NCBI GenBank assembly: GCA_008632985.1 | Contig: QPGO01000165.1 | Location: 1 to 64,000 of the forward strand | Length of the DNA: 64,000 nucleotides | Direction of reading: 5' to 3' | Origin: Psammoneis japonica | Taxonomy: Eukaryota | Part shown: positions 1 through 64,000 of the stretch, in pieces | Layout: every line of letters starts with the position of its first letter | Numbering within the stretch: the first letter of the stretch is position 1 | Position numbers and translations under genes: made by a program | The notes under the pieces: model-generated | What the model saw: the letters and a program-made list of their open reading frames with translations, nothing else | Database searches by the model: none | What the model was told of the DNA's origin: nothing

Positions 1-725
1 TGCAATCTGGCAGGACAAATCTGGGTGGGGGCATTGAAGATTCAAAGCTTGTGGCATGATGACAGCAAGTTCCCAAGGATGTGTGCACAGCTGCAGCATG
101 CAATCATGCAGTCTGGGCCAATGCATCATCGTGCACAGTTGCAAAGGTGGAAGAGAGTGGTTGTGAGTGGGGAGGGTGGGACACAGTGCCTTTCCAATTT
201 TTTTGAAGCTCACTCAAAGGTGGGTCATTTGGATGAAAGGGCATGTGGAGAAAGATTGGGTTGGACTGGGTTGCTGCTGCTGCTCTGGTTGCATTTTCGA
301 AAATCAGGTTGCGTGCTTTTTGGAAAACTGGTTGCAAGTGGTTGGGTTTGCATCTGCAGGCTTGCAGGCAGCTGCACAGCAGCTTCATCTTGGTTCAGGC
401 ATCATGCAGATCAAAGCAAAGGTTTTGAATTGGAGCAGCATGCCCATGATGAGACCAGTGAGTGCTCCAGGTGGGTGGGCTGAGCAAGGTGGAAGAATGC
501 ACAGACATGAGCTCATCTCCTTTTTTCAGAATGCAGTGTGGAGTTGTGAGCCTTGGAGAGAAATGGTCAGGTCCACGAAGTTGACTTGGTTGGATCTGGG
601 GCTGGTGACCCACGTGATGTCAAAGTCATTTGGCCTGGAGGTGAAGGCTTCCTGGTGGGTGGCGTTGGCGGCAGCATCGGTGATTTTCCAGATGCCAAGT
701 GCATCATCTGCAAAATGTTTTGGTC
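1..725 (-). mobile_element. Degenerate Penelope-like retroelement reverse transcriptase fragment
   Basis: Minus-strand frames read HFADDALGIW...VNFVDLTISL (RT xxDD motif plus the DLTI motif) and later PIFLHMPFHPNDPP, resembling PLE RT C-terminal motifs. Frameshifted and TpA-depleted. Confidence 0.6.
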
Positions 726-731
726 TCCCTT

Positions 732-735
<4 letters not shown>

Positions 736-772
<37 letters not shown>
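736..772. repeat. (TC)n microsatellite; a separate poly-C run lies at 964-986
   Basis: Directly visible. Confidence 0.95.
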
Positions 773-775
<3 letters not shown>

Positions 776-1272
776 AGTGGCCTCTCTGACTGCAGTCCAG
801 CAGGATGAAACTTTGGAGCCATGGGAGATGATGCAAACATCTGAAAAATGTTGATGTCTGAGTGGAAAGATTGGCAAAAGCATCAGTTGTTTGCATTGTT
901 GCCCAAGCTCCATGCACTCACCAACTCAGTTCCTGCCTCTCTCTTGCCTTGTTGTCTGCACTGCCCCCCCCCCCCCCCCCCCCCCCTGATGCTTTTCTGT
1001 TGCCTTCCCTTGCTGCTGATGTCATTGTCATGACATTTTACAAGCCTTGTGCATTGTGTTTTGTGTCTTGTGAGGAAATGATGGTTGGTGCTTTTGCAGC
1101 AATGTTGAGCCTGTCTGCCTGGTGATTCCTGTCAGCATCACTTTTTAAGTGATGGTTTTGTTTTAAAATTCCATGCTCACACTCGGTTTTGAAGGTTTGA
1201 ATGATTTGAAATGACTTGATGAATCATCCAGTCATTTTGAGGTTCTGCATGTGTGTCGGCAGTTGGTCAATT

Positions 1273-1519
1273 TCTCATTTTTCATCGTGTCAACATTTCT
1301 TGTCAGAATGCAAATTTTCAAAGTCTTGCTGTGCAGGTGGAGCTGGCAAATCTCAAGCTCAATCTCAGCCACAAGAGCCCAGCTGCAGGAGCCCTCTCAT
1401 TTTTCATCATGTTGATGTGCTCTCATTAAGATGCAAATTTTCACAGTCTTGCTGTGCAGGTGGAGCTGACAAATCTCAAGCTCAATCTCAGCCACAAGAG
1501 TGCAGCAGCAGGAGCCCTC
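1273..1519. repeat. Imperfect direct duplication of about 122 bp
   Basis: atgcaaattttca..agtcttgctgtgcaggtggagctg.caaatctcaagctcaatctcagccacaagag occurs at about 1308 and 1431. Confidence 0.9.
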
Positions 1520-1774
1520 AGAGAAACCAAGGCTGTGCTGCCGCAGCTGCTGCAGCACCAGCATGATGGTCCCAACCCAGCAACTGCTGCCACTGCTGCT
1601 GCCTCCACAATGACAAAGCCGCTGCCCACCATGCCAATGTGGGCCCGCACCACTCTCCAGCCACTGCAACCAAAAATCTTGAGTTTCTCATGTGCTGGCA
1701 CAAAATTCCCATGATTCTTGTTGTTGCATGCCCTGGCACCCAATGGAGTCTCTCACAGCCATCCAAAGACAACT

Positions 1775-2290
1775 GGTCACTTGCGCTGTCACACAGATGG
1801 CTCCATGGTCTCTGCACAGGTGTGTTGGCTGGGCCAAAAAAGCCCCCAGTCATGTCAGAAAGGAAAGGGGCCACATTGACACAAGAAAAGGCCTTTGCTC
1901 CCCAACCAAGGGGTTGTTGTTGGCTCTCCTGGGACACAATGGAATCACCCAAGGCCAGCAAAAGACGTCCGGGCACTTGCGCTGTCACACAGAAAGCTCC
2001 CTTGCCTCTGCAGGTGGGGTGGCTGGGCCACCACAGCAAGCCGATCCCATCAGAAAGAAAAGGGGCTGCACTGGCCCAAGACAAGGCTTTTCCTTTCCAA
2101 CCATCATTGCAGCCGTCTCTTCCTGGACCCAACAGAGTCTCTTGTGCCTGCCCCCAGACAACTGAGTGCTTGCACTGTCACACAGATGGCTCCCTTGTCT
2201 TTTTTGCAGGTTGAGCCACCAAAAGCCATCCCAAGACAACAGAGTGCTTGCACTGTCACACAGATGGTTCCCTTGTCTTTGCAGGTTGGC
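1775..2290. repeat. Dispersed short repeats with core cttgc(g/a)ctgtcacacaga, four copies
   Basis: Core motif at about 1780, 1976, 2169 and 2247; repeated again in the duplicate at 16380-16890. Confidence 0.85.
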
Positions 2291-5200
2291 TGGTGCCTCC
2301 ACACCTTGTGCAGCTGGGCATCTTCTTGTGTGGAGGACATTCATGCAAGGGGCTGGGCCATTGTCTTCATTTGCGGTGATGGCAAGAGGGAAAAGATGAG
2401 ACATTCTTCCCAGTCTCTGTCATCTGGCAATGGCTTTCCAAGCAGTGGCACCATTGCTTGCTTTGTGAGATGCAAAGACCATGCCTTGGCAAGTTTAAAT
2501 CTGAGCAACTCTTCCTGCTGTTCCCAGTGCTTCTCTTCCTGCAGCGCTGGGTGGGGGTGTGCTTGCCAAAGTCATTGTCAGGGTTCAGGCCAAAATGGAG
2601 AAAGAAGAGCACTGGGAGATGCCCTTGAAAATGTCTTGAGAGTTAAGAATTGTTGAACAAGAAGAAGCAGGATGATGTGGGCTGGTCAGTCAATGCAGGA
2701 CTCTTGCCACTGTGGTGAATCCCAAAATGTCCATTGCCGCCATCTGTAAAGAACAGTCAGGCTGACATCACATGCAGCACTGCGTGTGCATTGAGATGTC
2801 ACTTGATCCATTTCAGCTGCTGTCCTCCTTTCACTCCATGCAGCAAGCACCTGTTGGCTGTCTCTAGAGCAGAGAGCAGTGATTTGGCAGAGGCTGCATG
2901 ACACCCAACTGCTGCAGTGCTCAGCAGAAATCCAACAGCAAATGTGGACAAGAATGATGGACGGCAATTGCAAACCAGGTCCTGCACAGGACAGTTGAGC
3001 ACAAAAAAGTGAGAAGATGTGGCATCACACTTCATCACATGGAAGTTGCACAAGTGCTTTTTTCATCATGGTCTTTTCCAAGATGGATCTTGGTCTCCAA
3101 ACTCATGCTCTGCTCCTCCTCGTCTTTGTCACCAACATCTCCATGTTGCCACATTCCAGAACAAGATTTGCGAGCTGTTTCCTGGGCAACCTTCAATTCC
3201 ACAGACATGCTTGCCAGGCCACTGCCTTCCAAAATTTCAATGCCAGACAGTCTGCGTTGGTTTGCTTGACTGCATGAGCAACAAGTCCAGCAGCCACAAG
3301 TTGTTCATCAATGGCCCGACGCACAGCTGAGCAATCATTGAGCAACAAACAACAATGGAAGAGATGGCCACACAAACTTGCTTTGAAAAACAAACAAACA
3401 AAAGCTTGCCTGCATCCATCACTTTCATGCCCCCCATCCACATTTCAAATCCAACAATGTCCATTCTTGCAGTGTCAGCACTGACACCTGAGTCTGAGCA
3501 ACAGGCATTGCTGTGACAGTGTGCTGCCACACCATCAATGGTGCTGCACTCTCTGTCAATTCTGATGCAACAAAAGAGCACAGCCAGAAACATGAGTCAG
3601 TGTGGAACAATGCCAAGACATTGCATGAAATGTGTTGAGCGACAAATGACAACAACGCAAGAGACAGCAATGCAACTTGCTTTGGTGCCAAAACAAAAGC
3701 CTTGCTTGCATCTCTTTTGCCCCCCTTCGGTGATTCAAAGCATGATTTGTTACAGCTGCAATGTCTCAAACAGCAGAGTGACAGCAATGCTTTGAATGCA
3801 GTCAAATTGCTGCAGCAGAAGAAGCGGCAACAACAGGAAGCACATCATCAAAATCAAAAATGCAATTGGGTGATGGAAGACATCACCTGCCATGGTGATT
3901 CTGTTGCAACAGTGAAGACAATCATCACATCATTGCAGCTGTTGGCGTTGATGTGGTGTGTGTGGTCTGGTGTGAAAAAATGTGCGTCTGCCAACTGCAA
4001 ATTGGGCCACACAGGTGTCAACAACTTGAAAAAGAAAAAAATGGTTAAATTGTTTGTGGCTCAATGTTTGCAAAAATGCACAATTGACAACTGTGTAAAT
4101 TGAAGATCGGTGGACAGAGTTAGAGCCTGCCTGTGCAACAATTTTGTTTGTCAACAAGCTTCATTCTTGACAAGCACCAAAACATGTTGCAGACAAAGGT
4201 TGTGGCATGCAAGCAAATTTCTGAGGTGCCATCTTATGTGCAAGCAACTGCAGCAGACAGTCATGCAATTGAGTCCAACGCATTGTTGTGCATCGTTGCT
4301 GAGGTTTGAGAGGGGTTGTGAGGGGGGGTCAGCCACTGTTTGACAAGAGTGTGCAAAGCTGCATCTTGTTCTCCAGGAAATGACCCATGTGCGCACTGCA
4401 AGTGAGAACTTGACAAGCTCAGAGCTGGGCCACTGTGTGTGTCAACCCACCATCAGGGGGTGTTTCAAAGTCACTGCTTTGCACCGTGAGGTCAAAACAT
4501 TGAGAAACATTTTGACTTGCCGGGGAGCACCCAACAAGCACACAGCCATCAAGAAGAGTTTTGATGACATTGACAGGAGGGTGAAGCTTGCAAAAGAAAA
4601 ACAAGGGACAGGAGGAGACAAGATCCATCATGCCCCCCTCCAGAGTCAAATGACAAGCATGCCTCCCAGATTTTTGGAGAGACATTTGGGAGCACATGAG
4701 GTTTTTTTTAGAAAGTGGCCTCAAGCAAAACATGGGCTTTGACCAGCAAGAAGAAGTTGCTGTTGTGTGGAGGTTGTCCAAGAACAAAACAAGCTTGTCC
4801 CACGTTTGAGCTGCTGCTGTGTTGCCATTTTGTGCACAGTTTTTTGTTCTGAAACATTTGATGAGAACACACAAAAAACCACATTTTCTTGTCCTCCAGA
4901 AGATGAGCCATGAGTTGCCCACAATAAAATGGTTTTGTTGTCCATTGAAAGCAAGAATTTGACAAGTTCAGCTGAGCCACCACACCTCAAAACAGGCCGC
5001 TGTGCTCTGGATGATTGTGTTGAAACACTGAGGTGCATCTTGCTTGACCTGCTGCAGTGGCAAGTTTTGATGACATTGACAGGAGGATGAAGCTTGCAAA
5101 ACAGATGGTTCATGAGTGCAAGACAAGATCCATCATCCCACTCCAGAGTCAAGTGCAAAGTTTTGGAGCACATGAAGCCTTTTGTGGAACAGGGGCTGTT

Positions 5201-5510
5201 CCTCCCAAAATGCGAGCTTTGACCAAGTGCTCCACGTCTGGTGTGGCAATGATCTGAGATGCGAGCCAGCATGGCACAAAATTTCCGTTGCTGCAGAAAG
5301 TCGGATTTGTCCTGTGTTGTTAATTGCCTGATGCTAAGTCTGCACGCCGGCGTGCAGACAACTGATGTTGTTCGTTAAACCATGCTGTGATCTTGCACAC
5401 TCATGCCCGAGTTGATTCATGCCACACAATCTTGTCACCTGCCACGTGTCGTTGCTGCCACGTGGTTCGTCCCACTCATTTTCATTTCATTTGTTTTTAC
5501 AACATGAACA

Positions 5511-7130
5511 ATGGCACCCCCCTTTGCCGTTGGAAATGATTGTCCCATGTGCGGCAAACGTTTTCTCTCAACTGGTCTTCAACACCACCTGAGAACTTGT
5601 CTTCCCTGCAAACTGTCCTTTTCTCAAAGCCTTCACGACGTTTCTTCCCGTCAATCCCACCCCGCCAATGGAGAACATCCCCAAACTGGAGAAACAGATG
5701 AACAAGTGGATGTTGCCGCCTCTTCTGCTCTCGGCTCTCCTCCATTCGAATTTGTCGCTGCAGGCCCCGATGCCAACAAATCTCCATCTCCACCAGGTTA
5801 CACCCGACACAATCCCCGGCCGCCGCGTTCCCATCGTGCATCTTCATCCATGCCAGAGCTGCATGTTTCCCACAACAATTCCATTCTTCCCCACGTTGAT
5901 GATGTTTCAGAATGTCAGTTTCCTGACCCCGAAGAATTTGTTTCCGACACCGAGGCTTCTGCCATCAATGTTGCAGAATCTGGCCCCTTTTCTGCACTCG
6001 ATCAAGTTGGGCACCTCTCCGCGGACGAGGACCTCGTGGTGCCCGAAGTGCACAACTGCAAAACAACATCCATGGTCCGCATGTTGAATTTGTGCCGCTC
6101 CAAGGGTGCCCCAATGAGTGTGACAGATGAATTGCTGAGAACTGTGCAGGAGGAATTCTCCAGTGGTGGGTTGTCCGTCACAAGACAAATTCCCTCTTCT
6201 CGAACTTTCATGTCCAAGCTCAAGTCAATGTTGCCCAGCGTTGTGGCCCCTGTGCTGCAGCACATTCCTCTTGAGTCTGTTTCCATTGTCAACCAATTCA
6301 AGACCAACCCGCCTCAGGATCTCTCTCCCAGCATCCCTGTGTGCGACTTTTCCTTTCAACTGCAGGATCTGTTCGACGATCCCCTTTTTGCCGACCTTTC
6401 AAATCTTGATGTTCCTCCTGATTCACGTTGGTCTCAGGAGCTCTCCAGTGAACCCATGTTGGATGAGAATGGCAACTGGAAACTTTGTGACGATGCCGAA
6501 ATGAAGGATGGTGAAACTCACAGGAACTGTGTTTGTGGCAGCAATTTTCCCACCGTCCCCGGTTTCTTTCATGTGTTCCTTTTGCATTTCACCGACAAAA
6601 CCGGGAAAGGACAGGTCTCACCTCATTCGATGGAGCCATTTGTTTTCTCTATGACTCTCATCAAGTCATGTGCCTGCCATCATTTTGAAGCATGGCGTCC
6701 TCTTGGATTTGTTCCAAAACACACCGGTTGCAAAACAAAGAATCCCGTTTTTGGGATGAACGTCAGAAATTATCACTGAATTTTGTCTGTCATCCTAGCG
6801 TCTGTGATTCAAGCGCAAGAATCACCTCCTGTCTGCTGAGTCCAACTTGGCGATCAGTGTTGTTGTGAGCACATTGTTGTTCACAGCGTGACATTGTTGG
6901 GCGATGCTGTTGACGCCGCACAAGTCACCGGTCATGTTTCTGGGCGTGAGAACTCCTGCCGCATCAGTCATGCCTGTCACACTTCCTGGACCAACAGCAA
7001 TGAACAATGAACCTTTACAATGCTGCAGGCACTTTTCCCAAGAACTGATGGAGCGTTTGACTGTGGCAGCCCTTGGTCACTGCGATGGATTGTGCGAAGT
7101 TGTGGAGCAATTGCACAAATCGTGCGAAAG
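5511..7130 (+). pseudogene. Plavaka-type transposase, disrupted
   Basis: N-terminal CxxC..HxxxC finger; core FTDKTGK..MEPFVFSMTL..AWRPLGFVP..NVRNYH; after a stop it continues GDAVDAAQVTG..CRISHAC. Expected Tyr residues appear as Cys/His. Confidence 0.7.
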
Positions 7131-7487
7131 AGAGAGAGAGAAGAAGCGGGTGTAGATGAGGAAGACAGAAGGGTGAGAGCAAGGCTGAGCGATGAGTGAG
7201 AGAGAAGAGATGAGCCCAAATGCCTGCACAGCATGTGATCAAACTAGTGCACACCAAAATCATGGAAATTTTTAACAAACCAGTGAGTTGAGAACAATGT
7301 CAAAACAGTGTTCTGTTCGTGGTGGGCTCGCAGCAGAGCAAGCTGGGGGCAGCTAGAGAATGGTGACCCAGACGGCACAGTGAGACATCGCATGCCAGCC
7401 AACAATGAAAAAACAAGGTTTAGGACTGCAGCCCTTTCACACAGGAAAATTGTGCCCACAAAATAAAATTGGCTGGCGATTTGAAAA

Positions 7488-8760
7488 TTGTGGCATGCAA
7501 CAGTGGGGAGTGCGATTGTTCTTCGCTCGGATCATGAAATGTGCAGTGAACGGATGATGGGCGGGAGGCTGAAAACAACAAAACATGCCATTCAAAAGGA
7601 ATGTAAAATTCATCAATTGATGTTTGATGATGAGAAATTTGAAAAATTTGGCATGCAACAAAAGGGAGTTTTTAGAAAAGGGCGAACGTGCGTGATGGCG
7701 GGCACACACTCCAGGACTGGGTTTGGTGCAGAGGGGACAATTTCATTGACACAACACGTGAGGATGGGTGGGCAACATGTCGGTGCAAAACAATTCATCA
7801 GGTGCGTGCATTGCGGCGTCAGTGCACAAACAGATTGGCCCTCTCACGCTGCTTGTGTGTCCTTCGTGACAGTCAGCACCCATGACACAACAAACACAGG
7901 ATGCCACAATGTCCAGATTGTGGGAATGTTGGTCGTGAGCTCGGAGGTGGCAAAGAAAAAGTTCATGGATGGCCAGACAACCAATTGCGTTACAACTGCG
8001 GTGCACCCAAGGACAAAGTTCGTGATGCACGATGACATCAAGTTGGCCTTTGGGAGCAAAATGCAGAAAAAGGTTTGCAAGCACCTCAATGTGGACGTGG
8101 GTGACTGTGCAGTTTGGTGGGAAGAGAACAAGGAAAAGGTGAGGAAAAGACTCAACAGGAGAAGAAACAACAGACAGGAGGCATTTAGAAAGAAGATGGT
8201 TGGCAAGTAAAATTCGGGAGGCGGGTTGATGAGGTGAAGCAGTGTTCTCACCAGTTGTTTCTTGCTCAGAAATGGCTAAATGCGAGGGACTAGAAACAGT
8301 CAAAGACATCAAAAAGGGCAGGCGGTTGGCTCATGCTCACTTCTGGTTCTTAGAGAATTTCTGCTCAACAGCAGCGGGCATGGAATGCTGCAAAACAGCA
8401 GACAACCAAGGTGTCAGCAACTGGCTGACAACAAGCATGGAAGCTTTTGCAAGGCTCATGTGTGACAACTGCTGCAAAATGGCCTTGTCAGCAGCAGAGG
8501 TCGAGGAGGAATTCGAAGATGACGGAGGGGCGCACCAAACGACACAACCCGTGGCCCCAAAATGCACTTTCCTGGGGAAAGGCACAAAACAAAATCAAGG
8601 ATGGAACCAGGGTGGGATCAAAAAGCACAACAAACTCTACGATGCTGTGGCGAAGGAGAGAGAACAGATTGCAGCAGAGTCGATGCACAGCACCTGCAAA
8701 CAAAGAAATCGGAGAGCGCTCATGGCAAGAAAAGAAAAAGGAAAAAGAAGGACAGCATGA
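7488..8760 (+). pseudogene. Accessory ORF(s) of the Plavaka-like element
   Basis: HPRTKFV..WW..VRKRLNRRRNN and SMEAFARLM.DN..PKCT..GWNQGGIKKHNKL..V.KER. A similar pair lies at 50869-52284 beside the second Plavaka transposase. Confidence 0.5.
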
Positions 8761-10033
8761 GCGGATGGGCTGCTCCAAAAGCTGATTGGAGCGACAGCAA
8801 AAAGGAGGCCACTGGAAGGAACAACGAGCAAGTGAACAAAGAGGAAGAGGAAGAGACTCCAGAAGCAGCAGCGACCGACAACAGTGCTTCGACACAAACG
8901 GGTTCTCAACAAAGAGTGGTGAACAACAACACACAGAAGCAACACAGGGTGCGACGAGGAAACGGGTGGAACAACAGCGGTGTTCACCAGTGCGCAGCAG
9001 AAAATGACGGTGGCAGCGATGTTGACCACGAAATCCACTCAGTTCGGAAGCAGCAGCTGTGTTGAATGTGAAAAGCGTCCAAGTGTTGCGCTGTAAAATG
9101 ATGGGCATGTTGTCCGTGTGCTTGTTGGATTTAAAGCAAGGTTTGAAAGCAATGTGAATCGGGGGCTGTCACAAAGGTAAATTGTCGCATGGTGAAAAGG
9201 GGGCCAGTGTTGCACTTGACAATGTCAGGAACATTCTCCGCATGGTTGTCACATTTAAATTTTCTGGTGTCACATGACAAAAAAAAATTGGATGGAAAGC
9301 AAGATTTCTGCCACGGCATGCAAGAATTTTAAAATTAAATTTAACAAAATTCTGCCATGAAGGGCAAGAATGTCGCACGCAAGTTCGCGCGCGATGTCAG
9401 ATTGTTGCCCCACCAGACGCAATCACAAAAAAAGTGATTGTCCTGTGTTTGAGCCAGTTTGTTTCATGTGCAGGTTTTTGCTCTGAAATGTGGGAAGTGA
9501 TGGACTCCCACCGCCATTGTCACTTGTTTTGCGCTGCTGGCAAATTCAATGCCATCATCTCCTGCAGAGCTGTCTTCTCTTTGCACGTGTCTCTCTCTTG
9601 GAGCACAGCTGCGCGAGGAATGCCAAGCCTTTAGCTTTCTTTGGTTTCTCTCATGTCTGGACCAATGGTGGTGCAATCAAGATGAGAGGAGTGTTGAAGT
9701 GATGGTGAGCATGTGGTTGGCACCTGCGCCATTTTTGCTCTCTGCCTTTGGTGTGTTGCACGCACGCCAGTGGCTGCCTGGCTGCGATGATGTGACAGCA
9801 ACACTGGAGCACTTGACATGGATGGTTGCCATTGTCTGTGCATTGCACTTTTGTCTTTGAAATAGATTGCTTCAGAGACCAGAAGAAGCAGATGATGTGT
9901 TGTTTGTGCTTCCTCTTCCTTCAACAACCACAGGAACTCACTCGAGCGTAGAGAGCAAACACACAGACGTTCGTCGCGCAACTCGCGCGATGCCACGTCA
10001 CGGCCGCTCCTGCAACACATCCACAACCCGTTA

Positions 10034-10758
10034 GACCCTGTCCAAACACTGTCATGCGCATGATCATACCTGACGTCACAGCGCCTAAAATGAGCCTCTT
10101 CGAAAAAATTAGTGGTCATTGGCCCTGTGCATGACGTAATTTTAGGCCATGCCAACTTTCATGAGGATGTTTGTTCTCGCGAGAACAGACTTCCTCGGAA
10201 ACATCACACCCCAACATCACACCCCACCGACGAAACACGAAAACAACTGATGTGCATCGTTTTTTGATACGTCCAAAGCGCATGTGGCTGCACATTATAT
10301 GAGGCAACCACATGAGACCATGCATGAGCCGCTTGTTGTCTTTGGGGGGCTTTGTGTGCCATTCTGGACTCTTCTGACACAACCATTTTGCCAAACAGTT
10401 TCTTAAAATAAATTCATGTCACACACTCTTACAGACAACTGATTTAGCCATAAGTTATACATAAGCATGATTTTTTTGTCAACAGGTGTCCATTGTATGG
10501 CTTATTGTCGCCTTGTGGTTGCGTTTTCGTCGTCATGGTCATGTCGCTCTCGTCGTGTTGTTATCGCTGGTTCATTCATGTTGTATCTGGTATTGCTTCG
10601 CGCACTGTAAGTTTGAATCATTCGATTAATGTCTATGAGGTACTATCATACGTACGAATGTGTTTGGACAGAACATTACGGGTATGACCTATGACGTCAT
10701 CATAAAAGCCTGCGTGACGTGGGTATGATCATACCTATGATAGTGTTTGGACAGAGTC
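10034..10758. mobile_element. MITE, PIF/Harbinger (Tourist)-like, 725 bp
   Basis: Imperfect TIRs of about 47 bp (gaccctgtccaaacact... and ...agtgtttggacagagtc) with TTA on both sides (10031-33, 10759-61). Confidence 0.8.
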
Positions 10759-10921
10759 TTAGAAGAGTTCGGAGGTTCGAGTTCGAGCCGACGAGCAACG
10801 GTGGAGATAGATTGGAAATGAGGAGATGAGTGAGGACCGACGGCGTTTTATCCATTGACTCTATCCAGTGTACTCATCTCTTGTCGATACTAAAGCCATA
10901 AGTTACACTGGTTATACAAAA

Positions 10922-12043
10922 ATGGGAACGTCAACTTCCAAAGAAGCTTCTTTTACGTCGGTGAAAAGTTGGAAGCAATTTTCTGGACTCTCGAAAACAA
11001 GCTGCGATGCTCCTGCTGCTCCACCGCCACCACTCCCGCCACCGGGTACTACTACAAGTTCCCCACCACCTCCTCCTCCCGCTGAAACGAGTACAGAACA
11101 ACAAGAACAACCCAAAGACGCCATTGCGCTTGCGGCCGAGTCAGTCTCTGCTACAATTCCAAACCCGGGCACTTACGAAGAAGCCACGTTGGATTGCAAG
11201 CGTCTCGTGCAACTCGACACCCACGATGGCTTTCGCGTGGACATCAACAAGCAGCTCAGTCCCTTCATGGCGGTTGTGCATTCCTTTTGGCTCGGTACGT
11301 CCATGCTTCCCGACGGACGCAACCGGACCTATACCTTTGTCACGCAAGTAGCCGATGAACAGGGACTTCTCATGGCCCGTGTCGATCCCGAACGCGGCTC
11401 GGTCGATGGACGGATCCATCGTGCGCTCTTGGGCGGGTTGGCCATGGTCAAGGTACAAGCCGGTCTAAGTGCGAGTGGTGAACACGATCAACTCTTGGCC
11501 GAACTGGACTTTGGTGGAGAAACGTGGAGGGGTAACCTCAAGTACGGCTCCATGGGTGGGGGGCAAGTGTTTGGATGCAATTACTTTCAGAGTATAACAG
11601 ACCGGCTCGCCATGGGAGGGGAGGGCATGTACCTTGCTGCGAATCAAAACATTCTTTCCAATTATACCGCCAAATACACTGCGCCCGTCAGAACGGAGGA
11701 CGGTGACGGCGGCGGGTCTAGTACGATTTGTGCCAACTTCAACACGTCCCAGGGTCTCTTGTTGCTCAATTACAAACGAGTCGTGACACCCAACCGTGTC
11801 ACACTTGGAGCCGAGTTGGAGTGTTCGCCGTTAAGCCTAGAGTCACGGGTGGCGGTTGGAGCCGAATTCAAGCTGTCACGGTCCAAAATGGCTCTTTGTG
11901 TAGACGGAACGGGCAAGGTTCAAAGCACGTTGGAGGCAAAGCTTGGCATGGCACCGGGTTCGCCGTCTTTGAACTTTTCGGCAGAACTGGATCATGCCAA
12001 GGATCAAATGAGGTTTGGATATGGCATTACGATTGATGGATAA
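10922..12043 (+). CDS. TOM40: Mitochondrial import channel Tom40, intact single exon
   Basis: Pro-rich N-terminus, NPGTYEE..DGFRVDINKQLSP..HSFWLG, beta-barrel pattern, C-terminal LDHAKDQMRFGYGITI. Normal TpA/Tyr content. Confidence 0.9.
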   Translation: MGTSTSKEASFTSVKSWKQFSGLSKTSCDAPAAPPPPLPPPGTTTSSPPPPPPAETSTEQQEQPKDAIALAAESVSATIPNPGTYEEATLDCKRLVQLDTHDGFRVDINKQLSPFMAVVHSFWLGTSMLPDGRNRTYTFVTQVADEQGLLMARVDPERGSVDGRIHRALLGGLAMVKVQAGLSASGEHDQLLAELDFGGETWRGNLKYGSMGGGQVFGCNYFQSITDRLAMGGEGMYLAANQNILSNYTAKYTAPVRTEDGDGGGSSTICANFNTSQGLLLLNYKRVVTPNRVTLGAELECSPLSLESRVAVGAEFKLSRSKMALCVDGTGKVQSTLEAKLGMAPGSPSLNFSAELDHAKDQMRFGYGITIDG

Positions 12044-12795
12044 TGTAACGAACCGAAAACGATGTTTGTGTTTTGGTTAAAACACGCATGATGCTGAATT
12101 ACTAGATAATCATAGTTTTGTGAGGGTAATGCATCGCGTATTTCAATCATTAAAATCAAAATTTAAGAATTTCTTTTTTCCGTATGAGACTGTTGTTGCT
12201 ACATCACATGGCAATACAGTAACATCTTTTTGCTTGTTCGAAAATGGCTTGATAATTAATTAATAATTGAACAGCAAACAAGCTTGGCTGCACGTTGTTT
12301 TCTCTTGCGACAAGAACGGGCGTGATGCTGCTGATTATTATTACAGCGCAAGACTTCTTGTTGACTTGTTGGTCATCGTGCTCCTCATCCAGAGCTAAAG
12401 CCAATGAGGCCCGTCGTCTTCCGACTGTGAAGTAAACTACACGAAAGGGCCCAAAATCCGGGTCTCTCTTTGTACATTATTTGTACGTAAATTTGTATTC
12501 AGTCGAAATAGATACTGTAGCAAAAATTTCTTAGAAAAAAGGGAATTTGCTTATTCGAAGCCATTCTGTGAAATTGCTGAATCCTTCGGGGTTTGCCGGC
12601 GTGCATAGTGGCGGGCTTGCGCGCGTGTCACTTCAAAACTCGAAAGCATTCGCTTCGACAATGAGAAAATAATGAGAAACTTGCTTTGCGACGGCATGTT
12701 TTCTTTCTCCAGTGACGGCAACAACAGAAGCTTTTTCATTCTCTATCATACCATATAACCTCGTGTTTTGATTCTAATCCTTGAAAAGCTGCATC

Positions 12796-15168
12796 ATGGG
12801 TCGTTATCATCATCCTCGTTACGATCGTCGTTCTTCCTCCAGTACAATTTCTTCTTCTTCTAGCACATCTTCCTTGTGCCACCGTCTCGATCAAGCGCTC
12901 CATCCTCCACGATGGTCCAGCACGAGCAGCAGCGGCATTAAAAGTACAAGCAAAATTTCGTTGCGTTCCTCTCATCATGGCCGCATGCGTCGTCAACAAC
13001 GTGCGTTATCCAAATACGAGCTGAAACGAGCCATCAAGTACGGTCAGCGTCGAGTACTGCCGGGAAGAAGAAGGCTCGAATATCGATTCAATGGTTTAGT
13101 GGTTATTGTTGATGGATACACAAAAACGGAAATTACAAGTTACAAAGAAGTGATGGACGCTGATGTACCGTTTCAAACCATTTATCCAGAGCAACGGAAA
13201 CAACATGACGATGCTCGCAAACTCAATCAGCAAGAGGCATGTTTGAACTGTGCATAATATGAATATATGTCGTAAGTTGACTAAACCAACAGAACAAGAC
13301 AACTCATGTTTGCTTTTTGTTTTCCATCTATACAGCCACGACAATGCAAGAGCCACTCCAGTTTGCTCATTGACAAGAGCGGATCGATGCGTACGCCGGA
13401 CGTGCAGGGTTGCAATTCTCGTCTTGCTTCTGTGTTTTTAGCCATTGCTCAAGACTTTATCCGTCCTCGCATTGACGCAGCCGGACGAGGGATGCAGGAT
13501 GCTATTTCGGTGATAATCATGGGCGAACGACCCTTTTTATGGATGAATGCGTGGCCCACCGACTTTGTCACGTACAATGCCTTTGTTGCGGCATTCAAGC
13601 ATGGTCATGTCCAAGCCGAGGGACATTGCTGCTACCGACCATCAATTGATACGGCTCAAACAATCTTTGACCGATACGACTCTGCCACGTGTCAATTGGT
13701 GTTGGGAATCTTTACCGATGGACGACCCAGTGACTCGTCCGTGTTCAAAACCAATTGGGACCAATCGGTCCAATCCATTTCCACATCCGTTCAATCCATG
13801 GCAGCCAAGATTGGCAACCGATTGCAAATCCGAGCCATTGGCATGGGATCTGCCAATCAATGGCAAACGCTGGATACTGTGTGCCAAGTGGCTCGCAATT
13901 ATGGTTGTCAAGCGCAGGTGGAAACACCCAGCATGTCCTCGTCTAGTCTAGGTGCCGTGGTGAGCAGCATTGCAACGTCGCTTACCACGTCACAAGTTGA
14001 CAACCATGGTTCTTCTAATAATGGCGTCAATCGTGTCGTTCGACCGGTGCGTCGTGAAGACCGATCTCGTGTACCGCTCTTGACGGAAGCGGTGGATGCT
14101 ACGGATTTTGACATTTTCATGCAAGACAAGGTGGTTCGGGAAGAACACATTGGAGGAGATGCCTTTGTGCAAGCTGAGTTGCAACACCCGGAAGCCCGCG
14201 GTGTTGCAGTACGCAAACAACCCTTTGATGAAGGCAGCGAACGGTTTGCCTATCAATTCTTTGAAGTTGCACAAGACGGACGAACCGTCGTTGGAATGCC
14301 GCTGGTTGCCAAGGCGTGCAAATTTGTTCTAAACAATGACAAGGATGAAGACGACGGTGGTGTGTCGTTGGAAGAGTACACGCACAAGTTTGTGACACGC
14401 TTTTGTCGTATTCATACCGTGGCAACCCAAATAGCAAATGCCTTTAATGAACGGTTGGACAAGATTGCGCGTCTCGATTCGAGCGTGCCGCGTGTCGAGT
14501 TTCTACCCTGTTCGGTCTATCGTCTCGAGCACGACGACGGAACTACGTCTGCCTATGTGGTGGAGCCTCGTCTCTTTGGGAAGTTTCAAAAGTGGAATAG
14601 CAACAATGGGTGGATTCGTGAACGCAGTACAAAGCCATCACCAGTGAAATCGATGGGCATCTCTTGTGGTGGTGGTTTGGTCCCCATCAAGGAAGAAGTA
14701 GACGAAGAAGTGTTGAACGAAGAACCCATGGACAAAGAAGAGGAAAAGTAGGAATCATCCAGTATGGATGTTGCCATGGATTCATCAGGTAACGCTGTGA
14801 TTGATTTAACCACAAGCGACGACGATGACGAGGGCGAGTGCTTGTTTGTGCAGGGAGACGATGTTGCCCAGGCCTTTTCTCACTTTAGCTATTCGCTAGA
14901 ACGCCAGAAACTACTCGTGTGTGACTTGCAAGGTGTCTATGATCGTCAGGAACTTTTGCTTCGTTTCACAGATAGATCCGTCATTCACCACGTCGTCTAC
15001 AAGGAAACCGAGGGTGCAGCAAACAAACGTGGCAGCAGCAAGTACGGACGAACCGACCGTGGTAACAAGGGTATTGCTGACTTTTTCGATACGCATCCAT
15101 GCAATTGCCTTTGCAATATAGTAACCAAGGGTTTTCTTCCAGTCAAGACTACGAATTTTGAAAAGTAA
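12796..15168 (+). pseudogene. vWA plus alpha-kinase (eEF2K/MHCK-like) gene with an in-frame TAG at 14749-14751
   Basis: Exon 1 has SHHGRMRRQQR..AIKYG; probable GC-AG intron 13237-13335; vWA motifs DKSGSM and FTDGRP; kinase motifs FDEGSERFAY, VEP..GKFQKWNSNNG, then QAFSHFSY..LLVCDLQG..YGRTDRG..HPCNCLC in the same frame after the stop. Confidence 0.8.
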
Positions 15169-15548
15169 GTCAGATCAGAGTTGCAAGACAAGCACAGCCA
15201 ACTTGCGAGATTGACGCAAGGTCGTCCTGAGATATCAAACCGGGGAGTCAATACTCGCATGTCTAGATGGATAAGGTGCTTACTCTCTGGAAAGACTTTA
15301 TCAGCAGAAAACATCTGCGTGCGTAGCTTTCCACTGGCCATTGCAACTACCATACGATTTGAGAGGCTCCGTAGCTACAAGTATCCGATAATAGCTCTAC
15401 CTCTTGTCTACTGTAATCTTTGTCAGTTATTCTGATCACGAGATCCCGCCAAAAGAAAGGTGTGAGTAAAAATTCGACAAGGACTTTTTTTGAAAGAAAC
15501 AAAGTAAAGTAAAGCAACTCATTCGATTGTGAATGCAAAAATCGATTA

Positions 15549-16348
15549 TTATAGGGAATACGCATATGCAGACCCTGATGAATCACCGTTGATGCCACCG
15601 AATTGGGCCCCTACTCCAAGAACGGTTCCATTTGCGGACAAGGATACGGACCCTCCAAATTCATCATTTTCAGCCTCACCATTCAATGGATCGCCCACTT
15701 GACTCCATTCTTGCATTTCAGGATGGTATTGAAAGACTACAACTTGACCTGCGTCAACGAGTCCATTGACATCATGCCAAACACTTCCAACAGCCAACGC
15801 ATTTGCGCTTCCACTCAACGACACGGACCAACCAAAGACATCACCCGATTGTTGTGTGCGAAGGATTTGACCACGTGTTGTCTACAAGGACGTGGAATTA
15901 TCGTACTGATAGACCACGGCATACCCATCATTTCTATTTGCACCTCCTGCCACAATGTGACCCGTGTCATCAAGAGAAACAGACCATCCAAACTTGTCAA
16001 GAGCGCCAAGGCCGTAGATTGGATCCCCCATTGATTGCCAAGAGGACAATGCTGAATTGAATTGGTAAAGTTGAACCTGATTGGCATTATCGCCGCCCAT
16101 TGCAACAACGGTTCCCGAGCCACTAACGCCAACAGAAAAACCATGCTGAGCATCTTCTTCTACGCCAAGAATTGTTTCTCCAAGTTGGTTCCAGACAGAT
16201 GATCCGGCATTGTACTGAAACACTTGAACTGCTCCCGATCCCCTTCCATTGATCGTGTCGGCCCATCGTACCCCAATCGCAACAACGTCCCCTCCATTCG
16301 ACAACGAGACGGAACAACCAAACAACTCACCGCCACCTTGGCCGAGAA
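15549..16348 (-). pseudogene. 3' fragment of the FG-GAP-like beta-propeller gene, truncated at the duplication junction
   Basis: Repeats FGxSVSLS.xG..VA.G; near-identical to 36011-36810; in-frame TAG at 15882-84. Confidence 0.8.
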
Positions 16349-19300
16349 GGAGTCTCTCACAGCCATCCAAAGACAACTGGTCACTTGCGCTGTCACACAG
16401 ATGGCTCCATGGTCTCTGCACAGGTGTGTTGGCTGGGCCAAAAAAGCCCCCAGTCATGTCAGAAAGGAAAGGGGCCACATTGACACAAGAAAAGGCCTTT
16501 GCTCCCCAACCAAGGGGTTGTTGTTGGCTCTCCTGGGACACAATGGAATCACCCAAGGCCAGCAAAAGACGTCCGGGCACTTGCGCTGTCACACAGAAAG
16601 CTCCCTTGCCTCTGCAGGTGGGGTGGCTGGGCCACCACAGCAAGCCGATCCCATCAGAAAGAAAAGGGGCTGCACTGGCCCAAGACAAGGCTTTTCCTTT
16701 CCAACCATCATTGCAACCGCCTCTTCCTGGACCCAACAGAGTCTCTTGTGCCTGCCCCCAGACAACTGAGTGCTTGCACTGTCACACAGATTGCTCCCTT
16801 GTCTTTTTTGCAGGTTGAGCCACCAAAAGCCATCCCAAGACAACAGAGTGCTTGCACTGTCACACAGATGGTTCCCTTGTCTTTGCAGGTTGGCTGGTGC
16901 CTCCACACCTTGTGCAGCTGGGCATCTTCTTGTGTGGAGGACATTCATGCAAGGGGCTGGGCCATTGTCTTCATTTGCGGTGATGGCAAGAGGGAAAAGA
17001 TGAGACATTCTTCCCAGTCTCTGTCATCTGGCAATGGCTTTCCAAGCAGTGGCACCATTGCTTGCTTTGTGAGATGCAAAGACCATGCCTTGGCAAGTTT
17101 AAATCTGAGCAACTCTTCCTGCTGTTCCCAGTGCTTCTCTTCCTGCAGCGCTGGGTGGGGGTGTGTGCTTGCCAAAGTCATTGTCAGGGTTCAGGCCAAA
17201 ATGGAGAAAGAAGAGCACTGGGAGATGCCCTTGAAAATGTCTTGAGAGTTAAGAAAATGTTGAACAAGAAGAAGCAGGATGATGTGGGCTGGTCAGTCAA
17301 TGCAGGACTCTTGCCACTGTGGTGAATCCCAAAATGTCCATTGCCGCCATCTGTAAAGAACAGTCAGGCTGACATCACATGCAGCACTGCGTGTGCATTG
17401 AGATGTCACTTGATCCATTTCAGCTGCTGTCCTCCTTTCACTCCATGCAGCAAGCACCTGTTGGCTGTCTCTAGAGCAGAGAGCAGTGATTTGGCAGAGG
17501 CTGCATGACACCCAACTGCTGCAGTGCTCAGCAGAAATCCAACAGCAAATGTGGACAAGAATGATGGACGGCAATTGCAAACCAGGTCCTGCACAGGACA
17601 GTTGAGCACAAAAAAGTGAGAAGATGTGGCATCACACTTCATCACATGGAAGTTGCACAAGTGCTTTTTTCATCATGGTCTTTTCCAAGATGGATCTTGG
17701 TCTCCAAACTCATGCTCTGCTCCTTCTCGTCTTTGTCACCAACATCTCCATGTTGCCACATTCCAGAACAAGATTTGCGAGCTGTTTCCTGGGCAACCTT
17801 CAATTCCACAGACATGCTTGCCAGGCCACTGCCTTCCAAAATTTCAATGCCAGACAGTCTGCGTTGGTTTGCTTGACTGCATGAGCAACAAGTCCAGCAG
17901 CCACAAGTTGTTCATCAATGGCCCGACGCACAGCTGAGCAATCATTGAGCAACAAACAACAACGGAAGAGATGGCCACACAAACTTGCTTTGAAAAACAA
18001 ACAAACAAAAGCTTGCCTGCATCCATTGCTTTCATGCCCCCCATCCACATTTCAAATCCAACAATGTCCATTCTTGCAGTGTCAGCACTGACACCTGAGT
18101 CTGAGCGACAGGCATTGCTGCGACAGTGTGCTGCCACACCATCAATGGTGCTGCACTCTCTGTCAATTCTGATGCAACAAAAGAGCACAGCCAGAAACAT
18201 GAGTCAGTGTGGAACAATGCCAAGACATTGCATGAAATGTGTTGAGCGACAAATGACAACAACGCAAGAGACAGCAATGCAACTTGCTTTGGTGCCAAAA
18301 CAAAAGCCTTGCTTGCATCTCTTTTGCCCCCCTTCGGTGATTCAAAGCATGATTTGTTACAGCTGCAATGTCTCAAACAGCAGAGTGACAGCAATGCTTT
18401 GAATGCAGTCAAATTGCTGCAGCAGAAGAAGCGGGAACAACAGGAAGCACATCATCAAAATCAAAAATGCAATTGGGTGATGGAAGACATCACCTGCCAT
18501 GGTGATTCTGTTGCAACAGTGAAGACAATCATCACATCATTGCAGCTGTTGGCGTTGATGTGGTGTGTGTGGTCTGGTGTGAAAAAATGTGCGTCTGCCA
18601 ACTGCAAATTGGGCCACACAGGTGTCAACAACTTGAAAAAGAAAAAAATGGTTAAATTGTTTGTGGCTCAATGTTTGCAAAAATGCACAATTAACAACTG
18701 TGTAAATTGAAGATCAGTGGACAGAGTTAGAGCCTGCCTGTGCAACAATTTTGTTTGTCAACAAGCTTCATTCTTGACAAGCACCAAAACATGTTGCAGA
18801 CAAAGGTTGTGGCATGCAAGCAAATTTCTGAGGTGCCATCTTATGTGCAAGCAACTGCAGCAGACAGTCATGCAATTGAGTCCAACGCATTGTTGTGCAT
18901 CGTTGCTGAGGTTTGAGAGGGGTTGTGAGGGGGGGTCAGCCACTGTTTGACAAGAGTGTGCAAAGCTGCATCTTGTTCTCCAGGAAATGACCCATGTGCG
19001 CACTGCAAGTGAGAACTTGACAAGCTCAGAGCTGGGCCACTGTGTGTGTCAACCCACCATCAGGGGGTGTTTCAAAGTCACTGCATTGCACCGTGAGGTC
19101 AAAACATTGAGAAACATTTTGACTTGCCGGGGAGCACCCAACAAGCACACAGCCATCAAGAAGAGTTTTGATGACATTGACAGGAGGGTGAAGCTTGCAA
19201 AAGAAAAACAAGGGACAGGAGGAGACAAGATCCATCATGCCCCCCTCCAGAGTCAAATGACAAGCATGCCTCCCAGATTTTTGGAGAGACATTTGGGAGC

Positions 19301-22300
19301 ACATGAGGTTTTTTTTAGAAAGTGGCCTCAAGCAAAACATGGGCTTTGACCAGCAAGAAGAAGTTGCTGTTGTGTGGAGGTTGTCCAAGAACAAAACAAG
19401 CTTGTCCCACGTTTGAGCTGCTGCTGTGTTGCCATTTTGTGCACAGTTTTTTGTTCTGAAACATTTGATGAGAACACACAAAAAACCACATTTTCTTGTC
19501 CTCCAGAAGATGAGCCATGAGTTGCCCACAATAAAATGGTTTTGTTGTCCATTGAAAGCAAGAATTTGACAAGTTCAGCTGAGCCACCACACCTCAAAAC
19601 AGGCCGCTGTGCTCTGGATGATTGTGTTGAAACACTGAGGTGCATCTTGCTTGACCTGCTGCAGTGGCAAGTTTTGATGACATTGACAGGAGGATGAAGC
19701 TTGCAAAACAGATGGTTCATGAGTGCAAGACAAGATCCATCATCCCACTCCAGAGTCAAGTGCAAAGTTTTGGAGCACATGAAGCCTTTTGTGGAACAGG
19801 GGCTGCTCCTCCCAAAATGCGAGCTTTGACCAAGTGCTCCACGTCTGGTGTGGCAATGATCTGAGATGCGAGCCAGCATGGCACAAAATTTCCGTTGCTG
19901 CAGAAAGTCGGATTTGTCCTGTGTTGTTAATTGCCTGATGCTAAGTCTGCACGCCGGTGTGCAGACAACTGATGTTGTTCGTTAAACCATGCTGTGATCT
20001 TGCACACTCATGCCCGAGTTGATTCATGCCACACAATCTTGTCACCTGCCACGTGTCGTTGCTGCCATGTGGTTCGTCCCACTCATTTTCATTTCATTTG
20101 TTTTTACAACATGAACAATGGCACCCCCCTTTGCCGTCGGAAATGATTGTCCCATGTGCGGCAAACGTTTTCTCTCAACTGGTCTTCAACACCACCTGAG
20201 AACTTGTCTTCCCTGCAAACTGTCCTTTTCTCAAAGCCTTCGTGACGTTTCTTCCCGTCAATCCCACCCCGCCAATGGAGAACATCCCCAAACTGGAGAA
20301 ACAGATGAACAAGTGGATGTTGCCACCTCTTCTGCTCTCAGCTCTCCTCCATTCGAATTTGTCGCCGCAGGCCCCGATGCCAACAAATCTCCATCTCCGC
20401 CAGGTTACACCCGACACAATCCCCGGCCGCCGCGTTCCCATCGTGCATCTTCATCCATGCCAGAGCTGCGTGTTTCCCACAACAATTCCATTCTTCCCCA
20501 CGTTGATGATGTTTCAGAATGTCAGTTTCCCGACCCCGAAGAATTTGTTTCCGACACCGAGGCTTCTGCCATCAATGTTGCAGAATCTGGCCCCTTTTCC
20601 GCACTCGATCAAGTTGGGCACCTCTCCGCGGACGAGGACCTCGTGGTGCCCGAAGTGCACAACTGCAAAACAACATCCATGGTCCGCATGTTGAATTTGT
20701 GCCACTCCAAGGGTGCCCCAATGAGTGTGACAGATGAATTGCTGAGAACTGTGCAGGAGGAATTCTCCAGTGGTGGGTTGTCCGTCACAAGACAAATTCC
20801 CTCTTCTCGAACTTTCATGTCCAAGCTCAAGTCAATGTTGCCCAGCGTTGTGGCCCCTGTGCTGCAGCACATTCCTCTTGAGTCTGTTTCCATCGTCAAC
20901 CAATTCAAGACCAACCCGCCTCAGGATCTCTCTCCCAGCATCCCTGTGTGCGACTTTTCCTTTCAACTGCAGGATCTGTTCGACGATCCCCTTTTTGCCG
21001 ACCTTTCAAATCTTGATGTTCCTCCTGATTCACGTTGGTCTCAGGAGCTCTCCAGTGAACCCATGTTGGATGAGAATGGCAACTGGAAACTTTGTGACGA
21101 TGCCGAAATGAAGGATGGTGAAACTCACAGGAACTGTGTTTGTGGCAGCAATTTTCCCACCGTCCCCGGTTTCTTTCATGTGTTCCTTTTGCATTTCACC
21201 GACAAAACCGGGAAAGGACAGGTCTCACCTCATTCGATGGAGCCATTTGTTTTCTCTATGACTCTCATCAAGTCATGTGCCCGCCATCATTTTGAAGCAT
21301 GGCGTCCTCTTGGATTTGTTCCGAAACACACCGGTTGCAAAACAAAGAATCCCGTTTTTGGGATGAACGTCAGAAATTATCACTGAATTTTGTCTGTCAT
21401 CCTAGCGTCTGTGATTCAAGCGCAAGAATCACCTCCTGTCTGCTGAGTCCAACTTGGCGATCAGTGTTGTTGTGAGCACATTGTTGTTCACAGCGTGACA
21501 TTGTTGGGCGATGCTGTTGACGCCGCACAAGTCACCGGTCATGTTTCTGGGCGTGAGAACTCCTGCCGCATCAGTCATGCCTGTCACACTTCCTGGACCA
21601 ACAGCAATGAACAATGAACCTTTACAATGCTGCAGGCACTTTTCCCAAGAACTGATGGAGCGTTTGACTGTGGCAGCCCTTGGTCACTGCGATGGATTGT
21701 GCGAAGTTGTGGAGCAATTGCACGAATCGTGTGAAAGAGAGAGAGAGAAGAAGCGGGTGTAGATGAGGAAGACAGAAGGGTGAGAGCAAGGCTGAGCGAT
21801 GAGTGAGAGAGAAGAGATGAGCCCAAATGCCTGCACAGCATGTGATCAAACTAGTGCACACCAAAATCATGGAAATTTTTAACAAACCAGTGAGTTGAGG
21901 ACAATGTCAAAACAGTGTTCTGTTCGTGGTGGGCTCGCAGCAGAGCAAGCTGGGGGCAGCTAGAGAATGGTGACCCAGACGGCACAGCGAGACATTGCAT
22001 GCCAGCCAACAATGAAAAAACAAGGTTTAGGACTGCAGCCCTTTCACACAGGAAAATTGTGCCCACAAAATAAAATTGGCTGGCGATTTGAAAATTGTGG
22101 CATGCAACAGTGGGGAGTGCGATTGTTCTTCGCTCGGATCATGAAATGTGCAGTGAACGGATGATGGGCGGGAGGCTGAAAACAACAAAACATGCCATTC
22201 AAAAGGAATGTAAAATTCATCAATTGATGTTTGATGATGAGAAATTTGAAAAATTTGGCATGCAACAAAAGGGAGTTTTTAGAAAAGGGCGAACGTGCGT

Positions 22301-24126
22301 GATGGCTGGCACACACTCCAGGACTGGGTTTGGCGCAGAGGGGATGATTTCATTGACACAACACGTGAGGATGGGTGGGCAACATGTCGGTGCAAAACAA
22401 TTCATCAGGTGCGTGCATTGCGGCGTCAGTGCACAAACAGATTGGCCCTCTCACGCTGCTTGTGTGTCCTTCATGACAGTCAGCACCCATGACACAACAA
22501 ACACAGGATGCCACAATGTCCAGATTGTGGGAATGTCGGTCGTGAGCTCGGAGGTGGCAAAGAAAAAGTTCATGGATGGCCAGACAACCAATTGCGTTAC
22601 AACTGCGGTGCACCAAGGACAAAGTTCGTGATGCACGATGACATCAAGTTGGCCTTTGGGAGCAAAATGCAGAAAAAGGTTTGCAAGCACCTCAATGTGG
22701 ACGTGGGTGACTGTGCAGTTTGGTGGGAAGAGAACAAGGAAAAGGTGAGGAAAAGACTCAACAGGAGAAGAAACAACAGACAGGAGGCATTTAGAAAGAA
22801 GATGGTTGGCAAGTAAAATTCGGGAGGCGGGTTGATGAGGTGAAGCAGTGTTCTCACCAATTGTTTCTTGCTCAGAAATGGCTAAATGCGAGGGACTAGA
22901 AACAGTCAAAGACATCAAAAAGGGCAGGCGGTTGGCTCATGCTCACTTCTGGTTCTTGGAGAATTTCTGCTCAACAGCGGCGGGCATGGAATGCTGCAAA
23001 ACAGCAGACAACCAAGGTGTCAGCAACTGGCTGACAACAAGCATGGAAGCTTTTGCAAGGCTCATGTGTGACAACTGCTGCAAAATGGCCTTGTCAGTAG
23101 CAGAGGTCGAGGAGGAATTCGAAGATGACGGAGGGGCGCACCAAACGACACAACCCGTGGCCCCAAAATGCACTTTCCTGGGGAAAGGCACAAAACAAAA
23201 TCAAGGATGGAACCAGGGTGGGATCAAAAAGCACAACAAACTCTACGATGCTGTGGCGAAGGAGAGAGAACAGATTGCAGCAGAGTCGATGCACAGCACC
23301 TGCAAACAAAGAAATCGGAGAGCGCTCATGGCAAGAAAAGAAAAAAGAAAAAGAAGGACAGCATGAGCGGATGGGCTGCTCCAAAAGCTGATTGGAGCGA
23401 CAGCAAAAAGGAGGCCGCTGGAAGGAACAACGAGCAAGTGAACAAAGAGGAAGAGGAAGAGACTCCAGAAGCAGCAGCGACCGACAACAGTGCTTCGACA
23501 CAAACGGGTTCTCGACAAAGAGTGGTGAACAACAACACACAGAAGCAACACAGGGTGCAACGAGGAAACGGGTGGAACAACAGCGGTGTTCACCAGTGTG
23601 CAGCAGAAAATGACGGTGGCAGCGATGTTGACCACGAAATCCACTCAGTTCAGAAGCAGCAGCTGTGTTGAATGTGAAAAGCGTCCAAGTGTTGCACTGT
23701 AAAATGATGGGCATGTTGTCCGTGTGCTTGTTGGATTTAAAGCAAGGTTTGAAAGCAATGTGAATCGGGGGCTGTCACAAAGGCAAATTGTCACATGGTG
23801 AAAAGGGGGCCAGTGTTGCACTTGACAATGTCAGGAACATTCTCCGCATGGTTGTCACATTTAAATTTTCTGGTGTTGCATGACAAAAAAAAAACCAGAT
23901 GGAAAGCAAGATTTCTGCCACGGCATGCAAGAATTTTAAAATTAAATTTAACAAAATTCTGCCATGAAGGGCAAGAATGTCGCACGCAAGTTCGCGCGCG
24001 ATGTCAGATTGTTGCCCCACCAGACGCAATCACAAAAAAAGTGATTGTCCTGTGTTTGAGCCAGTTTGTTTCATGTGCAGGTTTTTGCTCTGAAATGTGG
24101 GAAGTGATGGACTCCCACCGCCATTG
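16349..24126 (+). repeat. Direct segmental duplicate of 1745-9519 (second, 5'-truncated copy of the Plavaka-like element, right end at 24043)
   Basis: Near-identical sequence at an offset of about 14.6 kb; junction at a GGA microhomology (1745-47, 16349-51). Confidence 0.95.
20118..21740 (+). pseudogene. Plavaka-type transposase, second copy
   Basis: Translation nearly identical to 5511-6779. Confidence 0.7.
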
Positions 24127-25008
24127 AGAAGCTTCTTTTACGTCGGTGAAAAGTTGGAAGCAATTTTCTGGACTCTCGAAAACAAGCTGCGATGCTCCTG
24201 CTGCTCCACCGCCACCACTCCCGCCACCGGGCACTGCTGCAAGTTCCCCACCACCTCCTCCTCCCGCTGAAACGAGTGCAGAACAACAAGAACAACCCAA
24301 AGACGCCATTGCGCTTGCGGCCGAGTCAGTCTCTGCTACAGCTCCAAACCCGGGCACTTGCGAAGAAGCCACGTTGGATTGCAAGCGTCTCGTGCAACTC
24401 GACACCCACGATGGCTTTCGCGTGGACATCAACAAGCAGCTCAGTCCCTTCATGGCGGTTGTGCATTCCTTTTGGCTCGGCACGTCCATGCTTCCCGACG
24501 GACGCAACCGGACCTGCACCTTTGTCATGCACGCAGCCGATGAACAGGGACTTCTCATGGCCCGTGTCGATCCCGAACGCGGCTTGGTCGATGGACGGAT
24601 CCATCGTGCGCTCTTGGGCGGGTTGGCCATGGTCAAGGTACAAGCCGGTCTAAGTGTGAGTGGTGAACACGATCAACTCTTGGCTGAACTGGACTTTGGT
24701 GGAGAAACGTGGAGGGGTGACCTCAAGTGCGGCTCCATGGGTGGGGGGCAAGTGTTTGGATGCAATTGCTTTCAGAGTGTAACAGACCGGCTCGCCATGG
24801 GAGGGGAGGGCATGCACCTTGCTGCGAATCAAAACATTCTTTCCAATTGTGCCGCCAAATGCACTGCGCCCGTCAGAACGGAGGACGGTGACGGCGGCGG
24901 GTCTAGTGCGATTTGTGCCAACTTCAACACGTCCCAGGGACTCTTGTTGCTCAATTACAAACGAGTCGTGACACCCAACCGTGTCACACTTGGAGCCGAG
25001 TTGGAGTG
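24127..25008 (+). pseudogene. TOM40: TOM40 fragment, truncated at both ends and TpA-hypermutated
   Basis: Corresponds to 10942-11823; lacks the ATG because of a deletion equivalent to 9520-10941; 7 of 8 Tyr changed to Cys/His; fused to transposon sequence at 25009. Confidence 0.9.
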
Positions 25009-28000
25009 GGTCGACACAGAGGAACAGCAGTAAAACGCAAGGGCGCTGCAGCAGCGTCTAAGGGCAAGCTTGCCCGAAAGCAAAAAGATGTGGACGCGGT
25101 CCCGGTCCCAGCGCCAAGCCCGATGAAGTCACAAAAAACACAGCATGCTGAAGCGGCTCTCGGTGCTGAAACGGCAGCAGCACAAGACAAAGCGTTGAAT
25201 CAGCCGGATGGTCAATTGATGCGTGGGTTGGGTTTTGATGTTTTTGAGTCAGAACCATTGGATGAAGGTGTTGCATTTGAACAAGACGGCGAAGGGAAAG
25301 AACTGCATGCTGAGAAACAACCAACCATCATTGCATCGTCAGCACCGGAGATTAATTTTGCCAAGAAGCATTTCTTGGAGTCTCTGCCAACTCAGTTGAA
25401 GCAATTGACAGAAGACAAGGAAGCAGCACAACTTTTGGACGAGTTGGCAAACATGGTGGCGGCGAAAATTCACTCCGCTGCCAGTGCAGACCCCAAAGTG
25501 AGTCCCGAGTCAATGTCGCATTGCTTTGAAATTGATGGAAAAGCGGGTGCGGAGTCAGCCGCACAAACTGTGCATCCAATGCAACTTCGTCACAATAGAG
25601 CTGTTTTGGATTTTGATTCTGTTGCAACAGTGCCTTTGGATGAAGAAGCCGCATTTAAATGCAAAGCAAATGGGCAAAAGCGCAGTGAAGCTGCGAAACG
25701 GCAGGCCAAGGCACGAGCCATAAAATCAATTGTGGACGCTGCACTCAACTCATCCGACAACCACAATGATCGCACTGTTGCCTTAGCGGGGGCACTTGCT
25801 CATCCAAAAATGTCAAGCATCACTGAGAATGTCAATCCAGTCACGCCGGAAACAAAAATGCTCAAAGACGCTTTCCAGCAGCAGCAACGAATGATCGAAC
25901 GAGCTAGTGTTACAAACAAATCCCGGGGTCGAACCAATGATGACAAACGTTCGTCAGTTGAGACTGTTCTAACATGCTGTGCCGATTCACCTGATAAAAT
26001 CAGAAAAGGAAACAGCTCTCTCCTGATTGAGACTCTTGGTTTGGCGAAAAGCACCGGGTGCCGAAACACAAAGAAGGCGAAAGCGAAACGTGCCGCACTC
26101 TCTTCGAATGCAAATGGTGTTTCATGGGCAAATGTCAAGCGTCGAAAGGGATTTTCTAAAGTCACACCGAAAATTCGTGAAGCACTTGTCAAATGGATTT
26201 TGGCACACCCCCAGGTTGTGCAATCGCCTGTCAAGGACGAGACTGCACCAGTGCAAAATCCTGACACAACTGGCGATGTTAAAAAAGTCCGTGTCCCAAA
26301 GTTGTTGCTCCAAGTGAGCATCCAAGAGCTCCACAATGATTTGACATCTGAGGAAGAACATGGTTTCAAGCATGCACGAGATGCTGATGGCAATGTCATC
26401 ACAAGTGACACTGCTCTACGTCATCTGCTCCCAGAGCAGATGTGCAAAATGTCGCCACGACACAAACAGATGTGCGGTTGCGAGTGCTGCATTGCAGTGC
26501 GGAGCCATCAGCAATCCCTCAACGCGTGGCGTCGTCGTCATTTACAAAAGCTGAAAGATGCGTCTCGTGATGAAACATTGCCCCAAGAGGAGAAAGAGAA
26601 ACCAGAAGTTCGTGCAACTGCACACAAGAGTGCGATGCCACCCAATGGGCAGCCACCACATTCCATGCCACGAGATGCAATTGCCGCCATTCAGTGCGAG
26701 GAAGTGGCTTCTGTGGGACACCTGCACTGGCGATGTGTCCTGGGAAAATGCCAAGATTGCCCCAAGCATGTCACTCTAGAAGAAGAAAAAGGTGCGGATG
26801 AGGCGAGTGCACCGCGGATTGACTTTCATGAATGTGAAAAGATGACCACGTGCACCATTCATGGCGTCCCACCAAACAACCCAAAGGAGTGCCAAGCATG
26901 CCAAGGGTTTGCGGCAGGAATGAAGCGGGGTGAGGTGCACAAGCGGAAGCACCTTGCCAAAAAAAACGCAACCATGGGCAAGTTTGCAAGGAATCATTGT
27001 GTCCCTTCTTTGGAAAAGCACCGATGCCATCGACCGCATGTCCGCATCCTCTCCAGGAATGGTTGCGGCGGCGAGCGTGAGCTGGCCTTTCAACGCGACA
27101 TCGGCTCTGTCAAGACAAGACGTGATTGTGCAGAACGACTCCCGGCCAAGTTCAACATGGAGATGCAGAGCGAACATTTTGGAAATGGCCGCTCACTTTC
27201 AATCGAAGGGAGCACTGTTGAAACCCATGCAGCCGAAGCAATTGCAAGTGGACAGATTGACAACGAACTGCCCCAATGAGACCGATTCCCTCTGCAGACT
27301 CACAGTCACTTTTCAGATGACTCACGCCAAGACGCATCCACTGCCCACGCCCACATGGATGAATTGTTAGATTTCCTGCTCAATCAAAAAAACGTAATGC
27401 AAATTCTTAAGATGCTGTGGGATGACACAGATGGGTGCTCAAAACAACATCGATGTGCCAAGGCATTTCTGCTGCTTACGATGTTGAGTTCCAAACATGA
27501 GATTGCTGTCGATCGAGCCATTGGTGCTCCTGAACATGGGAAAGACTTGGCAGATGCCATGAATGCGATGGACAAACGGCGCCTTGCCTCATGCATGTGC
27601 CTCATCGGAACTCCAGAGGCAAATGACAAAGATGCAAGATTGATGGCCGCGGAATCAATTGTTGACTTTGGTTTGAAGAGCCTTGCAGAGGAGTGCAAGA
27701 GGCTCTGTGAGCTGCCGACGAGAGTGCAGGGCGTCAAGGGTCACAAGAAGCATGCAAAACGAGAGGCAAATGCAAGAATGCAAGAGAGACACTGCCACGT
27801 GCAGAAGAAAGAAGACGCACCTTACACCAACATGGCCGTCAAGGCCCATTTCCCCGACGACTTGAAACACATGGAGTCCTGCAACCTTCGCACCGATTGG
27901 GAACTTGGGGTGGGTTGGATTGCGGTGCGCAGGATCCCGTGTGCCTGCGCTGGGTGCCTTGCTCAACTGGCTCTGGATTGGGTGCCAGGAGTGTCTCGAG

Positions 28001-28824
28001 ACAAGCAGCCTCGATGCAAAGGCGGAAACAAGGAGTGTGAGAGGTGGCCAATGTTTGAAGGATTGAACGATTGGCGCATCGCACCTTTGGTCCGGGTTGC
28101 CAACAAGCATGAGGCAGTAGAAGCTCTTTCTCAGCAAGAGCTTGAAGAGGCGCAGGATCATGTGCTGACAGGGATTGAAACAAGGATGGCAGAGGGGATT
28201 GCAGTTGGCAACAAAGGAGCGTTTGCGACAGAAGACGAGGAGACGAGTGGCCACCATGTTGTCGAATGGACTAGCGAAGCATGTGCACTACAGGATGACA
28301 AGGCACTCACCGATTTTGACCCTCCAGTGATGCTCAAAGCCGGCACACTTGTTGCGGATGCCACACATCTCAATCAGGTACCACGAGCCCCACTCTGGCA
28401 CACGCCATCAGCCATTTCCACCACTGTTGTTGCAAAACAGGTTGTCGCTTCACACCTTGATCTCCTTCCAATCTCTGAAGACAACCCTTTGCCACAGGGG
28501 TGCCGCAACAAGAGAGAAGCAATGGACAAAGGTGGGATGCAGGTGAAGGGCGAAAGCCACGAAGAGATCATTGAGGAACTGGCACATCGAGTTGCTCTCG
28601 ATCACGAGGAATTCGACGAAAATGAAAGCAGTGAAGATGAGGGGGGAAACGAGAGTGAGATGGAAGGTGATGATGACATTGACAACAGCAGCGACAGTTG
28701 GTTGCAGCACAATGTTTCACGAATGCAACTCACATTGGCGCGCGTCCTTGCATCACCTGCGCCCAGGTACAGAATGCAGTTCCGTTGCAGTGCTAAGAAC
28801 AAAAACAGCAGCACAGCCAATTGA
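25009..28824 (+). pseudogene. Large Cys-cluster DDD/E transposase (Sola-like), frameshifted near 27280
   Basis: Motifs CGCECC, RDCAER, QSEHFG..SIEG, WDDTDGCSKQHRC, EHGKDLADAMNA, RRIPCACAGC. The superfamily call rests on remembered motifs plus the 4-bp TSD of the related MITEs. Confidence 0.6.
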
Positions 28825-29900
28825 TGCCTTGCATCTGCCACAACATTTGCATCTGCATCAACATCCAACATCGCATCAACATCCAACGCCTTGCATGCAT
28901 CCACTTGCCTTGGGAGCAAAGAAAGGCAGAAACGTGCAGTGAGAGATGCCGCGGTGCGTGACGGGTGACAACGAAACGAACGCGTTTCTACAACACATGA
29001 GAACCCAATGATCACTCACCAGAACACTGGCCGGCCATTCCCAGCATCTGTGACTGCAGTCCCATCGATGCCCAATGTTTTACCTCTCTCTACTTTACGT
29101 CGTAATCGAGAGAGCGAAAAGGAAGAAACACGTCGCGAGAGACACACCACGGGTAAAAAACCAAAAGAACGCGCTTGCACAAAAACTAAGAACCCAACAA
29201 TCACTTGCAATCAGACTAGTTGACCGTGTCTAGACTCTGTTGCCACAGTCGTGTGCATGCCCAACGTCTTGCAACTCTACTCGAGAGAGTGAAAAGGAAG
29301 AAACACGTTGTGAAAGATGCGTGATGAACACGTGACGGGCGAAAAATCAATGGAAGGCGATGCGACAACAAATCAGAGACAACCACTTGCTTGCCAACAC
29401 ATCAATTCGACAAAAAAGCATCTGCAACTGCATCTGCATCAACATCCAATGTCTTGCAGTCTCTTCTTGTTGTGTGTGTGCACGAAACAGCAGAAAAAAG
29501 CGTCACATTGAAAGCAGCACAATTTCTTTGCTTCTTGCGCAGATTCAGAAATAGAAGCTGTTTGAAGCACTAAAACCGATGTGTCTCATGCGATGATGAT
29601 GCTAGAGACACATGAAAAGGATGGTCAACAAAAGACCAACGTAAAGACTGCTGTCATGGCCAAGAAGGCTTCGTCGCTGTTGGAGAATGCATGAGGCGAA
29701 TTTTTGCCAGGAGTGAGTCTTGGTTTTTGTTGACATCCTAAGTCACCAGGAGAACATTTCTGTCATTTTTTTATTCGTTTTGAATGCATTCATTAAGATG
29801 ATTTATTTCCTAAGATTCGGATGTCACATTTAAAAGAGCTCGTACGTAGGCTTCTACGGCCGAATGTCACACGGAGTCCCGCCTGGGGCTGGAACGCGTC
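25009..29900 (+). mobile_element. 5'-truncated Sola-like DNA transposon; probable partner of the MITEs at 38423 and 39110
   Basis: Right end gtcacacggagtcccgcctggggctggaacgcgtc (ends 29900) matches the MITE TIRs; carries a large DDD/E transposase. Confidence 0.7.
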
Positions 29901-30495
29901 TTGTCCTGTGTTTGAGCCAGTTTGTTTCATGTGCAGGTTTTTGCTCTGAAATGTGGGAAGTGATGGACTCCCATTGCCATTGTCACTTGTTTTGCGCTGC
30001 TGGCAAATTCAATGCCATCATCTCCTGCAGAGCTGTCTTCTCTTTGCACGTGTCTCTCTCTTGGAGCACAGCTGCACGAGGAATGCCAAGCCTTTAGCTT
30101 TCTTTGGTTTCTCTCATGTCTGGACCAATGGTGGTGCAATCAAGATGAGAGGAGTGTTGAAGTGATGGTGAGCATGTGGTTGGCACCTGCGCCATTTTTG
30201 CTCTCTGCCTTTGGTGTGTTGCACGCACGCCAGTGGCTGCCTGGCTGCGATGATGTGACAGCAACACTGGAGCACTTGACATGAATGGTTGCCATTGTCT
30301 GTACATTGCACTTTTGTCTTTGAAATGGATTGCTTCAGAGACCAGAAGAAGCAATGATGTGTTGTTTGTGCTTCCTCTTCCTTCAACAACCACAGGAACT
30401 CACTCGAGCGCAGAGAGCAAACACACAGACGTTCGTCGCGCAACTCGCGCGATGCCACGTCACGGCCGCTCCTGCAACACATCCATGACCCGTTA

Positions 30496-31220
30496 GACCC
30501 TGTCCAAACACTGTCACATGCATGATCATACCTGACATCACAGCACCTAAAATGAGCCTCTTCGAAAAAATCAGTGGTTGTCAGCCCTGTGCATGATGTA
30601 ATTTTAGGCCATGCCAACTTTCACGAGGATGTTTGTTCTCGCGAGAACAGACTTCCTCGGAAACATCATACCCCAACATCATGCCCCACCGACGAAACAC
30701 GAAAACAACTGACATGCATCGTTTTTTGACACGTCCAAAGTGCGTGTGGCTGTGCATCATATGAGGCAACCACATGAGACCATGCATGAGCCGCTTGTTG
30801 TCTTTGGGGGGCTTTGTGTGCCATTCTGGACTCTTCTGACACAACCATTTTGCCAAACAGTTTCTTAAAATAAATTCATGTCACACACTCTTACAGACAA
30901 CTGATTTAGCCATAAGTTGCACACAAGCATGATTTTTTTGTCAACAGGTGTCCATTGCATGGCTTGTTGTCGCCTTGTGGTTGCGTTTTCGTCGTCATGG
31001 TCATGTCGCTCTCGTCGTGTTGTTGTCGCTGGTTCATTCATGTTGCATCTGGTGTTGCTTCACGCACTGCAAGTTTGAATCATTCGATTAATGTCTGTGA
31101 GGTGCTGTCATGCGCACGAATGTGTTTGGACAGAACATTGTGGGCATGACCTGTGACGTCATCATAAAAGCCTGCGTGACGTGGGTGTGATCACACCTGT
31201 GACAGTGTTTGGACAGAGTC
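30496..31220. mobile_element. Second copy of the Harbinger-like MITE, hypermutated
   Basis: Same TIRs and TTA flanks as 10034-10758. Confidence 0.8.
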
Positions 31221-31383
31221 TTAGAAGAGTTCGGAGGTTCGAGTTCGAGCCGACGAGCAACGGTGGAGATCGATTGGAAATGAGGAGATGAGTGAGGACC
31301 GACGGCGTTTTGTCCATTGACTCTGTCCAGTGCACTCATCTCTTGTCGATGCTAAAGCCACAAGTTACACTGGTTGTACAAAA

Positions 31384-32505
31384 ATGGGAACGTCAACTTC
31401 CAAAGAAGCTTCTTTTACGTCGGTGAAAAGTTGGAAGCAATTTTCTGGACTCTCGAAAACAAGCTGCGATGCTCCTGCTGCTCCACCGCCACCACTCCCG
31501 CCACCGGGTGCTGCTGCAAGTTCCCCACCACCTCCTCCTCCCGCTGAAACGAGTGCAGAACAACAAGAACAACCCAAAGACGCCATTGCGCTTGCGGCCG
31601 AGTCAGTCTCTGCTGCAATTCCAAACCCGGGCACTTGCGAAGAAGCCACGTTGGATTGCAAGCGTCTCGTGCAACTCGACACCCACGATGGCTTTTGCGT
31701 GGACATCAACAAGCAGCTCAGTCCCTTCATGGTGGTTGTGCATTCCTTTTGGCTCGGTGCGTCCATGCTTCCCGACGGACGCAACCGGACCCATGCCTTT
31801 GTCATGCAAGCAGCCGATGAACAGGGACTTCTCATGGCCCGTGTCGATCCCGAACGCGGCTCGGTCGATGGACGGATCCATCGTGCGCTCTTGGGCGGGT
31901 TGGCCATGGTCAAGGTACAAGCCGGTCTAAGTGCGAGTGGTGAACACGATCAACTCTTGGCTGAACTGGACTTTGGTGGAGAAACGTGGAGGGGTAACCT
32001 CAAGTGCGGCTCCATGGGTGGGGGGCAAGTGTTTGGATGCAATTGCTTTCAGAGCATGACAGACCGGCTCGCCATGGGAGGGGAGGGCATGCACCTTGCT
32101 GCGAATCAAAACATTCTTTCCAATTGCACCGCCAAATGCACTGCGCCCGTCAGAACGGAGGACGGTGACGGCGGCGGGTCTAGCACGATTTGTGCCAACT
32201 TCAACACGTCCCAGGGACTCTTGTTGCTCAATTACAAACGAGTCATGACACCCAACCGTGTCACACTTGGAGCCGAGTTGGAGTGTTTGCCGTCAAGCCT
32301 AGAGTCACGGGTGGCGGTTGGAGCCAAATTCAAGCTGTCACGGTCCAAAATGGCTCTTTGTGCAGACGGAACGGGCAAGGTTCAAAGCACGTTGGAGGCA
32401 AAGCTTGGCATGGCACCGGGTTCGCCATCTTTGAACTTTTCGGCAGAACTGGATCATGCCAAGGATCAAATGAGGTTTGGATGTGGCATTGCGATTGATG
32501 GATGA
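31384..32505 (+). pseudogene. TOM40: Full-length but hypermutated TOM40 copy; ORF open, probably non-functional
   Basis: Same length as 10922-12043; 8 of 9 Tyr changed to Cys/His, several Thr>Ala, Ile>Met and Val>Ala changes; stop TAA>TGA. Confidence 0.85.
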
Positions 32506-33257
32506 TGCGACGAACCGAAAACGATGTTTGTGCTTTGGTTAAAACACGCATGATGCTGAATTGCCAGACAATCACAGTTTTGTGAGGGCAGTGCATCGCG
32601 CATTTCAATCATTAAAATCAAAATTTAAGAATTTCTTTTTTCCGCATGAGACTGTTGTTGCCACATCACATGGCAATGCAGCAACATCTTTTTGCTTGTT
32701 CGAAAATGGCTTGACAATCAATTGACAATTGAACAGCAAACAAGCTTGGCTGCATGTTGTTTTCTCTTGCGACAAGAACGGGCGTGATGCTGCTGATCAT
32801 TGTCACAGTGCAAGACTTCTTGTTGACTTGTTGGTCATCGTGCTCCTCATCCAGAGCTAAAGCCAATGAGGCCCATCGTCTTCCGACTGTGAAGTGAACT
32901 ACACGAAAGGGCCCAAAATCCGGGTCTCTCTTTGTACATTGTTTGTGCGTAAATTTGCATTCAGTCGAAATAGATGCTGCAGCAAAAATTTCTTAGAAAA
33001 AAGGAAATTTGCTTGTTCGAAGCCATTCTGTGAAATTGCTGAATCCTTCGGGGTTTGCCGGCGTGCACAGTGGCGGGCTTGCGCGTGTGTCACTTCAAAA
33101 CTCGAAAGCATTCGCTTCGACAATGAGAAAACAATGAGAAACTTGCTTTGCGACGGCATGTTTTCTTTCTCCAGTGACGGCAACAACAGAAGCTTTTTCA
33201 TTCTCTGTCACACCATGTAACCTCGTGTTTTGATTCTAATCCTTGAAAAGCTGCATC

Positions 33258-35630
33258 ATGGGTCGTCATCATCATCCTCGTTACGATCGTCGTTCTTCCT
33301 CCAGTGCAATTTCTTCTTCTTCTAGCACATCTTCCTTGTGCCACCGTCTCGATCAAGCGCTCCATCCTCCACGATGGTCCAGCACGAGCAGCAGCGGCAT
33401 TAAAAGTACAAGCAAAATTTCGTTGCGTTCCTCTCATCATGGCCGCATGCGTCGTCAACAACGTGCGTCATCCAAATGCGAGCTGAAACGAGCCATCAAG
33501 TGCGGTCAGCGTCGAGTGCTGCCGGGAAGAAGAAGGCTCAAATGTCGATTCAATGGTTCAGTGGTTGTTGTTGATGGATGCACAAAAACGGAAATTACAA
33601 GTTACAAAGAAGTGATGGACGCTGATGCACCGTTTCAAACCATTTGTCCAGAGCAACGGAAATGACATGACGATGCTCGCAAACTCAATCAGCAAGAGGC
33701 ATGTTTGAACTGTGCACAACATGAACACATGTCGTAAGTTGACCAAACCAACAGAACAAGACAACTCATGTTTGCTTTTTGTTTTCCATCTATGCAGCCA
33801 CGACAATGCAAGAGCCACTCCATTTTGCTCATTGACAAGAGCGGATCGATGCACACGCCGGACGTGCAGGGTTGCAATTCTTGTCTTGCTTCTGTGTTTT
33901 TAGCCATTGCTCAAGACTTTGTCCGTCCTCGCATTGACGCAGCCGGACGAGGGATGCAGGGTGCCATTTCGGTGATGATCATGGGCGAACGACCCTTTTT
34001 ATGGATGAATGCGTGGCCCACCGACTTTGTCACGTACAATGCCTTTGTTGCGGCATTCAAGCATGGTCATGTCCAAGCCGAGGGACATTGCTGCTGCCGA
34101 CCATCAATTGACACGGCTCAAACAATCTTTGACCGACACGACTCTGCCACGTGTCAATTGGTGTTGGGAATCTTTGCCGATGGACGACCCAGTGACTCGT
34201 CCGTGTTCAAAACCAATTGGGACCAATCGGTCCAATCCATTTCCACATCCGTTCAATCCATGGCAGCCAAGATTGGCAACCGATTGCAAATCCGAGCCAT
34301 TGGCATGGGATCTGCCAATCAATGGCAAACGCTGGATGCTGTGTGCCAAGTGGCTCGCAATTGTGGTTGTCAAGCGCAGGTGGAAACACCCAGCATGTCC
34401 TCGTCCAGTCTAGGTGCCGTGGTGAGCAGCATTGCAACGTCGCTTGCCACGTCACAAGTTGACAACCATGGTTCTTCTGATGATGGCGTCAATCGTGTCG
34501 TTCGACCGGTGCGTCGTGAAGACCGATCTCGTGTGCCGCTCTTGACGGAAGCGGTGGATGCTACGGATTTTGACATTTTCATGCAAGACAAGGTGGTTCG
34601 GGAAGAACACATTGGAGGAGATGCCTTTGTGCAAGCTGAGTTGCAACACCCGGAAGCCCGCGGTGTTGCAGTGCGCAAACAACCCTTTGATGAAGGCAGC
34701 GAACGGTTTGCCTGTCAATTCTTTGAAGTTGCACAAGACGGACGAACCGTCGTTGGAATGCCGCTGGTTGCCAAGGCGTGCAAATTTGTTCTAAACAATG
34801 ACAAGGATGAAGACGACGGTGGTGTGTCGTTGGAAGAGTACACGCACAAGTTTGTGACACGCTTTTGTCGTATTCATACCGTGGCAACCCAAATAGCAAA
34901 TGCCTTTAATGAACGGTTGGACAAGATTGCGCGTCTCGATTCGAGCGTGCCGCGTGTCGAGTTTCTACCCTGTTCGGTCTATCGTCTCGAGCACGACGAC
35001 GGAACTACGTCTGCCTATGTGGTGGAGCCTCGTCTCTTGGGAAGTTTCAAAAGTGGAATAGCAACAATGGGTGGATTCGTGAACGCAGTACAAAGCCATC
35101 ACCAGTGAAATCGATGGGCATCTCTTGTGGTGGTGGTTTGGTCCCCATCAAGGAAGAAGTAGACGAAGAAGTGTTGAACGAAGAACCCATGGACAAAGAA
35201 GAGGAAAAGTAGGAATCATCCAGTATGGATGTTGCCATGGATTCATCAGGTAACGCTGTGATTGATTTAACCACAAGCGACGACGATGACGAGGGCGAGT
35301 GCTTGTTTGTGCAGGGAGACGATGTTGCCCAGGCCTTTTCTCACTTTAGCTATTCGCTAGAACGCCAGAAACTACTCGTGTGTGACTTGCAAGGTGTCTA
35401 TGATCGTCAGGAACTTTTGCTTCGTTTCACAGATAGATCCCGTCATTCACCACGTCGTCTACAAGGAAACCGAGGGTGCAGCAAACAAACGTGGCAGCAG
35501 CAAGTACGGACGAACCGACCGTGGTAACAAGGGTATTGCTGACTTTTTCGATACGCATCCATGCAATTGCCTTTGCAATATAGTAACCAAGGGTTTTCTT
35601 CCAGTCAAGACTACGAATTTTGAAAAGTAA
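33258..35630 (+). pseudogene. Second vWA/alpha-kinase copy
   Basis: Extra stop at 33663-65, 1-bp indels near 35038 and 35440, same internal TAG. 5' part TpA-mutated, 3' part not. Confidence 0.85.
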
Positions 35631-36010
35631 GTCAGATCAGAGTTGCAAGACAAGCACAGCCAACTTGCGAGATTGACGCAAGGTCGTCCTGAGATATCAA
35701 ACCGGGGAGTCAATACTCGCATGTCTAGATGGATAAGGTGCTTACTCTCTGGAAAGACTTTATCAGCAGAAAACATCTGCGTGCGTAGCTTTCCACTGGC
35801 CATTGCAACTACCATACGATTTGAGAGGCTCCGTAGCTACAAGTATCCGATAATAGCTCTACCTCTTGTCTACTGTAATCTTTGTCAGTTATTCTGATCA
35901 CGAGATCCCGCCAAAAGAAAGGTGTGAGTAAAAATTCGACAAGGACTTTTTTTGAAAGAAACAAAGTAAAGTAAAGCAACTCATTCGATTGTGAATGCAA
36001 AAATCGATTA

Positions 36011-38202
36011 TTATAGGGAATACGCATATGCAGACCCTGATGAATCACCGTTGATGCCACCGAATTGGGCCCCTACTCCAAGAACGGTTCCATTTGCGGA
36101 CAAGGATACGGACCCTCCAAATTCATCATTTTCAGCCTCACCATTCAATGGATCGCCCACTTGACTCCATTCTTGCATTTCAGGATGGTATTGAAAGACT
36201 ACAACTTGACCTGCGTCAACGAGTCCATTGACATCATGCCAAACACTTCCAACAGCCAACGCATTTGCGCTTCCACTCAACGACACGGACCAACCAAAGA
36301 CATCACCCGATTGTTGTGTGCGAAGGATTTGACCACGTGTTGTCTACAAGGACGTGGAATTATCGTACTGATAGACCACGGCATACCCATCATTTCTATT
36401 TGCACCTCCTGCCACAATGTGACCCGTGTCATCAAGAGAAAAAGACCATCCAAACTTATCAAGAGCGCCAAGGCCGTAGATTGGATCCCCCATTGATTGC
36501 CAAGAGGATAATGCTGAATTGAATTGGTAAAGTTGAACCTGATTGGTATTATCGCCGCCCATTGCAACAACGGTTCCCGAGCCACTAACGCTAACAGAAA
36601 AACCATACTGAGCATCTTCTTCTACGCCAAGAATTGTTTCTCCAAGTTGGTTCCAGACAGATGATCCGGCATTGTACTGAAACACTTGAACTGCTCCCGA
36701 TCCCCTTCCATTGATCGTGTCGGCCCATCGTACCCCAATCGCAACAACGTCCCCTCCATTCGACAACGAGACGGAACAACCAAACAACTCACCGCCACCT
36801 TGGCCGAGAAGGACACTACCGCGCTGGACCCAACGATCCGTGTTGGCATTGTACGCATAGAAAACAACATAACCAGCTCCATCATCTACACTCATTTGAT
36901 GTGCTCCGATTGCCACAACGGTGCCGTCGGCATTTAATGATACGGAGTCACCACCGTGTGCCGCCAAATCTTGACCCATGGGCGACAAGGAGTTTGCATT
37001 GGAGTCGATTCGAAAGACAGACACACAACCGGAATTGCCGTCATTGTGTGGTGCTCCTACAGCCATGACTGTTCCGTCTCTGGAAATGGCAACAGATGTG
37101 CCAAAACCATCATTCGGAGATTTACCATGCAAGGCTTGTGCCACAGGTTCCCATGGACCATTCGGAAGCAAACCGCTTTCTGTTGGAGAAAGTGTTGGGG
37201 AGTCCGTTGTCGGGGGCTGCGTTGGGGACTTAGTCGTTGGGGATGGAGTTGGATCGAGAGTCGTTGACGTGGGAGTCGCACTGCCGGTTGCTGGAGGCAG
37301 CATGGGCGCCGAAACTGGTGTTTGTGTGGTGCCTCCAGACGAAAAAGAAGAGAAAGAAACCGCAACATTAATGGCCACAACAGCGGGCACGAGCACGACA
37401 CCTGCTCCCCATGTGATGCAGCACCTGCGACGTTTCCTCTGTGCTTCCAGCTCGAGAGCACTGGTGTTGTCTTGATTCTCTGGATGATTCGTGTCTTGGG
37501 GAGGTGCTGATGTTGTAGCAGCAACCACTTGAGCCACCTGAGCTCCCTCAACAGTTTGCCTGAGCCGAGTGTCTCTTGTTCAAGCCAATCCATCGAATCG
37601 GCATCTGCCAAATGAGCAACTGTGACTGGAGTGCTGTCATTGCGATGTGCTGGTGATGGTGGCGGAGGCATGGCACCACTTGCAGTTGGGTCGAGATCGA
37701 AAGGGACTGTGCTGATGTTGTCTGTGTCGTGTCTTGTTCGAGGAACCATCCCACCGCCTTGACCAACTGCAACTGCGCCCACCATTGACGAAATTGGCAA
37801 ATCCTCTTGCACTCCTCCCCTTTGGGCAGGCCGCATGGGCATGAAATCCGCATTGTCTGTTGGAGGAGGAACAGTCGCCTGGTGATTCTCATGGATCCTT
37901 TCCAATTCTGAAACATGATGCGCGTCAGGATGTCGACTCGCCGTGGTTTTGTTCTCTTTCCATCCTGTCCTGGAGGTGGGCACACTGTGATTGTGAGCAA
38001 GTTGATTGCCTGAACTCAAAGCTTGCTCTTGATGACGGTGAGCGTGACACTTCTCGTTTGGGCCTGCAACTGGTTTTTCCATCGTTTCTTCCTCTGCAAT
38101 CACTTCATCGGTGTTGTTGTGGTTCCTTCTTCTGCCACCACGCCTGTTGCACATGTCGTCATCACCCATTGCGGGCGGAGGCTTGTCGGGATGGCGGTTC
38201 AT
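36011..38202 (-). pseudogene. Single-pass membrane protein with a PT-rich stalk and FG-GAP-like beta-propeller repeats, disrupted
   Basis: Disordered N-terminus, RKRRR followed by a hydrophobic segment, PTPSPT repeats, multiple FGxSVS(L/I)SxxG..VAVGA repeats. Frameshift near 37540 and in-frame TAG at 36344-46. Confidence 0.75.
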
Positions 38203-38422
38203 TGTGATGATTCTTTGCACACTGAGCAAAAAGTGCAAAGCCCAGAAAGAGAAAGCGAGCTCCGACCCTTGAGCTCGAGTCATCATCGCATCAGCCAGCA
38301 AACACAACCTGGATGTTAAAGTGTGGAGAACTGACACCTGGCTGCACAAGCACCCATCGCCGAAGGCAGCTGCACTGAAAGACAAGGAACAAAATGAGAA
38401 GAAAAGTGCAACATGCAGACAA

Positions 38423-38812
38423 GACGAGTTCCAGGTCTAGGTGGGACCTCGTACTACTGAACTGTGACATCGATGGTTTTTTGAATCACGTCGTATGTCG
38501 CGCACGTAGATTTCTACGTGATTTTTTTGATATTTTGTGTCATTTTACGGTACACTTATTGAGCGATCCGTCCAACAACTTTTGACATTTCTTGTTACAG
38601 CGCGATTCTATAATGTCTTAAGAATCGCGTAGGGCAGGCGCATTTGCAAAAACGTCGAGTGGTAAGAGGCATAATTGTACCACAAACTTGGCCGTTTATT
38701 TGATGTTGAAGATAAATATATCCATTAATTAAATTCTCGTACTACGGAGCTCGCACGTAGAATTCTACGGGCCCAATGTCACACGGAGTCCCACCTAGGG
38801 CTGGAACGCGTC
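38423..38812. mobile_element. MITE of the Sola-like family, 390 bp
   Basis: TIRs gacgagttccaggtctaggtgggac and gtcccacctagggctggaacgcgtc; 4-bp TSD ACAA on both sides; subterminal near-palindrome cacgtaga.ttctacg at both ends. Confidence 0.85.
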
Positions 38813-39109
38813 ACAAGGAGATGGTGCAGCAACAGAGCATCCAGCCACAGCACCGCAGCACCAGTGGCTGCAAGAGGCGCACCTGAGCGACGAGAAGCAA
38901 GGCAAAAAACAGAAAAAGAAGCACCTCTGGGCTGCGCGTTAGAGCAGCAAGCAGCCAGAGCAACAAAAAGAAAACAGGAAAAGGGGAACAGAAAGAAGAG
39001 CCAAATCCAGGCATTTTGTGTTGGCAAAAAGCTTGGGAAAGTGCAGCATCTGAGGGGTGGCCAGAAATGATCTGCGAAGGTTTTTTCATTTTGTTTGAGA
39101 AGACGACAT

Positions 39110-39954
39110 GACGCGTTCCAGCTCTAGCTAGTAGGTGGGACCTCGTACTACTGGACTGTGACATAAATGTTTTTTGTCATCCGTCGTATGTTTTGCACGT
39201 ACATTTCTACGTGTTCTATTGTAAAAAATTGTTCCACACTGCCTCTTTTGCGAAGCCAAAGGCTTTCTGTTTTCTACATTTATGACAATAAAAATGCGCT
39301 GGGTACATTCTTTAATGTCTAAAGAATATACAGTACCCCGGCAAACTATAAATAACGTACTTCAAGTTTGGAGGAGGAGATACGTTCGCAAAATAGCCTC
39401 TACAGGCCTCGCTGATCTAATCGGCGCGGCGTAGCGCGCACATCTAGTGTTTATTGTTTTTCGTATTATTTTCGCGAGATTGTATTGTTCACGAATAGAA
39501 ATAATATTATTTCTATATTTGACCGTAAACATAGTGTTTATTATCTCCATAAATAAATTCCGTTAGAGGAAAAGACACGTAGGACATTTTCTTTTATAAG
39601 CTGATGACATCATAATACATAAATTAATTAGGCCGTCGACGGGGTGTTAGGCATTCTGACACAAGCATAAGCCCAGAATGACTCCTATGTCGTCATTGAT
39701 GACGTAAGTTCAAACCACACTAAATGTTCGAATAAAAGTTACCAAAAATGCATTTGTCACATTTCTTCGTCGATAATGTCTAACGGATAAGTAATCGTAG
39801 GAATAACAAATAATAAACACTAGATCGGCGACCCCTGTATTTCTGTTGGCGATCATTCACATTTGCATTGCTTAACAATTTTACTACGGAGCTCGCACGT
39901 AGAATTCTACGGGCCCAACGTCACAAAAAGTCCCACCTAGGATTGGAACCCGTC
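39110..39954. mobile_element. MITE of the same family with a nested insertion, 845 bp
   Basis: TIRs gacgcgttccagctctag..gtgggac and gtcccacctaggattggaacccgtc; 4-bp TSD ACAT on both sides. Confidence 0.85.
39403..39837. mobile_element. Nested Tc1/mariner-type MITE with TA flanks
   Basis: Left TA|caggcctcgctgatcta..gtgtttatt, right aataaacactagatcggcgacccctg|TA. The left TIR has an insertion of about 27 bp. Removing this element returns the host MITE to about 410 bp, close to its 390-bp sibling. Confidence 0.7.
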
Positions 39955-41078
39955 ACATGATGAGCTGCACAAAGAGAAGCAAATCAACTTGGCACAGCCT
40001 TGGCCAGGGTGGTGGCTCAAGAATGCACACAGTTGCCTGTGGGGCACCAAGCAGCACAGAAAAAGCAACAAGAAGTTTGTCAGCGGGGCGAGCTGATGAT
40101 TTTTCACAAGTGCCATCACCAAGCTGCACTCAAGGACAAGGAACAACAACAATTTGTGAAGCAAAGTGTGGTGCACAGACAAGGAGTTTGTGCAGAAGTG
40201 GTGTGTCCAGCAGCCACAGTGCTGACAGCTGCAGGAAGCAGAGCAAAAGAAGCCAGGCAGGGTGGCACCATGTGTGCCAGCTCTTGTCACAGACAGCCCT
40301 GTGCGCTGCATCTTGAAGAAACAGGTTGAAGAGATGAGTGAGATGCCAAAAAGGAAAACTGTGAAACTGTTTTGGGTGCCAAAGCAAACTGTTGAGATGC
40401 TCTGCAGCACCACCCAGCAACAGCTCATTGCCGCCCCTGCACCAAGCCAGCTGAGAATCAGTGCATGGACTGCACAGTGTTCTCAGCACTGCTTTGGGGT
40501 GTGACCCAGTTGTTGTTGAGAGCTGCATCACAAAAAACTGCCTCAGTGCACTTGTCGCTGAATCTCCAAGCATGTGAAACAGCTGGAGCTTGCTGCTGAT
40601 GACACTTGTTTGCTGCTGCATGCTGCTTCTGTCAAATGAGAGCACATGCAAGTGTGTGCTCCATGACCTCTTCACAGAGCTGGAAATCATCTTTGCAGCT
40701 TTGGCACAGAGCTCCCAGCAGCACAGTGTTTTGCAGAAGCACCAAGATCACAAGCAACAGCAGCAGCAGCTCTGTGCACTCTTGGAGCAGCAAGCAGCCA
40801 GAGCAACAACAAAAAGAAAAGATGAGTGGAGCAGAAGTTCACAGGCGTGCAGCATCTGAGGTGGCCAGAAATGATCTCCAGCATCACGCACCAGTGCAAG
40901 GTGGGCAGCACCAGCGCAGAAGCAGAGAGGGCAAGAAAATGAGGGCTTGTTTTTGTGAGAAAAAACAAAGGTTTGCTTTTGTGAGGATGGCATGAGCAAA
41001 GTCAAGAAGCCACACAGAGAGAAGCAAGCCAACTTTGGTGTCTCTAGAGCTGCGGCAGCTGCCGGCATGGAGAGAGCA

Positions 41079-44000
41079 CAGCTTTCCCTGCAATCAAACA
41101 AAACGCCGTAGAATTTGTGCAGGACATGCCAGATTTTTGTGACGTGTCCACTTTGACGTCATCACAGTGATCTTGAAGCACGAGAAAAAGCACGAGACAA
41201 TGGCGCTGGTGGAATCGGCGTTTTTTGTGGTTTTGCTGCTGAGTCCTCTCTGATCCCCCTGTACAGCTTGGTGGCAAACACCCATCAAAATGTCACAAGG
41301 CAATGCGATCAGAGCGTCTCGGTCAACACCGACTGGCATCATCACTTTGCATTTCAGGGATGCGTGCAAGATGCCGAAGTTCCAGTGCAGATGGATCGAG
41401 GCGAACTGTTTTGTGCATGTGACAAGAGGCCTGTGCAATTGACAAAGATTTGAACTTAAATGCCAAGAAGTTGAACAGTGCATTGAGCAGAGTTGGGTCT
41501 CCATTTCCAGACATTGACAAGGACACGTCTGAGAATGATGGCGGGGTTTTCCGAAAGCAGTTCCGACCGAAGGGAGAGCCGTCCATTGTGGCGCACTGTG
41601 CCTGCAAAGAGCAAGAATTGCCAAGGCATGTGCCCTCAACAATCAATGATCCCAGGCATGTGATGTTGACTGTTGAAGAGTGCAACAAGAAAGTAGAAAC
41701 TCGAGCCGGCTCCAGCAAGAGAACAGTGGGGTATGACGCAAATGAGCATGCACAGACGTTGCAGGAAAACGAGCGAAAGAAAAAGAAAAGGAAAGAACTG
41801 CTAGAGTCCTCTGCAACAGAGGCAAAATCATCCAATGATGGTGGTGCTGATGAAGATGATGCTCCTGAGAATGATGCCATGCCTGCCGATGATTTGACCG
41901 CTATTGTTGGCACCTTCTGGGATGACACGACCGTGCGGAACCTGTTCAATGCAGATGATGGAGAGGATGCAAAAAAGGCAATTGAGAAACAGACAGATAA
42001 ATTGACTTCTGGATTTGCTTTTCATGATGGATGGAAAGAAGTGATCAAAGGAGGTGACCCTGACAACCTGTGCACACCCAACGATGCTCATGTGATTCGA
42101 TTGAGATGCCAGCATCTTGCGATCGTGCTTGACCATGCGTTGAAGAAGCTGCCAAAAAGGAACACTGCATGGCTTGACTGCTGTCAGCATGCAATCGATG
42201 ACCTCAGCGGTGCAGGTGTTAACTTTATAAAAAGTCGCCAAACCGCAGCTGCTTGGTGTCGCATCTTTGGGAATCTCAGTTCCTTTCCTCATCCCCGACC
42301 AAAAGGAAAAGGTGACCCACCGACATTTGAAGCACATCCAAAGACGAAGCGGAAATTCATTGAGTTCATGACAGCAAACCTTTCTCGACTTTCCACTGAG
42401 GTGGCCACAGACCACTTCCACGAAGTGCTTGTCCCGGAATTCTTAAAGAGAGAGAACAATGACCGTCGCAAGAACGGGGAAGACATCTTGGAGTCGGAAC
42501 GGGAGTTCCTGAATCAGTGTGGATTGCTCACCGGGGAAAACCAACCATGCATTTCTTCCAGTGCAGTTTCCAACTGGATGAATCTGTTTGGTTTCCGGCA
42601 TGGACCAAACAAAAAGATGAATTGTGTTGACAATCATGAACGTCCCGACAATGTGAGGTGTCGGAATGCGATGGTCCGTCGACACTTGATGATGGAAGAA
42701 CGATGCCCACGTTGGATGCAACTTCCAAAAGCCGCTGCCATGGACCTTGTTGAAGCTGAAGCTCTCCCAGCAAAAATGGGGCATGAATGCCAAGTCGATG
42801 GAGAAGATTTTATCGAGTGTCATGTCGATGCTGTCATTGACCCGGAGCATCCAAGCCTTGTGCCCAAGCTGTCCGTGCAATTTGGAGGAAGTGAAAGTGT
42901 GAGAAAGGATCCGAATGTAAAGCCTGTCATGACATTTGGACAGGACAAGGCTGTTTTTAAGCAATGCTTGCCAAGCACAAGCAGCTGGTTGGGTCCCAAA
43001 GGTGAGCGGCCGCTGCTGCCCAAAGATGATGGAGAAGGCGTGATGCAGTCTGCATTTCAATGTCGAGAGGTCGGCCTTGTTCGAGATGGAGACATTTCGG
43101 AAGAGCGGCTCCGAGAGATGAATGAAACTTGAGCAGGCAAATGCTGCAATGATGAAGACGCTGCAGAAACAGCATTCAGCAAGAAGCAGCACAAGCCGAA
43201 GTTGAAGAAAAGTCCGTTCATCCACGAGTTCGAGTGTGGAGCGAACAGCGACGGATGCTGGAATTATGACCACATGTTGGTGCAATTGGAGGATTGCGTG
43301 GATTGCTTGAAAGTGCTGCATCCTCAATTTGACTGTCGTTTCCTTTTTGATCATTCTTGCGGGCACAACAAGCAGAGAGCAGACGGACTAATCTGCAACA
43401 AGCGCACGATGAACGCAGGAGTCGGCGGCAGTCAGAACAAGATGCATCCCACTGAGATTCTTCAGGCAGAGAGGGCTTTCTAGGTCCTCATGCTGAAGCA
43501 GTTGGTGTGTCATCTGCAGGACAAGTGCAAACAATGGCATTCAGTGAGGAAGACCAGGGACCACACTGGATGACGCCGGAAGAACGAGAAGCTGAGAAAT
43601 GTGACGCACCTGTTGAGGGTCAAACTGAAACTCGGAAGTTCCTGCGTGATGAAATTTTTGACAAGCTTCTACAAAAGAACATCAAGAATGTCAGGGGCAA
43701 GAAAAAGGATGAATTGATTGACACAGCAAAGAGCAACAACACACCTGTCGAAGAAACCATTCAAAAGGTGAAGCACGGATGGGTCAACAAGCCGAAAGGA
43801 TCAAAGCAAATTTTGCATGAGCGAGGATGGATTGATCCCAACAACCCTGGAAAATGCACTGTGGATGGCACAAAGGGCAAAGATGGAGAGATCGATGAGT
43901 CAACATCTCTTCTTCACTTGATGGCTGCTTGCAATGATTTCGTCAACGAAGAGACGTTGTTGCAAACCATGGGTCGCAAAGTGGGTGTGACCATTGATGG

Positions 44001-44523
44001 AACGCCAAAGTGTCACCCAGAAATGGCTGGGGAGGGCATTGAACATTCTTGGGGACTCGCAAAGCAGCATTGTCGTTTGCAACCTTTGTCAAGAAAGAGG
44101 GGAAAGCAAACTTTAGAGAGTTGGTGCGAGAATCAATGTCATCAAGCGCACTCACGACTGACAGGATGCGAAAGTTCTCGCGACGAGCACGACAATGCAT
44201 TTGTGCTTGCATGGTTCTTTCACAACCTGATGTGTCTCAAGAGGTTCAGCATGAAGCCTTGTCTCTTGAGACCATTGAAAAGCTTGTCAAAGAGTTCAAA
44301 ACGCACCGCAGTGCGATTGATTTTGACAAGGGTTTCATTGTGAGGACGCTTTTCGCGGGGTGAAAAGACATTTTTTGCAGGTAAATAAAAAACTTAAGAA
44401 TATAGATAAGTTTTATATATAACGCTGCTGGCGATTTTACTGTGGCTTTTTGTATGAAAAATAAATTTTCCTACCAGTAACGTAGGATTCATACGACGTT
44501 TAGGTTGGTTGCAGGGAAAGCTG
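41079..44523 (+). mobile_element. Tc1/mariner-IS630 superfamily transposon, 3445 bp
   Basis: TIRs cagctttccctgcaatcaaacaaaacgccgta and tacgacgtttaggttggttgcagggaaagctg; right flank TA, left flank CA. Confidence 0.85.
41450..44363 (+). pseudogene. IS630/Tc1-like DDE transposase with stop and frameshifts
   Basis: Motifs VDNHER, GQDKAVFKQ, LLPKDDGEGVMQSAF, FLFDHSCGH, PKGSKQILHERGW, TPKCHPEMAGEGIEHSWG. Confidence 0.8.
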
Positions 44524-44532
44524 TAGGGCCTG

Positions 44533-45033
44533 CCGGAGGTATGTGAATAGTAGCGAACTTTTTTTCAGGATCGCCTCACAGACCCCAAGACCCATATATC
44601 GGTGGAAAGCTCTCGACGAGCTGAACAAGGTCAAACGCATGTTGTATCGGTCGGAGTGAGCGGAAAGCGAATGTTTGTCGTTGAAAATTTGGTATTTATT
44701 TAAAGAAAAATAACGGTTATATTCGCCTTTTTCTAATTGATTTTTATATTTATATAGAAACATTAATCGTATCATAAATTTGACATTTAATCCGGAGTTC
44801 CGAAATCTCATCCAGGATTGTATACTATATAAATTACTTATGGGACACCTTGTTTCTATACTTTGCTCTTGCTCTACAGCTCTTACAACTGAAGATATCG
44901 AAAAAAGGCTTTCGTCAGTCGCTGCAACTGGGTGTGTTTTAGTGACTGACGAAAGCCGATTTTCGATAAGTATTTTTGGTGTCGAGATTTTTCAATAGCA
45001 AAAATAACTTCGCTACTATTTACATACCTCCGG
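44533..45033. mobile_element. MITE, 501 bp, Tc1/mariner-type
   Basis: 25-bp TIRs ccggaggtatgtgaatagtagcgaa and ttcgctactatttacatacctccgg (one mismatch); right flank TA, left flank TG. Confidence 0.85.
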
Positions 45034-45315
45034 TAGAGTAGAGAGTGAGGGCCCTCTAGAGCTAGAGAGTGAGCTAACCCGGAGACCGATCGAGCGATCT
45101 ACGATGCAAGCATGACGTCAGCATTACCCATCCTGACGACCATTCCAAAAATTACACAGTAAACAACTGAATGACCTCGCCTTCAACCTTCTTTCCACCG
45201 TGCATTTGCAATCAAACCTCATCGGCTTGTTTTGCGGTTGTCAGTACATTATTGTCGACACAACCTCACAACTCCTCTCTGTGTGTTTCTCGATGAAAGA
45301 GACATAGACGGAGAC

Positions 45316-48300
45316 ATGCCAAGATTTTTGTTTTGTTCAGCAATCTCTTGCTGAGTCTCTGGATCTCACCATGTTTTGCTACTCGCCCGTTTGGCATTCT
45401 CTCGGCTCGCGGCGGTTCCGTAACTCCTCCCACAAAGAGCGGTAGCAAATCCAAGGCACCCAAAGCACCCATTCCTGTTCCCCATGAAGCCGTGACAATT
45501 TCCAAGGACGACAGTGAGGAAGATCCCAGTGTCGATGGACCACTCATGGACAGCATCAACACGCTCACGAGTATTTTATCCGAGGTGGTCGAACGCGAGA
45601 ATCCGCGTATTCACATGCTCTTTAACAAATTCTACAAGTATGGCAAAACACGCGCCATTGATACCAACAATCAAGAATCACTTCTAGCCATGGTGGAGTG
45701 TGCCAAGAATTTGAGTCCCGAGGATGCCTTGGGAGTCATGCGCATGTTGACTCTGGCACTCAATCTCGTCAATGCGGCCGAAAACCATCACAAGCTAAAA
45801 ATTGTACGACAACGGGATTTAGAGAGTCATCAAGAGAATTCACCCGTGGGGCCATTGCCAAAGATTAGTGACAGTATGAGAGGGACTATTGATGATTTAT
45901 TGGCAAACAAACAAGCTACAGCTGAGGAGATTTACAACCAGCTGCTTCAACAGCGGGTCGAAATTGTCTTGACGGCGCATCCCACGGAAGTCAATCGAAA
46001 AACACTTTTGCGTAAATGTAAGTCTGTTGAGAGAAAATTATGTACTCGTTTTGATTTATGATGTTGCTAATTTTCTTTGTCTTCTTATGTTACCAATTAT
46101 ACAAGTCCGCGTCATTACAGAAACGTTGGCGTACTTGGATCGGCAAGACTTGCACCCCTACGAACGCAAAGAGGCTGAATCCATGCTAAAGCGCACCATT
46201 GCCGCCATTTGGGGATCCGACGAAATTCGAAGAAAGAAACCTTCTCCCCAACAAGAGGCAGCCGGTGGCAATGCCGCCATTGAATCCGTCTTGTGGGATG
46301 CCGTACCGGCCTATCTCCGCAAATTGTTGGCACAGTGCGAGGCGTCTCTGGGAAAGCCGCTGCCGGTGGATGTGGTGCCTATTAAATTTGGTTCGTGGAT
46401 TGGTGGTGATCGGGACGGTAATCCCAATGTCACGCCCCAAGTCACGACCGAAGTCATTACGCAGCAACGGCTCCGTGCGGCAAAGTTGTTTTTGGACGAC
46501 ATGCACAAGCTCTATTATGAACTTGCCATTTCGTCGCGGTATTCTCCAGAAATGGAGGAATTGGCCAATTCTGTTACGGAATCGGAAGATGAATTGGAAA
46601 AGTACAGACGTGTGTTGGGACATTTGCGTTTGCGATTGGTCAAGACTGTGAAAGAGTGTGAGGCGGAACTTGCCAAACAGATATCGACTGCGACGGCCGC
46701 ACGTGTGGCGGCCGAAGCGAGCAGCACGGTTCAACAACAGCACAATTTAAAGGGTTGGGAAGATGTCGAACCCATTTATGAATCCAAGGATTTGATGGAG
46801 CCTCTCTTGATCATGCACTGGTCCTTGGTCGATACTGATTTTGAATTGGTAGCGGACGGGCACTTGGCGGATACGATTCGTCGATTGGCAGTCTTTGGAA
46901 TGACCTTGGTGCCGTTGGATATTCGAGAGGAGTCTACAAAGCACACGGAGGCCTTGGATGCTATTACGAAATGGTTGGGATTGGGATCGTACAAGTTGTG
47001 GGACGAAAAAACGAAAATGTCGTGGCTCGAGACTGAACTCAAGAGCAAACGTCCGTTGTTTAGGCCGGAAGAGATGGAAAGTCTTGGTTTTGATGAGCCC
47101 GTTTTAAAAACGTTACGAATCTTTCAAATGGCTTCTGGTCAACACGCCGAAGCGCTTGGAGCATATGTGATTAGTCAAGCTCAGACGGCCAGTGATGTCC
47201 TTGGTGTCATGTTGTTGCAGCAACAGTTTGGCATGATGGCCAAAGGGAATATTATGAGGGTTGTTCCTCTCTTTGAGACTCTGGATGATCTGGAGAATGC
47301 CTCCAAAGTTATGGAAGAGTTATTCTCCATCAAATTTTATGTCAGCGCAATCAACGGAAAGCAAGAAGTCATGGTGGGGTACAGCGACAGCGCCAAGGAC
47401 GCTGGTCGTCTCGCTGCGTGCTGGGCTCAATACAAGTCTCAAGAAGGCATGGTCAAGGTTGCTCAAAAGTTTGGCATTGAACTCACCTTTTTCCACGGCA
47501 AGGGCGGCACTGTGGGTCGAGGTGGCAACCCCGCACTCTACCGTGCAATCATGTCGCATCCACCCAACACCATTCATGGTCGATTCCGTGTCACGGGACA
47601 GGGAGAAATGATTACACAAAACTTTGGGGCACCCGCTATTGCCGAGCGGACTCTGGATATATACACGGCGGCAGTCTTGTGCGAAAAGTTTACCAAACAC
47701 GAGGAACCAACAGAGGAATGGAGACAGCAAATGGAACGCATTTCAGAAGTCTCCTGTGCAGACTACAGATACCTCGTGCGAGAAGAACCACGCTTTGTGC
47801 CATACTTTCGACAGGCTACGCCCGAGTTGGAACTTGGAAGACTCAACATTGGCAGTCGACCCGCCAAACGTAATCCCAAGGGCGGTATTGAAAGTCTTCG
47901 TGCTATACCCTGGACGTTTGCATGGTATGTTTTTCATGGTTCTGTATAATTTTTGATTTCTGAGTCGTTCAATTACTCAATACCATTCTTTTGATTACTT
48001 CAGGACGCAGACACGCACGCATCTCTCTGCGTGGTTGGGTGTTGGAGCGGGACTCAAGACCAATGTAAGGGCGGTGTTGTCACTGTGTTTGTGTGTTATT
48101 CCTACCGTGTGTATCTGGGCATACGGCTAACAATCTCCGTACGTCAACGTTGCCTACCGTATCTCTACCTCAATGATACAGAATGACGAAGACTTGAATG
48201 AACTGAAGGACATGTACGAGAATTGGCCATGGTTCAAGGAAACGATTGGTTTGATCTCCATGATTATCAGCAAAACCGACTTTAGTATAAGTGAGAATTA

Positions 48301-48640
48301 CGACATTCAATTGGTGGACCGCAGTGCAGGAGACGAACTCATGAGGCTGGGTCAAGAGGTTCGTTCAAAAATGGTGGAGTCTCGAGAAGTGGTAATGCAG
48401 GTGACCGGCTCGGAAGCCTTGGCGCAAGGTCCACATCAAGCTCTTATTCAAGGCTGGACCAAGATTCGGCATCCCTACGTGGATCCCATTAACGTCATGC
48501 AAGCCGAGCTCTTGAAGCGATTGCGAGCCATTGAAGCCAAGGGTAACCCAGAAGAGCAGAGGGAGGAAACGGAACGCTTAAAGGACGCACTTATTGTATC
48601 CATCAATGGCATTGCACAGGGAATGCGCAACAGTGGATAA
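45316..48640 (+). CDS. PEPC: Phosphoenolpyruvate carboxylase; exons about 45316-46017, 46106-47924, 48004-48064, 48182-48640
   Basis: VLTAHPTE, FGSWIGGDRDGNP, VVPLFETL, QEVMVGYSDSAKDAG, FHGKGGTVGRGG, LRAIPW, C-terminal GMRNSG; three GT-AG introns restore the frame. The start is uncertain: the nearest ATG is one base out of frame. Confidence 0.95.
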
Positions 48641-48680
48641 TTTTACAATGTAATCTTAAAAAAAGTCTCATAACATTTTT

Positions 48681-49120
48681 CTACTTGAATGAAAGCACTT
48701 CAATCTCAAACAAGAGTTCGGAGTTCGGTTGAATCCCCCACGCCGGAAAACCGCCAGCGCCATAGGCATAGTCCGGACTGCAATGTACCTTTGCAACCTC
48801 GCCGAGCGACACTACAGTAAAACACAGAGAAAATGATGGAGAATGATGATTGAGTGTGTTCATTAAACACGCAAGAGCCCACACATGCCATCACAATACA
48901 GCATCCACTTACTCCCAATGACACTCTCGTCCCAGCCCTTGATGACTTGCCCCATGCCCACGGCAAAAGTAAAGGGCTCTTGTCCCGGATCCTTGGTGCT
49001 CCAAAACTTTTTTGACAAGTCTCGATCCTTTCCGTAACCAGTGCAGTGGACCGTCACGTTTTGACCCTTCTTCGGAAGAACTCCATTTCCTTGTTTCATG
49101 ACTGTCTTTGTGAAACCCAT
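48681..49120 (-). CDS. FKBP12: FKBP-type peptidyl-prolyl isomerase (FKBP12-like); exons 49120-48913 and 48811-48681
   Basis: VTVHCTGYG..FWSTKD..PFTFAVGMGQVIKGWDE, then MSLGE..SPDYAYGAGG..IQPNSELLFEIEVL; one GT-AG intron. Confidence 0.9.
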
Positions 49121-49265
49121 GGTTAACAATAGTAATCCGATGCAAAGTGATGATTGCGTTTCTGGCATCTGTTTCGCAGCAAAATAAGATTTTTCGGTAA
49201 AGATTTCATGCTCGTGGCTGGTTAACGATAAGCCCATAACCCAATCTCTTTGTCTGACTTCGAGC

Positions 49266-49390
49266 CAAAGTAAGCTAAATGGTTAGTGTAAATCGTTAAG
49301 TATCATTTCCACTTCGACACAAAGTAAGCTAAATGGTTAGTGTAAATCGTTAAGTGTCATTTCCACTTCGACACAAAGAGAGCTAAATGC
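49266..49390. repeat. 54-bp tandem duplication (two copies plus a partial) upstream of FKBP
   Basis: caaagtaagctaaatggttagtgtaaatcgttaagt(a/g)tcatttccacttcgaca at 49266 and 49320. Confidence 0.9.
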
Positions 49391-50868
49391 TTAACGGTAG
49401 TGGTCAGATTTCAAAATATGAGCAATACAGAAATGTCAATGATGAATAAGGATTTTTGATTGCTTCTGCCGTAAATATCATTAAGACAATGCCACTAATG
49501 AATACACAAATGAATTTGTATTCCATCCTTTTCCTGAACTTTGATCTATCGGCATTTTTGACACGAGTACGCGATGACAACAATAAGGCATGCTTGTATG
49601 TGTCATGGCCATAAGCTGTGAGGCGTACCGTCACATTTGGATTGAACTCGGGGATCTTGATGTCGAAAGTAGCCATTTGTTTGACATTCGTGATTTTTCA
49701 TCGCCCACAAACTGGGATTTCAACTGAGTCGAGTTGATGTTGGACGTGTTTCAAAGCACTGCGTTTGATGAAACAATTGAGGGCTCTGGAATTATGGCAT
49801 TTTATGCCATGGAGACTTAAAACAGTAAATGGGTTGACAATCAAGCAGTGATCGGGTTTGCCAACATTTCCAAAAATGTGACAACAAAAATTGCATCACT
49901 CCACAACCAACAACATCTCAAGGGATAGAAACAAGAAAAGTGACTCCTCTTTGCACTTGAATTAAAAGAGACAACAATGCACAACAAACATTTGAGAAGG
50001 ACAAGAAGCTCTTGAATGCATGGAACAAGAAGAGAGTCAATGAATCGCTCTTGTTTCGAACCTCTTGACCCGTTCTGTCCATGATGGTGGTTGGTTGAAA
50101 GGTTGGTGGTGGTTTTTCATGTGACTTGCAGCTTGAGGCATGTTGTTGCATGAACACATGGCCCATGTGTGGTGTCACCTTTGGAATGTGCCACTTGTGG
50201 AGCTTGAGTGGACAACTCTCTGTGCTCAAGCTTTGTCCGCCAAGTGCTCCGTCAAAGTCCACCAGATGCTGCCCCATCCCACCTGACCATTGACACAAAA
50301 CAGTTCTTGCAAAATGTTGTTGCCTGTTTCCCTCTTCCTCTGCAGAGCAGCTCTCTTGGTGACAGTGCTGCCCACATGCCAGAATGTGCTCAAGAATGTT
50401 TTCCATTTTGCCAGCCAAGACACCCAACTCGGGGCTGTGTGGGCTCGAATCTCTCTCAAGACAAGCCAACATTTGTGCCTGGCACTGGTGGCAATGCTGA
50501 GCCCTCCTTCCTGTCTGACTTCCCAGGAGTGTGCCCAGACCTCCTGCATGCTGGGTGGCTCAATCACAAGACATCAGAGTGCACGAAATGTTAAAAATGT
50601 GCAGATTTGCATGATGAAAATTTGTCGAAACATTGCAAAAAATCATTGCGACACAATGAAAGGCCAACCTCTGGTTGCAAGTTTGGTGTGCCAATGTTGC
50701 AATGACTCATTGGGAATTGTGTGTGCCATTTTTCACTGTGTCCACATCACTGTTTCTGCCTCCACCTTGTTGCCATGTGCCAATGCGTGATTGCATTGCC
50801 ACACAATCCTTGGTTTGTCAATTTTCGTAAAGATTGTTCCAAACAAGAAAATCATTTCATCGGTTGAG

Positions 50869-52284
50869 TCAATCCCTCGTTATGTCTGCAGTGCAATGAC
50901 TGAGTGCTGTGTCAACTGTGCACACATTTTCTTGCTGCAACTCTCTTAAACTGAGCCAACGATCATCATTGGACTCGTCTCCATCGGACTCGTCTCCTCC
51001 GTCGTCCGTTTTGCCTTTTGCCCCTTCCTCCTGCTCATCGTCGTTGCTGTCATCGTCCCTGCTGCTCTCCACCATCAGGCTGTTCATTGCCTTCACCTTC
51101 TCCGCATCACCGGTCAGTGCTTCCTTCTTCTTCTTTTTTGCTTCTCCGGACTTTTCGCACTCGCTTTTCTTGATCTCCGCATGCCACTTTTCAAACTCCT
51201 TGCCCTCCTTGGAGTCTCTGTCTTTCGTCACCTCTTTGTGTGACTCGTTGAACTGATTGATTCCTTCGTCTCCCCAAGACACTCATTGTTTCTTTGGCTT
51301 CGTGTGCCGAGGGGCAGGCCTTGTTTCTTCGGGCTCCATTTCCTCACCCAATTCTTCCACTGCCTCCTCCTTGTTCCTGTGTGCCCACACCTGCCAATGA
51401 TTCTCCACAGCTGACAGCGCCAAAGCTTCGTCACCGACCGCAAACAACTGTGAGACCTGTGCGTTCCCAGTTTTGACGGTCTCACTCCATGCCTGCTTTT
51501 GCTTGGTTTGAGGTGGCATGTGATCACAGAACCACTTGCATGCCTGCTTGTTCCTTCGTTTACCGCCGGTGATAGTGTCTGGGCCAAACGGACCCCATGT
51601 CGGCACAAACGGGATGTCATTCTCTTCATTCTTGTCACGGCTTGATTTGTTCCTGCCTTGCTTTTTCCTCCTGACTGCCGCCTTGAGTTTCTTTTCTTTT
51701 TCCTTTCCCTCTTCCTCAGTGACAACGCCCATGTAGATGAAGCATCACCGCAATCTTCTTGTGAGACACACGCAACTCTCGAATCACACACATTGGTCAC
51801 TCAACTTACAGGCCATTGCCTCCACCCCAACAGCCAAACACACCGTGTTTCTGCGATTGTTAATTTGCCTTTTTGCTGCCTTTTTTGCCCATTCCTCCCA
51901 AGTTCTTGACCAATTTGAAGTGTCCATGTTGCCACCAGCAATCTTTTTCTTGACAAACATTGAGACGCTCCCATTGCTTGCCAATTCTGACGGACTGAGA
52001 AACTTCACCTGTGGAAACAGATCATTTCTAGCCACCTTCTCTGCTTCTGATTTCAATGCACCATGCGCTGCCTGCGTGCCTGTTCTCTTCAACACTGCCT
52101 GAAGTCTCAGGCTCATTTGCTCAATGGTCTCATTTTTCTTTCTCTTCTTTGCCGGTGGTGCTGGAGACGACATCTTGCTCTTTTCACAGCAACAATGAGA
52201 GGAGTGGCACTGTTCGACAGTGCAACCGTCATTTGGGTCGTGTTGAGACAGCCAGGCACTCCATTTTTCTCTGCAACATTGCAC
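50869..52284 (-). pseudogene. Accessory ORF(s) of a second Plavaka-like element
   Basis: ARNDLFPQVKF..W..KRQINNRRNT, VGDEALAL..VENHW..PRHT, and WGDEGINQFNE..EV.KDR; parallels 7488-8760. Confidence 0.5.
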
Positions 52285-52619
52285 AAATTATTGTCAGCAA
52301 CATTGAAATTTGAAAATGTATTTGCACATGACAACGAACAGTCCAACTTGCTTTTTGACATGGCTGTCATTGCATTTCAACGGAGACAACATTTTTCATT
52401 TTGATGGTGAATAAAAAGCACAATGTTCATCGTGAATGCCAGACAAAAAATCAAAATGCAGACACGTCACACCTGTGAGAATCATCCAAATCTGGAACGC
52501 AATGCAATGTTTGCCAATTTCCCGCCATTTTTTGCGTGTTGTTCTTCTTTTCCCTTCTCATCCACAAGACAAGGACAACGAGCAAGAGTCTTGATGAAGG
52601 CCCTGTCAATGTTGTCTGA

Positions 52620-54420
52620 TTGACAATGGACGGAAACCCTCTTCTCTGTCCCGGTTGTGGCCAAAGTTTTTTGCGAATGGCCTGCCATTGGAGATGCTCA
52701 CCGACGTGTTGCTCAGTTGCCCAAGAGTTGCAGCAAACCCAAGATCCAATCCCAGATCAAAGCGACATTCCTGCCACAACAGAGGGGCCACCCGAAGAAA
52801 GCGGCAGTTCTTCCTCTTTGTCCTCTGATGATGACGAATCCCATCTGAGGCGATCTGCTCACAGCCGATTCCCAAGATCTTCAACGAGTGATCCGAGCAG
52901 CAGCCCCTTCTTGTTCCCCTCCCAGGATGACGCACCGCACGGAATGGACGACATGTCCTCCATTTCATCAAACCACAGCATGCATGGAGTTGAACCTTTG
53001 GCAATGAATGATTTGGATGTTGGCGGTGGTCAATCCTTTGCTGCAGTGTTGGACGTGACAATGGAGGAGGAAGAGGACATTCACGATGAGGATCAACGTT
53101 TGGGGACCAGGTGTGACGCTCCTGCAGAAGAGGCCTTGGCTTCTACTCCCTCTTTGACAAATCTTGACGGAGCTTGCGCAGAGTTGTGCAAGAAGATCAT
53201 GGACACACGTGGTGCTCCCCTGGAATTGTGCGATCACATTGTTGATTTCATTGAGAGGCACACTGGTGACAGCAACATCAAGCTTGGTGCAGTTCTGCCA
53301 AGGAGAAAAGAGTTGATGCGCACCCCAACTAATCATTTCCCTCTTCCACCCAGCGAGTCCATTCCTGTCACTCCAGAAACCAAAAATTTCAAAACCGGTT
53401 TGCCAAAACGAGTGTCAGTGCCAAGATGGGATTTCACAAAGGTTTGGGAACAGTTTTTGCTCGATCCTCACCTGCGGTGCAGCCAAGAGAACACGGCCGA
53501 TCCAGACAATCCTTTTGGGAAGTACAAAGCGAAGGGACCGGATGACAAGTGCCTTTTGGCGGGTGAGTGGCACAGGCGCAGTTACGAAGAATGGACAACT
53601 GACCCGGAGAAACAATTTCTTGAGTGCAATGTCATTTACCTCAACAAGACTGGTGGGACACAAGGGATGGGATCACATTGCGGAGAACCAGTGATCATGA
53701 CCTCTGCGCATGTTACCTTCAACAAATGGTCGGACAAGAGTGTCTGGAAACCAATTGGTTGTCTCCCGGATTTGGAAAAGATGTCGTCATCTGCGGCAAA
53801 GAATGTCTCAAACAATCGCAAGGCGGAGAAGGGACGCTCCTCAAGAGACTGCCACACTTGTTTGCGTGTCATTTTGGAGCCACTTTTGGAAGTCATGAGA
53901 AAAGGAGGCATGAAAACACACGTGCGATGTCGGAAAAGTGGGAGGATTGTGTTGGTGAAGACAGTGAAAATGCACACCTGACTTGCAAGACAGAGTTTTG
54001 CAATGCAAACGGGAGGGATGCATGCCATGCGCACCCCGATTACAAAAGCAAAGGACCATGGCATGACTTTGCCTGTGTGACCTTCCCGTTTGCTGTGTTT
54101 GTTCGAACAGGAAGACACAGGATCGATTTTTGCAGTGGTCCATCCAACTGCTTGTCAAGCTGACCAGAGAACTGTGAGGCAACGGCATCAGCACACAGAC
54201 TTGGTCAGTCGCTGGCAGCTTGATCACAAACAAAACAACTGGCTTTCAACGCCTGAGAAGACTCTGCACTCACCTGAGTTGCGTGTTGTCCCTGTCGAAG
54301 CAATTGGGGACAATGTTTTGGTTTATGAAGAATGTCCAGGAGCAGCAGAAGCGCAAGAAAAGGCAAAATTTGTTTGGGCCACACAGGACAGAAGGAAGTG
54401 TTGGTCAGATTTGTTTCTAA
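52620..54420 (+). pseudogene. Plavaka-type transposase of a second family, internally deleted
   Basis: N-terminal CPGC..HWR..C; VIYLNKTG..GEPVIMT..WKPIGCLPD..DCHTCLRVIL; C-terminal HAHPDYKSKGPWHDFACV. Confidence 0.7.
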
Positions 54421-57400
54421 AATGGGATGTGTGCATCAATCTGTCATTCACTCACAGTGGTTTCCCAACTGTTTCTTGCAAACATGATGAATTTGTTCCT
54501 TTCAGAATTGGCAAAGTCATTGTGGCACACGTGAAGCAGTGTGGTGCGAGCACCTTCCGTTGCTTTTGTTCTGATGTCTTCTTCTGAAACTCCAAGACAA
54601 GCTTCTTCCTGATCGGAAGGCTTTCCCAACCACCGACACAACAGGAAACTCTCAATGCATCAGATGTGTGCAGTTTTAGAGCAATCACTTCCTCATGGAT
54701 TCCATGCAGTGTCCACTCACACGGTCCGTTCAGTCATCCTGTGCCATGAAATGTTCCCTGGCAGCCACAATTGCCTGCTGAAAGTCGGCGCTGTGGTCAG
54801 GCTGGTTGACAGCCACCATTTGTGCATCGATTTGCAATGCCAGCTGAAGGACCCTTTCTCTTGCCACGGCTTCTTCCTCCATGGCCCGGATCGCGGTCCA
54901 CATCCCTCCACGCATTTGATCTGTGCCTGGCCTCAGATCATGCAAAGCTTGCCACTGTCACTGCAAGGCAACGTCTTTCCTTCTCAAATCGTCAAGGGCC
55001 TCATGGAGCAACGTGATTGCATGCTTCAGGACGCGCAGCGGATGTGTTAGATGTCGCCTTCGAAGGAGGCGCAAGGCACGGCGGTGGATGGATTTGTTGA
55101 TGCTGTTAATCGCAGATTGCTCCCTCTCTACTGACATTGTGGCGTCTGTGTCAGAATTGGCCCTGAGGCTTCTCAGAAGCAACATCGAGTCACAGCTGTG
55201 CAGCATGTGCAGCCTCAATTCTGATTTTTGATGTCCCACAATGGAGATTGGGAGCCCCAGTTCTTTTGCGTCAAATGCGTTGCCGTCAAGAAAGCATTGG
55301 AAACTCATTTCCACTTTGCTGTAATTTTCCACTGCATCAACGCAGTCGTTGTCTGAATGGTGCATCTTGATCGATGACTCAACGCACTGCACACAGATGG
55401 GCTTCAATTCGCGAGTGGTTGTTGCTGGATTTAACAAAGCAATCTCAAGTGCGGTCGTTGCAGCCACATTTGCATGACGGGCTTCTGCCATTGCTTCTGC
55501 CGATCTTGACACAGCAGCCTTTGCATCCTTTGCTGTCTGTTCCTCCGAACAACGAGCAACGTCAGCGTGAACAAAACCATCAACTGTCTCCATCATCCGG
55601 CGACGGAAATCCTCATCAGCGGATTGAATGAGTTCATCTAACATGGTTTTCTTCTAATGCTCTGATTGTTGTGGTCGTGGGTCCGCCATTGCATTCACCA
55701 GATTGGTCGTGCGTCAGTCACAAAATTCTGGTCTCTGTGGAATTGTGCCAGAGTGGTGCGTGGGAGAAGTCACACACGCACCTGGCATGATTTGGAGTTT
55801 TAAACACAAAAACCTGCCAGACGTGCGTGCAACTTCTCCCAGGGAAATCCTGCATGAGATTGCACCGGGAAAGGGCAACACGGAGTGCAGAATTGATGGA
55901 AGAAAATGTTGCACGGAACAGCATCAGGAGAAAGGGTGCATGCACTGGAAAACAACATGGATTTCTACACACACGTTAAGGTGCGTGAAGAACACGTGGG
56001 TGCCTTCAAGTGACGCATGCGAACAATCATGAAGAAACATTCGGAAATGCAGACAGCACAGAGAGAAGTCAGAAACATGGATCCAAAACAAAGTGACACA
56101 CGATGAAGGTGATGGCAACGGGATCGATGAAAAAGAAGGATTCGGATGGAAAGACGCTAGAGACGGTGAAAACAGGTGGCGCCAAGAGGAAGAACGGAGA
56201 GAAAAATGGGACGGGCAAACGAAGAAAGAGAAAAAGAAGCAGACGACACGACGTCAAGAGGGGAGCAGCAACATGATTCGGCATTTCGAGGGACATCTTC
56301 CTCTCGATGATGTTCACCCAAATGCAAGAAATGCAGTGTGGCTTTTTTGGAATGGTGACGAGGAAACATCCAACGCAGCAGTGGCACATTTGAAATTCTT
56401 GCAAGAGAGCGGACAAGACATGTGGAATGAAGAGGACGATGCGGACGAACAGGCTAATTGGAGCACAGTTGTTGATTGAACAACCAGCGCACACTTTACA
56501 TGATGAAAATTTCATTGCATGTAATTGCAATGTTTGGCTTGTCGTTAAAGATCGTCAGTTGTTGTGAAAAAGGCAGAGCATAAAAATTAAAAAGCATCTG
56601 TGTTCAAACATGAAGAATGGCAGGTGCCCAGACCTCCTGCGTGCTGGGTGGCTCAACCACAAGAGTTGCTGTCTTTGTTGGTTTTGTCAGCAGGATGTGC
56701 CAAGGCTGCTCTGGCTGTGTGTGCACCTGGCTGGCACCACAAGGCCCAACGCAAGGACAGCTGCGACAGTGCTTTCTGCTGTCAGCAAAGAGTGTGAGCT
56801 GGCTGGACTGCCCAACCCCACACTTTGCAGCTCCTTGGCAGTCACTCCAAATCAAGTGCCAACTTGGGGTCAACCGCACCTGGCTGGTTGCAATGCAAAG
56901 ACAGCTGCGGCAGCACTTTGTGACAACAAAGAGAGTGTGAGCTGGCTGGGCTCCCAACCCCACACTTCACAGCCCCTCAGCACTGGCTCCCAATCAAATG
57001 CCAACTTGGGGTCAATGGCTGTGAAGCCATTGTTGCAAATCCCTGTGCCTGCCCCCTCACACAGCTTTGCACAGGGTCAACATGTGTGGCCTTTGCAAGA
57101 TGGGCCCCTGGCTTGCTGCTGACTCCTCAGCCACGGCTTGCAACAAGCCACCACAACACAGAGCATTGTGGGGTGAGTGCAGCACAGCTTGAACAAGCAA
57201 ACCATGCTGACATCACCCACAGTCAGCTGCTGTCCTGGGGCTCCATTCAAAGCTGAGCTGGGCTGCTTGGCTCCTTGGTGTGCAGCACATGCTTGGCATC
57301 ACATTCTTGTCGCCAAGCAGCCACATGGCATGTGCCCACCATTTGTGCCTGCAGCGACCCCAGCCACAAAGAAGCCAACAAAAAGTTGAACCTGCTTTTG

Positions 57401-57854
57401 TGGTTAAAGAGTGAAGAAACTGTGAGTGAAGTTTGTTTCAAGATTTGTTGGCAATGCCAAGTGGGCAACCAAAGAGAGGTGCCAGAAATGGCTGTCCTCG
57501 CTCATTTCTCAAGAGGAGCTTGCGCTCATGATGCAGGGTCTGAAGCAAGCACCAGCCAATGTGACAGTTTTTTTCTCTCTGCCCCACTTAAAACACAGCC
57601 TTTGAGTCAATGTGGTGCTCCTTCAACAACTCACGCACACTGGGAGGAGCAGCTGGAGCCAGGGCAGCTGGCCTGGCAGGGCTTGGCTGACACCCAAGCT
57701 GGGCTGCTCAGCCTGGTGGCACACACTCAGTGCCACATTGTCACCCTCCTGCAGCTGCAATGTGCCCCACTTTTTGCACCTGCAGCAACCACCCTGGACC
57801 AAAAGAAGCCAGTGCAACTCTGGCCATGGTTGCATGGTCAATTGTGTGTGTGTG

Positions 57855-58010
57855 TGTGTGTGTTCAATGGTTGATTCCCCTCTTTTTTCTCTTTTCCTTT
57901 AACCGGCCACGAACATGAAATTCGGCAATTTTTTCATGTTCGTGGCCGGGTATAAGGAAAACGAAAAAAGGAGGGGATTACGTACAGTAGACCGTGCGTT
58001 GAACGCACAC
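57855..58010. repeat. Long imperfect palindrome with a perfect 18-bp stem
   Basis: ccggccacgaacatgaaa (57903-20) and tttcatgttcgtggccgg (57932-49); arms extend imperfectly by another 45-60 bp. Confidence 0.9.
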
Positions 58011-59000
58011 TCCATATCTTGTATTACTGACATTCATCGTTGAATGTGTAGATTTCGCAGTTGCACGCAACAAACTGCAGCGCAGCACAATGATGAGTGC
58101 AGCCGGTGTCACCGCAAGCATTTTGATATCTCAACGATTCTTTCACCGATTTTCCCGTTTCCTGTTTCCTTCTTAACGAGAATTGTACGAACCATCCCAC
58201 AAGCTTGGTCCCATTTTTTGTTAATGTGAATTATGGATTTGTGGTTTTGTCCAAAGTGCGCAAAAAAAATCGATTGTGCCATGCTGGACAGGTTCAAGGT
58301 TAGTGCTGTTTCGTTTATCAATGGTGCGTTCACCAATTTCTCACTTATTTTGCCATTTAAAATGCCAGCGAATTTCACTAGCTTTTTTGCTTACATAGTG
58401 CTTGCTTCGTTATGTTCTTATTGAATGCCGGATGGGTGAGTGGATGCGACGCCCCGCCGCACGAATGCACTCTCTCACCTCTTGTTTTGCTTTAATCTTT
58501 GTCCATTGTGCTACCGGTACGGAAAATTCGAGGGCATGGAGTATTTTTGTGGTAGTCTAATCTACGATATACCACTTTGGGGAAGAGTAGCATTACTAGC
58601 AGCATTGTCGGTGCCGGGAATAAGTGAGACAGCATTACTGGTATGACCGGTAATAAGTGCGGCCGTGTTGGACTACCGTAAGTAGGCGGAATAGGAGCAT
58701 GCGGCAATTGAGTGGGTGGCATGACTCTTTTGGTACGCATCAAAAGGACTTGTAAATTCCAAATTCTTAGCACCATTCATTCCTATTTCCAGCACTAATC
58801 TTTCTACTTGCTGCATCTTTTCTTGGGGTTGCACCATATCCTATAGGTTGATGTGGAGCATACTTACTCTAGAGTTGATGGATGGGTAAAGCAAACTCTA
58901 CTTTATTATCATTTAGCCATGCACCCCCCACTGGCAATGGGGGTTAGCATTGGAGAAGGAGGCTCACGAGTCGTCGGCATTGTGGAGTAGCCAGTCGATG

Positions 59001-59206
59001 TAGGAGCAGGTGACATTGCAGCAGCTGGGCGGCATTGGAGTAGGCGGTGTAGGACACGACAAGCTAGGAGTAGGAGCAGGTGGCATTGCAGTATCTGGGC
59101 GGCATTGGAGTAGGCGGTGTAGGACACGACAAGCTGCTGGTAGGAGCAGGTGGCATTGCAGTAGCTGGGCGGCATTGGAGTAGGCGGTGTAGGACACGAC
59201 AAGCTA
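59001..59206. repeat. 70-bp minisatellite, three copies
   Basis: taggagcaggtg.cattgcag.a.ctgggcggcattggagtaggcggtgtaggacacgacaagct at 59001, 59071 and 59141. Confidence 0.95.
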
Positions 59207-59266
59207 CGAGCAGGGTCTAAGATGACGCTGAATACGCTACATGCAATGTGATAGTTATTTTGTTTA

Positions 59267-62200
59267 TCATCTAGCCATGCGCACCCCGCTGGCGATGGGA
59301 AAGCCATCCAAGCGTTCGTCTGCTGGTGTCGTGCAGACGTCGTTCGCCTGAATGAACCTCCGTTGCTGCTTGTTGAATCCGGTCCCTTGGTGATATTCAG
59401 CATACATATCAAAAGATTTGTCCATGCCACATTTTCGGCATCTCCTTCTCACCTTTTGCTTGTTATTCTTTCTTCTTGCTCCAGCAGGCACTACGTTTTG
59501 GGCAGGTTGACGCGGAGTGTAGTCGGATGCACGCTTGCCGGGAGGCAGTTTGCCCGCAAAAGGAAGGACTGCAATTTGCTCTTTTGGTGGTAACTCTGCA
59601 TCATTTGTGCTGTCGGCATTGGGAACATCTCCTCCACTTGGCATCGAGTCATCATCGTCGAAGCCGTGAAACTCATCGCAGGTCGGAAATGCACCGTCGT
59701 CTTGAAGAATCGAGTGTTGTTTTGGAACACCTTCCGTTGACTCTGATTCCAGATTGCCTCGATGTGCCGGTACTAGTGCACTGCTGTCCAGGTAAGTAAC
59801 CTCTGTCTGTCGAGTTGAACCTCTCAATTCTTTTCTCAAGGCTTTGTTCGCTTCCTTTACTGGTAATACGGTTGCAGCAATATTCCCGATTCGCTTGAAC
59901 TCCTTCCAATACGCCATGAGATGGAATGCATTTTTGTACGTCATATCAGTTTTTTGGTCTCTTTCCATCATCTTCATCCTTGACAACTTGATTCCAAAAA
60001 TTCGACATCTCACCCCACCGAATGCATGAATAGTTGTCTGCTTCTGCTTGTTGTCCGTCGTTGCTTTGATAGCTGGTGTAGTTTCGACGGAAAAAATCGA
60101 TTTCTGTGGGTGACTCGACCGGTTTGATGCCTCGTTTCCGATTGAGTTTCTTTGCAATCCAGGAGGCTGATGCAGGTAACTCTTGGTACTTAGATACAGA
60201 CTCGGCACCATCGACATTGTCTTCATCCAAACTCCCATCTTTGTATGCATCGACTGTCCTCGATACTTCGTCTTCTAGATTGCTCTCTCGGACGGTGCCC
60301 TCGATACCAAACTCCTCCCCAGTATTTTTGAAATCCGCAGTCATCTCCCACTTTTGAATGTGGTGGTTCAAGCAGCTCTTCCCATGACGCAGTGACCTTT
60401 ATTTCTTGCTCCACTTCCCAGCCATCGTAGTAGTTGGCATGTTTTGTGGGCAGTCCGAGAACACGAACACTGATGTCATGGTTCCAACGGTGAATAAATT
60501 CATACAACAAAGCAACAACAAGCCTGGGAGAGTAGTTGAAGGCCCGGAGTAGCTGTCTCACTTTTTGACGATATCCTTCAAGTGCGCTGGTTCCGCGAAG
60601 GCACTTGAAAAGCGGGATTCCGCATGAGTCAGTTCCGACCTGAACGTAGTATGACATGGAAGGGATGTCACTAAGGCACCCCTTTCGCATGTGACGAAGT
60701 GTCGACTTGTACAGGTTCCATGCTTTCCGTTGAAACAGTGGCTTCTTGGTCTTTGCATCAAGCACATTTGCTAGAAGATTCACTAGCTTCGTGAATTCTC
60801 TCTCCAACTCTTTTGGGCCTGGTACAGCACGACGGACCCGCTTTCGAAAAAACTTCCAGGGCAACGCGCTGATCTCGTCTTCACCACAGCCGCTCTTTCG
60901 CAGTGCTTCCTTAACAAATTCAATGCCATTATGGAATGGGACAAAGAAAACATCAGACAATCGAGCCATGAACACTCCAAATGCACCATGGTTTTCTGAC
61001 AGAACCTTCCCGAACCGAATGAAAATGTGCTCAATGTCTTGTTTGGTGTGGAATCCGTGCTGAGGTTGCGTTGGCTCATCTTCAGCATTTACGTCACACT
61101 CATCCTCGTCATCTCCATCTTCATTCTCAATGTCAGGTGGTGGGACTGCAGCAGGTGGGACATCTTCATTGTCGTTGCTGTCATCTCGATCTGACACTCT
61201 TTCCTGCACTCTTCTCGTGTGTGTGGTGAACTCTACCGGTGCTTGTTGCTTTTCGGGTGCGACGCGCAAGTTTCTGACTTCCCACACAACCTCTTTGGCA
61301 CCCTCTGCAATGATGTCCTCAATGCTTTTGTTCGACATTTTTGGCACAACTGCTGCAGGTTGCTTGACCGTGTCGATTCGAACTTTGACGGCAGCACAAT
61401 CAACGGAAATTCCACAAGGACTTGCCGATTCCGCTGCACCCAGAAAAGTGGCTTCTGCAACTGCCACAGATTTGTTGGTCATGTGCAGCAACAATGAGTC
61501 GTTTTCCTTCAGTTCCTTCACATCTGGCGGTGGAACGGCTCTGGGATCCACAAAAGGCATGGCGGCCATTTTCAAGTGTGACATCATTTGAACGCACGAA
61601 TCAATGGCAGCATGGCGACAGCACTCCTCATCAACAGCAGCTTGCTTCCAATCAAACAGTCACAGTCGGTTGTCTTTGTTTGCTCCGCATCCAAAAAGAG
61701 CCGTGGCCATGTCGTGAAGACCAACTGTTGCCCTCTCCACAACACCTTGCTCCTTGGCCATGTGCTGCAGGTTTGTTGTGTTGGTCAATGACACTCCAAT
61801 CTGAGCCAGCTTCCTTTTGTCCGCATCAATCTTGGAAGCTACTTTCTTTATGGCTGTAGACTCCAAGAGAAGCTTGAGTCCATCAGGGAATGGCGATGCA
61901 AAAACGCAGTTCTCCAAATCCGGTGTAGCAACTTGAACAGTGTGGGGGCCATCCTCGGTCCCGACAGTCCACTCTGCATCAATCGACAATGCACCCCAAT
62001 TGTTCTCAGCACATTTGGCGAGGACATCCTTGGCGTCGGCATCTGCAACTTGTTTGGTAGAGAACGTGATCGGAGACTCAGGAATGTCAAGACATTCAAC
62101 AAATTTGAAGCCCGTTCGCGGCTTGTCGGAGCCAATTTCACCTTGCTCCTTGTCAGCAGATGCCACACCACCCAAGAGAGCACGTTCCATGTCCTTTTCT

Positions 62201-63668
62201 GTCTCTGGAATGAAGGAATGGAAAATGGGCTCCTTGCCGTTGTTTTTGTCTCCTTCGTAGAATGAGCGCTCATCACAGCATCTGTCCGTCATGAAAACGA
62301 TCGGGCCTTTAAAACCGTGCATTTGGTGCCGTCGGTTAAGGCCACACAGGCTGTCCTCCACTTCCAACAGGGTTGTCCCTGTGACAAGTCAGAACAGCAA
62401 TGTCTGTCCAAACTCATTCATTGCCGAGCACAGACCAACGAAACCTCTTGCATTCTCAATCAGAACGACCTTTCCAATTTTGATAAAATGGTCCCCGGAC
62501 AGGAACAGACCACCATTCATTTTCATTTTGTGGCGACAGCAAGGAATGTTGGATTCAATTTCTGATGTTGTTGCTTCCAACAGACAGGCCAGGGATGGCA
62601 CTTGCATTTCCGCACGCTCGTCATCAAAGTCAAAATGTGAAGTTCGATTTTCGATGCGACTCTCTTTCCCAACCGAATTGCAAGCAAAATCAACATGTCC
62701 TCGCCACATCTTTGCCTTCATGGCATGTGTTTGCTTGTGTCTCTTGGTCAGTGACTTCACAAACCCAAGCCCACTCATGCCGTGCGATGGCTCGGATCTC
62801 ATCTTGTCAATGAGCGTCCATTTGATGGCGCCTTTAGATGCAATTTTGTGTCCATTTTGCCGCCACCAACCTTGAACATGCTTGGGTGATTGTGACAATG
62901 CTGCAGAGTCACAGCCATAGAATGTGCAGCTCTCCCTGTCATGTGTGCCGTGATTCTCCTTCTGCATTTGCGTGCACATGTGCCGATGCCCGACAAGAGC
63001 TTCATTTTGATGCTCCCCGTGTGCACGCCTGGCACAATCTGAATGTCCAAGATGACTGACACATTCAGTTTCCCCAGGATGAAAAGGGCAGCAGGGCCTG
63101 CATTCTGGCCAACAAAGTGACCGCCAACAATCCTCTGGCCCAAAAAAATGACAGGCGGCACTGCAAACTCCTCGCGACAGAGCGGCGTGCCATGCTCTTC
63201 TTCCGCATTTTCATGCCCTGAACCAAAAGGAAAGTTGTTCACTGGATCAGAAGACAAATTGACCATTGAAGAGCCAAACATTTGAGGCCAGCTTCCACAT
63301 GGCTCGTGCTTGCCGTTCGGCTTGAACCCAACACACTTCTTGAGATGCTCCGACAACTTGTCGCATGCTTTTGAGGTGCATGAAGTGAAAGAGCCCTTCA
63401 AAGTGCCATCTTCCACAAGGTCATTCTTGTCTTGACGTGAAGCCTTTGATGCTCTGTTGGAAGTGCGAGTTTCTGCTGCCCTCTTTCCACGACGACTCCC
63501 AGCAGCAGCTGCAGTGTTAACCGTGCGATTCTTCTCCTGCTCGGCTGTTTTCTTTGCCGCATTCATCATTCTTGCCACTGCATTTTCTGCCAACCGTTTG
63601 TTCCTTCTCATGGCTTCATTTCTTGCAGAACATGGGTCAACCACTGTGGGATTAGAGCCTTGATTCAT
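59267..63668 (-). mobile_element. Disrupted large DDE-type transposase (DxxH class) with an embedded DnaQ/WRN-like 3'-5' exonuclease domain
   Basis: Ordered motifs across frameshifted ORFs: SGDHFIK..MNEFGQ; TDRCC; LSIDAEW..VQVAT (ExoI-like); QDIEH; HMRKGCLSD; CLRGTSALEGY; HRWN; C-terminal CRKC. Confidence 0.6.
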
Positions 63669-64000
63669 GATGCATGCGGCACACTACAAGCATGCGTTTG
63701 ATGTTGTCGCGTTAAAAAAAAAGCCGACACATCAAAAGTTCAGAATGTGGATGGAAAACAAATTCATTTGTGCATTCATTGCCTGCATTTGTCCAACGAC
63801 ATTCAAGCGCAAACTGACAGCAATTCTAATTCACTGTTGACATTTCTGTGTTGCTCTGAATTTGAAATCACACCCCTGTTCATTTGGCTTTTTTTGCGTC
63901 AAAGTGGAAATGACACTTGACGATTTACACCATTCATTTGGCTCACTTTGGCTCGAAGTTGAACAATGCTTTTGGGTCATGGGCTTGTCATTGTTCAGCC

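Follow-up and report, generated by a model that had tools for sequence, protein, structure and literature searches.

Hypermutation of A:T to G:C specifically at the dinucleotide TpA has been described, as far as our literature search found, only in one preprint on the alga Bigelowiella natans; no report from a diatom was found. According to the available part of that preprint, B. natans mutation-accumulation lines were sequenced with Illumina; of the 231 mutations in two integrated viral regions, 230 were A>G or T>C, and every one of these GC-biased changes was at a TpA (Mettrop et al., bioRxiv 10.64898/2026.01.13.699255). New mutations arose in culture at approximately 1000-fold the background rate (bioRxiv 10.64898/2026.01.13.699255). 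The same source describes 1-kb clusters that are depleted in TpA, enriched in CpA and TpG, and carry transposon-type genes, with the remaining genome unaffected (bioRxiv 10.64898/2026.01.13.699255).

Here we describe a related pattern in a 64-kb stretch of DNA from the diatom Psammoneis japonica (the whole stretch is referred to as the window). It resembles the B. natans regions, as that part of the preprint presents them, in that changes are almost exclusively A>G or T>C, fall on TpA, produce TpG or CpA depending on the strand, are confined to regions, and leave TpA-depleted clusters. There are also differences. B. natans is a chlorarachniophyte (rhizarian), whereas the diatom is a stramenopile. 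The targets are giant-virus and virophage insertions in B. natans, and transposon-like DNA together with adjoining duplicated host genes in the diatom. Erosion is much deeper in the diatom, with rho(TA) of 0.00-0.2 over about 44 of 64 kb compared to 0.45 in the B. natans viral region. The B. natans evidence is direct, coming from new mutations in culture, whereas that for the diatom is comparative. Finally, the diatom window adds a T-A-Y preference, one hit per site, sharp edges, apparent spreading, and CpG decay, for which we met no counterpart in the available part of the preprint.

Several other systems share some of these features. In fungal RIP, massive dinucleotide-specific transitions wreck repeated or mobile DNA, can reach into neighbouring sequence, and leave a bimodal composition, as in the diatom. 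However, the chemistry is opposite: RIP converts CpA and TpG to TpA, raising AT content and creating stop codons, whereas the diatom process converts TpA to CpA or TpG, raises GC content, creates no stops, and leaves frames open. APOBEC3 and AID also cause deaminase-type, context-specific hypermutation directed against mobile or foreign nucleic acid, but they convert C to U on single-stranded DNA in strand-coordinated clusters, whereas the diatom changes are A:T>G:C and lack strand runs. ADAR hyper-editing and fungal ADAT (Tad2/Tad3) mRNA editing are similar in that A is read as G with a strong preference for a 5' U or T. These enzymes act on RNA, whereas the diatom changes are genomic, with both strands interleaved, and favour a 3' pyrimidine, which fits neither ADAR, with its preference for a 3' G, nor ADAT2/3 tRNA substrates.

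Two of three TOM40 copies have changed at the same TpA sites

The window contains a recent tandem duplication and three copies of a TOM40 gene, arranged as follows.

1745..16351, no strand: duplication unit 1, consisting of block A (1745-9519) and block B (9438-16351)
16349..36813, no strand: duplication unit 2, consisting of A' (16349-24126), an insertion, and B' (29901-36813)
24127..29900, no strand: the 5.8-kb insertion, present in unit 2 only, with a TOM40 fragment and TpA-poor, mobile-element-like sequence
10922..12043, plus strand: TOM40 copy 1, intact and intronless, 373 aa and a stop, the unmutated ancestral state
24127..25008, plus strand: TOM40 copy 2, a gene fragment of 882 bp forming the insertion's left end, containing 24480-24920
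31384..32505, plus strand: TOM40 copy 3, full length with an open frame, in which conserved positions carry Tyr>Cys/His and further replacements

By self-BLAST, A and A' are 99.16% identical over 7,779 bp, and B and B' are 97.34% identical over 6,915 bp. The units meet at a 3-bp microhomology (GGA). An 82-bp direct duplication (24045-24126 and 29901-29982) flanks the insertion, and copy 2 is joined at both ends to unrelated DNA, with 0-2 bp of microhomology at each. Copy 1 matches Pfam Porin_3 (PF01459) at 90.6 bits over profile positions 1-271 (cut-off 28.4). It has 422 homologs, the best at 73% identity; the named ones are all from diatoms, and their sources call them TOM40.

We aligned the three copies over their shared 882 bp (10942-11823, 24127-25008, and 31404-32285) with copy 1 as the reference; no gaps were needed. 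Copy 1 has 25 TpA sites here, accounting for 50 of the 882 positions. Copy 2 differs from it at 26 positions, 18 of which lie in TpA, and 18/18 are A>G or T>C (Fisher p = 1.5e-18). Copy 3 has 25 differences, of which 19 lie in TpA, and 19/19 are A>G or T>C (Fisher p = 7e-21). This pattern is far beyond chance. Copy 2 has changed at 18/25 TpA sites (13 TG, 5 CA) and copy 3 at 19/25 (13 TG, 6 CA), and the Porin_3 scores have dropped to 37.3 and 63.3 bits, respectively.

A preliminary description of this DNA had proposed that the same TpA sites were hit independently, and on opposite strands, in copies 2 and 3. The alignment bears this out: outcomes are opposite at 7 of the 17 sites that changed in both copies. 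Listed as copy 2/copy 3, the 25 sites are TG/TG (8), CA/CA (2), TG/CA (4), and CA/TG (3), with one copy only changed at 3 and neither changed at 5. The individual examples are also as first described. At 11325-11335, ggaccTATAcc (RTYTF) is ggaccTGCAcc in copy 2 (RTCTF) and ggaccCATGcc in copy 3 (RTHAF); at 11593-96, agTATAac is agTGTAac and agCATGac; at 11663-66, aatTATAcc is aatTGTGcc and aatTGCAcc; and at 11722-23, agTAcg is agTGcg and agCAcg. At RTAY sites, where both strands offer T-A-Y, copies 2 and 3 agree at 4 and disagree at 6, as expected for independent 50:50 strand choices. At one-sided sites they agree in 6/7 cases, which is what the T-A-Y motif predicts.

It had also been suggested that copies 2 and 3 descend from a common precursor distinct from copy 1. 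The shared non-TA variant quoted as an example is present: position 11755 is T in copy 1 and A in the other two copies. Two further sites, 11343 and 11500 (both CpG>TpG), are shared, and the suggestion is based on these three sites. The chance of sharing at least two CpG-type changes is about 0.03 (hypergeometric, computed by hand; 65 CpGs, 4 changes in copy 2, 5 in copy 3). A common precursor is plausible on this sequence pattern.

TA is the ancestral state

TA was originally taken to be ancestral from the discordant outcomes alone, and outgroups lead to the same polarity. In an alignment with 120 TOM40 homologs, of which the named ones are all from diatoms, the conserved residue is that of copy 1 wherever copies 2 or 3 differ. 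Y137, Y248, T126, N205, and Q142 are each found in 120/120 homologs, and Y208 in 119/120. Because the 120 orthologs carry the copy-1 residues, we conclude that TA is ancestral. We also considered, and rejected, an ancestral CpG, which would have become TG or CA in copies 2 and 3 and TA in copy 1. This requires Arg, and no ortholog column shows Arg at these Tyr positions; a double change at one CpG is also unexpected from methyl-C deamination. The direction TpA to CpA/TpG is supported by the 120 TOM40 orthologs and, in addition, by 25 homologs of the inserted element described below.

The changes occupy sharp-edged tracts

The process reaches far beyond the TOM40 copies. Comparison of the two duplication units defines a young tract in unit 2 and a smaller mutated stretch in unit 1.

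30758..34714, no strand: young hypermutated tract in unit 2, 3,957 bp, spanning the upstream region and TOM40 copy 3 and reaching two thirds of the way into an alpha-kinase/VWA gene copy
10296..14252, no strand: its unmutated counterpart in unit 1, with TOM40 copy 1 and the alpha-kinase/VWA gene (13285-14751)
15980..16351, no strand: the end of unit 1, adjoining TpA-poor A'; here the mutated copy is unit 1

In the young tract, 118 of 161 TpA sites have changed (64 TG, 52 CA, 1 TC, 1 CG), 116 of these 118 by a single clean transition (A>G or T>C). The tract has 144 differences in total: 118 TpA-type, 17 CpG-type, and 9 other. The right edge is abrupt, with 0/76 TpA changed beyond it (14253-16351 / 34715-36813). 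The two units have no substitutions at all over 1,727 bp of this flank (14253-15979), compared to a loss of 118/161 TpA sites alongside. The tract ends 2.4 kb past the end of TOM40 homology, inside an ORF. The process is regional and is not tied to the duplicated length.

CpG sites have also decayed in the tract, where 17/239 have changed, all in the mutated copy, compared to 0/94 in the flank. Methyl-CpG decay of silenced transposons likewise ends in TpG or CpA, and here it is seen in the same tracts as TpA loss. However, we estimate that it is about 18-fold slower per site than TpA loss in the tract (17/239 versus 118/161), and it explains no TpA change.

At the end of unit 1, CA or TG is found at 5 sites where unit 2 (36442-36607) retains TA. 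One of these changes alters the aromatic residue of an FG-GAP repeat, which is Y in unit 2, where the gene is full length, and H in unit 1. A representative search with the FG-GAP protein returned thousands of repeat proteins, and polarity at this end was judged from the repeat motif. There have been at least three separate episodes since the recent tandem duplication, affecting TOM40 copy 2, the 4-kb copy-3 tract, and the end of unit 1.

Only TpA is attacked, with a T-A-Y preference, and strand choice is independent

Only TpA is attacked, and on its own strand the changed A lies in T-A-Y. In the tract (n = 116), the 3' neighbour of this A is C in 51 cases, T in 44, A in 15, and G in 6; the T at -1 in 116/116 scored transitions is given by the definition of the TpA class. 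A 5' T (or U) is also what a candidate ADAT2/3- or TadA-like polynucleotide adenine deaminase, with its HxE/PCxxC motifs, would need. Hit rates per target A are 0.50 for TAC, 0.50 for TAT, 0.18 for TAA, and 0.12 for TAG, and hit rates per TpA site are 0.89 in YY, 0.77 in RY, and 0.31 in RR context. Older TpA-poor DNA of the window (listed below) retains TAT at 4% and TAC at 10% of the normal frequency, and RR-context sites make up 109/225 of its residual TpA compared to 127/791 in normal DNA. This residue indicates the same T-A-Y bias as in the young tract.

Either strand is open to change, and the choice is independent from site to site. TG (64) and CA (52) outcomes are interleaved along the tract in 66 runs compared to 58.4 expected (z = +1.4), with a longest run of 8. 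Each site has changed once, since TG and CA are no longer targets. It should also be noted that a changed A in T-A-Y on one strand is a changed T in R-T-A on the other, so the chemistry is ambiguous from sequence.

TpA-poor blocks make up most of the window

About 44 of the window's 64 kb are almost free of TpA and enriched in TpG and CpA. The distribution of rho(TA) in 1-kb bins is bimodal, 0.00-0.21 versus 0.43-0.87, with a lone 0.30 bin at the end of the insertion. In runs of low-rho(TA) bins, TG and CA each reach about 1.4-2.2 (computed separately, not as a combined rho). In the old blocks, rho(CG) is 0.1-0.7. The TpA-poor blocks, none assigned to a strand, are listed below.

1..10050: old block, 5.0 TA per kb
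16150..29050: 6.2 TA per kb, with A', TOM40 copy 2, and most of the insertion
37050..38350: 4.6 TA per kb
40050..44250: 5.0 TA per kb; bin 40001-41000 has no TA at all
49850..57850: 5.5 TA per kb, holding ORF 52620-53978
60850..64000: 6.7 TA per kb

Apart from the segmental duplication, these blocks are not repeats of each other, as judged by tblastx and sensitive blastn within the window. A repeat-bearing stretch at 38351-40051 is unaffected, with 63.5 TA per kb. Long open frames are abundant on both strands of the eroded DNA, because TAA and TAG stops have been removed and none can be created; in genomes of this kind, gene prediction and composition-based binning will be misled by it.

Among the 69 ORFs of at least 150 aa in the window, no transposon or viral Pfam family was found, and every Pfam match is to a host gene located either in TpA-normal DNA or within the young tract. 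TOM40 copy 1, PEP carboxylase, and alpha-kinase are host genes located in TpA-normal DNA, and the duplicated host genes adjoining the insertion are also mutated. ORF 52620-53978 scores 0.92-0.94 in the Atlas to clusters with PF18759 in 16-53% of members, a lead that suggests a resemblance to Plavaka/CACTA-type transposases. This ORF is weakly similar to ORF 5508-6779 (E = 1e-7) and had no homolog at E <= 0.001 among proteins of similar length.

The insertion has rho(TA) of 0.09-0.30 per 1-kb bin and is present at single-copy depth. It contains one ORF that could be compared to homologs.

27283..28821, plus strand: element ORF inside the insertion, from an unnamed eukaryotic protein family, with eroded Tyr codons

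The 26 homologs of this ORF are 36-54% identical to it. At 11 conserved-Tyr columns, the ORF retains Tyr at 0/11, having 5 His, 3 Cys, 1 Leu, 1 Lys, and 1 Phe instead, and its overall Tyr content is 0.4% compared to 3.0% in the homologs. The Atlas gave a lead to DUF7869 only. Elements of the same family in metagenomes have rho(TA) of 0.44-0.88 at 29/30 loci, compared to 0.09-0.30 in the window, and scanning viral_contigs with the element alignment found no relative. One locus from a sediment metagenome (L023; rho(TA) 0.19, rho(CG) 0.03) was considered as a second case and rejected as too noisy. Against locus L018, which is 91% identical, it has TpA-type differences at 11 sites in one direction and 5 in the other, as well as 49 other mismatches, 1 CpG-type difference, and 5 indels (low-coverage contigs).

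Based on one homolog family and two Atlas leads, the TpA-poor blocks are probably mobile DNA. The process acts on sharp-edged tracts that are continuous with TpA-free, CpG-depleted, transposon-like DNA.

Support from accurate reads

Contigs assembled from an accurate-read run, X1 (word depth about 31-40), matched 24979-28486 (a 3,508-nt contig), 32453-32631, and 33439-33610 with 0 differences. The latter two matches include 13 and 9 differences from copy 1, respectively. X1 contains 0.62 of the sampled words of the copy-3 tract, while only 0.40 of the tract's words recur elsewhere in the window. Bins 24367-24733, 28771-29504, and 31707-32440, which include the cores of TOM40 copies 2 and 3, had no contig of at least 99% likeness. 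Two contigs show A, the unmutated base, at 33306 and 34714. Accurate reads therefore support part of the sequence, namely the inserted element and some stretches of the copy-3 tract; the TOM40 cores lie outside this support. Because copy-specific pieces occur at equal depth, units 1 and 2 may be two alleles joined in tandem by the assembler. The runs containing window sequence come from one sample, possibly the source of the assembly (X1 may be assembly data). No RNA run with window sequence was found among the listed runs.

Adenine deamination is the favoured explanation

Taken together, we favour region-targeted, DNA-level A:T>G:C hypermutation of nuclear diatom DNA, which would strike silenced mobile DNA, spread to its neighbours, and most likely proceed by adenine deamination; we give this reading a probability of roughly 0.57. 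The tracts would correspond to silenced, CpG-methylated chromatin nucleated by mobile DNA, as the CpG decay suggests. After the 5.8-kb insertion, the silent state would have spread about 4.8 kb into the adjoining host genes of unit 2. A putative enzyme recruited to that chromatin would deaminate adenine to inosine in DNA, and replication would fix the inosine as G. The outcome would be irreversible inactivation of mobile DNA, with loss of Tyr codons, TA-rich signals, and TA/TTAA target sites, and without new stops. Copy 1, presumably the TOM40 gene that the cell needs, would owe its survival to a position outside such a tract.

An alternative that we consider unlikely is that the modified base is the thymine of TpA. 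TET/JBP-type oxidation to 5-hydroxymethyl- or 5-formyl-uracil in silenced DNA would lead to mispairing with G and to T>C in R-T-A. Since sequence equates A>G on one strand with T>C on the other, the data fit thymine as well as adenine in this respect, and one hit per site and symmetric strand choice fit equally. A preference for TpA steps is shown by base J in the telomere repeats of trypanosomes and by dinoflagellate 5-hydroxymethyluracil, which also speaks for thymine. However, oxidised thymine mispairs inefficiently and gives transversions too, whereas 116/118 changed TpA sites show one clean transition. The B. natans authors, in the available part of their preprint, also prefer adenine deamination, without a direct test.

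It is improbable that duplication itself was the trigger, as in RIP. This would mean that recognition fell on the TOM40 repeat of 882 bp, whose copies 2 and 3 lie 7.3 kb apart, that the repeats, their linker, and some flank were mutated, and that copy 1 escaped only through the death of cells losing it. Both mutated TOM40 copies are indeed repeats in cis, the tract is continuous from copy 2 through copy 3, and RIP is known to spill over into linker and flanking DNA. However, the 6.9-kb B/B' duplication is untouched in both copies over its right 2.1 kb, the tract continues well past TOM40 homology, and the inserted element is TpA-poor at single-copy depth, as is the hypermutated viral region in B. 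natans, which the preprint describes as single copy. The hallmarks of RIP are also absent from the window, where TpA is depleted, CpA and TpG are enriched, and copy 1 is unmutated. With copy 1 and 2.1 kb of B/B' untouched, duplication is not sufficient in this window.

We regard an artefact as highly improbable, whether from a long-read basecaller miscalling a TpA modification or from near-identical copies being mixed during assembly or polishing. The gaps in contig coverage over the TOM40 cores of copies 2 and 3, the two contigs reading A at mutated sites, and the single sample, which may be the assembly's own source, are compatible with such an error. On the other hand, contigs at word depth 31-40 reproduce 3,508 nt of the insertion and copy-3-specific stretches exactly, and X1 holds more of the tract's words than are common to the rest of the window (0.62 versus 0.40). 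Strand-majority errors would give long runs of a single outcome, and none were seen. Mixing of copies cannot yield TG and CA where the third copy has TA, and a matching signature has been reported from Illumina data in another alga, as the preprint describes.

Error-prone repair synthesis in heterochromatin, in the manner of polymerase eta (WA>WG) and with no base modification, seems equally far-fetched. Polymerase eta does make A>G errors at WA motifs with TA as a hot spot. However, only TpA is affected here; with 9/144 differences in the tract being neither TpA- nor CpG-type, there is no accompanying AA>AG signal. A 73% loss of sites beside a flank with 0 substitutions is also hard to reach at a polymerase error rate.

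Finally, A-to-I editing of RNA by an ADAR- or ADAT-like enzyme, with the edited copy then reverse transcribed and either integrated or used in gene conversion, can practically be dismissed. These deaminases do prefer A>G with a 5' U or T (also discussed in the available part of the preprint), and copy 2 is an ectopic gene fragment that lacks introns (uninformative, since copy 1 is itself intronless). However, A>G and T>C alternate within one molecule without strand runs, where a single edited RNA would give one type. The tract takes in two genes together with upstream DNA and ends within an ORF, it is colinear within a segmental duplication with identical flanks, and a 3' G is the least favoured neighbour (6/116).

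Implications for diatom genomes

If real, this is the second lineage, and the first diatom found, with TpA-specific A:T>G:C hypermutation. The window also provides a natural experiment, in which three copies of one gene have near-zero background divergence, one being untouched and two changed independently. Any mechanism must account for T-A-Y, single hits, independent strands, sharp edges, CpG decay, and apparent spreading from a new insertion. A naturally occurring enzyme with genomic adenine (or thymine) as its substrate would be of interest both for genome-defence biology and for base-editing technology.

More tentatively, the sequence patterns raise the possibility that diatoms, and perhaps many SAR algae, use a chromatin-guided adenine deaminase that targets T-A-Y in double-stranded genomic DNA. 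It would act as a genome defence, erasing TpA from silenced mobile DNA and requiring neither sex nor sequence homology. If this is true, the deaminase would be a natural adenine base editor that has shaped most of the window, and its spreading could pseudogenise adjoining host genes while leaving their frames open.

Three copies of TOM40 in a tandem duplication

The DNA of the window is eukaryotic and nuclear, and self-BLAST shows that it holds a tandem duplication. Identity is 99.16% between blocks A and A' (7,779 bp) and 97.34% between blocks B and B' (6,915 bp, with 184 differing positions).

1745-9519, block A of unit 1 (self-BLAST)
9438-16351, block B of unit 1 (self-BLAST)
16349-24126, block A' of unit 2 (self-BLAST)
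24127-29900, insertion of 5.8 kb between A' and B'
29901-36813, block B' of unit 2 (self-BLAST)
24045-24126 and 29901-29982, 82-bp direct duplication flanking the insertion
10922-12043, TOM40 copy 1, in unit 1
24127-25008, TOM40 copy 2, an 882-bp fragment at the start of the insertion, equivalent to 10942-11823
31384-32505, TOM40 copy 3, in unit 2
30758-34714, mutated tract of unit 2, with its unmutated counterpart at 10296-14252 in unit 1

The insertion is a patchwork, with the 882-bp TOM40 fragment followed by unrelated element DNA. Because the joints of the duplication and insertion all carry 0-3 bp of microhomology (0-2 bp for the insertion), they look like products of break repair or template switching, not transposition. 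The segment 29872-30972 (equivalent to about 9409-10510) has a read-contig word depth of about 100-290, compared to about 31 in the neighbouring insertion, and is therefore part of a multi-copy genomic repeat.

Copy 1 is intronless, lying in the ORF 10868-12043 with its Met at 10922. It has 422 homologs (best 73% identity), and all those named to an organism are from diatoms, e.g. Attheya, Fistulifera, Skeletonema, Seminavis and Thalassiosira. Pfam Porin_3 scores are 90.6 bits for copy 1, 63.3 for copy 3 and 37.3 for the partial copy 2.

Direction and independence of the changes

We ran the comparison proposed in the preliminary description, aligning the three copies (882 bp, ungapped) and adding 120 TOM40 homologs. 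Relative to copy 1 there are 26 differences in copy 2, 18 of them in a TpA (Fisher p = 1.5e-18), and 25 in copy 3, 19 of them in a TpA (p = 7e-21); the 37 TpA-located changes are without exception A>G or T>C. The individual TA>TG/CA examples quoted earlier are all present in the sequence. Copy 1 has 25 TpA sites, of which 17 are changed in both other copies, 3 in one and 5 in neither.

At each residue where copy 2 or copy 3 departs from copy 1, the homologs conserve the copy-1 state: Y137, Y248, T126, Q142, N205 and E315 are each found in 120/120 homologs, Y208 and R105 in 119/120, Y367 in 115/120 and Y237 in 114/120. Because the homologs keep the copy-1 residues, TA is the ancestral state, as the preliminary description had claimed, and copies 2 and 3 carry the derived one. 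CpG as the ancestral dinucleotide is rejected, as it would require Arg at these positions.

The outcome at the 17 doubly changed sites is the same in 10 and opposite in 7. At sites of the RTAY class, which read T-A-Y on both strands, the copies agree at 4 and disagree at 6; where T-A-Y occurs on a single strand only, they agree at 6 of 7. This is the pattern expected of independent events obeying one motif, so the claim of recurrent mutation of both copies on both strands holds, and no TpA hit common to the two copies needs to be assumed. Copies 2 and 3 also have three non-TpA variants in common, at 11343 and 11500 (both CpG>TpG) and 11755 (T/A). With 65 CpGs and 4 and 5 changes in copies 2 and 3, respectively, the hand-computed chance of sharing at least two CpG-type changes is ~0.03, and a common precursor distinct from copy 1, also proposed earlier, is therefore likely. 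In the simplest version, the neighbouring copy 3 would have given rise to copy 2 before either was mutated.

Regional hypermutation beyond TOM40

Across 10296-14252, unit 2 has lost 118 of the 161 TpA sites (64 to TG, 52 to CA, 1 to TC and 1 to CG). The proportion of changed sites stays fairly constant over the tract and then drops to nothing: to the right 0/76 TpA sites are changed, and 14253-15979 contains no substitutions. CpG decay is also elevated in the tract (17/239, every one in unit 2; flank, 0/94). TpA loss is by our estimate about 18-fold faster per site (118/161 vs 17/239). At 15980-16351, the end of unit 1 adjoining A', the direction is reversed, with 5 sites being CA/TG in unit 1 and TA in unit 2. 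The full-length FG-GAP gene at that end lies in unit 2, and one of the 5 changes replaces Y with H at an aromatic residue of an FG-GAP repeat motif. At least three separate mutational episodes, on copy 2, the copy-3 tract and the unit 1 end, thus came after the duplication.

Adjacent double differences, with one copy reading CA and the other TG, occur about 7 times in 858 bp (9438-10295 vs 29901-30757) and 3 times in A vs A' (3420, 7738 and 9271). Two origins would fit: ancient TpA sites altered on a different strand in each unit, or CpG decay that likewise took different strands.

Reality of the sequence

The only public runs matching the window (X1-X3) come from one sample, possibly the source of the assembly itself. 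Accurate-read contigs of X1, at a word depth of about 31-40, show no difference to 24979-28486 (3,508 nt), 32453-32631 and 33439-33610; the latter two contain 13 and 9 positions differing from copy 1. X1 has 0.62 of the tract's sampled words, compared with only 0.40 that recur elsewhere in the window. On the other side, contigs of at least 99% likeness were missing from the TOM40 cores of copies 2 and 3. At 33306 and 34714 the A is unmutated in two contigs of about double depth, which probably represent copy 1 or a collapse of the copies. Copy-specific pieces have roughly half the depth of pieces common to both units, as would be seen either with a genuine duplication or with two alleles placed in tandem; in both cases the mutational inference stands.

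Constraints on mechanism

The base 3' of the changed A (n = 116) is C in 51 cases, T in 44, A in 15 and G in 6, and the changed fraction per target A is 0.50 for TAC and TAT, 0.18 for TAA and 0.12 for TAG. The changed A thus sits preferentially in T-A-Y on its own strand, and TpA is the sole target. Sites were hit once, only 1/161 having become CG, as expected if TG/CA is no longer a substrate. Both strands are changed, with the choice independent from site to site. Strand outcomes along the tract form 66 runs (58.4 expected; longest run, 8), arguing against both a single-stranded or RNA intermediate and a strand-majority sequencing artefact.

Tracts are regional and sharp-edged, and they are continuous with older TpA-poor DNA. 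Duplication alone is insufficient as a trigger, because neither copy 1 nor the rightmost 2.1 kb of B/B' is affected. TpA>TpG/CpA change removes TAA and TAG and makes no stop codons, which is why the copy 3 frame is open and long ORFs crowd both strands of the TpA-poor blocks; such frames are likely to be annotated as genes by automatic pipelines.

TpA-poor DNA across the window

The window is bimodal. About 44 of its 64 kb have 4.6-11 TpA per kb and a rho(TA), the dinucleotide ratio per 1-kb bin, of 0.00-0.2, with two bins lacking TA entirely; TG and CA stand at 1.4-2.2 in these blocks and CpG at 0.1-0.8. The remainder has 30-67 TpA per kb and contains recognisable host genes (TOM40, alpha-kinase/VWA, PEP carboxylase and FG-GAP). 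Residual TpA with a 3' purine on both strands make up 109/225 in the poor blocks vs 127/791 in normal DNA, and TAT, TAC, TAG and TAA remain at 4%, 10%, 19% and 27% of normal frequency. The young events show the same bias.

ORFs of at least 150 aa overlap on both strands of the poor blocks, e.g. at 1518-2656, 41094-43387 and 61064-63683. The segment 38351-40051 bears repeats (38740-38815/39882-39957 and 38418-38520/39105-39213) yet is TA-rich (63.5 TA per kb, 40% GC); erosion therefore spares some repeats. The 76-nt repeat found there is similar to the final ~45 bp of the insertion (29857-29900), where the repeat's CCTAGGG reads CCTGGGG, a further TA>TG change. Two other features lie in TpA-normal DNA: a PEP carboxylase gene at 45297-48640 (+) in three ORFs (Pfam PEPcase positions 1-156, 149-753 and 773-919), presumably exons split by short introns, and a 70-nt unit in three tandem copies, 91-95% identical, at 59000-59214.

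Identity of the eroded DNA

The insertion ORF 27283-28821 has 26 homologs (36-54% identity) from marine metagenomes, transcriptomes and a haptophyte, all of them unnamed and outside any Pfam family. Tyr is gone from all 11 conserved-Tyr columns of the ORF, which hold 5 His (CAY), 3 Cys (TGY) and one each of Leu, Lys and Phe. Because rho(TA) is 0.44-0.88 in 29/30 metagenomic loci of this family, the TpA depletion is secondary. A sediment metagenome locus of the family, L023, has rho(TA) 0.19 and rho(CG) 0.03, with Cys/His where its 91% identical relative L018 has Tyr; it may reflect like erosion in another organism, its contigs being short and of low coverage.

Atlas placement, as a lead only, puts ORF 27283-28821 near DUF7869 clusters and ORF 52620-53978 (+) near Plavaka/Transposase_21 (Plavaka/CACTA-type transposase) clusters. 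Pfam assigned no transposon family among the 69 long ORFs of the window. ORFs 5508-6779 (+) and 52620-53978 (+), in different TpA-poor blocks, match weakly by BLASTP (E = 1e-7, 18% identity, 206 aa) and may be relics of a single old DNA-transposon family.

Relation to known systems

The hypermutation seen here has been described once before, in Illumina-sequenced mutation-accumulation lines of Bigelowiella natans, according to passages of a 2026 preprint (10.64898/2026.01.13.699255). Two integrated viral regions there accumulated 231 mutations, of which 230 were A>G or T>C, the GC-biased ones all on TpA, at about 1000-fold the background rate. TpA-depleted, CpA+TpG-enriched clusters carried reverse-transcriptase and DDE genes, and an ADAT2-like adenine deaminase was proposed as the agent. 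The same passages do not mention diatoms, a 3' neighbour preference or a link to methylation, and we found no diatom report of the signature in the literature searched. From the B. natans figures in those passages (211 mutations, 6,169 TpA, 3,132 line-generations) we obtain a rate of about 1.1e-5 per TpA per generation, at which 73% TpA loss takes about 1.2e5 generations. Over that time <1 substitution in 4 kb would be expected from a background of 3.5e-10 per site per generation, in agreement with the clean flank of the tract.

ADAR- and APOBEC-type hypermutation are unlike the window in substrate, strand pattern and context. Fungal RIP is analogous in function, yet it runs the opposite chemistry and depends on a duplication trigger that does not apply here.

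We put the probability that the phenomenon is real and DNA-level at about 0.85. Targeting probably acts through chromatin, not homology, and adenine deamination is somewhat favoured over thymine modification. The TOM40 copies are a young, well-controlled case of a window-wide TpA>TpG/CpA hypermutation that affects transposon-like, presumably silenced DNA.

Follow-up and report, generated by a model that had tools for sequence, protein, structure and literature searches.

Why has one of two nearly identical copies of a gene segment lost most of its TpA dinucleotides, while the other has kept them? The question is raised by a 64-kb stretch of DNA from the diatom Psammoneis japonica (hereafter "the window"), which holds a tandem duplication of 14.6 kb (Table 1). 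A sequence-only reading had proposed a "reverse RIP", in which repeated DNA undergoes a targeted change of TpA to TpG or CpA. Here, the pattern of mutation, its polarity, its trigger and its possible chemistry are considered in turn.

Table 1. Features of the window, in order of position.
Feature	Position	Strand	Remarks
TpA-poor block	1..10031		TpA O/E 0.07, CpG O/E 0.37
Repeat part, duplication unit 1	1745..9519		TpA-poor; 99.2% identity with 16349-24126
Gene copy 1 of tandem duplication	9438..16351		unmutated; ancestral reference
TOM40 copy 1	10922..12043	+	intact, 9 Tyr; Pfam Porin_3; 393 homologues
TpA-poor block	16270..29080		TpA O/E 0.10; repeat part of unit 2 and 5.8-kb insertion
Third, partial TOM40 copy (frag3)	24127..25008	+	separately hypermutated; 18 TA losses vs copy 1
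1,305-codon ORF	24907..28824		one in-frame TGA; Tyr ~0-0.4%
Recently hypermutated tract	29856..34791		upstream region, TOM40 copy, intergenic stretch, 5' part of alpha-kinase copy
Gene copy 2 of tandem duplication	29901..36813		hypermutated over first 4.9 kb only
TOM40 copy 2	31384..32505	+	ORF still open
TpA-poor block	36942..38437		6 TA in 1.5 kb; covers 5' part of FG-GAP gene region
Tyr-free 459-codon ORF	within 36942..38437	-	homologue search: none
TpA-poor block	39939..44381		TpA O/E 0.07; includes transposase-like ORF
Transposase-like ORF	41423..43129	+	large unnamed eukaryotic family; 1026 homologues at E<=0.001
PEPC	45297..48637		normal-TpA block
FKBP	48866..49282	-	normal-TpA block
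TpA-poor block	49827..57899		TpA O/E 0.08
TpA-poor block	60931..63999		TpA O/E 0.09; reaches window end

The two copies of the gene segment

The gene copies are 97.3% identical, and 181 substitutions separate them over the full segment. In 122 of these, a TA in copy 1 (TpA observed/expected ratio, O/E, 0.56) has become TG or CA in copy 2, with 7 changes in the opposite direction, which bears out the targeted and directional hypermutation that had been proposed. Another 24 convert CpG to TG or CA (2 in reverse); they fit 5mC decay, and the claim that CpG decay accompanies the loss of TpA also holds. The other changes, about 26-29, are transitions in all but 4 cases, and the pair differs almost only by A>G or T>C (122/181 TA-type; 4 transversions). 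Within TOM40 there are 33 substitutions: 24 of the 31 TpA of copy 1 are lost (16 A>G, 8 T>C), and the rest are 8 CpG transitions and 1 other, exactly as counted by hand in the earlier reading. The protein of copy 2 carries 26 amino-acid changes, its tyrosines have dropped from 9 to 1, and its stop codon has gone from TAA to TGA.

The hypermutation of copy 2 is confined to the tract, whose TpA O/E is 0.17. There, 119/170 ancestral TpA are lost, giving 64 TpG and 55 CpA spread over both strands without strand runs, while a double change to CG occurs at 1/170. This loss of about 70% compares with a background divergence of about 0.3%, the value for the spared last 2 kb of copy 2. The last lost TA lies at 34713, and from 34792 onward 0/76 TA sites have changed; this places the border, which falls inside a gene, to within less than 80 bp. 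CpG C>T changes in the tract number 23/548.

Judged from TOM40 outgroups and from the independently mutated third copy, TA is the ancestral state, as the sequence-only reading had it. At the 26 differing TOM40 residues, 18 diatom outgroups share the residue of copy 1 302 times and that of copy 2 21 times. Moreover, 7/25 TA sites have changed in both copy 2 and frag3 with opposite outcomes (CA vs TG). The conserved tyrosines of the transposase-like ORF tell the same story: 0/10 of these columns are kept (His 4, Cys 3), whereas Asp is kept in 4/4, Gly in 11/13 and Trp in 7/8. Copy 2 and frag3 have some changes in common and differ at 10 TA sites, which suggests that the process has been acting over several rounds. 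It is possible that two haplotypes were mis-joined in tandem, and the depths of collapsed vs copy-specific sequencing contigs do not clearly indicate two copies; the mutation pattern would stay the same.

TpA-poor blocks and the mutated motif

Two-state segmentation of the window delimits seven TpA-poor blocks, the hypermutated tract among them, that total 44.9 of 64 kb (seventy per cent). The blocks are discrete and their edges are sharp. All seven combine TpA depletion (O/E 0.07-0.17) with clustered enrichment of TG and CA (O/E 1.45-1.72). Per kilobase, TpA O/E is 0.0-0.2 in the blocks that had been listed earlier as nearly TpA-free, vs 0.47-0.87 in gene regions, and PEPC, FKBP and the first TOM40/kinase copy are indeed normal. 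GC is slightly higher in TpA-poor DNA (0.49-0.50 vs 0.46-0.47). The repeat parts of the two duplication units (1745-9519 vs 16349-24126) show 60 differences; CpG decay, running both ways, accounts for 35 of them and TA-type change for only 4; thus the repeat part had lost its TpA before duplication. The 5.8-kb insertion (24127-29900) contains frag3 and the 1,305-codon ORF, whose similarity to DUF7869 is a lead only. The ORF at 41423..43129 probably encodes a DNA-transposon protein, judging by its family. Only for these two blocks do the data point to a foreign origin. A Pfam scan of about 100 long ORFs from the TpA-poor blocks gave no transposon domain, and two long ORFs of TpA-poor DNA have no homologues. 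Terminal repeats and target-site duplications did not turn up either, including the eroded TA duplications of the sequence-only reading.

The motif is narrow. Per strand-site, A>G is found at 121/340 A after T, vs 2/747 after A, 10/767 after C and 1/606 after G (Fisher test, T vs A, C or G: odds ratio 90, P = 5e-97), so that the changes lie on TpA. The following base matters as well, since TAC and TAT are changed at about 0.5 per strand-site, TAA at 0.19 and TAG at 0.13, which gives the motif T-A-Y. By site class, the tract has lost 49/56 RTAY, 63/83 sites that are TAY on one strand and 9/31 YTAR; with the 3' pyrimidine so strongly favoured, the palindrome RTAY is erased first and YTAR last. 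The old TpA-poor blocks follow the same order: RTAY stands at 0.18 per kb and YTAR at 2.68, compared with 12.58 and 6.92 per kb, respectively, in normal DNA. The signature is also found in another sample: a metagenome contig, L025, has a TpA O/E of 0.27 and an RTAY density of 0.46 per kb, vs 16.65 per kb in 76 other loci, with the hierarchy seen in the window. Among 150 public homologues of the transposase-like ORF family, 5 have under 1.5% Tyr.

Known systems and competing explanations

TpA hypermutation has been described in mutation-accumulation lines of Bigelowiella natans, where it strikes integrated viral DNA (Mettrop et al., bioRxiv 10.64898/2026.01.13.699255, 2026). According to the preprint's main text, 230/231 mutations in two viral regions were A>G or T>C, every one on TpA, and the rate in mutated regions was orders of magnitude above background. 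The genome is also reported to hold TpA-depleted clusters that gain CpA and TpG and in which DDE and RT domains occur alongside numerous ORFs that lack annotation (Mettrop et al., 2026). The likeness to the diatom locus is close: A>G and T>C at TpA, yielding TpG or CpA, are almost the only changes, and they fall in discrete regions (there foreign or silent DNA) that are depleted in TpA and gain CpA and TpG. However, B. natans is a chlorarachniophyte (Rhizaria) and P. japonica a stramenopile, and the mutations were watched there in real time but are deduced here from paralogues. The depletion is far deeper here (O/E 0.07-0.17 vs a Rho of 0.45 for the NCLDV region), and a duplicated host-gene segment is mutated, up to a border located to less than 80 bp. 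The 3' pyrimidine/RTAY preference and the CpG decay are further differences, the words "trinucleotide", "context", "CpG" and "diatom" being absent from the main text of the preprint (Mettrop et al., 2026).

RIP, known from Neurospora and other ascomycetes, likewise produces dense dinucleotide-specific transitions in repeats, can extend to adjoining DNA and plausibly shares a genome-defence role. It leaves AT-rich DNA and new stop codons and mutates both duplicate copies, whereas here TA is destroyed, GC goes slightly up, stops are never created and a single copy is mutated. Its direction is from CpA to TpA (cited in Mettrop et al., 2026); against that creation of TpA by C:G>T:A changes stand 122 TA losses vs 7 gains, and the contrary direction noted by the sequence-only reading is confirmed. 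A true mirror image of RIP, triggered by homology between duplicates, is already disfavoured and hardly credible. The cleanest case does sit in a duplicated segment, and the third, partial copy is mutated too, but copy 1 is spared (7 vs 122), as is the final 2 kb of copy 2 (0/76), so the duplicated length is not covered in both copies; in B. natans, moreover, the hypermutable NCLDV region is single-copy (Mettrop et al., 2026). Since only one copy is mutated, a homology trigger of the RIP type, and with it the repeat-induced part of the earlier proposal, is not supported. Error-prone synthesis by a Pol eta-like polymerase, or ADAR-like RNA editing followed by reverse transcription, would yield A>G with a preference for a 5' T, and is just as improbable. 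Pol eta mutates A in the WA motif, and ADAR needs a dsRNA substrate and prefers U or A on the 5' side and G on the 3' side. ApA is spared here (2/747 vs 121/340 for TpA), which makes the Pol eta option of the sequence-only reading a poor one; a 5' A is thus unused, and of the 3' neighbours G is the one least often accepted (TAG 0.13). The 5' U preferred by ADAR (cited in Mettrop et al., 2026) is matched. However, the tract is colinear genomic DNA with intergenic sequence, its strands are equally affected (64 TG, 55 CA) and it ends in mid-gene. APOBEC3/AID and CpG 5mC decay share with the present case context-specific transitions, driven by an enzyme or a modification, that damage mobile DNA; their target is C, A>G is impossible for them, and 5mC deamination had rightly been called inadequate.

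An artefact is very unlikely. In that case, modified repeat DNA would have made a long-read base-caller (if one was used) report TG or CA in place of TA, an error that polishing would have left standing. Like methylation-linked miscalls, the changes affect a single motif symmetrically on both strands, and certain copy-2 positions are covered solely by a copy-1-like contig (31649-32285) of sequencing run X1, the sole sample matching the stretch around copy 2 and perhaps the assembly's own source. Because X1 contigs drop variants, many copy-2 letters are not directly visible in this run. However, X1 contains 0.70 of the stretch's sampled 31-mers, exceeding the 0.554 that recur elsewhere in the window and that copy 1 could supply, and of the 238 X1 contigs that were aligned, 95 match at 99% or more. 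Double errors to CG are just 1/170, and frag3 and copy 2 disagree at identical sites. L025, from another metagenome, has SPAdes-style contig names that suggest short reads and bears the same signature, while in B. natans the process is real by Illumina mutation-accumulation data (Mettrop et al., 2026). Two chemical routes through a modified base remain, both improbable, the thymine route being the less so. In this route, a TET/JBP-type dioxygenase would act on the T of R-T-A in silent DNA and yield 5hmU or 5fU, and the oxidised base would mispair with G or be misrepaired, giving T>C, which is the same change in the duplex. We know of no 5hmU in diatoms. In dinoflagellates, 5hmU prefers T in TA and TC (PMC11572971) and is enriched on transposable elements, which it silences (PMC11572971; PMC11071213). 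It thus offers an algal base modification with a TA preference, on repeats and in silencing; but it is a modification rather than a mutation, TpC is spared here (T>C before C, equal to A>G after G, 1/606), and 5hmU mapping in B. minutum gave no sequence motif (PMC11071213). The other route is decay of a modified adenine: a methyltransferase would place N6-methyladenine on both RTAY strands in silent DNA, and the marked A would become G through deamination, whether spontaneous or enzyme-driven, or through miscopying, as CpG decays at 5mC. The most sensitive sites are palindromic (ATAT, GTAC, ATAC/GTAT), as expected of a symmetric DNA-modifying enzyme, and the tract also has CpG decay. To our knowledge, however, the eukaryotic 6mA described so far lies close to active genes, where it occupies ApT rather than the TpA of repeats, and no mutagenic effect of it towards G is known.

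A probable region-targeted process and its consequences

On balance, the locus is probably explained by region-targeted, TpA-specific A:T>G:C hypermutation of silenced, transposon-like DNA, together with an adjoining redundant gene segment. The A of 5'-TA-3' is changed to G on either strand, turning TA into TG or CA, and a single change abolishes the target. Since the process has left copy 1 untouched, its target is set by place and not by homology. Place probably means chromatin state, since CpG decay is raised in the tract as it is in the neighbouring repeats; the abrupt border in mid-gene is unusual for spreading heterochromatin and counts against this explanation. By analogy, the process may be the same as in the B. 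natans lines. For the chemical step, we tentatively put enzymatic deamination of adenine to hypoxanthine in DNA ahead of the other routes, and the candidate enzyme would be ADAT2/TadA-like or of another deaminase fold, recruited to silent chromatin. The TadA/ADAT-like fold bears the motif HxE...PCxxC; the natural target of the tRNA adenosine deaminases TadA and ADAT2-ADAT3 is A34, which follows U33, and the TadA context is U-A-C. This corresponds to T-A-C here, and although TAT is mutated as often as TAC, the T-A-Y context is compatible with DNA adenine deamination of this kind. ADAT2 was proposed as candidate for B. natans, and ADAT2 edits A and C in DNA in amphioxus and C in Trypanosoma (Mettrop et al., 2026, and work cited there). 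Since the duplex motif RTAY is symmetric, the attacked base is not deducible from it, and adenine deamination and thymine modification look alike at the level of sequence.

A literature search found TpA hypermutation reported for one alga only, B. natans, and no description of it in diatoms. The claim that no description existed therefore stands for diatoms; the signature itself has been known since 2026. The change of TA to TG or CA never creates stop codons and removes TAA and TAG, leaving long Tyr-free ORFs behind. Inactivation thus proceeds by the replacement of Tyr with Cys or His, by other missense changes and by the loss of TA-rich signals. Because the B. natans preprint describes the same signature, with no mention of diatoms in its main text, the P. 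japonica locus is a new lineage for a kind of hypermutation that has only just been described, and it adds a 3' context, sharp borders and a host gene as target.

The duplicated unit and its substitutions

Comparing the window with itself reveals a 14.6-kb unit that is duplicated in tandem over 1745-36813. The gene part of the first unit (copy 1, the intact reference; its counterpart is copy 2) holds TOM40, an alpha-kinase/VWA gene and the 3' end of an FG-GAP gene, as recognized by Pfam. For TOM40, the best named relatives in the protein collection are all from diatoms, with a top match at 73% identity. The tandem arrangement could also be imitated by a mis-join of haplotypes, which would leave the mutation pattern unaffected. 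The bin with the 82-bp repeat end has a k-mer depth of 6516 in sequencing run X1, which indicates that this piece is high-copy in the genome. Short tandem repeats and an inverted pair are also found, the first arm of the pair lying just ahead of the TpA-poor block that starts at 49827 and the other inside a TpA-poor block at the window end.

Features of the window, with coordinates on the forward strand
Feature	Coordinates	Remarks
Unit 1	1745-16351	repeat part 1745-9519 (TpA-poor) and gene part 9438-16351 (copy 1)
Unit 2, repeat part	16349-24126	99.2% identical to unit 1 counterpart
Insertion in unit 2	24127-29900	5.8 kb; starts with an 882-bp TOM40 fragment (frag3)
Unit 2, gene part	29901-36813	copy 2; 97.3% identical to 9438-16351
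Hypermutated tract	29856-34791	
82-bp repeat end, three copies	9438-9519, 24045-24126, 29901-29982	
Conserved ~65-bp element, three copies	29836-29900, 38747-38812, 39889-39957	contains the 14-bp palindrome CGTAGAATTCTACG
Short tandem repeats	59000-59214, 1273-1519, 49257-49393, 56747-57015	periods ~70, 122, 54, 144 bp
Inverted pair, ~300 bp	49216-49602, 63680-64000	74-79% identical

The two gene parts differ by 181 substitutions. At 122 of them a copy-1 TA has become TG (66) or CA (56) in copy 2, with 7 in the opposite direction; 24 are CpG to TG/CA, with 2 in the opposite direction, and the remaining 26 include 4 transversions. All but six fall within copy-1 coordinates 9520-14251, where 119 of 170 TpA have turned into TG (64) or CA (55), one into CG and one into TC. 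The hand alignment of TOM40 in the sequence-only reading proves exact: 33 substitutions, comprising the loss of 24 of 31 copy-1 TpA (16 A>G, 8 T>C), 8 CpG transitions and one other change. Counted per strand-site, A>G occurs at 121/340 adenines after T, 2/747 after A, 10/767 after C and 1/606 after G (Fisher test of T against the other contexts, P = 5e-97). The rate also depends on the 3' base, at 0.50 for TAC, 0.49 for TAT, 0.19 for TAA and 0.13 for TAG. Sites lost in the tract thus number 49/56 for RTAY (TAY on both strands), 63/83 for TAY on one strand and 9/31 for YTAR (TAY on neither). Neither strand runs nor strand-coordinated clusters of TG and CA outcomes are found in the tract (runs test, P = 0.91 for all sites and 0.08 for RTAY). 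CpG C>T affects 23/548 sites in the tract, and C>T in other contexts 0-1.3%. In contrast, five pairs of related metagenome transposon copies have 26-50% transversions, and their TA-type changes amount to only 8-14% and are bidirectional. A further pair (L046/L067; 88% identity over 471 bp) is uninformative as to spectrum, 23 of its 56 differences being transversions. As recorded by the aligned gene copies, the substitutions show that the target is the A:T pairs of TpA, with a 3' pyrimidine preferred and both strands affected, and that a single hit ends targeting of a site. Set against a background divergence of ~0.3%, the 70% loss of TpA amounts to a local excess of at least a few-hundred-fold.

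At the 26 TOM40 residues that differ, the residue found in 18 diatom outgroups is that of copy 1 in 302 cases and that of copy 2 in 21. Eight TOM40 tyrosines, most of them invariant among the outgroups, are Cys or His in copy 2. TA is the ancestral state, as the outgroups show together with the two comparisons of frag3 and copy 2 that follow. The frag3 fragment covers 25 TA sites: 7 are mutated in both frag3 and copy 2 but differently, one having CA where the other has TG, 10 are mutated identically, 3 are mutated in one only and 5 are unmutated. Relative to copy 1, frag3 and copy 2 also have in common one transversion and two CpG changes. Together, the common changes and the differing outcomes indicate that mutation was already under way in the copy-2 lineage when frag3 branched off, and that both kept mutating. 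This three-way comparison points to a process acting in many rounds.

Extent and borders of the TpA-poor blocks

Every 500-bp bin along the tract has lost a fraction of 0.4-0.8 of its TA. Position 34713 is the last at which a TA is lost; of the 76 TA between 34792 and the duplication's end, many of them RTAY, none is. The border is thus resolved to <80 bp, and falls within the alpha-kinase coding region at a point with no indel. Beyond the tract, the blocks that had been named as TpA-poor are indeed so, with observed/expected (O/E) TpA per kb of 0.0-0.2 versus 0.47-0.87 in gene regions. A two-state segmentation of the window yields seven such blocks covering 44.9 of 64 kb, with O/E of 0.07-0.17 for TpA, 1.45-1.72 for TG/CA and 0.37-0.86 for CpG. 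In the older blocks, the sites remaining relative to normal DNA are 1.4% for RTAY, 10% for one-strand sites and 39% for YTAR, a hierarchy in the same order as in the fresh tract; TTAA is the most resistant site, with 54% remaining. Between the duplication's two repeat parts there are 60 differences, 35 of them bidirectional CpG decay and only 4 of TA type, which indicates that TpA was lost there before the duplication.

The block at 36942-38437 overlaps the 5' part of the FG-GAP gene region and contains a Tyr-free 459-codon ORF. With this block in place, the untouched island at 34792-36941 contains only the convergent 3' ends of two genes with hypermutated 5' parts. A gene-conversion patch from copy 1 is ruled out as the origin of the island, since normal TA density extends 128 bp beyond the homology end (36813). 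Two copies of the conserved ~65-bp element lie directly at the left edges of TpA-poor blocks (29856 and 39939), and the element retains its own TA sites. A transposon terminus is one possible identity of this element, and a border element another. No tRNA genes or Rfam families are found as border elements.

Coding content, read support and other organisms

The blocks contain nearly Tyr-free ORFs of 450-790 codons in which TGA is almost the sole stop left, much longer than one would expect by chance even so. A Pfam search of 16 + 94 ORFs, about 100 of them in TpA-poor blocks, finds no transposon or viral domain in those blocks, only sub-threshold chance matches, and tblastx and blastn among the blocks find no common family, LTRs or TIRs. 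A word-index protein search gives no homologue for ORF 24907-27276 or for the 459-codon ORF 37060-38436(-). The former is the first part of a 1,305-codon ORF (24907-28824) whose only lead comes from a language model, to DUF7869. A large, unnamed family of eukaryotes (1026 matches at E<=0.001), with motifs including GQDE and DHSxGH and probably made up of DNA-transposon proteins, includes ORF 41423-43129; the family profile has only spurious Huntingtin matches among PDB sequences. At 10 conserved-Tyr columns the ORF has no Tyr at all (4 His, 3 Cys, 3 others), and it retains 4/4 Asp, 11/13 Gly and 7/8 Trp conserved columns. We take transposon identity as shown for one TpA-poor block and suggested for one other, and do not extend it to the remaining blocks. 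TA>TG/CA makes no stop codon (TAG becomes TGG or CAG, and TAA becomes TGA or CAA), and TOM40 copy 2 and the transposon-like ORFs remain open while losing Tyr. This accounts for the long orphan ORFs and for why Pfam and homology searches fail with these.

Among the sequencing runs searched, one sample only (X1-X3) contains the stretch, and no RNA run is listed as containing it. Of the 31-mers sampled from 29901-36813, 0.70 are present in X1, whereas only 0.554 of the 31-mers of that stretch recur elsewhere in the window; copy-2-specific words are therefore present in the X1 contigs. When these contigs are aligned to the window, 95 of 238 match at 99% or more, and their depths give no clear sign of two copies. 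The assembly itself may derive from the X1 sample, and many sites are hidden by bubble popping in the contigs, so this is support rather than independent proof. At 31649-32285, the sole X1 contig is copy-1-like at 16 positions and copy-2-like at 31962, 32092 and 32217, which suggests a further TOM40 allele or copy in the sample.

Of 80 metagenome loci encoding the transposase-like family of ORF 41423-43129, 77 have a TpA O/E of 0.48-0.81. The exceptions are L025 (7.2 kb, O/E 0.27; 1-6500), L067 (0.18) and part of L029 (4001-7471). L025 has 0.46 RTAY per kb versus 16.65 in the 76 other loci, and 7.2 YTAR versus 9.3, and its hierarchy of RTAY > TAY > YTAR is that of the window. The TpA-poor contigs, whose SPAdes-style names suggest short reads, have no DNA similarity to the window. 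Among 150 public homologues of the family, five have <1.5% Tyr (median 4.1%); its Tyr-poor predicted proteins are P0123, P0140, P0158, P0201 and P0208. The process thus seems, by its footprint, to occur in other organisms too.

Precedent, mechanism and significance

A full-text literature search for TpA hypermutation of this kind found only a preprint on Bigelowiella natans (Mettrop et al., bioRxiv 10.64898/2026.01.13.699255); a SPLASH paper is unrelated to it. According to the available text of the preprint, two integrated viral regions mutate ~1000-fold faster than the remaining genome, and 230 of their 231 mutations are A>G or T>C, all 230 on TpA. The mutations were seen arising in Illumina-sequenced mutation-accumulation lines, activity being confined to some lines; the larger of the two regions, present as a single copy, is transcriptionally silent. 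Across the genome, 124 clusters are depleted in TpA and enriched in CpA+TpG, and DDE/RT domains and unannotated ORFs are enriched in them. The mechanism that the authors propose is deamination of adenine, and the enzyme they name is an ADAT2 homologue; the words "diatom", "trinucleotide", "context" and "CpG" are absent from the main text (bioRxiv 10.64898/2026.01.13.699255). The same TpA signature places the diatom locus in this newly described kind. Relative to B. natans, it extends this kind to another, distant lineage, with much deeper depletion and a host-gene target; the 3' pyrimidine/RTAY preference, the accompanying CpG decay and a border located to within <80 bp are further additions.

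Both copy 1 and the final 2 kb of copy 2 have escaped, and this pattern of loss shows that targeting is limited by place, not by homology. RIP, which acts in the wrong direction, fails on the sparing of copy 1 as well. The place is probably a silent-chromatin domain, as suggested by the raised CpG decay common to the tract and the adjoining repeats; silencing of a redundant gene copy would carry no cost. For the chemistry, we tentatively favour enzymatic deamination of adenine in DNA. Both the 5' T and the TAC context are those of the tRNA sites on which TadA/ADAT enzymes act. DNA editing by ADAT2 has been reported, according to a work cited in the B. natans preprint (bioRxiv 10.64898/2026.01.13.699255). 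The main rival to deamination is oxidation of thymine: dinoflagellate 5hmU prefers TA and marks transposable elements (PMC11572971), but TpC is unmutated here (1/606). A route through methyl-adenine would suit the palindromic sites. Pol eta and ADAR fit poorly, with ApA unmutated and a 3' G disfavoured.

Intact and hypermutated copies of the same 4.9 kb adjoin here, making the locus a natural experiment. The search for the enzyme is narrowed by the TAY/RTAY motif, by the absence of strand runs, by how sharply the tract ends and by its association with CpG decay. TpA O/E offers a simple genome-wide marker of the targeted compartment. Dead elements keep long ORFs, so gene finders will call orphan Tyr-free proteins. 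A natural DNA adenine editor would be of technological interest. It is conceivable, if rather unlikely, that diatoms and chlorarachniophytes have in common an ancient genome defence, perhaps SAR-wide, in which a natural adenine-editing enzyme aimed at silenced foreign DNA would recognize R-T-A-Y and convert it to TG/CA until the element is Tyr-free, TATA-free and dead yet open-reading. Were this so, it would be the first natural adenine base editor on chromosomal DNA, and the process would account for many orphan "genes" devoid of tyrosine in metagenomes and in the genomes of protists. If the process itself is real, diatoms, algae of major importance, would have a mutational genome defence opposite to RIP, and a phenomenon known from one chlorarachniophyte would be widespread.

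Follow-up and report, generated by a model that had tools for sequence, protein, structure and literature searches.

In a 64-kb window of diatom nuclear DNA (the window being the whole stretch of DNA that was analysed), TpA dinucleotides were found to have been replaced by TpG or CpA through A:T>G:C transitions. This spectrum, its polarity, its dependence on neighbouring bases, its arrangement in tracts, and its co-location with CpG loss were all observed directly. The best explanation is probably an enzyme-like, 5′-T-dependent A:T>G:C hypermutation of silenced, putatively methylated DNA, which would be RIP-like but of opposite chemistry.

Mosaic of TpA-normal and near-TA-free blocks

The window was found to be a mosaic in which TpA-normal blocks alternate with blocks nearly devoid of TpA (Table 1). 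In the near-TA-free blocks the observed/expected (obs/exp) ratios were 0.09 for TA, about 1.6 for CA/TG, and 0.51 for CpG, the last compared with 0.98 in the normal blocks, and G+C was slightly higher (0.493 versus 0.462). The host genes recognisable by Pfam (TOM40, VWA-alpha-kinase, FG-GAP, PEP carboxylase, and FKBP) were all located in TpA-normal blocks, and the scan of window ORFs returned no significant Pfam match in the TA-free blocks. By content, the TpA-normal blocks hold host genes and young inserts, while the affected DNA appears to be derived from old mobile elements and from redundant copies of genes. Two short inserts sharing the same ends were unmutated amid TA-free DNA and displayed a very high read word depth; thus, neither copy number nor block location is sufficient for mutation, unless these inserts are very recent.

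Table 1. Coordinates of the features of the window
Feature	Position	Strand	Remark
Near-TA-free block	1..10000	.	Contains repeat A1 (1745-9519)
Copy B1 of 6.9-kb duplicated segment	9438..16351	.	Self-comparison; TpA normal
Intact TOM40 gene, copy B1	10922..12043	+	Porin_3, E=1.5e-25; taken as ancestral state
Near-TA-free block	16400..29000	.	Repeat A2 (16349-24126), TOM40 copy C, mobile-element-like ORFs
Third TOM40 copy C, partial	24127..25008	+	Hypermutated independently of B2
788-aa tyrosine-free ORF, uncharacterised mobile-element-type family	24913..27279	+	1087 relatives
Copy B2 of 6.9-kb duplicated segment	29901..36813	.	Self-comparison; 97.3% identity to B1
Hypermutated tract in B2	30326..34713	.	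~4.4 kb; 122/170 ancestral TpA changed
TOM40 copy in B2	31384..32505	+	Frame open; 8 tyrosines now Cys/His
Short insert with terminal inverted repeats, unmutated, within TA-free DNA	38424..38859	.	TA obs/exp 0.89, CpG 1.30
Second unmutated insert, ends same as those of the first	39105..39957	.	TA obs/exp 0.99, CpG 1.41
Near-TA-free block	39958..44200	.	TpA depletion
Near-TA-free block	50001..57800	.	TpA depletion
Near-TA-free block	60800..64000	.	Block edge falls within ORF 60223-61587 (-)

A hypermutated tract in one copy of a duplicated segment

The two copies of the duplicated segment, B1 and B2, were compared site by site. A>G or T>C changes accounted for 135 of the 181 differences, nearly all of them at TpA. 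Within the B2 tract, ancestral TpA sites had become TG (65 sites) or CA (55 sites), were kept as TA (48 sites), or had another outcome (2 sites), such that 120 of the 122 changed sites were single transitions. The tract was sharply bounded, its outermost changed sites being its first and last positions. To its right, all 71 TpA sites between position 34901 and the end of B2 were unchanged, and the site list held no change after 34713; favourable targets were intact from 34839 onward, leaving about 1.9 kb of B2 spared beside a tract that had lost about 70% of its TpA. B1 carried only 7 hits, close to its two ends, where it adjoins TA-free blocks. The sharp right edge could alternatively have originated by gene conversion with B1, and selection on an essential gene could explain the sparing of B1 despite the duplication. 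The changes within the tract were found neither in strand runs (66 runs versus 60 ± 5.3 expected) nor with a strand bias (57/106 versus 41/90).

CpG decay accompanied the loss of TpA. C>T changes were detected at 22 of 558 CpG within the tract and at 0 of 200 to its right, and the per-kb TA and CpG obs/exp values of the window were correlated (rho=0.80). The occurrence of CpG decay in the same DNA as TpA loss suggests cytosine methylation.

The letters themselves were compared with reads of a public run that probably shares its sample with the assembly and is hence not independent of it. A 3508-bp contig built from these reads matched positions 25101-28486 with 0 differences over 3386 bases (word depth 31), and 584 of the 628 read-built contigs that could be placed on the window were at least 99% alike to it, at word depths of about 31-60. 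These contigs displayed TG/CA letters at the mutated sites and the TA letters of B1 at the paralogous sites. An artefact of sequencing or polishing, for example long-read miscalls at a modified base, is thus extremely improbable, even though an extra T in the reads at 35036 reveals at least one small indel error in the assembly. Apparent read heterozygosity inside B2 was rejected, as the alternative letters were those of B1.

Direction of the change

The TOM40 copies and the 788-aa ORF were used to determine which state is ancestral. The B1 copy of TOM40 is an intact ORF of 373 aa without stop codons, and at seven of the eight positions at which B2 encodes Cys or His, the B1 tyrosine is conserved, being shared by 107-120 of 120 homologues. 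Tyr137 is His in B2 and Cys in copy C. When copies C and B2 were compared, 17 sites were found to be mutated in both, 7 of which are CA in one copy and TG in the other, and the same five TpA sites were kept by both. Similarly, the 788-aa ORF encodes Cys or His at all seven columns of conserved Tyr, while control columns (F, W, C, and H) were retained with two exceptions. From the conserved tyrosines and the CA/TG swaps, we regard it as settled that TpA is the ancestral state and A>G (equivalently T>C) the change, and the direction proposed by the first-pass annotation of this DNA was thereby borne out in both TOM40 and the mobile-element protein. The reverse, in which ordinary RIP-like C>T mutation at CpA created the TpA of B1, might be entertained given that diatoms reportedly have DNMT4 enzymes related to fungal RID; however, it is refuted by the conserved tyrosines of B1, by the conversion of one Tyr codon to His in one copy and Cys in another, by the intact, stop-free B1 frame, and by the CA/TG swaps between copies, and its probability is negligible.

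Neighbour-context rule

From the TOM40 comparison, the first-pass annotation had claimed that TAY (RTA on the other strand) is hit and that YTAR is largely spared. With B1 as the ancestral state, the TOM40 coding range (31384-32506) contained 31 ancestral TpA sites, and the earlier counts were reproduced exactly: (i) 14 of 16 A>G hits had a 3′ pyrimidine and 6 of 8 T>C hits had a 5′ purine; and (ii) TpA survived at 3 of 4 YTAR sites compared with 4 of 27 sites in other contexts. Both the preference and the sparing were found to be real well beyond that sample. Over positions 30901-32640 (77 TpA sites), 33 A>G hits (31 with a 3′ pyrimidine) and 24 T>C hits (21 with a 5′ purine) were detected, and survival was 10/12 for YTAR and 8/65 for other contexts. 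The corresponding values for the whole B2 tract (174 sites) were 22/31 and 31/143 (Fisher p=2.9e-7), and after removal of the TOM40 coding range 18/26 and 23/113 (p=3e-6). When targets were counted per strand, TAY was hit at 98 of 202 and TAR at 23 of 146 (p=1e-10), with TAC (53/109) and TAT (45/93) well above TAA (17/91) and TAG (6/55).

The influence of the other neighbouring bases was examined in the same tract. An A was hit at 121 of 348 positions after T, compared with 2 of 723 after A and 1 of 573 after G. This 5′-T specificity, together with the predominance of single transitions, supports the earlier impression that the signature looks enzymatic. The effect of the +1 base was likewise clear (chi2 p=6.5e-9), while those of positions -3, -2, +2, and +3 were weak or null (p=0.017-0.46) and unconvincing after five tests. 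An exploratory hint was noted at TAA targets, with TAAY hit at 15 of 51 and TAAR at 2 of 39.

The same rule was apparent in the TpA that remain in the near-TA-free blocks. In a non-redundant set of these blocks, YTAR made up 77 of 158 residual TpA (49%) and RTAY only 6 of 158, compared with 117 (16%) and 201, respectively, of 712 in TpA-normal blocks (chi2=94.7, p=2e-20). Wherever a block held at least 20 residual TpA (five blocks), YTAR was its commonest class and RTAY its rarest. All seven residual sites that the annotation had singled out (1146, 1164, 2495, 2864, 6796, 7246, and 7354) are TTAA or CTAG, and its "largely" corresponds to about half of the residual sites. A competing-risk fit put the pyrimidine/purine hazard ratio at 4.3 for the tract (bootstrap 2.9-7.1) and at 4.0 for the near-TA-free blocks, with fitted counts close to those observed for all 16 NTAN contexts. 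Thus, one model with two independent adenine targets per TpA, the 3′-pyrimidine target being hit about four times faster than the 3′-purine target, fits both the tract and the blocks.

Alternative explanations

Several other sources of this pattern were weighed. An A>G change at an A preceded by T belongs to the WA motif of polymerase-eta-type error-prone repair synthesis, the A:T mutator of antibody hypermutation, which might act in silenced DNA; however, the errors of this polymerase include AA sites and transversions, and the near absence of hits at AA and of changes other than single transitions makes such a source very improbable. Hyper-editing of double-stranded RNA by an ADAR-type enzyme, with the product copied back into DNA, would similarly yield clustered A>G changes, and on both strands where silenced DNA is transcribed bidirectionally, as may be the case here. 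For ADAR, neighbouring bases matter little, with G slightly favoured at +1 (PMC11156358) and disfavoured at -1, whereas hits in the tract almost invariably require a 5′ T and are rarest at TAG. ADAR hyper-editing also differs in its RNA substrate and strand-clustered changes; the tract has no strand runs and spans promoter, intergenic, and coding DNA of an in-place chromosomal duplicate, such that this source is less probable still.

A lack of any targeting was also considered, in which TpA would decay rapidly to TG/CA throughout the genome and be kept in genes by selection, the TA-free DNA being simply unselected. The distribution of recognisable host genes and Pfam matches between the two kinds of block is in keeping with this idea. 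It is nonetheless quite improbable, as (i) TpA is retained between host genes (50 observed versus 85 expected in the intergenic stretch 12001-13000); (ii) the 71 consecutive TpA to the right of the tract are intact in redundant B2; (iii) the two short inserts within TA-free DNA have near-normal TA ratios (0.89-0.99); and (iv) a tract edge falls inside a single ORF (60223-61587). Of a different kind is the question of which base is attacked: a hit on adenine in T-A-Y reads on the complementary strand as a hit on thymine in R-T-A, so thymine-directed chemistry fits equally well. An enzyme such as a TET/JBP-type dioxygenase could modify T in R-T-A to 5-hydroxymethyl- or 5-formyl-uracil, with mispairing with G or mis-repair leading to T>C. 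The strand-symmetric spectrum is compatible with this chemistry, as are the 40 of 55 T>C hits in the tract that have a 5′ purine (17 RTAR and 23 RTAY); in addition, a preference for T before A is reported both for the thymine-modifying enzymes of kinetoplastids and for the 5hmU of dinoflagellates. Against it, 5hmU pairs well with A, we know of no near-complete, transition-only conversion by this route, and Pfam scans of 99 window ORFs detected no dioxygenase (nor any deaminase). Overall, a thymine target appears unlikely, yet it is the alternative to which we assign the most weight.

Proposed mechanism

Enzyme-like hypermutation of adenine, the explanation that we favour, may proceed as follows. 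In silenced blocks a DNA-level change would convert TpA to TpG or CpA with almost no other change. Each TpA would present two targets, one adenine on each strand and each requiring a 5′ T, and a target followed by C or T would be hit about four times faster than one followed by A or G. This two-target rule predicts the order of loss: RTAY first, then YTAY (to YTGY) and RTAR (to RCAR), and YTAR (TTAA, CTAG, and CTAA/TTAG) last. A site would be changed only once because the first hit destroys the 5′ T of the opposite-strand target. The changes lie in sharp-ended tracts on both strands without strand runs. We infer that the agent is an enzyme; most likely it would deaminate adenine in DNA, leaving hypoxanthine that is read as G, and it may be recruited to silenced chromatin or newly duplicated DNA.

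More specifically, and tentatively, diatoms may naturally encode an adenine deaminase that acts on chromosomal DNA at T-A-pyrimidine, serving as a "reverse RIP" genome defence that clears TpA wherever DNA is methylated, silenced, or newly duplicated; tyrosine codons and TATA-like and AATAAA-like signals would be lost without stops being made, and the same process would operate in at least one other organism (represented in sediment metagenomes). If true, this would make it the first hypermutation system found in nature to rely on a DNA adenine deaminase. Should an enzyme be responsible, it would represent (i) a naturally occurring editor of adenine (or thymine) in DNA, of interest for base-editing tools; (ii) a new type of genome defence in major marine primary producers; and (iii) an account of the absence of TAA/TAG stops, tyrosine codons, and TA-containing signals across much of the genome. 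Gene finders would be misled in such DNA because long false ORFs arise on both strands when TA is absent. The context rule (TAT ~ TAC > TAA ~ TAG, hazard ratio ~4) also provides a quantitative fingerprint by which candidate enzymes can be judged.

Comparison with known systems

Known targeted hypermutation of repeats is C>T, as in RIP in fungi and APOBEC action on retroelements, and a search of the open literature found no published TpA>TpG/CpA (A:T>G:C) hypermutation of chromosomal DNA in diatoms or elsewhere. Fungal RIP, which takes place before meiosis and requires a RID/DNMT-type enzyme, is alike in mutating one dinucleotide densely within tracts and by transitions alone, in striking redundant gene copies and mobile-element DNA with each copy hit independently, and in its co-location with signs of cytosine methylation (here CpG decay). 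It differs in that RIP is C:G>T:A at CpA and creates TpA, giving an A+T-rich, methylated product, whereas here TpA is destroyed, G+C rises slightly, and the host is a diatom. Unlike RIP, the present process creates no stop codons, and long ORFs therefore persist. RIP is furthermore confined to duplicated DNA; here B2 and C were hit within duplicated DNA, while B1, the 1.9 kb of B2, and the two high-depth inserts were spared.

Laboratory adenine base editors demonstrate that evolved TadA-fold proteins are capable of adenine deamination on DNA, with YAC preferred by the early versions, but they are engineered and need single-stranded DNA opened by Cas9; we know of no natural genomic counterpart. 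TadA itself acts in a UACG-like context, with C at +1 and G at +2, and the first-pass annotation had linked the signature to this target. The 5′ T speaks for the link: TadA and ADAT2/ADAT3 (Tad2/Tad3) convert A to I (read as G) with a near-obligatory 5′ U/T, comparable to the 121/348 after T versus 3/1296 after A or G found here. The 3′ context and the loop do not. TAT was hit about as often as TAC, and TACG (15/28) did not differ from TACH (38/77, p=0.83), revealing no +2 G effect. These enzymes act on RNA hairpin loops, whereas the substrate here is genomic DNA on both strands, and no preference for hairpin loops was detected in 61-nt DNA folds, a crude test (unpaired probability 0.82 for hit versus 0.84 for unhit targets, p=0.89). 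U at -1 is found at 100% for ADAT at tRNA A34 and at more than 70% for ADAT-type fungal mRNA editing, the latter favouring A/G at +1 (PMC11156358), the opposite of the C/T favoured in the tract.

Relatives of the mobile-element family in metagenomes

Relatives of the family of the 788-aa ORF were compared at 45 loci. Four of the 45 were TpA-poor (TA obs/exp 0.14-0.34, CpG 0.04-0.43), none of which had DNA similarity to the window, and YTAR was not enriched among their residual TpA (21/86 versus 582/2999, p=0.27). Two of these loci, L025 and L013, are 93% alike over 827 bp and were found to differ by 8 CA/TG swaps and at 8 sites with TA in one and CA/TG in the other; the flanks of the 8 swaps held no excess of RTAY. 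As judged from these sequences, the differences indicate that the same kind of process may operate in another organism. Of 122 relatives with a length of 200 aa or more, 9 had a tyrosine content below 0.5%; these tyrosine-poor relatives came from ENA, Logan, and JGI assemblies.

Duplicated segments and the mosaic loss of TpA

The window was found to be diatom nuclear DNA, with a TOM40 gene that matched diatom TOM40 proteins. Observed/expected ratios over its whole length were 0.26 for TpA, 1.47 for CpA, and 1.52 for TpG, and the depletion of TpA was a mosaic rather than uniform. Outside the TpA-normal blocks the window was nearly TpA-free (e.g., at positions 1-1000, 59 TpA were expected and none was observed). 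Recognizable host genes (TOM40, VWA-alpha-kinase, FG-GAP, PEP carboxylase, and FKBP) were located in the TpA-normal blocks, and no significant Pfam match was detected in the TA-free blocks (99 window ORFs scanned in all). TAA and TAG were nearly missing from the TA-free blocks; with only TGA left as a stop codon, long ORFs occur there on both strands (81 ORFs of at least 150 aa in the 64-kb window); over-calling by gene finders is to be expected in these blocks.

Coordinates of the features considered in the analysis
Feature	Position	Strand	Remarks
Repeat A1 = A2	1745-9519, 16349-24126		99.2% identity, self-comparison
Repeat B1 = B2	9438-16351, 29901-36813		97.3% identity, self-comparison
C, TOM40 fragment, 882 bp	24127-25008		97% match to both B copies, self-comparison
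PEP carboxylase gene	46027-47949		best matches Odontella, Trieres, Ditylum, about 73% identity
TpA-normal blocks	about 10.0-16.4, 34.8-37.2, 38.4-40.0, 44.2-50.0, 57.8-60.8 kb
Two short inserts, shared terminal inverted repeats	38424-38859, 39105-39957		unmutated, surrounded by TA-free DNA
ORF, 454 aa	60223-61587	-	mobile-element-like look; nearest Atlas clusters unnamed eukaryotic proteins, score 0.94
ORFs with similar N-terminal Cys/His zinc-finger-like motif, TA-free blocks	5511-6779, 20118-21386, 52620-53981		no Pfam family
TA-poor pair, sediment metagenomes	L025:492-1318, L013:265-1091		93% alike; TA obs/exp 0.14-0.17, CpG 0.04-0.21

The segments of 1745-36813 are ordered A1-B1-A2-X-B2, where X is a 5.8-kb piece (24127-29900) that starts with the partial TOM40 copy C and has the same 82 bp on both flanks (24045-24126 and 29901-29982, 97.6% alike). 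B1 and B2 differed by 181 substitutions, including 74 A>G and 61 T>C in the B1-to-B2 direction, nearly all at TpA; the commonest were TAC>TGC (31), TAT>TGT (23), GTA>GCA (19), and ATA>ACA (18). Only a few CA/TG swaps were found between A1 and A2. The loss of TpA in A1/A2 predates their duplication, and the mutation of B2 and C postdates theirs.

The letters were compared with contigs covering 25101-44000 that had been assembled from a public read run, probably derived from the assembly's own sample and of unrecorded library type. At least 99% likeness to the window was found for 584 of the 628 read-built contigs, and one of 3508 bp showed 0 differences from 25101-28486 at a word depth of 31. 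Alternative letters within B2 were those of B1, so both versions occur in the reads. The mutated letters are real. Behind position 35036, an additional T was present in the contigs from each of two runs (depth 54 in one and 7 in the other). The alpha-kinase ORF ends early in B2 (446 aa vs 481 aa in B1), for which an assembly indel at 35036, not mutation, may be responsible.

Polarity of the change

B1 represents the ancestral state. Eight TOM40 positions are Tyr in B1 and Cys or His in B2; Tyr was present in 107-120 of 120 homologs at seven of them and in 69/120 at the eighth. Tyr137 is His in B2 but Cys in C, which implies that the ancestral codon was TAC. Among the 17 sites changed in both C and B2, seven are CA in one copy and TG in the other; the two copies were mutated independently. 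The 788-aa ORF at 24913-27279, in a TA-free block and with 1087 detectable relatives, contains zero tyrosine; it has Cys or His in all seven columns that could be aligned and that show Tyr in half or more of 25 relatives, while control columns (F, W, C, H) are preserved with two exceptions. A RIP-like C>T reading, in which TpG/CpA would be ancestral, is therefore excluded by the ancestry of B1 together with the same polarity in this ORF, that is, by the conserved Tyr columns, the His/Cys split at Tyr137, and the CA/TG swaps between copies.

Change at TpA depends on the 3′ neighbor

Within B2, changed sites extend from 30326 to 34713 (the tract). Adenines preceded by T were changed in 121/348 cases, those preceded by A in 2/723, and those preceded by G in 1/573. 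The first-pass annotation had proposed from the TOM40 coding range that TAY (RTA on the other strand) is hit and YTAR largely spared (R, purine; Y, pyrimidine). Its counts were reproduced exactly (A>G with a 3′ pyrimidine, 14/16; T>C with a 5′ purine, 6/8; survival of YTAR, 3/4, vs other TpA, 4/27), and both rules extended to the 174 ancestral TpA of the whole tract, where 22/31 YTAR sites survive vs 31/143 in other contexts (P = 2.9e-7; RTAY 10/59, YTAY 11/50, RTAR 10/34). With the TOM40 range left out, survival was 18/26 vs 23/113 (P = 3e-6). When each adenine of a TpA was counted as one target, the changed fractions were TAC 53/109, TAT 45/93, TAA 17/91, and TAG 6/55 (Y vs R, P = 1e-10). 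The +1 base was the only clearly relevant neighbor (P = 6.5e-9), with -3, -2, +2, and +3 weak, and TACG had no advantage over TACH in the tract. Among TAA targets, TAAY was changed in 15/51 cases vs 2/39 for TAAR, an exploratory comparison of small numbers uncorrected for multiple testing; change in this poor context seems to be favored by a +2 pyrimidine.

Residual TpA of the near-TA-free blocks, after removal of redundant copies, were in agreement with this (n = 158: RTAY 6, RTAR 34, YTAY 41, YTAR 77). This composition differed (P = 2e-20) from that of the normal blocks (n = 712: RTAY 201, RTAR 191, YTAR 117, YTAY 203), which are only a proxy for what the TA-free blocks originally contained. 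YTAR was the most abundant class and RTAY the least in each of the five larger TA-free blocks, and a survival proxy by tetranucleotide (redundant set) ranged from 0 for ATAT and 0.008 for ATAC/GTAT to 0.33 for CTAG and 0.55 for TTAA. All seven residual sites named at first pass are TTAA or CTAG.

A model was fitted with two independent targets per TpA, the hazard of each set by its own 3′ base. Hazards in the tract were A 0.27, C 0.92, G 0.16, and T 1.05, with a Y/R ratio of 4.3 (bootstrap interval 2.9-7.1); in the TA-free blocks the ratio was 4.0 and all 16 contexts were closely fitted. This one simple scheme fits the tract and the blocks alike. One event makes a site immune to further change; strict tract outcomes were TG 65, CA 55, unchanged 48, and other 2.

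Extent of the tract and accompanying changes

From 34839 onward excellent targets in B2 are intact, and 0/71 TpA sites are changed from 34901 to the copy end; gene conversion could also lie behind this right edge. B1 has only seven changed sites, all near its two ends adjoining TA-free blocks; that it was spared may plausibly be due to selection for an essential gene. Changes on the two strands were interspersed (66 runs vs 60 +/- 5.3) and balanced (57/106 vs 41/90), and no link was found between changed targets and predicted single-strand loops. Decay of CpG was co-located with TpA loss: C>T at CpG affected 22/558 sites inside the tract and none of 200 beyond its right edge, CpG observed/expected was 0.51 in TA-free vs 0.98 in normal blocks, and the per-kb TA and CpG ratios were correlated (rho = 0.80).

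Candidate mechanisms

The strict 5′ T, pure transitions, near-complete removal of TpA, and sharp tracts argue for an enzyme rather than spontaneous damage or polymerase error. Adenine deamination in the DNA of silenced chromatin is, on the sequence patterns, the reading we somewhat favor as a whole, with less confidence in the deaminase step taken alone. The chief competing reading, a thymine-directed modification at R-T-A, is rather unlikely in our judgment. The two kinds of target predict the same sequence outcome. ADAR-type editing, polymerase-eta-type synthesis, general bias plus selection, reversed RIP, and artifact each failed specific tests.

Within the adenine deamination reading, a TadA-like enzyme had been suggested at first pass. 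The suggestion holds only as far as a deaminase fold that requires a 5′ U/T is concerned; it fails at the +1 and +2 bases, where the preferences of TadA differ from those in the window. The +1/+2 preferences of fungal ADAT editing are likewise unlike the pattern seen here (PMC11156358). No published account of such TpA hypermutation was found in literature searches. We rate the process as a repeat- or silencing-directed hypermutation with new chemistry and in a new lineage. Should a natural deaminase of adenine in DNA prove responsible, it would represent a new category.

Related loci, unmutated inserts, and mobile-element-like ORFs

Of 45 metagenome loci from the mobile-element family of the 788-aa ORF, four had TA observed/expected of 0.14-0.34 and very low CpG, with no DNA similarity to the window. 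The TA-poor sediment pair, two of these four, differed at eight CA/TG swaps and eight TA vs CA/TG sites, a pattern pointing to an equivalent erosion of TpA in a different organism. A YTAR excess was not visible in the four contigs, which are short and of low coverage (21/86 vs 582/2999).

Both short inserts are rich in TpA and CpG (observed/expected 0.89-0.99 and 1.3-1.4), and the bin that holds 38424-38859 had a word depth of about 42,800 vs about 31 for single-copy DNA. Neither high copy number nor location is therefore sufficient for mutation, unless the inserts are very young. An end fragment related to them lies at 29836-29900, the X/B2 junction. The 454-aa ORF lacks tyrosine over the initial ~300 residues but has several over the final ~150, so a tract edge (about 60.7-60.8 kb) falls inside a single ORF. 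The three ORFs with the zinc-finger-like motif are probably parts of an uncharacterized mobile element.

Follow-up and report, generated by a model that had tools for sequence, protein, structure and literature searches.

A tandem duplication in the diatom Psammoneis japonica suggests that TpA hypermutation is guided by position rather than by duplicate status

The analyzed window, the whole stretch of 64,000 nucleotides from contig QPGO01000165.1 of the diatom Psammoneis japonica, contains the same host genes twice, once with their TA dinucleotides largely intact and once with many of them replaced by TG or CA. This raises the question of whether the underlying mutational process is guided by the location of the DNA or by its being duplicated. 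A hit was defined as a TA in one copy facing CA or TG in the other, and hits were counted per TA dinucleotide, column by column. The features of the locus are collected in Table 1.

Self-BLAST of the window revealed two repeat pairs: a host-gene block present as H1 (9438-16351) and H2 (29901-36813; 97.3% identity, 181 mismatches, and 3 gaps) and a TA-free block present as T1 (1745-9519) and T2 (16349-24126), which differ by 60 mismatches and lie at an offset of 14604-14607. H1 carries a miniature element (MITE), a Tom40 gene, a small ORF, a gene with vWA and alpha-kinase domains, and the 3' part of an FG-GAP gene. Position 16349 had been described as a transposon junction in an earlier, sequence-only reading of this DNA, and it turned out to be the junction of a tandem duplication instead, with the 3-bp microhomology GGA common to the end of H1, the start of T, and the continuation in H2. 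The repeat array with this junction begins upstream of 1745, and the left limit of T1 is the tandem-duplication breakpoint, not the end of an element. Two 82-bp copies of the H start (24045-24126 and 29901-29982) form a direct repeat flanking a 5.77-kb insertion, which consists of a Tom40 fragment (M3) and further DNA (X). No Pfam match was found in X, whose feature neighbors were unnamed eukaryotic clusters only, and none above the cut-off in T1. The ORF at 5508-6776 of T1 had as feature neighbors clusters with Plavaka on 16% of their members, which is a lead only, and a Pfam match to Plavaka at 52620-53978, in a different block from T, was below the cut-off (E = 0.024). A transposon nature of T and X is suggested by weak leads.

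Table 1. Features of the analyzed window. TA o/e, observed/expected ratio of TA dinucleotides.
Feature	Coordinates	Strand	Evidence or remark
T1, 7.7-kb TA-free, transposon-like block, copy 1	1745..9437		99.16% identity to 16349-24126; TA o/e 0.00-0.22
H1, 6.9-kb host-gene block, copy 1	9438..16351		essentially without hits at 10296-15980
H1 left zone, hits in both copies	9438..10292		H1 hit domain stops inside the MITE
MITE-like insertion, H1 (H2 equivalent 30495-31221)	10033..10759		inverted repeats; limits approximate
Tom40 gene, intact in H1	10922..12043	+	Pfam Porin_3, E = 1.7e-25
vWA + alpha-kinase gene, H1 copy	13285..15435	+	Pfam Alpha_kinase, VWA_2
H1-hit patch, 150 bp	15995..16145		5/9 TA hit in H1, not H2
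Tandem-duplication junction	16349..16351		3-bp microhomology GGA
T2, TA-free block, copy 2	16349..24044		self-BLAST
82-bp H start, repeated at 29901-29982	24045..24126		three-way comparison
M3, 882-bp internal Tom40 fragment copy	24127..25008	+	three-copy comparison
X, inserted DNA	25009..29900		TA-poor to ~29050
H2 hit domain	29901..34714		115/157 TA hit; RTAY 48/53
H2 hit-domain edge, inside alpha-kinase coding region	34715..34839		width ≤125 bp
H2 clean tract	34715..36950		0/69 TA hit; 0/114 CpG lost
FG-GAP repeat gene	36347..37579	-	Pfam FG-GAP_2, E = 9.4e-16

The Tom40 gene shares up to 73% identity with diatom TOM40 homologues. The FG-GAP gene is whole in H2 only, the H1 copy being cut by the duplication junction, and its 5' 630 bp lie within the next TA-poor block. 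The terminal inverted repeats of the H1 MITE (10033-10070 and 10722-10759) are 38 nt long and 87% complementary and, as had been noticed before, the left one carries TG or CA where the right one retains TA. A contig joint (30479->31221) that omits 741 bp suggests a MITE of this length, and a word depth of 640-780 suggests that it has many copies. HMM segmentation assigned 45150 of the 64000 bp to TA-poor segments (o/e 0.07-0.17) adjoining TA-normal ones (0.48-0.99), and in the TA-free blocks the o/e of CA+TG was 1.5-2.0.

The differences between H1 and H2 amounted to 181 substitutions and 3 indels. About 169 of the 181 substitutions were TA versus CA/TG or CpG versus TpG/CpA; they included 127 single TA versus CA/TG sites and 8 dinucleotides reading CA in one copy and TG in the other. 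The distribution of hits was strongly position-dependent. Between 10300 and 14252 (H1 coordinates), 115 of 157 TA were hit in H2 and none in H1, between 14253 and 15980 none of 69 was hit in either copy, between 15981 and 16149 H1 was hit at 5 of 9, and nearest the junction (16150-16351) at 0 of 3. Fisher tests gave p = 5e-29 for the left part of H2 versus its clean tract, p = 3e-50 for H2 against H1 over the same sites, and p = 6e-6 for the patch against the clean tract within H1. Over 3957 bp, 115 hits accumulated against a transversion level of about 0.07% between the copies, and conversion of TA to TG or CA in the H2 hit domain was near saturation in susceptible contexts. The final hit in H2 was at 34713/34714; the following TA (34792), in the poor context YTAR, was intact, and the first intact susceptible TA past the edge was 34839 (RTAY), in agreement with the sequence-only reading, which had H2 mutated from 29901 to about 34715 and intact from about 34840, in the middle of the kinase gene. 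The H2 edge has the sharpness of a recombination breakpoint. Beyond it, H2 equals H1 up to 36441, save for two 1-bp homopolymer indels, and belongs to a TA-normal HMM segment (34751-36950) that reaches 137 bp past the end of the duplication.

Toward the two ends of the block, H1 carried hits as well. Both copies were already almost TA-free at 9438-9799; at 9800-10299 we counted two H1-only hits and seven CA versus TG discordant dinucleotides, the final one at 10291/2, and from 10296 onward H1 retained TA. The earlier claim that H1 is mutated at about 9440-10400 beside a Plavaka end holds for the hits, which extend to 10291/2, and not for the Plavaka label, which is a feature-similarity lead only. 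The patch near the right end lies 204-354 bp from the duplication junction, and the five sites previously named there were all reproduced (H1/H2: 15996 G/A, 16047 C/T, 16085 C/T, 16130 C/T, and 16145 G/A). At each of them H1 reads CA or TG and H2 reads TA, so that the hits are indeed reciprocal between the copies. Mutagenesis had also been pictured as spreading from transposon blocks, with the chromatin domain or the distance to an element seeming to matter. Host genes beside TA-free blocks were in fact hit, but there was no distance gradient: the hit fraction per 500 bp was flat at 65-83% and then dropped to 0, in steps, and no hit lay in the last 200 bp of H1 before the junction. The pattern therefore gives no support to spreading as such.

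The 882-bp Tom40 piece is present in three copies. Of its 25 TA, none was hit in H1, 18 were hit in M3, and 19 in H2. Seventeen sites were hit in both M3 and H2, ten with the same product and seven with different ones, and those seven dinucleotides read TA, CA, and TG across the three copies. At symmetric RTAY sites the products in M3 and H2 were discordant in 6 of 10 cases, which is the expectation for independent hits; the hits in these two copies are independent. A further repeat pair (49216-49570 and 63700-64000) showed the same division between domains, and 17 of its 23 TA sites read TG or CA. Being duplicated is hence not sufficient for mutation, as the sequence-only reading had proposed: one host-gene copy is untouched at all 157 sites, one of three Tom40 pieces is clean, and the further pair is split. 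These findings led us to conclude that the hypermutation is probably guided by the location of the DNA, beside transposon-like silent DNA, and not by duplicate status. The duplication constitutes a natural controlled experiment in which two copies of one sequence, equal in age and located on one chromosome, are saturated or untouched depending on their context, with the switch between the two states made within 125 bp.

The direction of change was deduced from homologues. At ten Tom40 codons H1 encodes Tyr, while the H2 copy (31384-32505) and the M3 fragment encode Cys or His; Tyr is found at these codons in 39-60 of 58-60 diatom homologues, and in at least 53/60 at nine of the ten. In the kinase gene, where hits of the H2 copy are confined to the 5' half and the final one is Y323C at 14251/2, the 16 differing positions gave 156 homologue matches for H1 versus 13 for H2. 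In the FG-GAP gene, where H1 is the hit copy, S180G points the same way: 52/60 homologues have the Ser of H2, and H1 has Gly. The direction is TA to TG/CA, and the earlier assumption that TA is ancestral and CA/TG derived is borne out by the diatom homologues of Tom40 and alpha-kinase, which support the H1 residues.

The edited motif is TAY, i.e., the edited strand reads T-A-pyrimidine, which is something any candidate enzyme must explain. In the window minus the duplicates, RTAY occurred at 0.19 per kb in TA-poor blocks versus 13.4 per kb in normal DNA, and YTAR at 2.7 versus 8.6 per kb. A second type of decay shared the domains of the TA hits. CpG was lost at 24/275 sites in the left part of H2, 20/204 in T1, and 15/204 in T2, compared with 0/239 in H1 at 10300-14252 and 0/114 right of the H2 edge, which corresponds to a loss since the duplication of 7-10% in T1, T2, and the left part of H2 and 0 elsewhere; the H2 hit domain thus decays at the rate of the transposon-like blocks. 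CpG o/e in TA-poor segments was 0.37-0.85. Methylated CpG decays in silenced transposons by deamination of 5-methylcytosine, and the restriction of CpG losses to the hit domains is what such decay requires. It accounts, however, for about 26 of the 181 H1/H2 differences and cannot make A:T>G:C changes at TpA, which makes it a companion process and not the main one. From the co-located CpG decay we infer that the hit domains may be chromatin states.

Taken together, it appears likely that a TpA-specific A:T>G:C hypermutation acts on cis-delimited domains, transposon-like, silent, and probably CpG-methylated, and not on repeats as such. A young tandem duplication of 1745-16348 would have placed the same host genes in two contexts, and the 5.8-kb insertion into the second unit would have come later. 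In unit 2, the silent domain would cover T2, the insertion, the Tom40 copy, and the 5' half of the kinase gene and stop abruptly at 34714-34839, whereas in unit 1 the same genes would lie outside it, except for the first 0.85 kb beside T1 and the nucleosome-sized patch near the T2 junction. The editing would be done by an enzyme, which would either deaminate adenine on DNA or modify the paired thymine. Which copy stayed clean may have been decided by selection for a single functional Tom40.

Gene conversion or recombination between the tandem copies is an alternative that we regard as unlikely, although the exact position of the edge could be due to it. H1 sequence copied over 1.7 kb or more would have erased the hits of H2, with 34714 as the conversion end, and the five H1 hits would have arisen afterwards. 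This would fit the step of at most 125 bp between tandem copies 20 kb apart and the absence of substitutions at 14253-15979, a 1727-bp tract containing only the two 1-bp homopolymer indels, one of which (35036) has no contig support. On the right flank of the identical tract, the divergence consists of the five H1 hits and one transversion only. However, H2 is also clean at 36814-36950, beyond the duplication, where H1 is no possible donor, and H1 has an equally abrupt edge (10292/10296), to the left and right of which H2 is hit and which conversion does not explain. Since H2 is clean past the duplication end (to ~36950), any history requires an edge at or within the duplicated span. At the ordinary level of about 4 differences per 3957 bp, about 1.7 would be expected in the clean tract; the 0 observed is not significant, and such numbers are too low to separate the readings.

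An assembly artefact, in which a collapsed or polished copy or a haplotype switch hides an H2 that is really hit, or really clean, throughout, is very improbable. De Bruijn contigs from one sample, in which the copies are unphased, did contain a third, more divergent version of the block at about single-copy depth; its MITE site is empty (joint 30479->31221, depth 29), and its variant of 35077-35317 differs by 14 letters and 6 gaps (depth 33). The H2 deletion at 35036 was absent from all contigs there, so the assembly has small errors. On the other hand, run X1 contained 72% of the sampled words of 29901-37400, and contigs identical to the clean tract had a depth of 64-74 versus 33 for the single-copy flank, as for two identical copies, although depth is a poor copy measure. 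The contigs differed from H2 by A>G or T>C at 45 places, about 29 of them explained by CpG (24) and the H1 patch (5). A hit version of the clean tract, of which there was no sign, would contribute about 45 further places. A divergence of 3% is readily resolved by reads.

It is more doubtful still that targeting was uniform or homology-based and that purifying selection alone removed hits from the sole functional copies of Tom40 and the kinase. An essential role is expected of Tom40, and the clean copy is the whole one in each case (Tom40 and kinase in H1, FG-GAP in H2), but H1 retains every TA at 10300-14252, intergenic ones included, and the 3' half of the damaged H2 kinase is clean though nothing should protect it; selection can choose the silenced copy, but it cannot make a step of at most 125 bp.

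The reverse polarity, i.e., RIP-like C>T changes at CpA/TpG in H1 (10296-14252) and H2 (36458-36607), has a negligible probability: TA versus CA/TG is also the classical dinucleotide signature of RIP, and G+C is in places lower in H1 (0.417 at 12001-13000 versus 0.484 at 32001-33000 of H2), but the Tom40 and kinase homologues, which make the H1 residues ancestral at nearly every differing codon and TA (Tyr codons) the ancestral state, therefore exclude and refute it, and the 394-codon H1 Tom40 frame without a stop codon, the seven dinucleotides with three readings, and the CA+TG excess of the TA-free blocks also stand against it.

The closest comparisons are with RIP and with a process described in Bigelowiella natans. 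RIP in Neurospora and other fungi changes C to T mainly at CpA, creating TA, needs duplication, and mutates both partners over their shared span. It resembles the present case in that mobile or duplicated DNA is irreversibly inactivated by many transitions at one dinucleotide, and in that host genes lying within the target or next to it are damaged as well. However, RIP makes TA, which is destroyed here, and hits both partners, whereas in this window one of the two is untouched and the edge falls within the shared span. RIP as C:G>T:A (chiefly CpA>TpA) was rejected because the direction is opposite according to the homologues, and RIP with both copies mutated across the span was rejected on the 0/157 versus 115/157 contrast and on both copies being clean at 14253-15980.

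In mutation-accumulation lines of B. natans, de novo mutations of only TpA>TpG/CpA arose in two delimited regions, at an ongoing rate about 1000-fold above background, and this TpA-restricted T/A>C/G process affected integrated viral regions (bioRxiv 10.64898/2026.01.13.699255). One of the two regions was transcriptionally silent and single-copy, and the process was therefore not repeat-induced; its footprint was TpA depletion with CpA+TpG enrichment in clusters with transposon or virus domains (same source). The diatom signature matches this TpA hypermutation reported in 2026, the likeness being changes almost only of TpA to TpG/CpA, in delimited regions beside normal DNA. B. natans is a chlorarachniophyte (Rhizaria), whereas the present window belongs to a diatom (Stramenopiles). 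Here TA is depleted far more deeply (TA o/e 0.07-0.17 over 45 of 64 kb versus a Rho of 0.45 given for the B. natans NCLDV region), and the targets are transposon-like blocks and adjoining duplicated host genes instead of integrated viral regions. The changes in B. natans were followed in real time, while ours are known from sequence comparison. The TAY context, the edges of at most 125 bp, and the parallel CpG decay are features of this window that are absent from the B. natans text searched, which has 0 occurrences of the terms 'context', 'trinucleotide', 'boundar', and 'diatom', and our literature search found no diatom report of TpA hypermutation. The separation of position from homology as the guide bears on the central open question for TpA hypermutation in B. 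natans.

A-to-I deaminases (ADAR, ADAT2/3, and TadA) were proposed as candidates by the B. natans authors (bioRxiv 10.64898/2026.01.13.699255). They share with the present changes the A>G outcome and the T (U) 5' of the edited A, but they act mainly on RNA, while the changes here are in DNA, and such an enzyme is a candidate only. The tRNA substrate has U33-A34, and TadA-derived editors favor a pyrimidine-A-C context. Modification of the T of R-T-A on the opposite strand would fit these data too.

More tentatively, chromatin-coupled DNA editing in diatoms may irreversibly erase T-A-pyrimidine from any DNA entering a silent CpG-methylated compartment, to saturation, with nucleosome-scale edges and guided by position, not by homology; it might be the same system as in Bigelowiella, and so old in SAR, and a major unrecognized shaper of diatom genomes. 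If so, it would affect their composition, the pseudogenization of duplicates, and the occurrence of spurious long ORFs. The present locus supplies coordinates at which boundaries of methylation, histone marks, and expression can be sought. TA-free blocks are also deprived of the stop codons TAA and TAG and of Tyr codons; gene finders can then be expected to call false long ORFs in them, and homology searches to miss the transposases.

Self-comparison of the window revealed a 7.7-kb TA-free, transposon-like block (T1 and T2) and a 6.9-kb block of host genes (H1 and H2), each present twice, together with an internal Tom40 piece present three times, its extra copy being referred to as M3 (cf. the table). 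Block H contains genes for Tom40 (Pfam Porin_3) and a vWA/alpha-kinase, as well as, on the minus strand, the 3' part of a gene with FG-GAP repeats. Since the named proteins closest to each of these three are from diatoms (Attheya, Chaetoceros, Skeletonema, Fistulifera, and Seminavis), the window is diatom nuclear DNA.

Repeated blocks of the window, delimited by self-comparison
Feature	Coordinates	Description	Agreement between copies
T1	1745-9519	7.7-kb block, first copy	99.16% identity, 60 mismatches (T1/T2)
T2	16349-24126	7.7-kb block, second copy	
H1	9438-16351	6.9-kb block, first copy	97.3% identity, 181 mismatches, 3 one-base indels (H1/H2)
H2	29901-36813	6.9-kb block, second copy	
Tom40 piece in H1	10942-11823	882-bp piece	
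M3	24127-25008	882-bp piece	
Tom40 piece in H2	31404-32285	882-bp piece	

With the H1 letter given first, the two H copies differ by 74 A/G, 61 T/C, 24 C/T, and 18 G/A substitutions and by four transversions. Sorted by dinucleotide, TA of H1 corresponded to CA or TG of H2 at 120 sites, seven sites showed the reverse, eight dinucleotides paired CA with TG, and 26 were CpG versus TpG or CpA; every site quoted in the sequence-only reading was recovered in this list. The direction of change was read from protein homologues. Ten Tom40 codons encode Tyr in H1 and Cys or His in H2 and M3; when the three versions were compared with 60 diatom homologues, Tyr was found at these codons in 39 to 60 of 58-60 sequences, with nine of the ten codons reaching 53 of 60 or more. 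Moreover, R105, T126, and E315 of H1 are invariant among the homologues and altered in H2, while at the 16 differing positions of the kinase, including Y323C at 14251/2 (the last hit, i.e., TA changed to TG or CA, before the H2 edge), 22 homologues yielded 156 matches for the H1 residues and 13 for those of H2. Seven dinucleotides of the 882-bp piece are TA in H1, CA in one other copy, and TG in the third, which supports an ancestral TA, because two changes suffice when starting from TA and every other ancestor would need more. Among five reversed sites, one lies on a conserved FG-GAP residue (Ser in 52 of 60 homologues and in H2, Gly in H1), and the remaining four are uninformative for polarity. 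The homologues of all three genes and the three-way dinucleotides thus bear out the proposal of the sequence-only reading that TA was destroyed rather than created, and the homologue residues and three-copy dinucleotides rule out a RIP-like C>T reading of the TA versus CA/TG differences.

The distribution of these changes was regional. Over H1 coordinates 10300-14252, TA was lost at 115 of 157 sites in H2 and at 0 of 157 in H1 (Fisher test over identical sites, p = 3e-50), so that one copy is untouched where the other is saturated. Over 14253-15980 neither copy lost any of 69 sites (H2 left of the edge versus the clean tract to its right, p = 5e-29), while over 15981-16149 H1 lost five of nine and H2 none (H1 patch versus H1 clean tract, p = 6e-6), in agreement with the earlier claim of reciprocal hits, one of these sites being polarized by the FG-GAP Ser. 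Two of the three copies of the Tom40 piece, at least 97% identical, are hit and one is not. Furthermore, a separate repeat of about 330 bp (copies about 76-81% alike) keeps its TA at 49216-49570, at the edge of TA-normal DNA, whereas in its inverted copy at 63700-64000, within a TA-poor block, TG or CA stands in place of 17 of the 23 aligned TA, polarity being assigned here by rule and not by an outgroup. Because H1 is untouched, the Tom40 triplet is split 2:1, and the separate repeat is split by domain, position is favored over duplication as the deciding factor, and the core of the earlier interpretation therefore stands. We infer that chromatin is the cause and that an enzyme is involved.

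The final hits of H2 lie at 34672 and 34713; a TA at 34792 has a poor context, the RTAY site (R, purine; Y, pyrimidine) at 34839 is intact, and so are all TA beyond it, 63 of 69 in susceptible contexts. This places the transition where it had been proposed, between about 34715 and about 34840. Binned at 500 bp, the hit fraction holds level at 65-83% as far as the edge, and the final bin still shows 9 of 11 sites hit. In H1, the left hit zone stops between 10292 and 10296, within a MITE-like element whose left inverted repeat is hit and whose right one is intact, just as had been noticed earlier. The suggested decay with distance from a transposable element was not seen, since the pattern consists of steps and one isolated 150-bp patch; 'spread with distance' is to be replaced by step-like domains. 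The patch in H1 (15995-16144, about 150 bp) has unhit susceptible TA on either side, and all three TA in the last 200 bp of H1 before the junction are intact. The patch has the size of one nucleosome, which may hint at the targeting unit.

Sequence context was analyzed with H1 taken as the ancestor. Hits were found at 48 of 53 RTAY sites, 38 of 49 YTAY sites (TG the main product), about 22 of 31 RTAR sites (CA the main product), and 8 of 26 YTAR sites; per strand, TA was changed before C at 51/101, T at 44/85, A at 14/84, and G at 6/48. The motif is T-A-pyrimidine with A to G or, equally, purine-T-A with T to C on the other strand. Outside the duplicates, RTAY occurs at 0.19 per kb in TA-poor blocks versus 13.4 per kb in normal DNA, and YTAR is depleted only threefold in these blocks. 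Products alternate along the DNA with no strand-coordinated clustering (65 runs versus 57.8 expected, z = +1.4), which indicates independent events rather than one processive pass, and leaves a processive single-strand mechanism unsupported.

About 70% of the window is almost without TA, and two-state segmentation assigned 45150 of 64000 bp to the TA-poor class (TA o/e 0.07-0.17, CA+TG o/e 1.5-1.7), with further segment edges at 36.95, 38.4, 39.95, 44.35, 49.85, 57.95, and 60.95 kb. Because the stops TAA and TAG, like the Tyr codons, have been erased from this DNA, it contains many long ORFs without a family match, such as that at 24907-27276 (790 codons), and such spurious ORFs will mislead gene finders. 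A Pfam search of the ORFs of TA-poor blocks gave no hit above the cut-off, the best being Plavaka (E = 0.024, 52620-53978), and tblastx among the TA-poor blocks of the window revealed no proteins in common.

The junctions allow the history of the locus to be reconstructed. GGA at 16349-16351 is common to the end of H1, the start of T, and the continuation of H2 (a 3-bp microhomology); an array of repeats of about 196 bp already starts at 1718, which places the breakpoint at 1745, the limit of T1, inside the array; and T2 is followed by the start of H rather than by the remainder of the FG-GAP gene. Taken together, these features indicate that 1745-16348 was duplicated in tandem, and the two units are 1745-16348 and 16349-36813. 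The position 16349, previously described as a transposon junction, is instead the junction of this duplication, and a separate transposition of T2 into the FG-GAP gene is excluded by the junction, the array, and the start of H after T2. The second unit later gained 24127-29900, comprising M3 and a TA-poor insert, between copies of an 82-bp stretch. The insertion (5.77 kb; 24045-29982 when its flanking repeats are included) consists of the 882-bp Tom40 fragment and 4.9 kb of unassigned TA-poor DNA. Its 82-bp direct repeat exceeds the length of a target-site duplication and resembles the outcome of a template-switch rearrangement. Of 25 sites, 17 are hit in M3 as well as in H2; the two copies carry different products at 7 of these 17 and, among symmetric RTAY sites, at 6 of 10, as for independent hits; this discordance indicates that M3 was still clean when copied and that the hits came after. 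Transversions between copies are few (about 0.07%, 5 in 7692 bp of T), hence a recent duplication and rapid hypermutation.

Decay of CpG provided a second clock. Since the duplication, CpG was converted to TpG or CpA at 20 of 204 sites in T1, 15 of 204 in T2, and 24 of 275 in the part of H2 left of the edge, versus 0 of 239 in H1 10300-14252 and 0 of 114 right of the edge in either copy (p = 3e-4 and 1e-5). The similar loss indicates that the hit part of H2 has been like the transposon-like blocks for about the whole age of the duplication, and CpG decay would be the best available sign of methylated, silent chromatin domains. Sub-blocks with a CpG o/e of 0.1-0.2 were observed at 1-5000, 16500-19500, 40000-41000, 50000-50500, and 56500-57500, the surrounding TA-poor DNA having 0.5-0.8; CpG-decay domains are thus nested in, and not identical with, TA-poor domains.

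Gene conversion from H1 to H2 might have set the exact position of the edge, as it would likewise leave a sharply ended tract free of substitutions, and the ordinary H1/H2 differences (about 4 in 3957 bp) are too few to test it. However, H2 is TA-normal to about 36950, past the end of the duplication at 36813, so that an edge in the duplicated span, or at its limit, must have been present in any case, and H1 has a separate step at 10.29 kb. Selection for a single working Tom40 can account for which copy of this gene remained clean, but it leaves unexplained both the intact intergenic TA of H1 and the clean 3' half of the kinase copy in H2, a copy already damaged. An assembly artefact as the source of the step is made unlikely, within limits, by Logan contigs covering 29901-37400 (three runs of one sample from one study; such k-mer contigs may switch copies and do not phase them), in which sequences matching the clean tract exactly reach a word depth about double that of the single-copy flank, contig depth being a poor measure of copy number, and which lack the A>G/T>C variant set expected from a hit version of this tract. 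One contig (34665-34936) spans the edge with a single other letter and carries no phasing information. The contigs also contain a third, more divergent version at about single-copy depth, in which the site of the 741-bp MITE (30479-31221) is empty, and a third kinase variant (35077-35317) with 3-bp indels, likewise at about single-copy depth in this one sample. The empty MITE site at this depth suggests that the duplication may sit on one haplotype only, i.e., be hemizygous. The contigs have a T at 35036 that is missing from the assembled H2, and assembly errors may account for both 1-bp indels of the clean tract.

Fungal RIP is defined by its C>T direction and by mutation of both copies. The chemistry observed here is its mirror image, and the window shows neither RIP's direction nor its mutation of both copies. 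A closer parallel is found in mutation-accumulation lines of Bigelowiella natans, in which, according to the main text of a preprint, de novo mutations are TpA-only (TpA>TpG/CpA) and confined to two virus-derived regions with defined limits, one of which is single-copy and transcriptionally silent; genome-wide, transposon domains are enriched in TpA-poor, CpA+TpG-rich clusters, and the proposed enzyme is an ADAT2-like adenine deaminase (bioRxiv 10.64898/2026.01.13.699255). As described there, the signature is the same as in this window, and both are regional; in the window, duplication is not sufficient to bring on the hits. That main text mentions no context beyond TpA, no boundaries, and no diatoms, and its supplements may add context or boundary data. 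On this comparison, we rate the diatom window as the same kind of system, a kind first described in 2026. Full-text literature searches yielded no report for diatoms of TpA hypermutation or of transposons free of TpA. The duplication in the window offers an unusually clean natural experiment with testable coordinates.

Some further observations concern genes near domain edges. The 5' 630 bp of the FG-GAP gene (36951-37579) lie within the next TA-poor block; the gene is apparently whole, though the first Met of its frame lies only well inside, and its 5' end may be damaged. In its unique 5' half, only one conserved Tyr position falls in the TA-poor part, too few to reveal hits, and H2 has Phe there. 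A phosphoenolpyruvate carboxylase gene (45297-47946; Pfam PEPcase, E = 1e-198) lies entirely in TA-normal DNA, 1 kb from the TA-poor edge at 44350. TA-normal DNA also contains, at 59000-59214, a 70-bp unit repeated three times in tandem, with copies 91-95% alike.
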